This document shows, piece after piece, positions 1 through 64,000 of a DNA stretch of 64,000 nt; within the stretch, counting starts at the first letter, position 1; every line of letters starts with the position of its first letter. This DNA comes from Cycas panzhihuaensis (lineage: Eukaryota; Plantae; Cycadophyta), in assembly GCA_023213395.1 (NCBI GenBank), contig CM041465.1, forward strand, positions 149,861,741 through 149,925,740. Reading direction: 5' to 3'. The notes beneath the pieces were generated by a model that was given only the letters and a program-made list of their open reading frames with translations, did no database searches and had not been told where the DNA came from. Position numbers and translations under genes: made by a program.

Positions 1-660
1 ACGACGTTGGAAAGCAGCCTAAGGAGACTGCAATGGGGGTCCCTGCAAATTGCCCAACGTACATGCACAGTGCCCAGTAAGCCTGGCCAAGTTGCAGGGC
101 AAGGTTGCGTCACGTTTAAGAAATGTGCAAAAGGTGGAATCCAGCTGTCGTTGATGAGACCTTGGACATTACCGTTCGTTCTTCTGCCATATTTTCCCTT
201 TTGTTTGAAAGCACGTGAAAATCATTTTTGTCTCCGAACAATCCCAGCCAGAATCAGACCAATTTCTCCGATTGTTCAGAGATTCTCCGCACTGGAGAAA
301 GGTAATCGAGGGTTAATCTCTACATTTTTTCCAGTGCAAAACAGAGGGTGGGCAGAGGCGGCAGGGACCAATTCAAAAGCAGATGTGGTCCTCTACGGAA
401 TATCGATATATTCCAAGTAGAAGCCAGCTTTCTGAGGTGGACCCCTTGATGTACAGTTAAAACATGCCAACGTGGCCGAAACCAGTCAAATGTTTCAAGC
501 AGTATCGGTTTGAAGGCGCACACAGAGTTGTCGTATATCGAAGGAAGGACTGATTTAAGAGTCTCCGTATATCGAAAATTCTACGAACGTTGTGACGAAG
601 TTAGGGATACGATCTTTGGTAATAAAAGTTTCGATTGACGAAACATCCTAATGAAGGAAT
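1..660. other. CpG-retaining, apparently low-copy sequence (possible gene-proximal or regulatory region)
   Basis: Many CG dinucleotides, unlike the CpG-depleted rest of the window. G-box CACGTG at 212-217. No TE similarity and no convincing ORF. Confidence 0.4.
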
Positions 661-1180
661 AAATATGGCGAAGATTAAATATTTCGAAATGAAGATCCCG
701 TAAGAATTTGAAATCTTTTATCTTTTTTTAAATAATAAAAATCAATTTGAAAGCTTCCTAAGTTGCTTATTGTGTACATCTGTTGGTAATTTATGTGTAC
801 ATAATAGGTTTTTATATATATGACATATATTGGTCCCAAGCGTAAACATATGCCATCTATGTGCAAATCGACCATGCATTTTTGCATTGTATTTTTTAAT
901 CTTTATTTTTACATTATTTGTGTTCAAAGATTGTTTATATATTATATAAAGATTATTATTACATTACATATACATTTGATGTAATTTATAACATGTAGTT
1001 TTTTTGTAAATATCTTTATTATTATATAAAGTTTACATTAAAAAAAAAAGTTGTGTGAGTATTACTTTTTGACATAAATAATATTTCATGTTTGACTCCC
1101 AAGAAGTTTATAAGAGTGAATGGAATGAAAGGGTGTCAAACTACAACAAATCAAGAATCAATTATCTTTTCAACACTTAA

Positions 1181-1183
<3 letters not shown>

Positions 1184-1212
<29 letters not shown>
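1184..1212. repeat. (TA)n microsatellite
   Basis: Direct reading. Confidence 0.95.
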
Positions 1213-1217
<5 letters not shown>

Positions 1218-1229
1218 AACTATGTATGA

Positions 1230-2700
1230 TGAAACACATGAGACTTAAAGAGGAATTCAAATGACAAACTTAACAATACAAGCCTAGGGCATGGGTGGCG
1301 AATGAGTAAGGTGAAAGTAAACCTAAGTCTAACTCAACATACTCATACACCTTTTGGGTGCAAGTTTGACATGTATTGCACTTCCACATAATGGGAAGAG
1401 AGACTAGACTACAGCAATACGTATTTTTCATGTGTACATATGAATGGTTTTAGATTTTCAGTAGCAAAGGTCTATGACATGCTACGAAGGGGACCATATA
1501 CTTATATGCATTTTCTATTCAATGAAAACAAGAAGTTACCCTATCAAAAAATCCAATATTGTTGCATGAGTTCAAGGACTCACAACTATGCAATCTCTTC
1601 TTTTACTTAGACTTTAAAAAAAGAAACTATGCAAGGTCTATTTCAAGGGGCGCTAATACAATGCACGTGCACAAAGAAGAGAAAAAAAATGAGGGAAAAT
1701 TTCTTTCTTTTCTTTTTGAGAGACTTTTTATGTTCTCTTTATATTTTTTGCTTTTATCTTTTATGAGGGAAAGGGAGCAAGAGAATAACCAAGTGCCTAA
1801 AGAAAGAGATCTACTTCCTTTTTCGTTAAATTTTATTTCTTTCTTCTTTTTGTTTTTTAAAAAAGGAAATGGGTTAAGAGTGTGAAAGAGAAGAATACCT
1901 AGAATGAGAAACATATTCTTTCAATCTCACTCTCTCGTAATGTGAGGCAATTGAGTTCTCTTTACAATATGGCTTACACAAAAAAGATGCAAATTTTAAC
2001 AAAAATATGGCATCATTTCTACTTGTTAAATTGGCTTATGACATAAAAAATTTTATATAAGTCTACTCAAAATGGAATAAACGTATGTAAAACCATTCAA
2101 ACCAACATACCTTGTGCAAATCTTCACTTTGGAAAAGTAGATTGGGTGAATGGCCTCAAGCTCTAACCAATGGAAGGATGGCAACTTGGTCTCCTCTTTC
2201 CTATAAGAAAATAAGAGACTATACTTGCAAACAACTACTAATACCCAAACAAAGTTATATGCATACTATATCTCTTATATATATCAGCTTAAAAAATCGA
2301 TAAGGCAATGCACAATCCAATATTAAAAAGGAACACAGAAGAGAACCTCAAATTACCTCACATCCCCCAAACATGGTGGACTCCTTAAGTTGTATTTAGG
2401 TGCCACCTCACCCTTGCAACAACCTCTTGGACCAATGCAATGACGAATGATAAAGGGAGAAGGATAGGATGTCTAGAGAGAGATATTATTAAACAATAAA
2501 CACCCCATCAAGTACCAAAAAAATATATCATGCAAAATGATAAAACAACTAAGAAACAAACTTACCAAAGTAAAAGAGAAAGGATTATCTTGTCCCAAAA
2601 GAATGTAGATGACCAATGACTACTAATGCACCTCTCAAAGGATCTTCAATATTGTTTGGAAGGATGTCTCCAAATATACAATAAGCAAATGATGGAGTAC
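1230..2700 (-). repeat. 3' LTR of element A (its 5' part and the PPT are deleted)
   Basis: Collinear with 7546-8910; homology stops abruptly at about 2700. Confidence 0.8.
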
Positions 2701-3962
2701 GGTCTTTTCATGGTTTATGCTACATTGAAACATTGATGTGTTAAAGATTTGTATTGATATTTTTATCTATTGATTATTTGATATATGTTCTGCCTTATTC
2801 TCCTGCAATTCTATTTCCTATAGTCTCAATTAGACTACACACACCTACTTGAGTCCTTATGGTGATTGGTTAATTCTTGCTACTTTCCTCTATTCAGTGA
2901 TTCCACCCTAAGTCACCCTTGTATATATCCCCATGACATTGATCATCCACACTAACGAGGGTAGTCATTGATCATCCACCAAGGTTGTGAAAGAAAGCCA
3001 CAAGTTGAGAAGGGAGATAATATATGAATATGAAAACATGTGAGTCATGCTGGTGTAGGGGAGTCAAGGGTACCTAAAGCCCAATCAATGGTCAAAGTGA
3101 TGAGAAAATACGACCTATGGGCCAATGGCATAGTCATGAGAAGTTTGTGATAGAAAAGGATAGAGCTAGAGGTGTGATCATATGTATAAATGACAATTTT
3201 ATAAAAGCAATAAAGAACATGGAACATGATAATAAATTAGAGGGTTAAGCAATATTCGACGTATGAGAGGCTAACATGGGTGTGTAATATGAAATCAATG
3301 TAGTGAGATAGTCTTGTAGACTATAAATATTGATATATGAGAAGATAGGTTGCCTGAAGTAAAAAAGGGCTCTAAGTGAATGAAGTTATCAATGATGTGC
3401 AATAATGATAATAAGGGCCAAAACTTGGGCCAAAAATACAAAGGACGAGTGGTAGGGATAACCATAACAAGGATGTATGAATGAGGTTAGCAGAATCAAG
3501 GTCCTAACAGATTAAATAAGAAGCAAAATAGGTGATGTATGGTTGAGTTATAACCATCTATGTAATCAGGTTTTCTTATTCATTTTTTATTTTATTTCTA
3601 TATCAAGTTATTAAGAAATTTGTTAAGGAAACTTACCTTATTTTAACCCTAAATCTTTTTGTGATCATTACAAACAAATTGACCATTGGATTTATGAATA
3701 GATGGAGACATTAGATCTATATTTCAATGATGACTCATGCATCCAAACCCAGTGAGTGGATTATTCCAGTTTACTTTATTTTTTTGGTTTTTTGCATTTT
3801 AAATTTTTAGCTAGGGTTGTGCCCTATTTTGGTTAAATTCATCTAAACAAAGGTCAAATCATCCCTCGTTTATAGCCAAATCAGGGTAATTTAATACCTT
3901 GATCTCTTTGGGTAAATTATTTTTACCTAAAATTATTTGATTTTTTATTTTTTTATTTTTTT

Positions 3963-4080
3963 ATGGACTACAAGTTTTTTTGGTACCTCAAAGTTTTTTA
4001 CGAAAAACTAGAGGTACTGTAGCTAATTAAGTGGTACCACAAATATATTTATAATACCACAAAAATATCTATGGTACAAA
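3963..4080. promoter_or_regulatory. 20-bp-phased array of palindromic RYRGTACYRY motifs upstream of the PMD ORF
   Basis: GAGGTACTGT 4011, GTGGTACCAC 4031, ATAATACCAC 4051, ATGGTACAAA 4071, plus TGGTACC at 3981. Function is inferred. Confidence 0.6.
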
Positions 4081-4220
4081 ACAAGAATCACAAAGTTAAA
4101 TTATTTCTTCATAAATGCCTCATGAATTAACTCTTTCAAATCATTTTCAAGCATGAGAACAACCCAAGTGTGTGATAGATTATTGGATCTGATATTTTGC
4201 ATGGTTTGCAAGTCATTTCC

Positions 4221-5780
4221 ATGATTGATAATTGCAAAAATATTGGTATACTAATGTTGGGTCTCGTCAAGATAATAATAAGCCAGGATTGTGAGATTCT
4301 AAGATGATGTGGACTACTATGGGTGGTCACAACATGATAGTATATATCTAATCAAGCCCTCTTAGTATATATAGTATCCCATTGGGACAAACAATAATAA
4401 GTTTTTCACCTATCATGTATGGAAGATGTCACTATCATAATTGGTGATATGAGGAGACTCTTAGGGTTACCAGAGAGAAGAGTGCCCCTTGAGTTGGATA
4501 CACTGCCAAGCACCGAGAATGCCCATAGAGCAACAACATCCTACTTCTATGGCAGAGGATAATAGGATTGTAGGAGAGGTAGTATGACGAAGATCATGGG
4601 TGCTACCATTCTTTAATCAAGGAAATTAATCATTTTTGTTATTCTTTTCTAGTTATCCCAGTGATAGAACTATAGAGAGGTCCTAGGGGGATGGATGGAT
4701 GTGGTGTAATGATGCGAGGGTGGTGAGTGGCTAGATTGGACAACCCTTTTAGTGGCCAACATTAGAGCACAACTTGATTAGATCTGAGTGGTAGGTCAAA
4801 GAGGATTTTCATACTGCACAGTACTACATTGTTGGTTCTTTGACCATTTCTATGGACTAGAGTCTATGATTGGGCCACAACTAGTGGCATATGGAGACCC
4901 TCTTATTCACAAGTGGATTTTTGATTTAGGAGCCTAGGAGAGCCACAAAATGTCTATCATACCATGAATATTATATATTTAGACTTATATATGTTAGATG
5001 ACTAGGTAAGACATCTATATAGGGGTGTCCACTGGGATAGTGACAAGGAGGCAGATGGGGCCACAATAGAGTAGGTGACAGTGGTTAGAGAGGCCATTGG
5101 AAAGGATGAGGAAGCTATTAGAATTAAGGAGGAGGAAGAGGCTGTCATGGGAGAGGAGGCACATGGTGCCATTGGAGAGAGAGAGGGAGCTAGCCACGTA
5201 GCCATGGGAGCATAAGGAGAGGCACCTCAGAGAGGTCTTGCCATTTGTTACTTGCATATTACTCCTTCTTTTTTGTTGGTTTATATTGCAGTGAAATTTG
5301 CATTATACATATGATCATAGTTAATAGGTGGATATGTTTCCTTGGAAGGTGAAGGCCTTACACCAAATTTTATTCATCATGTAATTGACAAAATCATTAC
5401 CATAGTGTATATAGATGGACAACCTTCTATTATAGATGATGGAGAGCTAGCCTCGACATATCCTCATATGTCAATATTTGCCCTTTTAGTGAGGGCTATA
5501 GAGATGTGGGTACTTGAGTGACATGAGCTCTAATGGAGGATCAAGGAGCTAAAGAGCCAAGGAGAAGGAGTAGTACACCTAGTTGCTATAGAAGCAAAGA
5601 TTGTTGAGTTCAGAGGGAGACCCCACCATGAGAAGGACCACCTCTAGGCCTGATGCGATTGCCTTATGGATTAGATGGTGAACAGGTCATCATGCAACCA
5701 TAGTAGGACATCCATGACTTCCACATATTAGTGGATTAGAGATAAGGAGAGTGAGCCAAGGCCATCATAGTGCCTAAGAC
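4221..5780 (+). pseudogene. Degenerate plant mobile domain (PMD, aminotransferase-like) gene, antisense within element A
   Basis: Translates as LR*CGLLWVV..NQALLVYIVSHWDKQ**VFHL..DVTIIIGDMRRLLGLP, resembling the PMD motif W.PETHTFHLP.GEMTITL.DV..ILGLP. Collinear with 51748-54080. Putative intron 5235-5327. Confidence 0.7.
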
Positions 5781-6006
5781 ATAGCTTGGGGGGCAATACT
5801 TGGACATTTAAGAGGAAGATTTCTCATTGAGGGGATGACATACCATGAGGTGATGATGTAGATTGGGATTTTGTAGTAGAGGTAAGCTTGACCTCCAAGG
5901 GTATGTGGTCGTATACTATGTAGCCCAATTAGGTAGTTGTACACCCATATAAGGATTCTAGCTCCCTTGTGGAATATTATACATGAGCCCACATATTGTA
6001 CTTCTT

Positions 6007-6045
<39 letters not shown>

Positions 6046-6056
6046 ATATGTATATG
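6007..6056. repeat. (TG)n/(TATG)n microsatellite just 3' of the PMD gene
   Basis: Direct reading; same position as the tract starting at 54313 in element H. Confidence 0.9.
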
Positions 6057-7525
6057 GAAGCTGATTTAGGCTTCCACATTCTTTTCATTTTGGTGTATGT
6101 TCATGTGGATGTGCGTAGCGCATTATATCACTTTCATATATAGATGTATGGTTTATTTCTATGTACTATTGAGTTGATATCACTCTTATATATGACATCA
6201 TAGCTCACATAGTCAACACCATGAAACACAACCACAACTTAATTATTCATTTATATGGCATGACACCATGCATTGTATTACTAATTTATACTCATGGGAG
6301 AGTCCCATGCCCCCATGAGAAATTCCCATGGGAGAAAGAGGAGAGGTCTATCATAGAGAGTAAAGTGTTGTCATGGTTCTAAAGGAGAGCCACACCCTAT
6401 AGGTATGTAATGGCAAAAAGTAAACATAGATGTATATATTTTTTGGGTAATGTTTAGGGTTATAAGGTGACATAAGGTGTTGGGTGTAAAAGAGGGTTTT
6501 GCCAAAAAGGACCCCCAGTAGGAGGAGTGCCCGAATAAGGATGGAGGGGGTCCACCCCATAAGTGGGGAGGGGATGAGAGCACCCATGGCCCCACTACTA
6601 GGATGTGTATCCCGATGGGATGTAAAGTGAGGAATTCGCATGATGTAGACATGGGCGAGTAAGTAATCCTCCTCCATATCTTATATATTAGGGATGAGGA
6701 GGGATGGATGGAACAACAAACATAACTAAGACCATGCACAGTTAGGGGATAGTAGCTTGTAATAAAGGGCCACTAACTATAGCTTGGGAATGAGCTTGGG
6801 TTGGCATGGGCCCTCCCTTAAGAGAAACACTTGTAGTAGCAAATAAAGTGGCTATATCTTGGGGAGGGGTTACATCATTTTGAGTGGAAATAGGGGGAGG
6901 AATTAGGATGGAGTTTGAGGATGTACTAAAGGGAAATCAATGGGCTCACCCATGGGTAGTTTCTCCTAATGCTACCCCAAAATGGGCTCACAAGGCTTCT
7001 ATAGTATCCCAAGCAGGGGTATACATTTGGTCAGAAGGGGGGGCATACCCCCCTTGCTATCTTAAGTATGTGGTCAAAGGAAAAGTAGCCTATCTAGGAT
7101 CCCAAACAAGGTCATGAGGGGGGTTCCCTTGATTATGTAGGTGTGGGGCTCAATTGGGTTCTGATAGAACTCATTGGCTTCATGCAAATAGTACATTATA
7201 TCATTGCCTATATGGGCAAGATCTTCATGTGGGTAGGGTGTTTCAGATGAAGCCTAGTCTTGGGCATATGGGTCATATGCCCAATCAGTGTGATGGCTTA
7301 CTATAAGTGACTCTTGCTCACTTGATGAGATGGAGGCATATGTGAGATCAATATCTAAAGGCAAAAGACCTCATATATAATGAGAGAAACATTGCATTCG
7401 AAGGCCAACTAACTAGCTTTAATAAGGGAGAGATCTTGCATAATAAAAGTTAAATGCCCTACCTAAATAAGAATGAAGCAAAAAGAGGGGAGTGCTAGGT
7501 GTACTAGGTGGCTCTCTATTAGTGA

Positions 7526-7544
7526 GTCTTTAGTATGGTCACTA
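7526..7544 (-). other. Decayed primer-binding site (tRNA-Arg type) of element A
   Basis: - strand reads TAGTGACCATACTAAAGAC next to the LTR end; matches 61719-61737 and the Tat/Ogre-type TGGCGACTCC.CTGGGGAC, mostly by transitions. Confidence 0.7.
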
Positions 7545-7545
7545 G

Positions 7546-9726
7546 TGAAACATATAAGAGTTAGGGGAAACCCAAATGATAAATATAACAACATATGCCT
7601 AGGGCATGGGTGGTGAATGAGCAAAGTGAAAGTGAACCTAAGCATAACTTAAGGTGCACGTTCACCTCTTAGATGTGGGTGTGAGGTGTATTATGCTTCT
7701 AAATGGCAGAGAAGGAGACTAAACTGGGGCGACGTATTTTTTATGTGTGCATATAAATAGATTTAGATTTTTGGTAGCAAGGGCATATGGCATGCTACAA
7801 AGGGGAGCACATACTTATATGCATCTATATGCCTTTTCCATTCAATAAAAGCAAGAAATTACCTTATCTAGAAATATAATATTGACCCACAGGTTTAGTG
7901 ACTTGCAACTATGTGATCTATTTCTTTGCTCGGTCTTAAGAAAAAGAAACTATGTAAGGTATATTCCAAGGGGTACTAATGTGATGCATGTGTATAAAGA
8001 AGAGAAGAAAAGGCTGAGGGAGGGGGGAAGAAGAGGGGAAGAACTTATTTTTCTTAGTGGGGGGGAGGGGGGGGGTGACACGATTTTTCATGTTCTCCTT
8101 ATTTTTTACCTTTATCTTTTATGAGGAAAAGAGGGCACTCTCTTCCAATGTGAGATGGTTGAGTTCTCTTTATGATATAGCTCAAATAGAAAAAGATGTA
8201 AGCTCTAACAAAAATTTGACAACATTCTGCTTGCCAGATTGACTTATGACATTAAAAGGTTTTATATAAGTTTACTCAAAATAGAAGAAATGTATGCAAA
8301 ACCATTCAAACTAATATACTTCATGAGAATCTTCACTTTGGAAAAGTAGATTAGGTATATGGCCTTAAGCTCTAACTGATGAAAGGATGGTAACTTGGTC
8401 TCCTCTTACTTGCAAGAAAATAAGAGACTATAGCCGCAAGTGACCACTAATATCTAAGCAAAGTCATATACATACTATATCTCTTATATATATCAGCATT
8501 AAAAATCAATAAGGGAATGTGCAATACTATCTTAAAAATGAAGAGAGAAGGGACCCTCAGATTGACTCATGTCCCCCAAATATGGTGGACTTCCCAAGTT
8601 GTACTTCAATGCCACCTCCCTCTTGTAACAAGTTCTTGGACCAATAAAACAGTGGGTGACAAAGGGAGAAGGAGAGGATGTCTAGAGAGAGATCCTATCA
8701 AACAATAAATACCCTATCAAGTAGTAAGAAATATATCATAAAAAATAATGAAACAACTAAGAAATAAGCTTGCCAAAGTAAAAAAGAAAGGATTACCTTG
8801 TCTCAAAGGAATAGAGATGGCTAATGTCTAGTAATGATCCTCTCAAAGGGTCTCCAATGCTATTTGGAAGGATATCTCCAAAGATATAATAAGCAAATGA
8901 TGGAGTATGAACCAAGATCATGGTATTTCAACAATATAATGACATGGTGTATGACTAAACTTGATCTCCTCCTTTCTAATAAAAAAATAGAGAGGTTTAT
9001 AGATGAAGTTCAGGGTAAGGTGAGTGGTTTTCAACTCATAATGTGGGAGAAAACCATGGGATAAATCCATGAGTTTTGTTCATGGATTTAGTCTAAAACT
9101 ACATAGAAATCTCTAAATTTGGGTGGGATTAGCCTCTTGGGCCATCCAAACTTGACAAACATAATCTTGGAACCAATGCAAACTACCCAGGTCTATCAGA
9201 GATGCATTTATGACCTGACTATCACTAATAGACTCGAATCTAGGTAGGTAATAGCCATACCATAAAGATATTCATGGTACCATGAAATACTTCACAGTAT
9301 CACTATTTTAAACAAAACAAGTAGTCGTTTGGTAATAAATTAATTTTTTAATAAATAAATTATAAAATAAGGCCAAAAATTCATGTGTATAGAGACTTGG
9401 ATGTAAATACAGTCAAGACCAAGTAATAAGTAGTGAAAAATAATAGACTCCATGGATCAAAATGAGAAAAAAGAGATATTGCAAAGGGGATAAGCACTTG
9501 TTCTTAATCAAGGAGCTCGATGGGTAGACTAATAGCCATCGATCAAAGTCATACTCGTCATCATATAAAACATACATAGGCAATCAAACAAAACGAGAAG
9601 TGGGGACACACATCCACTATCTAAGATCACGATATAATAAATCAATGGGGTGTAGAGAGTAGTGAAACATACTTATACTCACATGTATATTGAAGTGTCC
9701 ATGTCATTCTTAGGAGCTAGGAAACA
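7546..9726 (-). repeat. 5' LTR of element A (about 2.2 kb)
   Basis: TG...CA termini, adjacent PBS, TSD. Confidence 0.8.
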
Positions 9727-11865
9727 TATGGTAATAAGAAGTTAAAAACATAAACAAAAAATAATCTTATAAATAACTTAAATTAGATTATTCTTAAAAT
9801 TTCTATATTTTTTTTTTTTAATAAAAAATATTTATTGTATAAGTATTATTATTATTTGATTAATGCCTACATTTAATTATATTTATTATATCTATAAGAA
9901 ATATATTTATATAAATATGATCAATTAGTGTTAATATTTTTATTATATTAATGTTTATGATTTTGCAACCGGTATGCTTGATATTTTTTTTAATAACTAA
10001 AATCTTCATAAAGTGGGATTCACTCTTTGGTATAAGATGCCATGAGAGAGGGGAATCTATTCTATCAAAATTACCTAAGACTTGCAGTTGGCCTTACTCT
10101 CTTCAAAGACAATAAGAATAGGTTAATTTAAACCCCCTGAATAACTTAAACCTAACATGATTCACAAGAAAAATCAAGAAAGCTACTAATGTGTTTTCTT
10201 ATGCATAATAATCTACAATCACCAAACTTCTAGCCCCACCATCTAGTGTGAGTGAAAGCACATTATACTAGCACCACTAATAATGCCATGAAATGCCACA
10301 TTCATTAGATATGGGATGCTAAGCAACCATCACCATAAAGGTCTCAAATAACTAATAATAAATCATAGGCCACATATAAGCATTTCACATTAAATGTAAA
10401 GTATCTAGAAGAACTTGATCGTAACCAAATCTAAACTCCAATGTCTTGGTGATCTAAAGGAGCTAATCCACATAAGTATATTATCGATTTACCATAGCTA
10501 TCGCATAGTCTATACTCTATGCCAACTATAATTTAGGGCATTAATTTAATCCTATATTCCCTTATCAATAAACCTAAGGAAATCAAGACCTTCATTTTAT
10601 ATAGTGAGAGAGATTACTGCTTAATAATTTGTGCTACTCTCCCCACCCCCCCTTCCCCCACCCTACAAAACCAACACAACATTGTCCTATAGGTATGTTG
10701 AATGTTGCCAATCAGATGTGGCATATAAATGCCTATCACACTGAGTAAAATAAACATATCCTCATCACAAAGATGAGTAATGATCACATTGAGTAGCATG
10801 ATACAAGTTAATAAAGATTACAATCCACCTTCACATTAAGTTATTGATGAACTACCATAATCATAGTAGTAATAGAGATGTTGATCTAAAGTGGTTATAG
10901 CTCATAAGTCTACTAATCTGGCATGACTTGATGTAATCACTAATCAACCCACAACTGCATTAATCATATATTAACCATCATTAATATTGATCCACAACAT
11001 ATCATTAATATTAATTAGGTACCAACCCTTTATAATGTCAATCTTCAAGTGATGAGGTTACTGATCTGGCAAGCCATCATTTTACCACATAAAGAATCTA
11101 CCAAGTCATCACACAAGAATAACGTGATCGATCTATTATAACATACCAATGCTAATACGCAAAGGAAGTTAGATAACACTAACCCACCAAATAATAAAAT
11201 ATTTAACTAAACAAAACTAAATTCCAAGCTATATCATATGCCAATACACCAAATAAAAGGCATATATATATCATGTTCTAAGGGCTTTATCACCCTTAAG
11301 TTGGAAACTAACCTAAGGATCAACCAAAGACCAAAATTGCCATCAAAACTCCACACCACCAATGTTGATATGGATAAAACGACCTCTTACCCATCCATCA
11401 AAGATAGATCAGATCAAGGAACTAGCATAGAAGGACCATCCTAATGCACATATTGAATACAACCATAACCATGATTTCACAGTCGTTAATATAAATTAAA
11501 TAACCATTGGCCTTAACACTTCAAATTCAAAGGAATCACGTGAGATGGTGGCTTCTAAAAGAAGTTTATACATGGCATTAATCTTCAAGAACTATCCCAT
11601 GCAACTAGCCACTTAAACTTTGAGGTAATACATTCACTGAAATCACTAGACCATTGGATGTTGAACCATATCAATCGAGAAAGCATGAATATAAAATACT
11701 ATCAATAATAATGATTCAAGCATACGTGTTACACTTACCAATATAATATAAAGCATAAATAGGTTATAAACTTAAAAGAGATAAAGTAAGCATAAGACCT
11801 TAGTGAGAGCATCCATGCATCTATCAACAAGAGATAAAGACTTACTTTTGTTGGTAGTTAAAAAG

Positions 11866-12384
11866 TGTCATGAATTGATATACCCCTCTTAAATAAATGA
11901 GGAACTCATTTTCATTAAGGGATGCTACATAACTCAACCACCAATTTTCACCATAAGAGCATCATACCTAATACTTAACACACTATTTCCTCACTAATAT
12001 TGGATAAGGCTAAATGCATAGGGTTATTAAATTATTATATTTCTCCTTTGATATGTACCAGTGAGTCATAGTATGCATACTTCTTTATGTAATAGGTGAT
12101 TGGTTAACTAAGTGGCTATTAGATTGGGATTAAATAGTTTTATGGTGATGCATAATTATGTATTTCTTTATTATAATACAATTTAGAAGTGGTTATTTCC
12201 CACAAGTATATTATGTTATATGTTTGTATATATTTGTTTCTTTGCTGTTCACCTATTTGACTTAATATCCCATAGTGTTGATCTTTGGAATCTATGTTTC
12301 TCTTCATTTGTTATTAGAGCTCTTATATAATCCCAGGCCTATCATATATTTCTAACAATAATATTAAAACTTTATATTAGAGCT
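11866..12384 (+). mobile_element. Possible decayed LTR followed by a mutated tRNA-iMet PBS
   Basis: Ends ...TCTAACA, then TAATATTAAAAC (TGGTATCAGAGC with transitions only) and TATATTAGAGC. No partner LTR found; start uncertain. Confidence 0.3.
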
Positions 12385-13669
12385 ATGGTTTAACCTGAGT
12401 TAGGTTGTAAGACTATGAGTGTGTCATCTTCTCAATGTGTTAATTTATAACTTATTTTAGGTGCACATGTTTATGGCTATGAAGGATGATAATATACTTG
12501 TCAGTAAAGATATCTTGTAGGTTTTGAAAGCTTTTGAACTATAGTTTTATAGGGTACTTAGAGCATGTTGGTGTCATGAACTCAAAGTATGTTAGTACTT
12601 AAGCATTAAAAATCCTACTGGGAGTGTATGTGTTAATGGTTATTTTGAATCCCATAGAGGTTTGTCATTATTTTATTCATTTCTTGAGCTATTATATGCA
12701 TGTTTTTCTAGTATATATATAGGTGTTGCATGTGAGTCTAAGAATGTAACTTTTAGAGTAGGCTTGATCACCCTGTTGAAGCCAATATTGTGGTAGGTAA
12801 GCCATTATTTTACCCTTTATCATGATGGATCCATGGTTGATGAGGATTTTGCAATATGGGTTGGAGTAGTAGATGGTATATTAGCTCATGTTTGAGGCAC
12901 ACTAGCATGTTAAGGGCTTGATGCGAAGCCTACTAATAAAAAAGAACCTACATTTTATGAAAAATAATCGACTAACTATTTGTGCAATGAAGATTAAGTT
13001 TATTAGGGTTTTGGTAAAGCATGCTACTCTACCAATAAAAGGGTTTAAAGGTTTTATTTGTAGGTTGGTGTGTTGGAGCCTTAATAATATGCTATCATGG
13101 ATGGTACATATGGTAGTTACCATAATTATTTGATAGAACCTACTTAAGCACCATTATTTCTACATGATTAACTAACATTCTAATGATGAAAAGTTGTATT
13201 ACTAATTGTTATTAATGAAAATTCCTCCATTTCTAATCCAGAGTAGAAGAGGATGTTTTGCAATGGCGTTGATATGATATCACCTAATAAAACCCATCTA
13301 TTTGCTTATATGAGATAATTTTGGCTTGAAGACACTAAAATATACATGCACATGTGGTTTATTCATTGTTGATTATCTTATGTAACTATTATACATCCAT
13401 TGTACATTGATATAGGTATTTAGAGGCCTATTCTATGATTTATATCTATGTTGGGTACTATTTGATAGTAAGGGGCACATTTTCTAAGGTTTGACTGCTT
13501 GTTGGGTATTCTTGATCATGTTGGGCACCTCCCAAATCATAAATAATGGTGTTGGATATGTTATGAAGGTTGGTAGTGTATTATCAACGATTAGATACAT
13601 TTTAGACTCTTACAAATTAAAAAATAAGTACTTGCACTTACATGTACATACTTCATGCCTTATGATTAT

Positions 13670-16600
13670 GTTATGATGCAACTCTTTTCCAAATCACTTC
13701 AAAGGGGCACCTTGAAGTGGTTCAAGTATCTTCCCTTCGCTTATATCTTCTCCTTCTAATAATTGGTGGATTTCTTCATTAATTATTTTGATGTTATAAA
13801 ATCAAACAAAACCATGATAAGACTTTAAGAGATTTTATAAGGAGGTTTCAAGACCAAGTCCATGCTTGTCACTTATATTTGGACTCTAATCATATTTTTT
13901 ATCCTTTTACCAATGCTTTTAGGCCTTATGTCCATTTGGAAATTCTCAAACTTGACCATAAAACTTACAAAGAAGTTGTTGATAGATTTCTTACTCTAGA
14001 AACATTTAAAATCTAAGCAGGCATCAAGAAAGTTGGTAAGTTGATTCCACTTAAAGAATTGAACCAAACACCAAAACCCTCTCATTTAGAGCCAACTCAT
14101 GGCCACCTTATGTCATCTATTTGATCATTGGAGCATGTTATCAATATTAAATTACGCATTAATTATTTTACTCCTAACCCTCCAAATTAGGAGGAAAAAT
14201 CAATCCATCTCACTAAGGGAAAGAAGCAAAAAAACCCACCCATCCCTTCTCCTCTAGTAAGGAAAGCTCAATGGTGCTTTTACCATCAAATGGATAACCA
14301 TGGTAGGAGTTAATATTGCATTATTTAGATGATGAGTTGTAGACCTCAATTACAAGAGAATAAAATATTTAAACCTAACTAAGACCAACTAGTTCATAAA
14401 GACCCATTACCATAACATGAGATAAAGAAAGATAAGGATAGAGGTAAAGGTAAAGCCAAGTAACTAGAAAATGGTGAAGATGGGGATTTGAAAGTTGACC
14501 AAGGTAAAAATTCAAACATAATATCCCTTCCCATAGGGAAATGGCTAAGTAACCAAACTTATCTACCTCTTAAAGGTGGGGAAGCCAAGAGGGCCGTCAA
14601 TATGGGTGAGGTGATAAAGAATTCATGGCTGACCAAATCATCCAATGATTTGTCCATAAAAAAGCCTATATCTTTGCCTCTTATTTCGCCTTGTCTTATT
14701 AGGTTATGATATATTCCTTCTACTTTAAAGAATAGGTCCTTCTCTTTAGTTGAAGAGTTAAAAATGATTACCATAAGGATATTAATAATAAATCTATTAA
14801 AATATTACCTCGAGCAAAGACAACTATTATTTGATGCTTTAAGAGTTCCTACTGCTACTACTTCATCTACTTACACTCTCTCTTTTGACTTGGATACTTT
14901 GTTGACCTAGTCCAAATATGCTCCCAATGATATACCCCCTTTTTATATCAAAATTTCCAAATATAATATAAACATCTATCAAGTCATCATTGATGAAGGC
15001 TTGTCCATAAATGTGATCCCTCTTTATCTATTAGAAGACCTAGAGATTTTTATCTTTTACCTATATGAATGTATATACCAAGGATATGATAAAAATAAAA
15101 AAATTCCTTTTAGACAAGTTACCCTACCTTTGATATTAGAAGGAAAGATAGTTTCAATTGATTTAACCATTATTAATCTTGATCTCTAATATAACATTCT
15201 TTTAGGTACACCTTGGATTACACAAATGTCTACTATTTGTTTCTCCCTCTTTGGTGAACTTCAGTTCATCCATGAAGGTGAGTTAAAAATTGTTAAAACA
15301 CAAGCCAAAACTAATTAAACAACTAGTCCTTTTAATTGAAATTATTGTAGAACCTGATAAATCTTCTAATGCTTTTGTGTATTTCTTTTGGTCCGTAGGT
15401 TTGAGACAATACTTTTCCATTGAGACCCCTACTTTCCCTGAAGTAAAAGTAAAGGATGTTAATTTATTTGAACAATTCCTTTTGTATTAAGTTCTTCTTC
15501 CTCATCCAATCACATGGAGGTTGTTTAATGGCTTTATGCTCATTTTCCATTCTTCCTATTCTAAAAGAAGAATCACATGATGACAATCACTCTTATGGTG
15601 AATCTTCTTTATCGTATGAAATTATTCCCATCCCTTCACTCATAAATTAATAACATTTCTCATGGGTATTATGCCTTGCTATGGCTAGAGGTGTTTCTAT
15701 TAATGCCATAGTGACTACTCATTTATATGGACACATGATTCTATCTCCTAATATTATATATGTTTCTAGTAGGGCTTCTTTCCTTTAATCCAATTTCTTT
15801 GTTACTTGACTTAATAGATATGAAAGAAAGCTTTTGTTGCATAGGCACCTTAATTTGGTATCTGAAGGTAAGTCTTCTTTAACCTCTTCTTTACCTAAAT
15901 CAAATTGAGCATTGCCTAGGAGGGTCTAAGAAGTTAATATGATTTTGATCATTTCTCTTCCCTCTCATGACTTTTCTTAAAATCCTCCATCGCCTCTTAT
16001 TTAGATAACTCCTCCTAGCTATGATCCTTTAGTTGGTCAAACTTGTTTTAGCTAAATATTCACTTTGACTTGGGATTTCAGAGATCAACTTATTCCTTTC
16101 ATCCTCCTCAATTATTGACTTCCTCCTAAACCATGACCATCCATCTTTCAATACTCCTCCTTTTATGAGGTATTTACGTTATCACTTTACCAAGTCAAAA
16201 AATTCTATAAGTGTCATTCTTTATCACTTGGATTATTTTTAAAATGATGAAGCAATTCTATAGAACATGGCTAGATCTACATCTAGTCTTCCTCCTCACC
16301 ATCATAAATTGGGTTTCATAAAATAAATATATCTAGATTCACCATTATCTAGTCCCTATTAATTTTTAGAACCAATTACTTCATTGGTGGAACTTGCCCC
16401 TCCTTATATTGAGGAAGGGAATGGTATGCTCATGGGGGATACTATTGACATTGATTTAGAGCTAAATGAGACTCCAAAAATAATAAAAGTTGAAGCTAAT
16501 TAATTCCTTAAAGAGATCTCTTAATTCAAGAGTCATTTTTATGAATTCAGTTCAATTTTTGCATGGGATTACAGTGATATGTATGGTCTTCATTCATATA

Positions 16601-18195
16601 TCATTATCCATAATATCACCACCATCACTAGTATTGAACCAAAATTCTAAAAGAAGAGGCTTATACATCCTCACTTGTCAACTGCAATTAAATAAGAAGT
16701 TAAGAAGCTTTTGAAGGCTATATTCATTAAAAGAATCAATTATTCTCAATGGGTTTCAAGCATAGTCCTTATAGCTAAGATGAACAGATCAATCTGGATA
16801 TGTCTTGACTTCCATGATATTAATGATGCTTATCCTAAAGACAAATTTTCCCTCCCTTTCTTTGAACAAATTTAGGATCAAACTGTAGGTTTTGAGGTTA
16901 TGTCCTTTATGGATAGTTTTTTGGGCTATAATCAAATTATTATTTCTCTTGAGGTTTTCCTTAAGATGACTTTTACTACTCCTTGGGGAACTTTTATCTA
17001 TAAAGTTATGCCTTTCAATTTGAAAAATGCTAGAGCCACGTATTAGTGGGATATGATATTTATCTTTTATGATTTAATTGGTAATATAATAATAGTATAT
17101 TTAGATAATATACTTACCCTTTCTTAATGATGATAAGATCATATATGAGATTGAAGTACTATCTTTGAAAGATGCTATAAGTATTATCTTTATTTGAAAC
17201 TGACCAAATGTGTCTCTGTAGTTACATCAGGTAAGATGTTAGGAAACATAGTTTCTCATGATAGAATTAGGGTTGACCTAGACAAGATCAAAGCCATCAT
17301 TTAAATGCACCCTCCTCAAATGCAAAATAAAATGAAATCTTTTTTAGGAAAAACTTGGTTTCCTTTAGTGTTTCATTGCTAGCTTTGCTTTGGATGCCAA
17401 ACCCCTCATAAATCTATTAAAGAAAGAAGCTTGCTTTACTTGGACTCCTCATGTATAAGAGTCATTTGACAAGTTAAAATAAATGTTAGTCTTCGTCCTA
17501 TCCTTACCCCTCCTATGTTTAATAAGCCCTTCGTTTTGTACACCTCCTCTACTGAGGAGTCTCTAATTAGTATGTTGGCTTAGAAGGGTGATTTTGGTAG
17601 GGAGTGGGCCATCTATTTCAATATTAGAACATTAATTGCAACATAACTCCACTACCTCTCCATTGGAAAAGAATATCTCTCTTTAGTTTTTCCCACTAGA
17701 AAATTGTGCTATTATCTCTTAGGCAATACCACCATCCTTATTATTCAATTAGATCCCATTAGGTACCTACTTACTAAGATAAATATTACGGGTCATTTGG
17801 GTAAATAGGCACTCCTATTATAAGAATTTGATTTTTAGATAGTTAATAAAAAATCTAAAAAGGAACAGATTATCGTTGAGATGATAGTCAATGCACCATT
17901 ACTAAATCCTATTAATCAAATTGTAGATGATAGGTTCCTTGACGAGTATGTTCTCTAAATGGAGGTTGTTCCTTTGGAAGATTTATGATATAAGAAAATC
18001 AAATCCTATTTACATGACCAAGCCCTTCCTTCTTTGAAGAAGAAGAAGAAGAGGAGAATTCAAACTATTACTTACTAGTATCTATTGCTTAATGACACTC
18101 TATAAACATTCATTTAATGGAGTCTTATTAAGATGCCTTTCTCCTAAAGAAGCTAATACCACATTAGTAGAGTGTTAGAATGTCATGATGGAATT
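13670..18195 (+). mobile_element. Element B: truncated, degenerate Tat-clade Gypsy gag-PR-RT-RH-(start of INT)
   Basis: Gag LMQLFSKSLQ..LKWFKYLP (homologous to 63260 onward). PR IIDEGLSINVIP at about 14985. RT ICLDFHDINDAYPKDKFSLP..MSFMDSFLGYNQI..TFTTPWGTFIYKVMPFNLKNARATY..VYLDN. RH 17520-17880. INT Zn-finger start ECHDG at about 18180. Many stops. Confidence 0.9.
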
Positions 18196-18656
18196 TTTAA
18201 CTATAATTGATAATTATGCACTTACTCTATTTATTGATAAGGTTCAACATATAAATACATGCATTAAATTCTATTTTGAAACTCAATTCTTTAGTTATTA
18301 AGTAAAATTTTTAATATGCTTCTTATTGAGTTCAAGTTATAGGCAACTAAATGTTGATCATAGGCTTAAATAGTACATGAAGAAGGACATATCTCACATA
18401 TAAGCTTATTGAGGAAAGAAGATAAAGATATGTGATATGTAGGTAGACATTTCTCACATGCAGACTGAAAAAGTGATGCAAGTTAACAAAGAAGTCTTTA
18501 AAGGTAAATAAATATTAAAGATCTCTATTTTATATCCTCCTTTATTAATGAATTAATTGTTGATGATTATAGTGAAATAATCTCTACTTATATTATGTGT
18601 TAGAATATTGGGCAAGTTACTATGATCTCTACTGAAGCAATCTCTATTGAAACCAT

Positions 18657-20589
18657 TGCTAAAACTTTTATATCCTAAGCATTAAGTCTTAAGCATGTAT
18701 ATTTATATTTTGACACTTTATGCTTTATACTAAAGTGCTCATTTATTTTATTTTTAAATTGTCACATTATCCTTTTTATCTTTTGTGTCTTTTCCATATG
18801 TGTTAAGTGGAAAAGTCAATTTTGGATGGCTAACACTTGTCACCATCATCGCACACTTAGGAAGTAGAGTTTCACTTAACTTTGTCTTCTTCTTTTAGTT
18901 TGTGACGTGTTATAATCATATACATTTAAACTCCTTTATAAGGAATAATACTTTCCTTGTATAATATGTAGTTTTCCAAGCTAATGTTATACTTCTAAAG
19001 TTACTCTAATAGATTAAGTGATAAATCACTTCTCCTCCCTATTCTTTATTATATTATGTAGCTCATGCTTGTTTTGTCAAGTTGTTAATCAATATTTCAT
19101 CTTTATATATTCATGAGTTTTCCTCTCTATCTCCTTAAATAGATCCTATTATACATTTTCTTTCTTACATTTTGGTATCAGAGTAGTGAGAAGCTCCAAA
19201 AGTAGAGATATAAAGATTCATATAGTTTTGCAGTGAGAAATAATAAAGAGCCATAACAAATATTTTGTATATATTTTATCTCCATAACAAAGCTACTAAT
19301 AACAAATCTTCTTTATAGAATCTTGTACCTTAAAAATAAAAAGGCTAATATTCTCATAATAATGTAACTAAGATCTCCTTCTATTGATTCCACCATTTTC
19401 AAACAACTAGTGGGTAGTCTTATTTACTTGACTAACACTAGACCTGACATATTATATGCTATTGGAATTTATTTCAAATTTATGATATAACCTAATCAAT
19501 GACACTAGAATACTGTAAAGAGGATTCTTAGATACCTCAAAGGTACATTATAATATAGTCTCTAGTATACTTAGAATGAGAACTAGATGTTAGAAGGGTT
19601 CTCATATTTTAATTGGGCAAGATGCCATAATAGCCACAAATCAACCTCAGGTTATTATTTCAACCTTAGGTCTGCAATTATTTTATGGAGTTATAAAAAA
19701 ACACCAAGTATCACACTTTCCTCCACTAAAGTAGAATACAAAGTTGTTATCAGCATAAGATATGAGATTATTTGACTTAGATAGATTCTTAGTGAGCTTG
19801 GCCTTCAGTAATCACTACCAACTCCATTATATTGTAATGATCAGAGTGTGCTTAAGATGGCTAAGTATCCTATATTTCATGCATGAACCAAGCACGTTGA
19901 GGTTCGTCATTATTTTATTAAAAAATATGTATGGCAAAGTGAAATTAACCTCATCTATAAGATGATGAATTAACAACTTGTTGACATCTTCACCGAACCA
20001 CTTGGTAGAGAGAAGTTTAAGCACTTTAGAGATAACATCAACATTTGACTTAGTGTTGTATATACTTAAGGGGGTGTTAAAACCTTCATATCCCAAGCAT
20101 TAAGTTTTGACCATGTATATTTATATTTTAGAACTTTATGCTTTATGCTAAAGTGCTCCTTTTTTTTATTTTTAAATTATCATATTATCCTTTTTATCTT
20201 TTATGCTTTTTCCACATGTGCTAAGTGAAAAAGTTAACTTTAGATGGTTAACACTTGTCACCATCCTCACACACTTAGGAAGTAGTGTTTTACTCAACTT
20301 TATCTTCTTCTCTTGATCTATGATATGGGTCACAATCATGTATACTTAAACTTCATTATAAGGAGTGATGCTTTCCTTGTATAATATGAAGTTTTCTAAA
20401 CTAGTGTTATGCCACTACAGTTACTCTGATAAGATGAGTGGTAGATCAATTCTCCTCCCTATTCCTTATTATATTATATATCTCATGCTTGCTTTATCAA
20501 GTTGTTAATCAATCTTTCATCTTTATATATTCATGAGTTATCCTCTCTATCTCCTCAAATAGATCCTGTTATGCATTTTCTTTCTTACA
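18657..20589 (+). mobile_element. Element C: 1.9-kb non-autonomous Ty1/Copia retaining only the RT C-terminus and RNase H remnant
   Basis: LTRs 18657-19169 and 20075-20589 (TG..CA). PBS TGGTATCAGAG 19173-19183. PPT AAGGGGG before 20075. Perfect TSD ACCAT. Internal QLVGSLIYLTNTRPDI..STSGY..TKHVEVRHYF. Confidence 0.93.
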
Positions 20590-23500
20590 ACCATTGAGAT
20601 AAAATAGAGATAAAACATATTAAAATTGAGATTAAATATTGTATTCTTTAAACCTTAAAAAAATCTTATATTAAAATAAGAATATTCTTTAAATAATATT
20701 CTAATTTTTATAATATATATATAATTATAAAATTATATAATTTTTATTTTACTATTCAATGTTAGGCAACTCCTACGATAACCTATGACCTACAAACGAT
20801 GCAAGAAGGCAATAAAAATATAGAGAAAGAGTCTGAGATGCTTTACACTAGATCAAAGATGTGTTGGGTAGATATAAGAAGTAGACATCTAACATGTATA
20901 TATAAAGAAACCCACCAATGTAGAGCTAACACATTTAATGTAAAAATACAAAGAAATAAACACCCAATGCATTAAAACAATGGACATAGAGCTCATAGAA
21001 TGCCAACATAAGAATGCCCACATGCTTGAGATAAATCAACATTGAGATGTCAACATGAATAGCTAATAATAAGCCTCACATCAGAGTCATTGAATACCCA
21101 CAGATACCGAGAACATGTTATTATCACATAGTGTAAGGAGATGAAACATATAAATAAAATAAGGAGAAACCTTATAATAAACACATTCAATACCTAGAGA
21201 AATCAAAGTTGTAAAGAGCTCATAGAGAAAAGCTTGAATAGAGCTCAAAAACATGGACAAGAAAAGATTTATGCCTACTTTCAATACAAAGAGATACCAA
21301 AGAGAGCTATTAAGAAGGAGAAAGGGTCATAAGCATTCTAAAAGTGCCATAGATATATTCTATAAGTTGTGGGCTTAATTCAAAGAATATATATGGCATC
21401 TCAATGTTGTAGACAACATTATATACACTTTAAAATAGAAGTAGGCTCAATTTAAATCACATAAGCATCTCATATATCACCATTTCTCTAGGATCAACTG
21501 ATTATGTACAAAAGAACCAAGCATAAGATACCTACAAACTCTCAAAGGTTGCATACCTATAGTGAAGACACCATGCCCCACATATGACTATGAAATGTGA
21601 GATAAGAGATGAGAAAACACTCTATAGATCATTATAAAGGCTAAATTGAGAAAATTTTAAATGAATAAAGTTAAAAAAAGAGATAGACTAGGCTAAATGC
21701 ATAGCTAAGGAAGAAGATGATTATTTTTGTATGCCTATTATTACAAGATGCCATGAAATTGCTTAGTATAACCTATCAAATTGATCATTATCAACCTAAC
21801 TATGCAATGGTAAAAGAAGTTTAACAAAAAATGGCTTCCTATAATAGATGTAATTGATTTTATAGAGGGTCCATTTACCACCACATATGCTTAGAGTATT
21901 CTTAAATTAACTTTGGTTTAAAAATTATCAAACTTTTTATAAAGTTTAGTGATATTAAATTAGATTATAATATAATTTAAAGTCTATCCCTTGCCTACTA
22001 ATCCTTAGTCACATGCTTATTTAGATGTCAAAGCCTTTTTTAGACCATGAAAAGTCTATTTTTTAAAAATAAAAATATCAGTGGTACTTTTTTTAGAGCT
22101 TTGATTTAACAACCATCACATGTTATATTTGAAGAGAAAATGTAATCACAAAAGTAATGTATTAATAAAACTCTAAACTATGCAAAGAACAAATAACATA
22201 AATATACTAATCACATAATAAAAAACACCAGGAGATTCTAGACTAAGCATAGACCCTTTATTAATCTGAGCAATAACCAAAGAATTACAGAGATGAAAAC
22301 CCTAACTTTCTCATTAACTCATCAAAGACTTATCCAACTTTCATACATATGTTGTTATAAAAGAATATATAGACATAACTTTATAAGATATTACCTTCTA
22401 GTTTGACAATATAATAGGAATAAACCATAGGCTAGAAAAGACCCCCATAAAAAACCTAAAATTGAACCCTCACCTTGGGGGCTATTGTCCCCCTATAACC
22501 CCTAATCGGGGCCCTACAATGGGTCCCCATACCCTACTAAGGGATTCAGGTGTGATGCCTATACCTATGTAACACTTGCAAAGTATTTAATATATCCAAT
22601 AATTTCCTACTTATTAAACACTTTACAAGCAACTTACATACACAACTACTAAATACTAAAATCACAAACAATGATTATCTTTCTACATCATTTAAATTTT
22701 TCTATACTAATAGTCTTAGTCAATTAATGAGTCTATAATACTCTCCTATGTAGTAATCTTATGTAAGTCCACCTTATGGTTTTGAACCATTTCTCTTACA
22801 AAATATAACTACACATCAATATACTCTGAGTGAGCATAAAATATGAGGTTCTTCACTAAGTAGATTATATTTTGACTATCATAATATATTCTCACAACAT
22901 CCTACTTGAAGTTGACATCTATGCATAATCTCTATAATCAAACCACTTCTCTACATGTATGAGTAACTACTATATACTCTGCTTATATGCCAAAAAGTAC
23001 CATAACTCGTTGTCTTTTACTAGTCCAACTAATTGTACCACCACAAAGGATTAAAACATACTCGCTTATAGATCTTCTACTATGAAGATCTCCTACATAA
23101 TCAACATCAATAAATCCTTGCAGGTTTATTATTATACTCTCTATGGGATCTCCTTGGCAGCAAATTCCATAGTTTAATGTACCCTTTAGATACCTAAATA
23201 TCCTTTTTATAGCCACGCAATGCTCTTTGCCTAGGTTTAATATATATCTACTAACTACTCCCACTATATGGGTAATGTCTGATCTAGTGCAAATTGTCGC
23301 ATACATAAAACTACAAATTGCACTAACATAAGAGATAAATACCATGTCTTCAACTTCTTGGTGAGTCTTTAGATATTGTTAAACTAATAATTTTAAACCA
23401 ATAGGCAGAGTGACATTAACTAATTTACTATCCTATAAACTAAACCATTCTAGTATTATCTTAATGTACCACTTTTAGTTAAGTTAAATCTTCTTGTTTC

Positions 23501-23850
23501 TCCTATCCCTTTTAATCTCAATGCCTAAAATAAAATGTACAGCACTAAGGTCTTTCATCTCAAAATGAGATGCTAGTTGGCCTTTCATAAGTCTATTAAT
23601 TTCTTTACTATTACTAACTAAAAGTATATTATCAACATATAAAGTTAGAATAATAAAGTAATACCAACCTATTTATAATAAACACAATGATCTACTTTGT
23701 TGTACACAAAACCATATGTCAATATATACAAGTAGAACTTCTGATACCAAATCCTTAGTGACTATTTCAAGTCATATAATGATTTCTTTAACCTACACAT
23801 CATATTATCCTTCCTTGTAACTTTAAAAACTTTAGGTTACAATATGTAAA

Positions 23851-26800
23851 TGTTAGGGATCCAACCCCTAACTTACCTTCTCTTAAATTCTCTTATATCT
23901 TCTACTTATTCTCTCTCTTATATCTTCTGTTTCTTCTACTTCTTCCCTTTTCTTAATATCCTATATGAAAAAGTAGAAGGTTGTGTAGTGGTCATTGAGC
24001 ACTATATATATTCATGTAATAGCCCACATGTATAAGGAGGAGGTTGTGTAGTAAGCATAGAGCTATATATATATTTATGTAATCCTTAGAGTATGGTATC
24101 TAAAATATCATTATTATTATATGTAATTGAGAGGATGCCCCCTCAAAGGGTATTACAATGTAAGTGCTATTTTAGAGTTATTTATATATTATGTTGGTGT
24201 GTAATTGTTATTAAGGAGTGCTGTCCTACCAGGTGGTATCAGAGCGATCGATCCATATCTTGTGAGACAGTCAAAGGTACTAAATAATTAATTTTTTTCC
24301 ATCAATTTTTTCTCACCAGTACCTATTCTCATTTAATTTTTGCTTAGTTACTTTACTTTTTAGGGATAGATAACACTCCAATCGAGTCTCTACCCTAACA
24401 CTACCATTGGGTAGTTTTCTTTTGCATTTAGATAGAGACCCTATGCTGGAGGTCTATAAATATCATGAGGATATGTTGTTTTAGGCTAAGCATATTATGG
24501 CTTTTCTATCCTTTACGTAAAGGACTGGACATCATACTCCTAAATCATACCTTAGACAGAACTTGGTTATGGAATTGCATCTCCATGTACCTGCAAGTAT
24601 ATAGGAGGACCCCCTAGATAGGACTTCCTAGTATAGGTAACCATAGGAAACCTATTGACCATCTGTAATTTGTAGTGCACCGATAAGCAGTTATCCCTAA
24701 TAAGTTACTCTCCATGTACCCTAGAGGCGGGGTAGTTCAACTATAGAGTAGAGTGTTTGCCTTTATAATTTGATACTATTTATGACCGAGATCAATATAT
24801 CGAAAGACCTACAAGCTAGACAAGCCCATACTTAGTGTACCTAGTCAGTTTATTAGTGGTTTGTGCACACCTAGTTAGTCGTTGAGTTAGTCATCATCAA
24901 TTTGTTAAATCCAATGTGTCTAGCCAATTTGTCATCAACTCATATGCACATAGTCAGTCAGCCAACTGGTGACTGAAAAATAAAAAATAAAAAAAGCAAA
25001 AAATAAAAAGAAAAGAAGTAAAAAAATAAAAACAAAATCAAGAAGCAAAAAGAAAAAAAGAAAAAAAAGTAAAAAAATAAAATTAAAAAAAAGTCTATAT
25101 TGCCTCATTGTAAAACATTGGGGATAATAGTCTATAGACACCCCATCAAATCCTTTCATTCACATTTACCAACTAGGATTCAACTTAGATCTTGTGAATA
25201 AATGGCCCCTAAGATAAACCCAAGTTAGACTCAAGATCTCAATGATGCTGTCACACAACTTTGAGGAGATATATTATAAATCCAAAATGATTTCAATGAA
25301 AATTTTGAAGTAGTAATGCTAGAGCTCACATCCATGAAATCTTTTAAGGAAGAAAAGATTGATTTTGATGATACTACTCATATAGGTGGGGGTCACTTCA
25401 CTAAAGAAGATGAAGATAGTGATGCTAGACGCTTTTGTCCAAACTTCCTTTCTAAGGTAGAAATCAAGAAGTTTAATAGCACCGATGTACAATACTTTTC
25501 TCTTCATCAAGTTCTAGCAGATAAGAAGATCCCTCTTACTTCTCTACACATGGAAACTGAACCCTACCAATGGTACTAATGGGTTATGAAAATAATTTAT
25601 GGGCTTGGTTATCAATGGGAGGGTTTTGTCAAGGATCTTACAACTCAATATGATAGTACCTAGGATCATGACCACTTTAACTAGTTAGTTAAAGTCAGGC
25701 AGGAGGGGATTGTTTTAGCTTATATAACAAAATACTAATATCTCTCCATAATGGTTAATGGTCTTTGTCAAAATAAATTACTTGAGTTGTACATTGGTGG
25801 GTTACGAGATGACATCAGACATGAGTTACGACTCTTAAAACTTGATAACATCTCTACAGCTATCAATTTTGCTTAACATATTGAAGCAACAAATAATACA
25901 TTCTAACCCCTCCAATGAACATTCCCAGAAAAACAACCATAATTTCAGGTTCTTAGTGTATGACAAATGACTTCCAAAGATATGGATGAGAAATGATTGA
26001 AAGGGTTATATTTTTGTTGTAACCAAAAGTAGAATAAAGACCATAAGTGTCCTAAACAATACTTAATCATAATTGAGGATGTCCAAGATGATGAACCAAT
26101 AGAGGAAGCCTTATTAGAGCCAAAAAATAATGATTGTGACCCACCTGAAGAGGAAGAAGAAGATACTATTATTATATCTATGTATACCTTAGCTAGAATT
26201 ATAGCCCCTCAGACACTCAAACTTATTGGGTACATTAAGAAAAGGAAGGTGGTTGTCCTCATAGATTCTAGGAGTACCCACAATTTTATTAATTGAAAAC
26301 TTAAAGAACTCAATTGTTTTCCATATCCTATCAAAATTTTCTAGGTTATAGTGGCTAATGGAGGGACACTTGCTTGTGGGGGAAAATGTCAGAATATCAA
26401 GTTATAAATGGGTGACTATCACCTCTCTACTTCTATGTATACCATTCTCATTAGAGGAGTTGATGTTATATTAGGGGTACAATGGCTCAGACCACTAGGG
26501 ACCATTCAACTAAATATGCAAGAGCTCTTCATCTGATTTACTTCTGAAGGAATTGACTATCAATTGAATGGGATCATTCCTCCTCCAACCTAAATCATTA
26601 GCTCATACCATAAGGAGAGTCTCATTAAAAAGGGTGGTATAGGAATCATTACTATATGTTATGCTCTAGAAGGTCAGGAACTTCTAATAGAAGGGGACAT
26701 TGTCCAAGATGATGGTATACTAAATGACTTAAAATTGGTACTTCACCACCACAACCAAGTCTTTCAGGATATTCCTCAAGGTCTTCCCCTAATATGTGGC

Positions 26801-29800
26801 CAAGATCATAGCATTAACATGGTATATGGAAGTAATCCTCCTTGTATTTGACCATACTGATATCCCTACTAACAAAAGAATGAAATTGAACGATTTAAGA
26901 ACTCCTTAATGCTGGTACTATTAGGAAAAGTAAAGGCACTTTTCTACCCTAGTAATTTTAGTAAGAAAAAAAGATGGCCCATTTCATATATGTGTAAACT
27001 ACCATGAGCTCAATAAGATAACCATCAAGGACAAGTTTCCTATACTAGTCATTGATGAACTCTTAGATGAACTCCATGGAGCAACATTCTTCACATTATT
27101 AGACTTGCACTCAGTATACCATCAAATTAGGATTAAGGCAGAGGATATTCATAAAAATACATTTCATACATATGAAGGAAATTATGAATTTTAGTCATGT
27201 TATTTAGCTTGACTAATGCCCCATCCACCTTTCAAGGACTCATGAACAAACTCTTTCAGACTTATTTAAGGAAGATCATATTAGTCTTTTTGGATGATAT
27301 TCTGATCTTTAGTCGTACATGGGAAGACCATCTTCAGCATATTGATAAGGCATTACAAGTACTTATAGATAATCATCTTTATACAAAAAAATCAAAATAT
27401 CAATTTAGGCAAATAGAAATAGAATATTTGGGCCATATTATCTCTCAAGAAGGAGTTAAGGTGTATCCTAAGAAAATTACAGTTATCACAAACTGGCCTA
27501 AACCTAAAAACATTAAGGGCCTTTGTGGATTCTTAGGAGTCATAGGGTATTATCGAAAGTTCATTCATGGCTATGTGAGGATTGCTTCCCCTTTAATCAA
27601 CTTATTAAAAAAGGATTCCTTTCATTGGAATGATAAGGCCTCTGAAGCATTTGAATACCTAAAGGTGGCTTTAGCTACCACACTAGTCCTTACAATACCA
27701 AACTTTACAAAGACCTTCACCATTGAATATAATGCATCAGGGCAAGGCATTGGAGTAGTCTCAATGTAAGAAGGGAAACCTTTAGCCTTTGAAAGTCATC
27801 AACTTACACCCAAAGAATAGGTCAAATCAACATATGAGAAGGAGATGTTAGTAATTCTCCATGCATTTAGGAAATGACAATAATATTTATTGGGAACATA
27901 TTTCCAAATTAAAATACACCATGATAGCTTAAAATATTTCTTATCTCAAAGGATAACATCTAAGGAACAACAAAAATGGGTCACCAAAATGAAATCTTTT
28001 GACTTTGAAATCATATATAAAAAAGGCAAGGATAATATAGCCAGTGATGCTTTATCTTGTAAAGAAGAAGGCTCTACACTATATTCTATCACCACAGTCA
28101 ATCCCTCTTGGATAGTGATCGCTAAGCAAGAATGGGATCATGACCCATTTATAAAGTAGATCATTCAAGACCTTCAAGCTAGAGTAGGGCATTCAACCTA
28201 TTATATACGGTCTATAAATATTCTCTAGTACAAGAATCAAATATATAGATGCCCTTACTCTAGCCTCAAGGAGCAAATTTTACATGATACACATGCCTCT
28301 CCAATAATAGGTCACTCAGGGTTCCTACAAACATACCACCACTTAAAACAATCTTTCTTTTGGAAGGGACAAAAAGGAGATATAAAGAGATATGTTTCCT
28401 TATCTAAAAATTTTCAATGACATAAGACAGAAACAATAAAATCTTTAGGATTGTTGCAACCCTTTCCCATACCAAATCAACGATGGAAAGAAATTTCTAT
28501 GGACTTCATCGTGGGTCTACCTAAGTCAGAAGAAAAAGATACTATACTGGTGGTTGTTGATAGACTAACTAAATATGCTCATTTTTGTGGCATTCAAGCA
28601 ACATATAAGGTAAAGTAAATTCCTGAGATCTTTGTAAAGGATATACACAAGTTGCATAACATGTCCAAATATATAGTCAGTAATCGGGACTCTAAATTTA
28701 CTAATAACTTTTGGATAAAAATCTTCCATCTACTTGGTACTAAACTAACAATGAGCTCATCCTACCATCAACAAATACATGGTTAAACTGAGGTGGTTAA
28801 TAAGTGATTTGAAGCATATGTTCATTATTATGCTTTAGATAAGTAGGGCCAGTGGCATCATTGACTTTCTTTAGCATAATAGTGGTATAATACAACCTAT
28901 TATGCATTAATAGGAATGACTTCATTCCAAGCATTCTATGGTTATGAACCACCCACACTTAAGAACTATGACATAATCAGTTCTAAGGTTCAAGCAGTCA
29001 AGGACCACATCCAAGAAATAACACATATTCTTAAGTTAAGGAAAATTTAAACCTTACATAAAATCAGATAAAACAACAGGCACATAAAGGGTGAAGTGAA
29101 TAAGCATTTCAACCAGGTTACTTATGGTTGCAACCATACAAGTAGCCATCTCTCAAATAGGATGGGCAACATAAATTACAACCTCGATTTTATGGGCCTT
29201 ATAAAATTCTCAAGAAGATTATTGAAGTTGCATATGCCTTGAACTTACCACCACTATCAAGGATCCATAATGTCTTTTATGTTTCATGTCTCAAGAAGGT
29301 AATTGGGTAACAAGTACAAGTTTAAACAGAATTATCTATCTTAAATTAGAAGGGGCAACTTCAACTCATTCCAGAATATATCATTGATTGAAGAATTTAA
29401 CATCTATAATCTAGGCAAATCATTAAGTATCTAATCAAATGGAAAAAACTTCCACGATAAAATGCAACCTAGGAGAATAAGCAATTTGTCCTAGAGCACC
29501 CTGAAATCACCAAACTTTGAGGGTAAAGCTTTTTTAAGAGGGGGACTTCATTAGAGATCCAACCTCTAACTTAACTTCTCTTATATTCTCTTATATATTA
29601 TACTTCTTCTTTCTCTTATATCTTATATTTCTTATACTTCTTCCCATTTCTTAATATCCCACATGCATAAGTAGAAGGTTGTGTAGTGGTCATTGAGTGC
29701 TATATATATTCATGTAATATCTCACATACATAAAGAGGAGGTTGTGTAGTGAGCATAGATCCATATATATATTTATATAATCCTTAAAGTATGGTATCTA

Positions 29801-29929
29801 AAATATCATTGTTATTGCATGTAATTGGGAGGTTAACCCCTTAAAGGGTATTTCAATACAAGTGCTCTTTTAGAGTTACTTGTGTGATATGTTGGTATGC
29901 AATTGTTATTAAGGAGTGGTATCCTACCA
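23851..29929 (+). mobile_element. Element E: Ty3/Gypsy chromovirus (Reina-like), full length, degenerate
   Basis: LTRs 23851-24231 and 29549-29929. PBS TGGTATCAGAGC 24234-24245. PPT 29536-29546. gag from about 25202, PR LIDSRSTHNF, RT VFLDDILIFS, RH, INT, chromodomain-like YLIKWK..NAT*E. Confidence 0.93.
24363..24712 (+). ncRNA. Conserved structured 5'-leader RNA module, copy 1 (Gypsy E)
   Basis: Collinear motifs and stems shared with 30676-31046 and 42792-43113. Confidence 0.7.
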
Positions 29930-30063
29930 AGACCAAGACCCGAGACCCTTCTTCCTTGAGGTCACTATGAAGAAACATAATCTTCACATCCATTTTATAA
30001 CATAACCCCACCTTTCTTTAGCAAGAGGGAACCACCAACAAGTAAGGATTAAGGGGTTTAGTA

Positions 30064-30187
30064 AGTTATACGTATGGACCGTTAAGTCGTCCAATAAGAT
30101 GTAAGGCCGTTAGGGCCACCAATAGAGTTATGTGTATGGACCGATAAGTCGTCGAATAAGATATAAGGCTGCTAGGGCCACCAATAG
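30064..30187 (+). repeat. Two-copy 62-bp tandem repeat in the F LTR (also present in the 3' LTR)
   Basis: AGTTAT..TATGGACCG.TAAGTCGTC.AATAAGAT.TAAGGC.G.TAGGGCCACCAATAG twice. Confidence 0.9.
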
Positions 30188-30675
30188 AATCATTAGGGAT
30201 GAAGACCCTTACTTATGTATTTAAAGGGTTAAACCACTCGTAATGTATTGAGTATGATATCTTGAAAGGAGAAAGTACTTCAGTACTCATTTTGGTAATT
30301 CATTTTCTGTGATCTACTTGCGCATTCGTGTTATTTAGCTTCATTTTTGCTAATAATCACTTCTACGAGCCTAGATTTCTGATAAGGAATGGTCCAAGTG
30401 GTATCAGAGCTGCGTTTGCGATCGTGGGAAGCTACCCAGAATAGCAATTTTTTTTTTTTTTCCTGTATGATTGAGTACTCTCTCTCCCTAAGCAGAGATT
30501 AAGGAAAGACCTTCACTCAGTACTCTCTCCAAGAAGATTGAGGAACGATAGCAGGACAAATTAGAGGTCGCGAAGCAAAGGGGAATTTCGACCTTTAGGT
30601 ACCGTAAGCAATTTATTTCTTCTACATTCAATTTAATTTTTAATCTTTCTTTTTCTACATTGGGTTATATTCCAA

Positions 30676-31046
30676 GGGTAGATAACACTGCTAGGTGGCT
30701 ACCTTTTATGTCCCCTCTCACCTCTTCTTTCTGGATAGATAATACCACTGGGCAGCTACCCAAGTAGTTAGGTAGAGACCCTGTACCATGGGTCTTTAAA
30801 GATCACAGGGATCTGTTGTTCTGGCTAAGAGCATCGTGGCTTTACTGGCCCTTGCGTGAAGGACTGGAGATAACACTCCTGAACCAAGCCCTGAGCAGAA
30901 CACAGCTCTGAGTGTACCTCCACGTACCTCCACGTATATAGGAAGACCCCTTTAGGATTCCAAAACCCTCCCTAGCGCAGGTAACCTATTGGCCGCTAAA
31001 GTCTTGTAGTGCAGTGGTTAGCGGTTAGTGCCACGAAGTTACCTGC
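30676..31046 (+). ncRNA. Conserved structured 5'-leader RNA module, copy 2 (Gypsy F; best preserved)
   Basis: Stems GGGTAG/CTACC, AGACCC/GGGTCT, AGATC/GATCT, GTTCTG/CAGAAC, GCAGGTAAC/GTTACCTGC, TGGCCGCTAA/TTAGCGGTTA. Confidence 0.75.
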
Positions 31047-34000
31047 CCCAAACATCTACATCAGAAGTTTATTGGCAGGCCTATAAGACCAAGCACACCT
31101 CATTCTGCAGTGGGTAGAACACATTTGATCATTCGCTGCTTCCCCTGCCCTAGTCTTAATCACAAGCCACTGACTGCCTGAATTCAAAACTTGTCAGAAC
31201 AGTTAAGCCTCTAGAGAAAAAAAAAAAGAAGAAAAAAAAAAAAAAAAGAAAAGAAAAAGGAAAAAAGAGAGAGCAAAGAAGGAAATATATATATATATAT
31301 ATATATATGAAAAAAAAAAAAAAAAATCACTTAGCTCTTACTCACAGTGCAAAAAAAAAAACCCTTATAACTCATATACCTCAATTCAATCAGCATCCCG
31401 TAAGGGTCATTTTGCACTAGGTTAGTCTATACCTCAATTTTCACTCTTTTTGTACCTGGGCCACTGGTGGGCCCCACCACTCCAAATTCACCTTAAAACT
31501 CATACATCCCATTTCAATAAGTTTTTTATGCTCTTTCTAGTGGACTAAATATCTTGCTTATGTAATTTTGGGGTCAACAGGCTAGAGACACCCCACATTC
31601 CCTTATTTGCCCCCTCTTTCCCATATAACAACTCCCTATTCTTATATCCCATTCTTTCTCGAATCTGTCCTACTTCGTTCTTTCCCTTCTTTCTACTTAC
31701 TCCCTCTTCTTTAATCCCTTTCTTCAACTCCAATGGAAAAAAATCAAACAGAATTTTTTTTTGAGTTGACCAATGATTTGTCTAACTTCAAAATAGAGGT
31801 CAGCGATAAACTCAGTAGCATGCCTACCAAATCTGACCTGGATGACACTAAGAAAGAGATTATCAAACTGCTTCAATAGTGGGTGTCACCCTAACCACAA
31901 AGCATAAGAGCTTCTACCTCAATGGGCAACCAACCTCCCCCTTCTCCAGGAAGCAATGCACATACAGGAGGTTCTCCACTAAGACAGCTATTTTTCCACC
32001 ATAAGATCAACATTCCTATCTTTGATCTAGACGTGAATAGAGAGTGCACTCGAAGCTAGATTAATAAGTTAGAATCCTACTTCACTCTTCACCTGATGTT
32101 AGAAGAGGACCAACTCTTATATGCTTCCATTCATTTAGATGGTCAAGCTCACCATTGGTTTAACTGGTGGAAGTAGGAACATCCCTCTCACCAAACTTGG
32201 TCCCACTTCATTAGTTGTTTCTTTGAACAATATGAAGATATATGGAGTCAATCATTTTTTACACGACTCACCCAGCTTAAGCAGACATCAACTGTAGAAG
32301 CTTACACGGATGAATTTCAAGCTTTATACAATTGCATGCCATAAAGCCAAAACTTGGACAAACAAACAGTGATTGATATTTATGTGGCAGGACTCCAAGA
32401 TCATATTCAGATGAAATTAAAGACAATGGCAATTTACTCCCTTAAGGAAGCTTTCAAGTGGGCCCGTGTAGTAGAAGCTGAGTTTGCAGCAAACAGACCC
32501 TCAGCCATTCGACAGGATAACTCTTGGTTCTCATGCACTCGACAAGTAAACCTCCAGCAACCTCGACCTTAATTTGACGATGCCTCTCATCCTCAAGCTG
32601 ACTTCACATGTCCTCGACCACGACAGGATGATTCTTAACCATCTATTGATCGCTAGAATGAGGATACATCCACCAAAAGAGTCCAGATTTCTCAAGCTGA
32701 AGCACAACGTCGACTTGAGGCTGGCCTTTGTATGCAGTGTGTAGAAAAGTGGACTTCCGAGCATGGTTGTTTTTGCCAAGCGTGGTGTATGGTTTTCTCA
32801 ATTGACCCATCCCTCTCCCCTAATGATCCCTCTGATTTTGACTCTGACCAGGAGGCTGATGATGAAACCCATGATGATCCTACACTAGACCCCCAACTTG
32901 AAGTATCTATATCCACTGTCACCACCTCCTCCTACCCCGAACCCCTAAGAGTTAGAGGCATTCTCCGCAAGACTCCAATATCTATCTTGATTGACAGTGG
33001 TGCGTCACTTAACTTCATTGATATTTCAATTGCTAGATAACTTAACCTATATATTATCCTAAAAACTAGCTTCACATGTTCTCTACCAGGGTACCAGAAA
33101 CTCCATTGTGTAGGTGTTATTAAAAACCTCTAAGTCCAAATTGGCTCATGCCTTTTGGTGTCAAACTTCTATGCCTTGTCAATATGAGGATCTGATGCCA
33201 TCTTAGGGATTCAATAGTTGCAAATACTAGGGACCTATAGCATGAACAAATTGCCTATAAATCCATTCATTGCCTTCGAAGACCACATGGGGTGAAACCA
33301 CAAAATTTACAGAATGCAATCCCCCCCTAACCAAGTGGTCTCTCCTGGACGTATTAAATTGCATCTTCAATCTCACCTAGGGTATATAGTCTGCCTCAAT
33401 AATATTCAAATCGAACCATAAATTCATCCCTACATCCAGGATGTCATTACCCAATATGAACAAGTATTCGCCCCTCTGCCTACCACTACCCCTCCCGATG
33501 GCGATTTCTTTCATATATTTGACCTCCAATCTAACCATGACCCCATCAGCCTTCGACCTTACTGTAACTCATACTTCTAAAACAATGAAATCGAGAAACT
33601 CACAAATGAGCTCCTCGACATAGGCATAATCCAACCTAGTAAAAGCCCTTATGTAGCCCCAATTATCTTAGTTCGGAAGAAGGATGGCTCCTTTCGCCTC
33701 TATGTTGACTATAGGGAATTAAATAAGATTACCATTAAAAATAGGTTTCCCACCCCTCGCATAGATGACATGCTATATGAAATCCATGGCGCAACCATCT
33801 TTTATAAGTTAAACCTCCAATCTAGTTACTACCAAATCCCAATTACCCCACAAGATTGTCATAAGATAGCATTTTGCACACATCATGGCCATTTTGAGTT
33901 TCGAGCAATGCCCTTTGGCCTTTGCAATGCCCCAACAACCTTCCAAGCTCTCATGAATAAAATCTTTGGGCCCTACCTTCAAAAGTTTGTCATAGTTTTC

Positions 34001-37000
34001 TTCGATGACATTCTTATTTATAGTGCATGCCTGGATCTCCATATCTAACACTTAGAAATTGTTCTTCAAATATTGCAGAACCACCAACTCTATGCAAAAC
34101 TATCTAAGTGTGAGTTCAGACAATCAGAACTCAAAGATTTGGGCCATATCATATCATCAGAAGGGGTATGTATAGACCCCAACAAAATATCGGTCATCAT
34201 AACATGGCCAACACCTATCACTCTTACCCAGCTACAAGTATTTCTTAGGCTCATAGGGTTTTATTGATGCTTCGTACGTAACTATGATGCTCTTACCACT
34301 CCATTAACTAACCTCCTTCGTAAAGAGGCTTTTCAATGGTCTCTCGAAGTAGAGGTTTCCTTTTCCCACCTCAAGGTTGTAATGACCTCCACTCCAGTCC
34401 TCATCACTCCTGATTTTAACCAACCCTTCCAACTTGAATGTGATGCTTTAGGGTTTGGTTTAGGCACAGTCCTAATGCAAGATTTTCATCCCATTGCATT
34501 TGAAAGGCAAAAATCAAAAGATCACGAGCTTCATCTCTCTACATATCAGAAAGAAATGAAGGCTATTCTCCATGCTATTGATAAATGGCGGAAATATCTC
34601 TTAGTCTCTAAGTTTACTATTCTTATGGATCATCATAGCCTCCATAATTTATTGACTCAGCCAGTCTTGTCTGAAGATCAAGCTAAGTGGGTTCATTAAT
34701 TACAAGTCTTTGACTTCTAAATAGCATATAAAAAAGGTAAAGACAATATAGTGGCATATTCTCTTTCATGTCTCCATCCTAACGACAATGTTCCTAACCC
34801 AAGCCTCCATGCCATTAGCAACCCCCAACCCCTTTGGCTTGACAAACTATACGTTGAAAATCAAGCCCAGCCAGACTATCCTAATTGGAGGGAAAAAGTT
34901 CTCACCCATAAAGGTTGGCCAACCTTCAACAATCAACTCCTCTACCATAATCATATCTTTGTCCATCCCTCCTCCTCATTCATCCCTAAAATCCTAATAG
35001 AATACCACTCGTCCCCGCTTAGCGACCACTCTGGCTTCGATAAGACTTATTAATGGATTCACGCAGATTTCTTTTGGCCCCACATGAAGACCACCATATT
35101 CACCTTCGTATCAGAATATGACACCTGTCAACAAAATAAAGTAGAGACCAAACCTCTCCTTGGCCTTCTCCAACCATTAAATATTCTGCAAGGCAAGTGG
35201 CAAGATATTGCCATGGACTTCATCACGGGCCTATCCCCATCTGCCAAGTTTGACTCCATTTGGGTAATCATTGATCGATTAACCAAGTACTCACACTTTC
35301 TCCCAGTGCACACCTCATATTCATCCTCTCGTCTCGTTGACTTATATGTCCAATTCATATTTCACCTCTATGGTTTTCCATCATCTATCGTTTGTGACCG
35401 AGACCCTAAGTTTACTAGCTCCTTTTGGCAAGAACTCTTTAAGGCTATTAGAACCTCATTTAAGATGAGCTCTGCCTACCACCCACAAATAGATGGCCAA
35501 TCAGAGGTTCTAAACAAAACTTTAGAAACTTATTTACGTTGCTTCGCTTCAGAATACTAAGCTAAGTAGACCTCATAGCTTGCCCTGGCTGAGTATTGGT
35601 ATAACTCCTCCCATCATTCTGCCATTGGTATGTCCCCCTTTTTGGCTTTTTATGGCTACCACCCACCTTCTCACCATACCCTAGCCACAAATTTTAGAAA
35701 CAAATTGCAACAAAAGCTTCAAAAAATGGATCAAATCATGCATGCCCTTTGACAAAATCTAGCTAGTGCTCGAAATCAAATGAAGCAACTGGCAAACTGC
35801 CACCGATCTGATCAATCCTTTGATATTAGAGATCTAGTATACCTCCGCCTCCAACCTTATAAGCAATAATCACTCAAGTCCCATCAAGGGTATAAACTAA
35901 GGCCCCGCTACTATGACACTTATAAGATCCTACACAAAATTGGTGAAGTTGCTTATGCCCTTGAACTCCCCCCAAACACTAATATTCATAATGTCTTCCA
36001 TGTGTCCTGCCTAAAATAATACCTTGGAGCTAAAGTTATACCCTACACAACCCTTCCCATTCTCTCTAAAGAATAAACTCTTATAGTTCCTCCTGATAAA
36101 ATCCTTGCCAGTCGCCAGTGCCGCCTTTGGAATCACACTATTTCTGAACACTTGATATAGTGGGTTGGCTGCGATACTAATGAAGCTACTTGGGAGTCAG
36201 AAGAGTTCATCTAGAAACATCCTCATCTCCAACGCTGCGAGGACTCAGCATCTCAGAGGGGGGGACCTGTAACATAACCCCACCTTTCCTTAGCAAGAGG
36301 GAACCACCAACAAGTAAGAATTAAGGGGTTTAGTAAGTTATATGTATGGACTGTTAAGTCATCCAATAAGATGTAAAGCGACTAGGGCCACCAATAGAGT
36401 TATGTGTATGGACCGCTAAGTCATCCAATAAGATGTAAGGCCACTAGGACCACCAATAGAATCATTAAGGATGAAGACCCTTGCTTATGTATTTAAAGGG
36501 TTAAACCACTCGTAATGTATTGAGTATGATATCTTGAAAGGAGAAAGTACTTCAGTACTCATTTTGGTGATTCATTTTCTGTGATCTGCTTGCGTATTCA
36601 TATTATTTGGCTCCATTTTTACTAATAATCACTTCTACAAGCCCAGATTTATGAGAAGGAATGGTCCACATTTGATCCACCTTAAGATCATAGGCATCTA
36701 CTATAATCAATAAAAATTTAATTGAAGCTACCTTTGTAATATAAGAAAATATATTACTAAAATTTATTCCCTTGACTTAGGAATATTCTTTTGGTACTAA
36801 GTAGGCCTTGTACTTTTCTATTTTACCATCTACTTAAAACTTCTTCTTGAAGATCTATTTGTTATTAATAAGTTTTTTGCCATCAGGTAGATCCACCAAA
36901 TCCTATGTGTTATTTTTGTCCAAGGTTGTCATTTCTTCTTTTACAGCCTTCATCTAGAGTTAACTCTCTTTTGAATTTAGAGCCTCATGAACAACACTTG

Positions 37001-40000
37001 GATTATCATCTGTAGTAAATAAAATGAAAGATGAGTGATGCAAATCTTTAAGAATATACCTATTTGGTTGTCTTCTCTCATGAGTTGATCTCCTTAAGAT
37101 GTGGGGTTATTGAGGTTAGGCTACCTCCATAACTGGTCCTTCCTCTTTAATTAACTTATATTCTAATATAGAATCTTCATCCCTTATCTCAAACCATACC
37201 TTCTTAGAGTCTTTCTCCTTTAGTTCTCCATCTTACTTTAGAGACTTAAACTCCTTTTTAAAGGAAACATCACAACTATACATAATTTTTTGTGTTTTAA
37301 GGTTACAAAGCTTATGCCTTTAACACCATCACCATAGTCAATGAAAATAGTTTTTTGTGCTTTAAAATCAAACTTAGTGCTCTACAGGCTAGGAACATAT
37401 ATGAAAGCTTTATAACTAAAAACTCTAAGATGACCAAGAGATGACTTCTTACTAAAACATACTTCTTTAAGTATTTTATACACTAAGGAAGTCATTGGTA
37501 ATCTATTTATTAAGTAGCTTGTAGACATCATAGCCTTAACCCATAATTTCTTCTTTAACCTAGTAATATTAACCATAGTCCTTGATTTCTCGAACAAGGT
37601 CTTGTTCATTCTTTCAGTAACTTTGTTCTGTTGTGGTATATAAGGAGTTATCTTCTACTTTACTATCTTACACTACTTACAAAACTACTCAAACTCTTTT
37701 AAGTAAAACTCACCTCTATTATTAGTCCTTAATACCTTGATCTATGTGTCATTATGATTCTTGACTAAGACCTTGAATTCTTTGAATTTACTAAAGACCT
37801 TAGATTTTAGCTAGAGAAAATATAACAATGTCTTTTTTGAGAAATCATCTATAAATAAGACAAAGTATTTAGACTACCCATTGAAGGTACATCAATAAGT
37901 CCAAAAATAACATTATGTACCAGTTACAAAATACCCTTTACTCGCTTTAATCTTAAAGGAAAATTAACTTAATTCTATTTACCATATACATAATACTCAC
38001 AGGAATTAAAAACAAAAGAGCTATTAATTCTACATATGTCTTCTATTATACCTTTGGAGAATAAATCATGGATCCCTTTCTCTCTAATGTGGTCTAATAT
38101 CTAATGCTATAATATAGTGTTACCAATAAGTGATACTTAGGTCCTACCTGCATTATTGCTACTTTCTATAATATCTAGACTATAACTACCAATACACAAT
38201 ATGCTTATATCAAGCTTATACGACATTCCAAATCAAATCCCTCTTACTAACACAAATTCTTTTCAAACCATTTTATAATTATCTTTATCAAAAATCACTT
38301 CTATTTTTACATCACCCAATTAACTAATAGATAATAAACTCATAGGTAAACTAAGAATATGACTCACATTAGGGATAATTTTAATCCTTCCATCTCTAAA
38401 CTAAACCTTCACCATTCCATAACCCATAATTTATATGAATAATGTTCCATGAGGAATACTTCACCTCTATCAATACTTTTGTATTCATTAAACCACTCCT
38501 TATGGGGAGTAACATGAAGTGAGGCACTAGAGTCAATTAACCAAGACTCAACATTTGACAATTTACCTGAGGTTACTAAATAAATATTACTATCAACTTC
38601 ATTAGAGGATTTTGCTACCATGGAAGAAGTAGCTTTAGGTGGCATTTCCTTTTCAACCTTGGCTCAACACTAGCTCTTTAAATGGCCAATCTTATTATAT
38701 CTCTAATATACTAAGGGGCCTCTACTTGGAGATTTGGATTTCCCTATAGATTTTAGCCATTTGTTACTAGGCCTTTATTGGTTGTGATCTAATATTTGAT
38801 CTCTCACTACTAATTCTTCTTTAAAATGATGCTTAGAAGATTTTTACCTTATCTCTTCTCATAATAAGGTGGTAACAACATTGTCAAATATTATGGTATT
38901 AATAGTTATGATGTTAATCATCATCACAATATTATCCCAAGAATCATGAGATAAATATAATAGGGAAATACACTTATCTTCCTTAAACATTGTTATCCCA
39001 ACTGAAATAAGATGGCTCACCATGGTGTTAAATGTAATGAGATGGTCTGTAACTATATCTCCATCACTCATCCTAAGTGAATATAATTTTTTTCAAATAA
39101 ATAACTTATTAACTAGGGACTTAATCTTATATAAAGCCCCTAACTTATTCTATAGTTCTTCGTTCATAGACTTTATGACAACATTTAACAATATCATGTC
39201 TAAAATATATAACCTTATTGAACTAATTACTTTTGACCAAGCTTCTTTCAGTCTTCATCAGCCATATTCACAAGCTTTGTTTCTACTATAGTGATCTATT
39301 GATCCTTCACAATGAGTATATCTTTCATCTTTAACTTCTATAACTCAAAGTTTTAACCATTAAACTTTTCAATCTCTATCTTCATAGCGCTTTCCATGAT
39401 GTTCATACTCAAGTTTATTAGACAAGGCTCCCACTTGCCAAATAGCTTCTTACAGAATTAAAACCCTTAGCTCTTATACTAAATGAAGAGAAAATATAAA
39501 TATGGAAGTAATGTATTAACATAACTCTAAACTATAGAAAGAATAAATAAAATAAATTAACTAAGTACACAATAAAGAACACTAAGAGATTCTAGTCTAC
39601 ACATAGACCTTTTGTTAATTTGAGCAATAATTAATGAATTATAGAGATGAAAATCCCAACTCTTCCTATTGATTCAATAAAGATTCATCCAATTCTTACA
39701 TGTATCATTACATAAGAATATATAGATACAAATTTATAAGATATTGAATTGTGGTTTTATAATATAATGAGAATAAACCATAGGCTAAAAAAGACCCCAA
39801 TAAGACACCCAAAATTGAACCCTTACCTAGGGGGCTACTAGCCCCTTAAACCCCCCAATCGGGGGCCATACAATAGGCCCTTAGAACCCACTAAGAGGTT
39901 TGGATGTAATGCATATATCCATGTAACAGTTGCAAAGTATTCAAGATATCCAACGATATTTTTATATAAAATTTTAATGAAAATATAAGTGTTTTAACTT

Positions 40001-40269
40001 TTTAGTGGTATTCTAACTACCTATGAATAAACTGAGGCAGGCAACCAATCATGCTAGTTAGCTACATATAGACTGAGGACTCTTATAGTTATTTTCTTTA
40101 TTTTTGTACGTAATATTCTTACTTTCTAGATGATTTTTATTACCTACTACTTAAAAGATGGCTAATAGAGATGGTACTATCACATAAAAACCCATAAGTC
40201 CCAAAAATTATAGACTAAAATGTTATCATGTAGGAAATTATGGTACACTAAAAAGGATTATTAGAAGTG

Positions 40270-41066
40270 GCAATAACATTCATAATAATCATAAATTCCA
40301 CCTTTATGACAATAGTAATAACAATGTCAATAATATCTATAACCTCAATAATAGAGGCAATAGTAGTAACAATGGTAACAATGACTAATCAAGCAATGTG
40401 GTTAAGTTTCAAATGCAATAGAGAAGTCATATACTAAATTATCAAAATAGTTTCTTAGTGTATCATATAAAATAGGCCCAGATGCTTAAGATGTCTGGTT
40501 CATTAACTTTGGTACATCATGACACATGACTAGAAGGATAAAATGGTTCTTTTAAATGCAGGAAGCAAATAAGAAGGTCACCATTATTGATGATATAGAT
40601 TTAGAGGTCATAGAAGTAGAAAAAGTGGTAATAATTATACCAAATAAAAAATTATAATATTTGGATAATGTTTTATATATATTAAATCTTAAGGCTAGCA
40701 TTATTTCTATAGGGGAGATTGAATAATAGGATATGACTATTACATTTGCTTAAGGATAATGCATGATCTGAGATAAGAAAAGTAATAATATAGTAAAGGG
40801 TTTCAAGAAAAATAACTTATATAAACTATAAGGATACTCTTATATAGAGAGAGTATTCCTATCTATATCTCCAAAATAGAAGCTATGGCATGAACACATG
40901 GGTCATCTAAACCACACTAGTTTCCAACTAATACATAAGCTAAAAATGGTGCATGTTCTTCCTATAATAGATAGTAAAGGTTGCATATATGAACCTTGTA
41001 TATTTGGGAAAAAACATAGAGAGACCTTTCTAAAGGAAAAGGCATGGAGAGTGGAAGTGCATCTTT
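40270..41066 (+). mobile_element. Element G: Copia fragment (gag end, PR, GAG-pre-integrase), cut by element H
   Basis: DVWFINFGTS*HMT at about 40490; LWHEHMGHLN..CIYEPCIFGKKHR. Confidence 0.85.
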
Positions 41067-41910
41067 TGTTGAGGGGAGGGGGGGGAAGAGAGAGGTCACT
41101 AGGAGCTACTACACTCTAACTATGGGTAGGTTAATGCGTGGAAGCTTAGAGGTGTGATATGGTCTTAGCTTGCCCTTAAAGGACATCTATGTACCTTATG
41201 AGCACAGGTTTAGGGACCTGCATAATGCGTGTTCCCTTTCTAACCAATAGGGTTTTGGTTTCAAGTTGGTAAGTGATGCATTTAGGTTGCAAAGGACTTA
41301 GCCTTCTCAGATTACTAAGTGGCCTAGGTAGGTTTCTCCTATCCTCAATTTGGAAGAGGTGACAGGTTTCCTTCTCGGGAGAAGGGATGATAACAAGCAG
41401 AAAATAAGGGCTAAAGAAGAGGTTTGGTATGTTTTCCTCTTTGTTTAAAGGGTTTCCTCTTAAGTTATATAGGAATATAAAGTTTTACTCGAGTGTAGTG
41501 CTTTATTTCAAGTGTAGTGTTTTATATTATATTTACATCATAACAAAATGAAAGGAACTAATAAATGTAATGATCAACATACAATAAATACAAATCCTCA
41601 CTCTTAATTCACTCCTTTTATCTTTTGGCCTTAGATAAAACTTTTAAGTTTTTATTCTTAAAAGGAAAAGACAATGATGTGATTGAGAGTGATGCAAAAG
41701 AATAGAAAGGAGCAATATTTTTCTTTTTATATGGGAGTGCAATGCAAATGTTTCCCTAGTATGCTTTTCTTTTATATAAAATAAAAAGAGTAAGAAAGAA
41801 GAGAAAAATTCCCTTTTTCAAATGATTCTCTTTTCTTATTTATGCAAGGAAACATGCTCTTCCAAACTAAACCTTTAACTTTTACTTTGCATGCATATGC
41901 ATGTGCAAAT

Positions 41911-44900
41911 TATTAAAATATAATATCTAATCCTTTTTATATTAATGACACATGTCATTATGCTATGTATCGGTTACAAGTAGTTCAAGAGGGTTACAAA
42001 CCCTAATTGTATATATATACTCATATACTCTCAATAAGATTATCAAGTATTATTCATTAGCCATTTTAGCATTAATCCTACATGGTATCAGAGCCATTTT
42101 AGGTCTATATCTTGTCTAGAGAAATATTTTCGTACGACTGTACAGACAGGTCTGTACACTAGTAGGTCAAAAAGAATAAATCTTAGAATTTGATGAAATT
42201 CCACCAAGAGGGCCGTCTTGACTTGCTTTTCATTTTCTCTAAAGGATCAAATTCCAATTTTGTCATTTTGATGCCCTAAAGACTGCCCAAAGTTGTATGA
42301 CTGCCATTGGAGACTTTTGCTTGTTTCTCATTATATTGACGTCTATACTGGGAAAACTTGGTATCAATAGAAATCCCTCAGCATAATCTTTCCATTGATA
42401 TATGACTTAAAGGCCTTCTCCTTCAGATCTGAAAGAAATAAGCAAAATTGTGAAAAAACCCTAGCTGCCCATTAGAGTTTCACCTAGTTTTTTCTCCTCA
42501 CTGAGAGATCCATTCAAAAAAATAATTACAGATCATGAATCTACACATCAAGGCTATTCTTTTGACACCTCTTTCAGAGCATTTTGAGAAAGTTAATTTT
42601 TTGACTCATTTATTATGCAGTACTGCCATCTGTATAACTACTAGTAATAGTTTTTTAATCCCATGAAAGCACTAAAAAAACCTCCTTGTTGCATTTTCCT
42701 TGGTTTGACTGAGTATTCTAGTCCCTTTTATTTCTTGAAAATATATTAAAAAGGGAGATATATTTATTGCACTTGTCTTCTTCTTCTTCCACAGGTAGAT
42801 AACTCTACTTGGTAATTACCTGTTCCCAACCTTAGACACTCTATTCTGAGGGTCTATAAAAATCGCATTGGATTTGTCGTTCTTAGCTAAGCACGTTGGG
42901 AGTTCGAAACCATTGTGTGAAGTGAGGGGAACCAAAAGGACCCAATACCCAAGTCTTAGATAGAACTCGCTCATAGATTTGAGCCTCCATATATCGAAAG
43001 GTATATAGGAGGACCTTATAGGACCTTGAGCCCAACCTAGATTAGGAAGCCCAACTGACTACTGAAGCCTTGTAGTGTAGTGGTTAGTGGTTACTTCCAT
43101 GAAGCTACCTATCTCAAATCTCCATTGGAGCTTTATTGATAGCCCTACGAGTCCAAGTAATCTCGTGTCTAGACTTGATAGAATTACTCATCTTCTCATG
43201 GCTTCCTCTCTTCAACTTTCCAAGTTTGAAAAACTCACCGGTGATAACTATAAATCATGGAAGACTAAGATGAGATCCATACTAGTGGATCAGGGTGAAT
43301 GGGACCATACAGAGAGCATCAAACTTGAGCCTACAGATGTTGCTAAAAAGAAGGTACACATGGAACAAAAAGGTCTTGCACTTGCCTCAATAACTCTGTC
43401 AGTTGAAGACTCCATCCTACCTCACATAGCTGGTGCCACTAATCCTCATGAATCTTGGACCACATTGAAGACCCTGTATGCCTAGAAAAACACAGCTCGT
43501 GTCATAGCACTCAAAAGCTAAATGGCTACCCTAAGTATGTCTGAATCGGAAGACTTCACCTCTTTTCTTAGATGATTCAAGCTACTTCATGAAAACCTAA
43601 TGTCAGTTGGGGTGAGTTATTCAGATGGTGACCTCATTGACCTTATTATACACAAACTTCCTGCCCAATTCTGAAACTTTATTACATCTTATAAGTTGAC
43701 GACAGAAATTGCATAGCACTCAATCACTACTGTTTGTGGCCAACTTCTACATCATGAGCAGACTGAAACCAATCTCAAAAATGAATTGGAAAACGCATTT
43801 TCATCTAGAGTGAGTATATGAGATACAGGCACCACCAACACAGGAGTTTTTCATGGATTAGACTAAGGGAGAAGATGACCCACAAACTATACTCCTAGTA
43901 GAGGATGATCTTCTCCTTGCACTCATCCTATCTAGTACTCAAGAGGACGACTTGGTCACCAAATCATTTGTTATTATTGTGGAAAAACTAGTCACTACAC
44001 AACTGACTGTCATCACCATAAATCTCACATAGAAAGGGGAATCATAGCTTCAGGTAGCTACTCAGGACAACCTGACAAAAAGGAGTCAATTGAAGAAGAA
44101 GAAGAAGAAGAGACCGCATTTGTAACAACTCTTTCCTCAGCAGTAAAGAACATAAATCATGATGATTGGTTTATAAACTCTGGAGCTTCTAGACACATGA
44201 TCCACAAGCGAGCTTGGTTCAGCAGCATAAGGCCTTCTCAAAATTGCAGCTCAATTGAACTTGGAGATGACACCACTCATCCAATACAAGGACATAGAAC
44301 AGTTCCTATTACCTTGCCAAATGGGAACACTAAAAAAGTTGGCCATGTGCTCTATGTACCAGGAATGACAAAAAACCTGTTATCTATATCTCAGTTGACA
44401 GACAACAAGCTCCAGGTCCTATTTGATGGTGATGGATATGTCATTTTTGATAAATACAAAGGGAACAAAGTGATTGGTGAAGGCATTAAAACTAATGGAT
44501 TATACAAATTTCTTGCCACACCAGTTCACACTGCTCTTCGTGTAACTAAAAATATTGATAATGGAAAAATTTGGCATTTGTGTTATGGTCATTTGTCTTA
44601 TAATGCTTTATCCTTATTAAGCAAACATGATATGGTGTATGGCCTTCCATGGATAAAAAAATCTAGCTCTATTTGTAACACATGCATGATGGGCAAATAA
44701 CATAAACTGCAATTCTTTGACAACACTACAAGAGCACATTGCAAATTGCAACTAATTCACAGTGATCTCTGTGGTCCATTCACTCCTCCATCCTTACAAG
44801 GGGCACACTACTATTTGACCTTCATAGATGATCACACTAGAAAGATCTGGATCTATTTTCTTAAATTAAAGTCTGATGTATTTGACACCTTTCTTAAATT

Positions 44901-47466
44901 CAAAGGCAAAGTTAAAAGAGAAAGTGAATGTAGCATCAAATACTTAAGGATTGACAATGGTGGGGAATTCACATCTAATAAATTCACACAATATTGCAAG
45001 AAAAATGGTATACAAAGATAATTTATAACTCCCTACACTCCACAATCCAATGGAATGGCTAAGAGGAAAAATAGGACCATGACGGAGATGACTTATTCCT
45101 TGCTAAAACAAAAAGGGGTAAGCAACAAATATTGGGCTGAAGTAGCAAATACAGCTATATACCTTCTCAATAGAAGTCCAACTAAATCTTTAGAGAACAT
45201 AACCCCTAAAGAAGCATGGTCAGGTCAGAAACCAGATGTCTCACACCTTCGAGTCTTTGGATCGACCGTCTACATGCACATTCCTACTAAAAAGAGAAAG
45301 AAATTAGATGATAAAAGTAGGAGATGCATTCTTATGGGATATAGTAAAGTATCCAAAGTATATCGATGCCTAGATCCTCTAACCAATAAGATTTATCCCA
45401 GTAGGGATGTGCACTTTGACGAATCAACTGATGAAGACTAGGTTGATGGGAAAACTGTATCTACTCAATCAGTTGATATCAACATACCAAGTTGGACTCA
45501 ATCTCACTCTAAGATAGATCAAGGTGAACAGCAAAGAACAGAAAATGCACCACCACCTGCTATCACTACAAGTGTCTTTGATGAAGGATCGCACTTATAT
45601 GAACAAAACAAAGCTATCAACAACTCAATTCAACCACAAAATCCCTCATAAAAAAAGGTGCCAAAATGGTACCTAAAAACAATGGAGGAATCCAGAGTAA
45701 ATGTAGATCTCATTCAAGAAGGGAAAAGAACCAAAAGTCAAATGCATCATGGGCTTGTTTCTCAACATGATATATCATATCAACAAGCCCAAAATGATCC
45801 TTGTTGGAAAGAAGCAATGAATGAAGAAATGGAATCAATCTAGAGTAATAAAACTTGGAAACTCACTACTCCTCCATAGGGAAAACCCATCATTGGATGC
45901 AGATGGTTGTATAAAATCAAGGAGAAATATGATAGCTCAATTGATAAATATAAGGCATAACTTGTTGTAAAAGGCTACTCTCAAACTCAAGGAATAGATT
46001 ATGATGAAACATTTGCTCCTGTCAGTAAAATGACTACACTTATGATGGTGATTGCCTTAGCCGCATAAAATAATTAGACAGTGTATCAAATGGATGTCAA
46101 AGGAGCCTTTCTCAATGGAGATCTTTAAGAGGAAGTATACATGGAGCAGCCTCCAGGATGTGTCGCACAAGGATAGTAGCATCTAGTCTGCAAACTCAAC
46201 AAAGCTCTTTATGGACTAAAACAAGCTCCTAGAGCATGGTATGCAAAGATGGACTCATACCTGCAAAATCTTGGGATGAAAAGATCAGAAGCTGACTCTG
46301 GGCTTTACATTCACATTGACAAGAATAACCAGGTCACCATTCTTATATTGTATGTAGATGATCTAATTCTCTCTAGGAGCAACACCAACTGGATTAACTC
46401 ATTGCGACTTCAATTGTCAAAAACCTTCAAAATGACAGACTTAGGTGAGATTCACTACTACCTTTGGATAGAAATTCATAAGTTGAAAGATGGAATTTTC
46501 ATGCATCAAAGCAAGTATACAGCACAGATACTGAAAGACTTTAGTATGATGGATTACAAACCATCTTTCATGCCCATGAGTTCTGGAATCAAACTTACTG
46601 TTGATCCAAATGGGGAGCTAGTAAATGATATCCTTGATAGGAAACTTGTTGGAAATCTCATATATCTCACTTCAACAAGATTAGACATTGCATTCGTAGT
46701 GGGACTAATCTCAAGGTACATGTCTAACCCAAAGGTGTCTCATTGGAAAGCAGCCAAGCATATTCTTTGATACCTGCAAGAAATAAAGGCTTATGGGATT
46801 TACCACAACAATCAAGGATCAAATCAATTAACCAGGTACACAGACTATCAAGGCAGAGACATCGATGATCAAAATCCACTTTTGTATACTGTTTTGACTT
46901 GGGAAATGGCATTATATCTTGGAGAATGAAGAAACAATCCATTGTATCATTATCTACATCTAAAGCAGAATACCATGCATCAGTTCAACCCTCCTGTGAA
47001 GCTATTTGGCTAAGATGTCTTTTGGATGAACTACAGTTTTTTAAAAGGCTACAACCATAATCAACTGTGACAATTAGAGCACCATTCAAATGATGAAAAA
47101 CCCAATTTTTCATGCCTAAATGAAACATATTGAAGTTCATGACCACTTCATCTGAGAGAAAGTAGACAGAGGGGAAGTCAAATTATCCTATTGTCCAAGC
47201 TCAGAACAATTAGCTGACATCTTCACAAAACCTCTTCCCAAGGAGAAGTTCATGTACCTCAGAGATAAGATCAACATGAAGGAAAAGGTTATGAAATTAA
47301 GAGGGGATGTTAGAATATAATGTCTAATCCTTTTTATATTAATGACACGTGTCATTATGCTATGTATCAGTTACAAAGTTCAAACCCTAATTGTATATAT
47401 ATACTTATATACTCTCAATAAGATTATCAAGTATTCTTCATTAACCATTGTAGCATCAATCCTACA
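41911..47466 (+). mobile_element. Element I: full-length Ty1/Copia with short LTRs and an unusually long (about 1.1 kb) leader
   Basis: LTRs 41911-42082 and 47308-47466. PBS TGGTATCAGAGCC 42083-42095. PPT AAGAGGGGA. TSD CAAAT/CAAAC. gag ATG 43198, Zn knuckle CYYCGKTSHYTTDC, PR WFINSGASRHM, INT LIHSDLCGP, RT LYVDDL, RH. Confidence 0.95.
42792..43113 (+). ncRNA. Conserved structured 5'-leader RNA module, copy 3 (Copia I)
   Basis: Same motif order and stems as the two Gypsy copies, with compensatory changes; ends about 85 nt before the gag ATG. Confidence 0.72.
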
Positions 47467-50049
47467 CAAACAATAAAATAAACTTGGACGAGAAAGAAAC
47501 AAGTTTACTTTGATAAGGGGATATGAGGGGGGAAAGCACTATTAATAAAGGATAAATTGACTAAGAGGAGAGGAGATTTGAGGGTAGAATTACCTAGTCT
47601 GTCACATTTGACGATGACTCTAGCCTTACTCCTCTTCAATCTTCCTTTGTAAAGGCCAAGAGATCCTTTGCTCCAAAGTAGGTAGGAAGTGACAGGGGCT
47701 CCACTTACCTGCCCTAAGTCTAACTAGAATAATATATAAATGAAAGTGGAAATAAGAAAGTAATGTGAACATAAGGAAATGAAATGCTAAGTCACAAATT
47801 AGTGCTTACCTTGAGATGGAGTCCTCTTTATGCCTTCTTAGCAACACTGGAGAGGTGTGCTTTCCACCTATATGTATAAAATAAAACACTTTCCAAAAGA
47901 GATGTTTGCAATATATATGTAAACGTATATAATTTCACAAATTACATTCTACTTTCACCTAAATAAAGGAAACAAACAAAATGTTTATCCTTCTCTACCA
48001 AAAATCTAAGCATATAAAGGGTGCAAAGAGTGAAAGAAAGGGATAAGGGAGGTGCCTTAGGATGGCATTGGCCTCCCTAATGAGAATGGCCTCTCTAGTG
48101 CAATCAAGAAGAGTCTTTAAATCCTGTACCTTTGAGTAACAAGCCAAGAGGAAGGTATGATGCAAAGGTGAGGTGAGTTCTCAAAAATTAGTAGCGTGTG
48201 CTCACAAAAATGTACAACAGTATGGCCAACTATCAGAGTAGAAGTTGCATGTTGTTTGAGATTTACCACTGAGTGAATTGGGAGGGGATTACCCAATGAA
48301 TAGGGGGGTGAAAAACTTGGCACTTACACCTATTACCCTTCTCTAAATTCCTTAAAATAACAAGTGTATCACTCAACTCCTCCAATACTATGATGGTATT
48401 TGTGGAGAGTTTATAGTTCATGCGAGATGGTTTCTTCAAGATTCTAAAGGAATGAAGTTCGTTGAAGCTATGAACTATGATCTCGAAGTTAAGAAATAAG
48501 ATAAAAATGGATTGGATAACTGAAATAAGAGCTAATCAAGAGAAACTCTCATTAAGAAACAAGAGAATGCATGGATCTTACCCACTTCATTTAAGAAAAC
48601 TTGGTATTTGTGGCTGAATTGATGAGAAAATATCACTTGTAATTCTTGGGAGAGTGTCTTTAGTGAAGCTACTTGAATTTAAGAGAGAAGAAAGAGGCTT
48701 GGTGATCATAGCAGGAGATTTTGGAGTGCTCCTATTATGAAATCTGAGTTCTACTGTTTCTTTTCTCCAACAATGAGTTTTTCTATTTTCTCTCAAGAAT
48801 GAGCAAAACATATGAAAAAAATCCCTCAATTGAAATCAAAATTACATTTTAATTATTTTGGGGGCTGCTCCTGATCATTACACCTTAATCTGGGCAAGCC
48901 TCGAGGTGCCTGCCATGTTAGGGGTGTAATTAATGCCAAATTTAAACATTACTGGTTGCACTTATCAGTGTAGTAGTTGTAACGTAAATTTCTCTATGGT
49001 ACCCCAAACATGTTTACAGCACTGCGAGATGCTCAGACGGCCAACAATAATTAGATCAGTACAAATAGTAATCACTATGATATGCCAACAAGGTATAAAA
49101 GTTGGTCTGGATTTAATAGAAATCTACAAATCCCTATCTCTAATTACTTATAGATTAGCCCTAGGGTCCCTAATTAACTGTTCACATGTAATAAGGGAAA
49201 GATAATGACATAAATAGGTAATGATAAGTCAAAAAGAAAGGAAAAAAATATATGGAAATAGAGTTGTAGGAATACCAAAAATTCATCTTGTTAACTAGAA
49301 GACCACAATATGGGATTATGATCCATTAGACTAGAGTCACGGTCATCATTAGCATAGAGCAGACACAGGTAAGCCTAGCAAATTAAACAACCATACATCC
49401 AACAGTCACACAAATGTCATATGAAGTAGTAAAAAAGACATGAAGTAGTAAACATAGAGGATGTCATGGAATGTAAGATAAAGATATATACCCACACTTA
49501 CCTATATCATAATCTCTTGATCCATTCCTGGTACCCAAGAAACACTATCCCCTTGGTAATAGAACCTGTTGCTCTAGAGCTAGAATGATGATGAATGTCA
49601 CCAACACAAATATTGTTAGCATGATCAATATCTAAAAATGAAACGTATAGGTAGCCTAGGGATAGAAGTGTTATAGCAGATGCATGGATAAGAGGCATAT
49701 GGTGAAGGGGGGAAGATAGGTATGTGACCGAATCAATCCCAAAGTGCATGGCCATGAACTTAAGCATATGTGGGTAGGACAAGAGGGTGGCAACCAAGGG
49801 GGATGCCCCTAGTGGCACACTAAGGTATGTAGCATGACCCTAAGATAGGGGTTTAAAAACCTAAAAAAAATAAAATCCCTTTGGCAATAATGATGGGATG
49901 CCTCATCACATTGCCTAAGGACAAATAATGAGTGAATAAAGGTAATAATCTCCATAGTTTAACCTCATTAGTGACTATTATTTAGAGGTAACCAAAAAGA
50001 AGAGAGAGACAGAGTTACTCTCTAAGGCTCTCTCTAATGGGGCAACCTG

Positions 50050-50478
50050 TCAAGTTGGCAAGGAGTTGCCTGGAAGTTAAAGGTAGTGCTCAAGGATTTG
50101 GTTGAATAGGTTGTCAGCCTCGACATTGTGGTCATTAGGAATGTACCAAATATTAACCAAGAAAAAGTGGGATAACAGGGACCTAGTTATTATAGTTAAA
50201 GATCTTAGCCTAGGCCAAAGGACTTGGTAAACTTGGGTTAATTAGGACACCATGATTTAAGAGTCACAGTGTAGGATGATGGGGCCATAGTAGAAATGAA
50301 GCCCATTGATTAAGGCTTTAATGATAGTCATGTACTTTGCTTCGTTATCTATAACCTCAGGTAGATAAATTCTGGAGCAAATGAAGACATGTCTAGAAGG
50401 ATCATGGATGATCTGGGATGTGGTAGAGGGCCTTAGGTTGCCAAAGCTACTACCATCAGTGTGTATAAGTAGAGCCAT
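50050..50478 (-). pseudogene. Additional (archaeal-type) RNase H domain (aRH) of Tat element H
   Basis: MALLIHTDGSSFGN..DNEAKYMTIIKAL..IILHCDS*..VNQTYQV..HIPNDHNVEADNL carries the RNase HI-like D/E/D motifs. Confidence 0.8.
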
Positions 50479-51467
50479 GGGGAGAATGATAGATAGAATT
50501 ATAGGAGATCAATAAAAGTTACTCTTTCACGATCAAAAGGCTCTAAGCTAGAAGAAACTAGCTGAAGGACAATGAGTCCTAAGATTCACAATCAACACAT
50601 ATTGCCACTCAACAAGATGATAAGAGAGACCTATGGCTAGGCAATTGGGTTTGTGAAGGGTATGCCCTGCAGAAGGGAAGAAGTGATGGCACAAAGGGCT
50701 CATCGATTGAGCCTAAGGTTTTATAAGAACCCCTTAAAGAACTATAGTGAGAGACAAGATTCTACTAGGTATCTAATTGGCTAAAATAACTACAGAAAAA
50801 GAGATCAATGTGTTGATATGAATCCAAAGAGTATAAACACTAATGGGGTTTTAAATAGGTGGGTTACGGGGAAAAAAGGGCTTCGCTAAGGGAAGGCTAG
50901 AAGGTTGTTATTAATTCTCATAGAGGTGAGTAAAAATAGCATGTAGGACCCAAAGAGGGCCTGGGCCCCAAACTAAATAAGAATGGACTCCCTTAGGGGA
51001 ATGACTTAATCAGAATAGGAAATGGGTATGAATCCCTAGGGAGCCTACCAAATATAAACAAGTTTGGTAAGAAAATGGAGTTTATTTTTACTGTTACCTA
51101 TGTGATTCTATAGAAAGCATTTTTCTACCCCTATTTCCCCTTTTGTAGATGGGCCCACTGAGGGAAATTTAACTGTTGGATCATCATGTAGGAGGAGCTA
51201 TTGGGATCGTGAGCTAGTCATGGTTATAATGAGGTTGGATTTGGTGAGTGGATCTTGACATTAAGCTTCATATTTTGTATTTATGTATTAGGCTTTTCAA
51301 TAGTTGGGTCATGCCTATTTATAAGGGTAGGGGACCTAACATGACCTATTTGGGATCCATGGAAGGTTGGACTAGGGTTATGGAGGACCTTGGTCTTGAT
51401 GGATCTATTCTTAGTTTGAGAAATAATGTTCTATTATTATATTTGTTTAATTTTAGGAATTTAGTTC

Positions 51468-51589
51468 ATGGTATTGCAAAGTTTCCTGCGATACCACAAA
51501 TACAACTATGGTGCCACGAAGAAATATACAGAATGGAGTAAAGTACCACAGACTTATTTGTGGTACTATGAAAAAGTCTACAGTATAGA
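51468..51589. promoter_or_regulatory. 20-bp-phased array of palindromic RYRGTACYRY motifs upstream of the PMD ORF
   Basis: 10-mers at 51468, 51488, 51508 and at 51540, 51560, 51580. Confidence 0.6.
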
Positions 51590-51747
51590 ACCAAAATCTT
51601 TAGTATTTAAGATTTTTTCTAAAATTTCATCTACCTTTCGCTTGATTAAGAGAGATTTCATCTACTTTTTGCTTAATTAAGAGAGATGTCTCTCCTATTA
51701 GTTAATAGTTTACTAACTGATGGTTTTTTGGTTGATTTGTATGCAGT

Positions 51748-54080
51748 TATGGTAGTAGACAACCATGAAAACATCAGGGCATTAATGTGATCAATCATGG
51801 AGCTGATAAACAAAGAGGACTAAGAGGTACTAAGGTGATGTGGTCTCTTAAGGATCATCTTGATGTGCTAGTATGCATCTAATCAGGTGCTATTAGTGGA
51901 TATCATGACATATTAGGATAAGAGATGATATGTTTTTCATCTCCTAAGAGGTAGAGATATGATGATCACTCCATCAGATATACAAAGGATCTTAGGGGTC
52001 TTAATGAGTAGGGTGTTATTCATACTGGGGGTATTACACAGTACTAAAGCTTCACACTAGGAGGCAACTCACTTTTTCTATGGCAATGACCATTAGGATA
52101 GGAGGGGAGTGTCCATCAGGATGATTATGAGATTAAACATTCCTTGAGCAAGGAAGATTATTATATTTGTTATTCTGTTCTAGATTTCCCAGAAATAGAA
52201 TTACATAGATGTCCCTAGAGGGTAGATAGAGGTCCTCAAGTAATGTGAGGAGGGGTAAAGGTTTGACTGAGTTGCCTTGATAGTGGCCAACATTACTATG
52301 TAACTAGATCATATACGAACCACAGGGTATGGTAATTTTTCATGTTGTTCCCTATTCCAATGTTGCTTTTCTGAATATTTCAGAGCAGTAGGCCTAGTAG
52401 CAAGCCCCCAATCAGTATCGTCTAATAGGCGCCTCATCCATCAATGGTGTTAAGAAAGCTAGGTCCCAATAACTAGAAACTACCAGCAAGATCTAAACTA
52501 TTTTGTAACTAGTTACAAGAATCAAAACTAAAATTTAACATGCAAGTTCGTAAACCAGAGATAATATAATAAATGAATTAGAAAGCCAAAGAATCACATA
52601 TACACCTAATATAACATAGTAAAACCCTAGAAATGTGCAAGGGAAACATCCACACAGGAAAGGTATTGATCTTTATTATCCAAGAATGGAGAAATATATA
52701 TAATCTATAATAAAATGCTCACAACAACAACAACCAACTACCTCTACTCAATACAATACATCCAATACATTAAACACTATTAACACTATGAAAAAACACC
52801 CTAAATTGGGCTATATCAGGCAGTCATATAAGGCACAAATCTCAACCATCAAATCTAGAGTATTTTGAATGAATGACCTTGATTCTCTTTACAACTTAAT
52901 ATGTTTTTTAGTGCTAGATTTTTGGGTCGAGGGCTAATGCCCCTGAACCCACTCTTTGTGGGGGGAAGGGAGGGGGTTCCATCACCCCCCACATCCCTCG
53001 GCCAAGGGGGGCTCCTGGCCCCCTTAGATCCCCCCAAGGAAGTCTATGGGGTGAAACTACACTGCCAACCTATCAAAATTTTAGTCTCCAAAATACTGTT
53101 GTCATATTATTTAATAGATGGCCATCCCATTTCAAGATCCTTAGAGAGCCAAAGTAGGTTAGGAGACTAGTGGTTGCCACATCCTTGGACCTATTGACTC
53201 TTGATGATTACATGTGACAACCCTATTGTACTACTTACTGGGACAATGATGAGAAGGGCAAAGGAGCCATAATAGACCTAGTAGTGGAACCAGGTGATAA
53301 GGCTAGTGAGGGGGGGGGTGGCAGCCACTCATGAGGGAGATGAGACTATGGCTACTATTGGAGAGAAGTTTGTAGTTATTGCAGGAGTGGAGGTCTTGAT
53401 GAGGAGGGAGTATCAGGGGCACCAGTTGCTCCAAGAGGTGATTCCCTTTCCCTCTTTTGCTATGATCTTCATTTATATTTATCTGATGAGTAATCTATGA
53501 TATTATTTTATATATTATCATCTATACTAACAATCAATTTTACATGGCTGATAGGTGAGGACATCATAGGGGAGATGATCAGGAGGGCAGTGGTTGCTCT
53601 ATTTCCATGAGTATATGTAGAGGGTTAGCCTCCTATACTTGATAGTAGGGAGCCATAGATAGTGTGACCTCATACTGCTACATTTGCCTCTATTGTCAGG
53701 ATCTAAGACATATGGGTTGTAGAGGCCTAAGAGAGACAGACAAAGTTAAACCAGCTACAAGTTTAAGTGAGAGATGGAGGCCCAAGTAGGAGAGGGAGTG
53801 GTTCCAATAGTAATTGTACCCATACATGGGGTTCCAGGAGTTGAGGTAAGGATCGTGATCCTAAAGTCATAATTCCAAGATGCCCAAGGGCAACTAGGTG
53901 AGGTGTGAGGAGAGCAAGATCAACTCAAGGTATGATACGACATGCTAGTGGACCATATGGCAGCTTGGTCTTTTGAGACACACATGATGACCCCATCACA
54001 TAGGTGACTGAGAGATAAGATCTATATATAGGATGAGGGGAGAGAGGTTGGGACCTTACGACGTACTAAGAGGAGCCTAA
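51748..54080 (+). pseudogene. Degenerate PMD gene, antisense within element H, interrupted by a solo LTR
   Basis: EVLR*CGLLRII..NQVLLVDIMTY*DKR*YVFHLLRGRDMMITPSDIQRILG. Collinear with 4221-5780. Intron 53438-53554. Confidence 0.72.
52448..53116. mobile_element. Solo LTR (669 bp) inserted in the PMD gene
   Basis: Termini TGTTAA...TTAATA, TSD AATGG/GATGG; PMD homology resumes directly after it. Confidence 0.75.
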
Positions 54081-54367
54081 GAGGGGCTGAACCCCAGATT
54101 AGTAAGCAAGACAACTAGATGGTGACACTTCATGACCACTTCTAGACATTTGTATGGTTTTTTATATGATTATTTATTTTAATGAGAGGAAAGCTTGGAC
54201 CTCTAGGGGGTTCCTCACTATGTATGAGGATAATTATACACCCCCCTACAAGGATTTTGACTTCTAAGAGTATATTGCACTGATACATTTTTATACCATC
54301 ATTTGATTATTTTGTGTGTGTGTGTGCGTGTTTATATATATATACACACACACATAAATATATATAT

Positions 54368-54982
54368 CCATTTCTCCCTAGATATATCCATTTTGCCGGT
54401 CAAAGATATCATTTGAATATTACACGAAATAGAGGTTATGTTGAACACTTGAAATGGAATTATTCCCATTGTTCTTTATAATAACTTGGGAAAGGGGAAA
54501 AATAAGAAAAGTAAATGGAACTATTTAATGAATCTGAAACTTATTCTTGGGTAGATCAACTGCAAAATGTTTTTGTAGAACTTCCGATACTTATTCGACA
54601 TATTTCTTTCTGAAATGTCCAATTCTCATTAAATCTTCTTGACTATAATTCATCAGGTCTGATAATAGCCCTATCTATAAGGGGAGAGCATATGATAAAT
54701 GGGACTGACTTTTCCTTTTCCTTGGGTTCTTGGCCTCCTGTTGGAGGTTTCAGGTTGAATACCAATATTTTAGGATGATCTATTTTAGAAAGGGAGTGTG
54801 TGCGAGTTATTTATTTGAATAATATGGTTGAATCCAACCAACTGCACAATAGTAAAGTGCATGATCTCAACGAATTACTTCTAAATGGAGAGTATGGAAG
54901 AACTATAGCATTTCGTAATTGATCAGGAAATGAACTTTTAGTTTCTACTAATCGATAACAGAAGACAATGAAATGGTTGAAA
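54368..54982 (+). other. NUPT: plastid DNA fragment (upstream spacer, atpF exon 1, start of the atpF group II intron)
   Basis: Plastid-type SD context CTATAAGGGGAGAGCATATG, atpF exon 1, and junction GGAGTGT|GTGCGAG. The outer ends are inferred from the flanking microsatellite. Confidence 0.85.
54692..54799 (+). pseudogene. atpF: Plastid ATP synthase CF0 subunit I (b) exon 1, with an internal deletion
   Basis: MINGTDFSFSLGSWPPVGGFRLNTNILG/[deletion]/IYFRKGV, followed by the group II intron 5' end GTGCG at 54800. Confidence 0.9.
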
Positions 54983-56640
<1,658 letters not shown>

Positions 56641-56850
56641 GAGGACATATTATTCTCTGTCATACTCGTTGGGGAGCATGACACATTAAAAAATGGACAA
56701 AGCTACCCTTTACAAGGGGTGGAGATATCACAAAGTTTGAATATACACCATGCCTCCATGAGGGAATCTAGTGTTGTAAACGAATAGTAGTTTATGCTCA
56801 TATCAGAGTAGAAAAAGGTTGGTCCCTTTTTTATCTTAGAGGATAAGGGA

Positions 56851-58480
56851 TTAACTATAAAACTTCTTTAAGAATTTCCCATTTATGGATTTGTCAAACT
56901 TGAGACCCTCCAACATTGTGATTTTGTATACATCATTATCGAGGTTCTTGAGGACCACAAAATGGCCCACCCATTTGGGACCAAATTTAGACAATCGATC
57001 ATAAATGTATTCTAACTTGAGGACTTGGTCCCTACTACTTAAGGGGTGAGGGCATACATGCTTATCGTGTATCCTTTGTGCCCTAGATTTGGATGCTAGA
57101 TTAGCTTGGTATGCCATCAAATGTTTTTCGTCTAAAGCTGCAAGGTCGAGGAGGTAGGTTTGGCATCACCACTTCTTATTGATAAACTCTTTGAGGGATA
57201 CCCTCAAAGACTAGATTTCAACTTCCAAGGGCAATTTTGCTTCTAACATATAGACTAAGGAGAACGATGTCATTCTCATAGTAGTGCAGATTAAAGTTTG
57301 ATAGGCCTATAAGGTTGAATAGAGCTAGAGATGCCAATCCTTTTGGGATTCATCAATGGTTTTCTTGAGAATGTTAATTAAAATCTTCTTGAAGGCCTCA
57401 ATTTAGCTATTAGCTTGAGGATAATAAGGGGACGAGGTCTTATGAGAGATTTTGAATCTCTCACAAAGCTAATCCATCTCCTTATTATAAAATGTGGTTT
57501 CATTATCCATGATGAGGACGTTAGGGACCCTGAATCAACAAATGATATGGTGATATATAAAGGTGGCAATTCTTTTACCTGTAGTAGAAGATAGGGGAAT
57601 GGATTTGACCCACTTGGTAAAATACTCTGTAATGGTTAGAATGAACTTATGTTGGGCTGAAGAGGATGGAGTAATGGTTCTAATTAGATCTAATCCCTAT
57701 TAGAAAAATGGCCATGGAGAGACTATTATATGTAGCACCTTGGAAGATTGGTGAATGACATTACCATACTCTTGGCATCAACGATAATATTGAGCATAAG
57801 CATGACTATCTTTAAATAAGGTTGGCTAGTAATATCCCATATTCTGGATTCTTGGGCCATGGATTGACCCCCAAAATGACCCTATAAATGTCGCTATGGC
57901 ATTTATGTAGGATTTGTGTAGTCTCATATGGGTTGACACAATAAAGAAGGATGTTGTCAAATGATCATTTGTACAACACATCCTTCATGAAAAAATACTG
58001 CCAAGCAGAGGCTTTTACTTGTGACTTTACTTTGTCGCTAGTGTCAGCAGGGTATTGTTGCTAGGTTAGGTATTTATCTCTATCCCTAAATCATTTGCTA
58101 TTGGCTAATGGATAGCCATTAATATGTTGAAGGGCTAAGATGGGTTCATCAAGTAATGAATCATCAATCAAAACCCTAAGGGAATTTAACATGGGAGCAT
58201 ATACCAACAGTTCTATAATGATCATTCCCTTTTTGGATTTCTAATTAATAATCTTGAGATCATATTCTTGAAGGAGGATGATCCATTTTCTTGCTCTTCC
58301 TATAAAATCATATTAAGTTAGGAGATATCTTAAAGGGTTGGATTGGATGATCACATAACTAATGTTACCTAGGAGGTCATATTTGAATATTTTGGTAGCA
58401 TATACTAGTGCTAAGCATTCCTTTTTAACTGGTAGGTAGTTTAATTTAGTTGCCATTAATGTATGACTAATGAAGTGGAT
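56851..58480 (-). pseudogene. RNase H and integrase of Tat element H
   Basis: LNYLPVKKECLALVYAT..WIILLQEYDL; ITEYFTKWVKSIP; SKFGPKWVGHF..INGKFLKKFYS*. Confidence 0.9.
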
Positions 58481-58482
58481 GA

Positions 58483-61400
58483 TCTTTCCTAGCTACCAGA
58501 AATGGATATGGATGAAACCTCCTAGGTAAGCATAGGTACATCTTTAACCTCACCCTTCATTTACTTTATAATGTAATTAGATATCCATTAGATGCATCCT
58601 GCATGGTATTGATTGTCTGCATGGTTAGTATGCTTGACTTGTCTATCTTTTTATGCTTGTAATTATTATTTCAACCTATGATGACTCGGGACAAATATCC
58701 CATGGCACAATATAGCCCTCCATCACACCTCCACAACACTCTTAAGTACTCATGGGCTCCTGCAACCCACTTTTGACCATCTTTTGGCATTGCATGATCC
58801 CTAACACCCCATTTTAGGCATGATCACCCTCTCGCTTGCCTCTTGTCCTGCTTTGGGGCCTAATCACCTCCTTTTCTTTGCTTGTTGAGGTCCCACCAAC
58901 ATTTAAAAGTCTCCTAGATGCCTTTCTAGCCTAGTATTCTGCTTTGTCTGTATCTAGGACCTTTCATTTAGGCGCCTCCTAGGCCCTCCTTTATTTTTCT
59001 TCCATGTTTTGAGTGCACCACAACACTATTTATGGTATTATAGCAAACTTCACGGTACTGTGAAGTTTAACATGGTGCGATTATCCATTTAAATTCTTAG
59101 CCTGGCAACAACTAGTTTCACATTTATTACAAAACTAACACATGGCAGTGGACTATTTCCTCCTTAGGTTAATCCCTAATCACTTGATAGACTAGAATTG
59201 GGTATAAAAACCTAATTTCAAACTCATTTTACTCCCTTGGCTTATTTTGTAAAAAAATGAAACATCTCCAGTTGTTATTTCCTATTTTCTTCTCCTATCT
59301 CCTTCTTCCCTTAGGGAAAACCCTAAGTTATAGGTCTGTAATAGTCTGTTTCCAGTAGGTTTCTCCTCTTAAGTGCTCTCTCTAGCCATCACATTAGGTT
59401 TTTTGTAGGTTTCACATCTTCTTTGTGCTATTAAGGGGAGCTTTCCTCCACCCATCAGGAGGGATCCTTCTCCTCCAACCAATCCATGAGGTAATATCTA
59501 TTTTAAATTTATTTTAGTAGGGATTTTAGACCTGCACCTTGTTGTTTCTTCCTTTGGCAAGGGTTTTTCATGAATATTGGCCTTGGTTTACTTGAAAGAA
59601 TCCTCCATATATGCGTTTCTTGGATCATTTTTTAAGGAAGGCAAATCCTTCCTCCCCCTCATTCATCTTTCTCACCTCTTAAGGTTCCTCTCGGGCCATC
59701 AATGAGTGGGTTGTAGGAAACTTGTAGAAAGGAAAATAGGAGCCTAAGGCTACGGTTCCAACCCTCTTAACTGCATCCTCCAGGTTAGCTCCCTACCTTT
59801 CTCATTTATCCCATCTCATATCCACCTTGCATGCTTAGAAACCCTTAAGGTGAAGAATCTTGCTAGTTGTAGCATTTGTATCCACTTGTGATGCCTATAA
59901 TCAACCCTCATACATTATCAAAATTTTATTTTCTTAACAGATCTTGTAGTTTGTGGGTTTCTTATCTTGCAAATCTTGCGAAAGTTGCACATTGTAACTT
60001 TTGTAACATTTGCAGCTTTTGTAACTTTTGCCTTTTACAAGCTTTGTTACCTTCTTTATTTGCTTAGAAGCCATAATATTTTGCTTGATCCAGTTGCCTG
60101 CAACACTTGAGCATGTGGAGGTGCTCTATTTAAAAGGGCTAGCTATTCTGAGGCTTTCTTTCTCTTTCCCTTTACCCCGCTCTTTTCCCTTCCAAAAGTT
60201 GCTTGAATATTTTACATGCATATTAAAGAGGGATTGAATAACATATTGTTTCCATTTAAAATCATATAAGCAAGATCATATTTTTTCTTTTGGTAAACAT
60301 AGGCATATGTACAAATATATACTTGCTTTCATATGCACATCTAACACCTTGTAGGAGGAAAACTAATCTGTCAAACAAGTTTTACTTTTTGAAGCAAGCA
60401 AGGATCATAGTGAAAGGTATATGCACTTTGTTTACTTCAATTTTACTTTTGAGCTTTTTTTCCTTACAACATTTTTCCGTTTCTTTTTTATATAAGCATC
60501 TTGGGGAAGGTAAGGAATCCTCACCAATGTTCCACCTACAATGAAAACCATGACAAGGAGTGCGAGGTGACCAGTAAAATATTGCAAAGAAAGAAGAAAG
60601 GCATGCTTCACCAACCGTCTCGATTCCAGGTGCACCTCCTCTAGCTCCTCCCTCTTTCTTATCCCTTTTCCCCTTCTCCTAAAAGAAAAGAAAAAGAAAA
60701 GGTTGCATGCACTCTTTTTGCCTATAGGCCATCCACTTTATGTTCTTTAGGAAAGGAAGTCATCTATGCATTGGTAGGTATTGACTTCACTTCCTTTCCC
60801 TCCCTCATTACAAGAGCATTCAAGCAAGGGTAGTTTGAGTTGGTATACTATCCGTATTTCATCCTTAGTGAAGAATAATGAAATAGTTTTTGCCCTTTAT
60901 TGCATTCCCCTTTCTTTTGCATGCTCTTGTACTTAGCAGGGTAGGGACATAAAGGGATTTAAGCCTCTTAACAATTACTTTTCCTTCCCATGCATCATTA
61001 GAATAACTTGCATTAGTCATTACACTCTTTTCTTGCATTTCCTCTTCCCTTTAGTTCCCTTGTCTTTTCATTCATAAAAGAAAAAGAGATAGAGGATACG
61101 AGAGACAAAGAAGAGATTTTTTTCTTTAAATTGCAACAATTTAGTGGTAGTAATATTTTACATCAGTACATTACATTCTTAAAGAAAAATAAAAGCGCAT
61201 TTAAAAAACTTTTGACATACTTAGCCACCCACCTAGTGCATATAAACCCTAGGGGCGCTCCCTCTAGGTGTTGTTTAATAAGCTACCCACTTGCCTTACC
61301 CCATCTAGGAGTTGGTTTTCTTATATGAAACCTCTCTTTCACACTCTTTCTACTTGCTACCCCTTTCTTATTCCATAGGCATCCTTTCTCTACTAGGGTT

Positions 61401-64000
61401 TGCCTCTTCTTTTCCCCTCCTTCCCAGGAAAAGCTCTTTTTCTTACCTCTCCTTCCTCAACCCGTTAGGATAGGAGAGTCCCCTTTAAGGCTACTCAACA
61501 AACTAAGGATGCCCTTACTCATCTCAAATCCAAGAAGGTGTCCATCTAAAAGGAAGGTCTTGTGGGTCATTTGTAGGCCCTCAAACCTACGTTCGATGCA
61601 CAGATGCCCTTTGTGGGTGATTTATTCCCCCACTTCCAAGGATCCTTAAGCCCTTTGTTTATCGATTATGTAAGCTTGATCTCCTTATGTTTAGTGACCC
61701 CCAGAGGTGCACATCTACTAGTGACTATACTAGGGACCTGTCAGTAAAAGAACCATCCTAGCTTTCTTTCTATTGGCATTGCCTCTCCTTTTGGCATCCC
61801 ATCTTGATTCGTTAGGAAACCCTTGACATCCTTCATTTTGTTATCCTTCTTTCTTCCAAATCATAGGAGGAACTTGAATGCGATGATTCTCTCATCATTT
61901 GTGAGGCCTTCCTCCTTCTTTGGAAGACTCACCCTATTCTCCCCTTCCTTTGTCTTATTTTGAATTAGCTATGGAGGGATTCTCTTCGAATTGGGCATAA
62001 AATGCTTATGATTCTGAAACCCAACAACCTTCAACCTCCTTCCATGGTTCCACCCAAGAGGGTGAAGATCCCATCTTCTATCCAGGTGATCAAGAGCACC
62101 CAAATATCCATCATCTTCCCACACATGATATGAGAGCTTTGTCCCCTATGGAATATCACAACCTTAGTGACAATGCCCATGACGACTACCTTGTGAGGTT
62201 TACTTTATATGAGGAGCCTTCAACCTTATATGAGCAAGTAGGAACCCCTTCTACAGATGTGGTGGAAGTGCTTCATCAATGTTTGCAAGCTGCTAGTCTC
62301 TAACCACCTCCCAAGTTGTTGGAGAGCATCTTACGAAGTGTGGTGCCCTCTTCTTCCTCATCTACACCTCCATATTCTTCTCACTCAGCATTGCTAACCC
62401 CCCCGGGGCCATCCTTCATTGCTTTTTCCTCTTCTTGTGGCCCTCATCTTTTAGGGGCCACTCGAGGTATACCAACTTCCTAAATTAGGTTGAGTATACC
62501 TCCTCCTAGCTAGGTAACCACACCTCAACCAACTATAGTCCATCCACCTCCTATTAGACATAGGGGGCTTACGTATCCCCCATTCTCTAGCCATGTGGGC
62601 CAAATCCCCATGCGTTTCCAAACCCATCCTAAGGATCCATCTCTTTATCTGCCCTTGGGATACACCTCCCAACCATAGAGGCATGGTAAAGGGAGTTCTT
62701 TTCTTGTCTATGGGGTGGACCCTCTTCACCCATATAGTGTTGTACCACCTATAGGTGGTCCATATGGGTAAAATCTTGTCCCACACCCACCTGCTTCCTC
62801 TTGTTGCATCTCTTCATATGTAGTGCCTTTGCAAGAAGGATAAATCCCTCCTCAAGGCTCCTACTCCCAAGTCTTCTTTCAATAAGGGTCATACTTCTAA
62901 AGGGGGATGGGTCTTTCCTACCCATCTGCCTCTCTTCCAGTTCCTTCACATTCGAGATTAGTCCCTTCCCACCAGGTGGGAGGAAGTTCATATCTCTTTT
63001 TTTATCAAACTTCCCAAGGAGGATTTGGGCACCCTTGCCCACCTCCTCCTTCATCCTTTGTTGATCTAACAGTTTAACCAAGGGCCCATTCCTTCATTGA
63101 CTATAGGTCAACCCCCTTATCCATTGAGGCATTGAGGACCAACTTACTGTCTTATCCTCCTGAGGTACCTAAGTTTGATGGGACCTCTTCTCAAGACCTA
63201 ACAGAATATGTTAGGAGCTTTTCCATGGCGTGTATTGATTATTAGGTCTATGATCATATCTTGATGGAGCTTTTCCTATGTTCTTTACAAGGTAATGCCC
63301 TTAAGTAGTTCTATCGCCTCCCTACGCACTCAATTCACTTATTCCAACAACTCGTAGATGAGTTCGTTAACTACTTTAATGTTGCTCTCCCCTTCATGAG
63401 TGGAATGAAGGCCCTTTTATCCCTTAAACAAGGTCATGAGGAGATGAATCATAACTTTGTTAGGTGTTTTCATGATCTCCTTCATTCCATAAAAGTCACC
63501 TTGCTTGAGGAGCTAAAAAGAGATCTTTTTGTAAACGATCTTCGTCTCGAGGTATATGTTGAGCTTCTCAAAATGGGGGTAACAACATATGACTCCACTA
63601 TATCCAAGTATTTGGCTCTTGAGGCTATTGAGATCTAAGCGGGTCTTAAGAAGCCTCTCAAATCGTCACAACAACGTGAGGCACCCTCTCCATCTCATGA
63701 CATCAAAACTCAACAACCCCTAAAGTCTTTAACCCATTCGATGGAAAAGACTTTAGACCCATTAACATCCACCATATGTTCCTTTAATTGTACAATGAAG
63801 GAGCTTAAGCTCCAAGCTCCTCCTACATCACCAACCTTTTATAAACCTATTCATTAAGCTTCTGAAGCAGCACCTCCCAAGAATGGAAATACCTATGCTT
63901 CTCAAACAAGGAAGTCAAACTCTTCCTTAGAGAAGAAATGATGCTCTATTCATGGCGAATGCCTCCATGAGGATTCATAATGTAGGGCACAACATTTCAA
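58483..64000 (+). mobile_element. Element J: Tat-clade Gypsy, 5' LTR, PBS, Pro-rich region and gag (runs off the window)
   Basis: LTR 58483-61713 (about 3.2 kb) starts T(C)TTTCCTAGCT. Decayed tRNA-Arg-type PBS TAGTGACTATACTAGGGAC 61719-61737. gag PEVPKFDG..LMELFLCSLQGNALK*FYRLP from about 63150. Confidence 0.85.
59012..59081. promoter_or_regulatory. 20-bp-phased RYRGTACYRY palindrome array in the J LTR
   Basis: 10-mers at 59012, 59032, 59052, 59072; near-perfect palindrome AAACTTCACGGTACTGTGAAGTTT. Confidence 0.6.

What the first reader, a model, noticed from the sequence alone, without database searches (positions are those of the whole stretch)
30676..31046. Large covarying RNA structure shared by the 5' leaders of otherwise unrelated LTR retrotransposons
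Seen: a 320-370 nt module lies between PBS and gag in Gypsy E (24363-24712), Gypsy F (30676-31046) and Copia I (42792-43113), whose LTRs and remaining leaders do not align. The motif order is identical: GGTAG-ATAAH hairpin; AGAC..GGTCT-WTAAA; a short hairpin with compensatory changes (ATATC/GATAT, AGATC/GATCT, AAATC/GATTT); GTYGTTYT..GCTAAG pairing with CTKAG..YAGAAC around an inner T(A/G)YGTRAAG loop; a CTCC-AYRTAY..GTATAT-A-GGARGACC hairpin; and a terminal domain (AGGTAAC/GTTACCT in F versus AGGAAGC/GCTACCT in I; TGGCCGCTAA/TTAGCGGTTA versus TGACTACTGA/TTAGTGGTTA) capped by a conserved TTGTAGTGYA loop. Inference: selection acts on the RNA fold. Size, position and multi-domain form suggest an IRES-like translation element, a packaging or dimerisation signal, or a ribozyme. 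I do not recognise it as a known family.
Basis: partly seen in the sequence, partly recalled or inferred. Interest (0 to 1): 0.92.

Follow-up and report, generated by a model that had tools for sequence, protein, structure and literature searches.

The report
Leader module shared by Gypsy, Copia
Three dead plant LTR retrotransposons, two Gypsy-type and one Copia-type, carry the same roughly 400-base non-coding block between their primer site and gag; the shared block is real and unusual, but its proposed covarying RNA fold is not yet shown and an IRES role looks unlikely.

Summary
Three colinear, sense-oriented copies of a non-coding block lie between a tRNA-iMet primer site and gag: Gypsy E 24363-24758, Gypsy F 30676-31098 and Copia I 42792-43159. 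Homology is robust without circularity: the Copia copy alone finds F at E=2e-29 and E at 1e-17. It is the only nucleotide similarity between the Gypsy and Copia elements. Between the two Gypsy elements it is about as conserved as the RT core. There are no solo or antisense copies, no TIRs, no module-flanking TSDs, no Rfam hit and no tRNA.

"Covarying" is not demonstrated. The consensus fold beats column shuffles (z=-3.8), but so does the reverse complement (z=-4.3). The 12 compensatory pairs do not exceed re-folded shuffles (mean 14.4).

Sense-strand AUGs are depleted in the leaders, which favours ribosome scanning over an IRES. Contigs from three related species hold thousands of pieces matching the F leader and module.

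Other windows of this genome carry many unchecked notes of such a block in Copia elements and across superfamilies. Sequence identity with this module was not verified.

The parts
30676..31098 (+). Module copy in Gypsy F. The first hairpin is duplicated (30676-30704 and 30733-30762) and a 10-nt unit CCTCCACGTA is duplicated near 30919-30938.
   Evidence: Sequence; alignment A1; nhmmer. Thousands of contig pieces in three species match this leader.
24363..24758 (+). Module copy in Gypsy E, the most decayed copy. Its terminal stem is partly broken and it has 7 ATGs.
42792..43159 (+). Module copy in Copia I. It ends about 40 nt before the gag ATG at 43198.
30399..30410 (+). PBS of F (TGGTATCAGAGC, tRNA-iMet type), directly after the 5' LTR at 29998-30396.
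24234..24245 (+). PBS of E, directly after the 5' LTR at 23853-24231.
42083..42094 (+). PBS of Copia I, directly after the short 5' LTR at about 41911-42082.
42097..42791 (+). About 700 nt of leader between the PBS and the module in Copia I. Origin unknown, no long ORF.
   Evidence: Notes from other windows describe host-mRNA capture at this position (untested here).
31004..31021 (+). Conserved loop motif TTGTAGTGYAGTGGTTAG capping the terminal stem. The same motif lies at 43070-43087 in I, and E has TTGTAGTGCA at 24671.
   Evidence: 2 exact matches against 0.15 expected; folds.
30934..30948 (+). GTATATAGGARGACC, the 3' half of the CUCC...GGAGG hairpin. It is also present at 24597-24611 and 43001-43015.
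   Evidence: This window gives the best strand-specific folding signal.
31215..31362 (+). A-rich tract downstream of the module in F. E has a counterpart at 24975-25095. Copia I has none.
31735..31879 (+). Likely start of F gag (ATG at 31735). E gag starts near 25204 and Copia I gag at 43198.

Best explanation
The block is a homologous, sense-oriented, non-coding domain of the genomic-RNA leader. It is an integral part of an abundant Gypsy lineage (E and F) and of a Copia element in this window, not an independent insertion. I infer that it acts in cis at the RNA level. The most likely role is a packaging or dimerisation platform of the retroviral Psi/DIS kind, built from several local hairpins with conserved purine- and UG-rich loops that Gag could bind. 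I infer that it crossed between lineages by template switching between co-packaged RNAs, which both use the same tRNA-iMet primer site. Translation of gag would still proceed by scanning through an AUG-free leader. Shown: homology, position, orientation, absence of solo copies, abundance, non-coding nature and AUG depletion. Inferred: RNA-level function, the packaging role and the recombination route.
For: Non-circular homology: I alone finds F at 1.8e-29 and E at 1e-17, and an E+F profile finds I at 1.6e-37, colinear over about 390 nt. The block is the only Gypsy-Copia nucleotide similarity. Between E and F it scores 72.6% over 186 nt and 66% overall, against 65% for the RT core; gag and the LTRs give no hit. 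All three copies are sense and lie between PBS and gag, with no other copy on either strand. Stops occur in all frames. The consensus fold has z=-3.8, and F and I alone each have z=-2.6. The CUCC hairpin window has z=-4.0 on + against -0.9 on -. One hairpin pair reads U-A, G-C and A-U in the three copies. At 8 of 16 listed variant sites the majority letter in related contigs matches E and/or I, so the true similarity is higher than seen here. The F leader and module are matched by 8-10 thousand contig pieces in each of three species, and a 541-nt contig in a run guessed to be RNA spans the module. Parasitic BARE2 keeps the dimerisation and packaging signals of BARE1 (PMC3735527), and shared 5' UTRs link non-autonomous and autonomous elements in sugar beet (PMC13570524). 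UTRs normally diverge faster than coding regions (bioRxiv 10.1101/2021.07.15.452536).
Against: Compensatory pairs are not above re-folded shuffles (12 against 14.4). The reverse complement folds as well (z=-4.3). Single-copy folds disagree on long-range pairs. Family-majority letters restore two predicted pairs and break two. One contig carries a mismatch at the pair that covaries in the three copies (table 7). No palindromic loop is conserved in all three copies. The distance to gag and to the PBS is not fixed. Two other iMet-primed elements in the window lack the block. Only the Copia gag keeps an intact CCHC knuckle here. There is no experimental or expression evidence.
Confidence: 0.45

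Rival explanations
1. The block is a passive passenger. Leaders in this genome readily pick up foreign RNA by template switching. The block would be a piece of one abundant element's RNA copied into others, and its similarity would reflect the time since transfer plus amplification, not function.
For: Copia I has about 700 nt of unexplained sequence between the PBS and the block. Other windows of this genome have followed-up notes of host-mRNA capture in Copia leaders. Covariation is not significant. All three copies are old fossils, with LTR identity of 87-92.5%.
Against: Identity is only 57-66%, so the transfers are old, yet colinearity and exact 15-18-nt motifs persist. The block is always sense, whereas captured host pieces are noted as mostly antisense and next to the PBS. 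It is retained in two Gypsy families whose gag and LTRs no longer align. The block is AUG-poor.
Confidence: 0.2
2. The block is a DNA-level regulatory module in the leader: an enhancer, insulator or downstream promoter element made of transcription-factor sites. Known examples are the Drosophila gypsy, Idefix and ZAM 5' UTR insulators and enhancers.
For: The block is a mosaic of short, highly conserved islands separated by variable spacers. Both strands give equal folding z-scores. A 13-bp motif shared by the 5' UTRs of different Drosophila LTR elements acts at the DNA level (PMC8872304).
Against: Several conserved islands are mutually complementary and form hairpins. The CUCC hairpin signal is strand-specific. 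No tandem-repeat organisation typical of those insulators is seen.
Confidence: 0.12
3. The block is an IRES-like or shunt-type translation element that lets ribosomes reach gag despite long, cluttered leaders.
For: In the Copia element the block ends about 40 nt before the gag ATG, behind about 700 nt of unexplained sequence. E and F have an A-rich tract downstream. The block is multi-hairpin and about 400 nt long.
Against: Sense ATG is depleted: the F leader has 6 against 12.6 expected (p=0.014), the I block through to gag has 1 against 5.6 (p=0.008), and ATG against CAT is 24 against 65 over the three leaders. F's two module ATGs are private to this copy. In E and F the block lies about 450-640 nt upstream of gag. 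No Rfam IRES family matches. An earlier follow-up on Copia copies reached the same view (s1-819455).
Confidence: 0.08
4. The block is an independent small mobile element (SINE or MITE) that inserted three times, or a self-cleaving ribozyme or retrozyme-like unit.
For: The terminal loop contains an A-box-like TAGTGYAGTGG, and copy I has a B-box-like GAGTTCGAAACC. An A-rich tract lies downstream in E and F.
Against: ARAGORN finds no tRNA. The box order is reversed and the B-like box is not conserved. There are no TIRs, no TSDs at the block edges and no poly(A) at the block end in I. There are no solo or antisense copies. Rfam gives no hit to any ribozyme, SINE-related family or tRNA at E<=10.
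Confidence: 0.04

Closest known systems
Retroviral and LTR-retrotransposon leader packaging/dimerisation domains (Psi/DIS; Ty1 5' RNA domain), and their retention by parasitic partners such as BARE2 with BARE1
   Same: Lies between PBS and gag in the sense orientation. Several hundred nt long with multiple hairpins. Conserved where the rest of the leader and the LTRs diverge. Compatible with an AUG-poor, scanned leader. Sharing of such signals between otherwise different elements is known (PMC3735527; PMC13570524).
   Different: Here the shared block crosses the Ty3/Gypsy and Ty1/Copia boundary between elements that each encode their own, unrelated Gag. No binding, dimerisation or packaging data exist. 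No palindromic kissing loop is conserved.
Modular exchange of non-coding RNA elements between virus families (s2m stem-loop; HCV-like IRESs in picornaviruses). Cited from my own knowledge, not checked here.
   Same: A discrete structured non-coding module found in otherwise unrelated replicating elements, explained by recombination.
   Different: Those are RNA viruses with experimentally defined folds and strong covariation. Here the fold is unproven, the hosts are retrotransposons within one genome, and the copies are only 57-66% identical.
Drosophila LTR-element 5' UTR regulatory DNA (gypsy, Idefix and ZAM insulators and enhancers; TERM motif; PMC8872304)
   Same: Conserved sequence in the PBS-gag leader that is shared by different LTR element families.
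   Different: Those are short tandemly repeated protein-binding sites acting on DNA. This block is a single colinear unit of about 400 nt with internal complementarity.
Gene-fragment capture in LTR retrotransposon leaders (noted repeatedly in this genome)
   Same: Foreign sequence sits in the leader, and the likely route is template switching during reverse transcription.
   Different: Captured pieces are noted as mostly antisense, next to the PBS, element-specific and decaying. This block is sense, recurrent across lineages, and conserved at about RT level.

Membership tests
Any Rfam 15 family (IRES, ribozyme, snRNA, SRP, tRNA, miRNA and others) | Covariance-model match at the gathering score, or at least E<=10 | tested here: not met
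   Whole window at gathering score: 0 hits. F region at E<=10: 0 hits. I region: only a chance MIR2655 hit on the minus strand, 15.6 bits against a cutoff of 122.
tRNA-derived SINE | A 5' tRNA-like head with an A box followed by a B box | tested here: not met
   ARAGORN finds none. The A-box-like motif lies at the 3' end in a loop. A B-box-like motif occurs only in copy I and lies upstream of it.
tRNA-derived SINE | Dispersed solo copies in either orientation, with TSDs and an A-rich or simple-repeat tail at the unit end | tested here: not met
   Only three copies, all inside leaders and all sense. There is no tail at the block end in I. The TSDs found belong to whole elements.
MITE | Terminal inverted repeats and flanking TSDs | tested here: not met
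   The block ends (GGGTAGATAAC ... CCAAG) are not inverted repeats, and no duplication flanks them.
Retroviral-type packaging/dimerisation leader domain | Sense position between PBS and gag on the genomic RNA | tested here: met
   PBS at 24234, 30399 and 42083. gag starts at about 25204, 31735 and 43198. The blocks lie between them on the + strand.
Retroviral-type packaging/dimerisation leader domain | Conserved RNA secondary structure supported by covariation | tested here: inconclusive
   Consensus z=-3.8, but the reverse complement gives -4.3. Compensatory pairs number 12 against 14.4 in re-folded shuffles. Local hairpins are shared by F and I.
Retroviral-type packaging/dimerisation leader domain | Specific binding by Gag/NC, RNA dimerisation, and requirement for encapsidation | not testable with these tools
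   Needs VLP RNA profiling, binding assays and dimerisation assays.
IRES | Cap-independent internal initiation (a functional definition) | not testable with these tools
   Indirect evidence is against it: sense ATG depletion in the leaders, variable distance to gag, and no Rfam IRES match.
Captured host-gene fragment | Recognisable similarity to a host gene or transcript | tested here: inconclusive
   No coding potential in any frame and no Rfam ncRNA match. No plant nucleotide database was available to search.

The most novel reading that the evidence does not exclude
A self-contained cis-acting RNA module of about 400 nt circulates horizontally among LTR retrotransposon lineages of both superfamilies within one plant genome. 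It would serve as a common packaging or dimerisation handle, so that Gypsy and Copia RNAs carrying it can be co-packaged. That in turn would promote cross-mobilisation, leader recombination and the host-RNA capture noted throughout this genome.
Probability: 0.25. Interest if true: 0.85.

Novelty: new variant of a known kind. Interest (0 to 1): 0.6.

Why it matters
Non-coding leaders of LTR retrotransposons are usually family-specific and evolve fast. Very little is known about packaging, dimerisation or translation signals in plant elements. A discrete leader block kept at about RT-level conservation and shared between Ty3/Gypsy and Ty1/Copia elements would be a concrete, testable candidate for such a signal. 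It would also be evidence that functional non-coding modules are exchanged across superfamilies. If it governs packaging, it would help explain cross-mobilisation, the success of non-autonomous elements and leader gene capture in a very large, TE-rich genome. If it proves to be a passive passenger, it still marks the leader as a recombination hotspot.

Tried and rejected
1. Rfam at gathering score and at E<=10 gave nothing usable. ARAGORN found nothing.

2. Two degenerate motif patterns were scanned in metagenome contigs and viral contigs, and one in prokaryote genome contigs. All gave 0 hits, so no extra copies were obtained.

3. The Copia gag N-terminus gave no candidates in the word-index protein search. 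HMMER against 1.84 billion representatives gave best hits of only 31-46% identity, with no close kin.

The plan to collect leaders next to homologous gag genes had to be dropped.

5. The repeat finder on the whole window was swamped by a low-complexity array at about 54.9-56.8 kb. It was replaced by a self-blast.

6. Covariation: the simple shuffle looked significant, but the test was rejected as circular after re-folding column-shuffled alignments. Single-sequence structure transfer was at the null level. Strict column-wise intersection of pair probabilities failed because of register shifts.

7. Majority letters from laid contigs were compared with predicted pairs. The result was neutral: 2 pairs restored and 2 broken.

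8. A search for a partner complementary to the conserved loop elsewhere in the elements was at chance level.

9. Coding or uORF potential was rejected, with stops in all frames. Splicing was rejected, with no clean GT..AG joint in the contigs.

10. The literature held no paper with the motif string. No description of a cross-superfamily leader module was found.

11. A findings look-up by sequence was blank.

Full report
**What is there.** The window is AT-rich (35% GC), TE-dense plant-like DNA. Self-blast, Pfam on ORF pieces and PBS/PPT inspection define three independent LTR retrotransposons, all on the + strand.

| Element | Span | LTR identity | PBS | Pfam evidence | Target duplication |
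|---|---|---|---|---|---|
| Gypsy E | 23853-29929 | 87% | 24234 | RVT_1, RT_RNaseH_2 | not seen |
| Gypsy F | 29998-36668 | 92.5% | 30399 | RVT_1, RT_RNaseH, rve | CATTT/CATTT |
| Copia I | about 41911-47466 | 87% (about 170-bp LTRs) | 42083 | Retrotran_gag_2, gag_pre-integrs, SH3-like, RVT_2 | CAAAT/CAAAC |

The gag ATG of Copia I is at 43198. All three elements are old, decayed fossils riddled with stop codons.

**The observation.** MAFFT aligns 24340-24760, 30650-31100 and 42770-43160 colinearly (A1). A profile built from them finds exactly these three places in the 64 kb, all on the + strand. Sub-profiles run with --max find nothing else on either strand.

Homology is significant without circularity:
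- The Copia copy alone finds F at E=1.8e-29 over 373 nt and E at 1e-17.
- A profile of E+F finds the Copia copy at 1.6e-37 over about 390 nt.

Exact shared strings exceed chance: GTATATAGGARGACC in all three copies, and TTGTAGTGYAGTGGTTAG in F and I.

Pairwise blast of whole elements shows that the block is the only nucleotide similarity between either Gypsy element and the Copia element. Between E and F the block scores 72.6% over 186 nt, or 66% over its whole length. The RT core scores 65%. gag and the LTRs give no hit at all.

- Similarity continues about 50 nt beyond the stated 3' ends.
- Pairwise identity is 57-66%.
- E and F belong to one broad Gypsy lineage and are not unrelated.
- The position relative to gag differs. 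The block ends about 40 nt before the ATG in Copia I and about 450-640 nt before it in E and F. In E and F an A-rich tract lies in between.

**Is it an independent insertion or a known RNA?** No.
- There are no solo or antisense copies, no terminal inverted repeats, no duplication at the block edges and no tail at the block end in Copia I.
- ARAGORN finds no tRNA. Rfam gives nothing at gathering score and nothing meaningful at E<=10. This excludes described IRES, ribozyme, SRP, snRNA and tRNA families.
- The terminal loop resembles a Pol III A box. However, it sits at the 3' end, and the only B-box-like string (copy I) lies upstream of it and is not conserved.
- All six frames are closed.

**Is there a conserved RNA fold?** The evidence is mixed.

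In favour:
- F and I fold better than dinucleotide shuffles (z=-2.6 each). E does not (z=-1.0).
91% of cells are paired and 12 pairs are changed on both sides.
- These 12 pairs beat the partner-shuffle control (1 of 500) and the slid controls.
- The short hairpin whose second pair reads U-A, G-C and A-U in the three copies is real.

Against:
- The structure was derived from these same sequences. When I shuffled alignment columns within conservation classes and re-ran RNAalifold, the consensus energy stayed clearly better than the null (-46.1 against -29.4 +/- 4.4, z=-3.8). The number of compensatory pairs did not (12 against 14.4 +/- 3.5).
- The reverse complement does as well (z=-4.3).
- Pairs of each single-copy MFE are not preserved in the other copies above a substitution null.
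- Independent partition functions agree only on local elements: the AGAC/GGTCT hairpin, the 5-bp hairpin, the CUCC...GGAGG hairpin and the terminal stem. Register shifts occur because of internal repeats.
- One contig shows a mismatch at the pair that covaries in the three copies (table 7).

In sliding windows the CUCC hairpin region is the only one with a strand-specific signal (z=-4.0 on +, -0.9 on -). My conclusion is that local hairpins are plausible, while a "large covarying structure" is not demonstrated with three decayed copies.

**Evidence from other genomes.** The F leader and block (30400-31210) shares 30-46% of its sampled 31-mers with runs from about a dozen coded organisms.

Laid at >=80% likeness, 8,400-10,400 Logan contig pieces per run match it in three different organisms. 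So this is a high-copy family that predates those species or is shared by them.

Differences from the window copy are mostly transitions, as expected for a decaying copy. At 8 of the 16 listed sites inside the aligned block, the majority letter equals the letter in E and/or I. The real inter-lineage similarity is therefore higher than this copy shows. Majority letters restore two predicted pairs and break two, which is neutral for the fold.

A small run guessed to be RNA from the best-matching organism has 124 matching contigs. One is a 541-nt contig that spans the block and continues upstream into sequence unlike F. This hints at transcription from another host element, but the RNA label is only a guess. 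No clean intron-like joints were seen. I built no consensus from these data.

**Translation.** Sense ATG triplets are scarce.

| Region | ATG observed | Expected from dinucleotide shuffles | p |
|---|---|---|---|
| F leader | 6 | 12.6 | 0.014 |
| Copia I block through to gag | 1 | 5.6 | 0.008 |

ATG against its reverse complement CAT is 24 against 65 over the three leaders. F's two ATGs inside the block (30708, 30788) are private to this copy according to the laid contigs. Copia I's single ATG (43099) sits where F reads CACG.

AUG avoidance is what a scanned leader shows, and an IRES-served leader would not need it. This agrees with an earlier follow-up on Copia copies elsewhere in the genome (s1-819455). 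Structured but scanned retroviral leaders are known (PMC3130279, listed).

**Context from the scan (unchecked notes).** Many first-reader notes in other windows of the same very large chromosome describe a conserved block of about 400-500 nt just upstream of gag in diverged Copia families. Several describe sharing with Gypsy elements or with non-autonomous elements. I could not verify that these blocks have the same sequence as this module.

Followed-up notes also report host-mRNA pieces captured after the PBS in Copia leaders. That fits the unexplained 700 nt at 42097-42791. I could not read those other loci, so they serve only as leads. If ORF-less elements really keep the block, that would favour a replication role over a translation role.

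**What I think it is.** The block is a homologous leader domain under constraint, exchanged between lineages.

The known kind it most resembles is the packaging/dimerisation region of retroviruses and LTR retrotransposons. Parasitic partners are known to retain that region (BARE2 with BARE1, PMC3735527; shared 5' UTRs in sugar beet, PMC13570524). Cross-superfamily sharing between elements that each encode their own unrelated Gag is the new aspect. UTRs normally evolve faster than coding regions.

- The mechanism is inferred: conserved single-stranded G/U-rich loops presented on hairpins bind Gag.
- The transfer route is also inferred: template switching between co-packaged RNAs that share the tRNA-iMet primer.
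- Confidence is 0.45 for a cis-acting RNA domain, with packaging or dimerisation as the most likely role within it.
- Rivals: passive captured passenger (0.20), DNA-level regulatory cluster as in Drosophila gypsy, Idefix and ZAM leaders (0.12; PMC8872304), IRES or shunt element (0.08), independent SINE, MITE or ribozyme (0.04).

**Limits.** The metagenome, viral and prokaryote scans found nothing. The protein route found no close gag relatives.

Noticed in passing
window 24975-25095 and 31215-31362: Both Gypsy elements carry an A-rich tract of about 120-150 nt some 120-220 nt downstream of the block and upstream of gag. F's tract is interrupted by a (TA)n run. Copia I has none. It could be a lineage feature (an A-rich translational enhancer?) or a relic tail of a captured polyadenylated RNA.
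   Followed up: partly
window 22130-22599 and 39484-39953: A 79%-identical repeat pair with a PBS-like TAGTATAAGAGC on the minus strand at 39470-39481. It is probably an older minus-strand LTR element. E and F inserted into it head to tail, 68 bp apart, in the opposite orientation. It has no copy of the block.
   Followed up: partly
window 18657-20589: A 513-bp direct repeat pair (85% identical) with TGGTATCAGAGT right after the first repeat (19173) and only about 0.9 kb between the repeats. It looks like a small non-autonomous LTR element (TRIM or LARD-like). It lacks the block.
   Followed up: partly
window 42097-42791: About 700 nt of unexplained sequence between the PBS and the block in Copia I. 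It has no long ORF on either strand. Other windows report captured host mRNA pieces at this position.
   Followed up: partly
window 31004-31021, 43070-43087, 42909-42920: The conserved terminal loop TAGTGYAGTGG fits a Pol III A-box/tRNA D-arm pattern. Copy I also has GAGTTCGAAACC (B-box-like), but upstream of it. ARAGORN and the Rfam tRNA model do not match.
   Followed up: yes
window 30676-30762 and about 30919-30938: F carries internal duplications of the block: the first hairpin twice, with a pyrimidine-rich spacer, and a 10-nt CCTCCACGTA repeat. Loose ends of laid contigs suggest that the hairpin duplication is typical of the family.
   Followed up: partly
window about 54890-56800: A low-complexity array of about 1.9 kb with unit spacing of 8-14 nt. 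It generates long spurious ORFs on both strands (54948-56787).
   Followed up: no
window 1230-2699 and 7546-8907: A further pair of long direct repeats (74-81% identical) about 6.3 kb apart, probably LTRs of another old element. No copy of the block lies between them.
   Followed up: no
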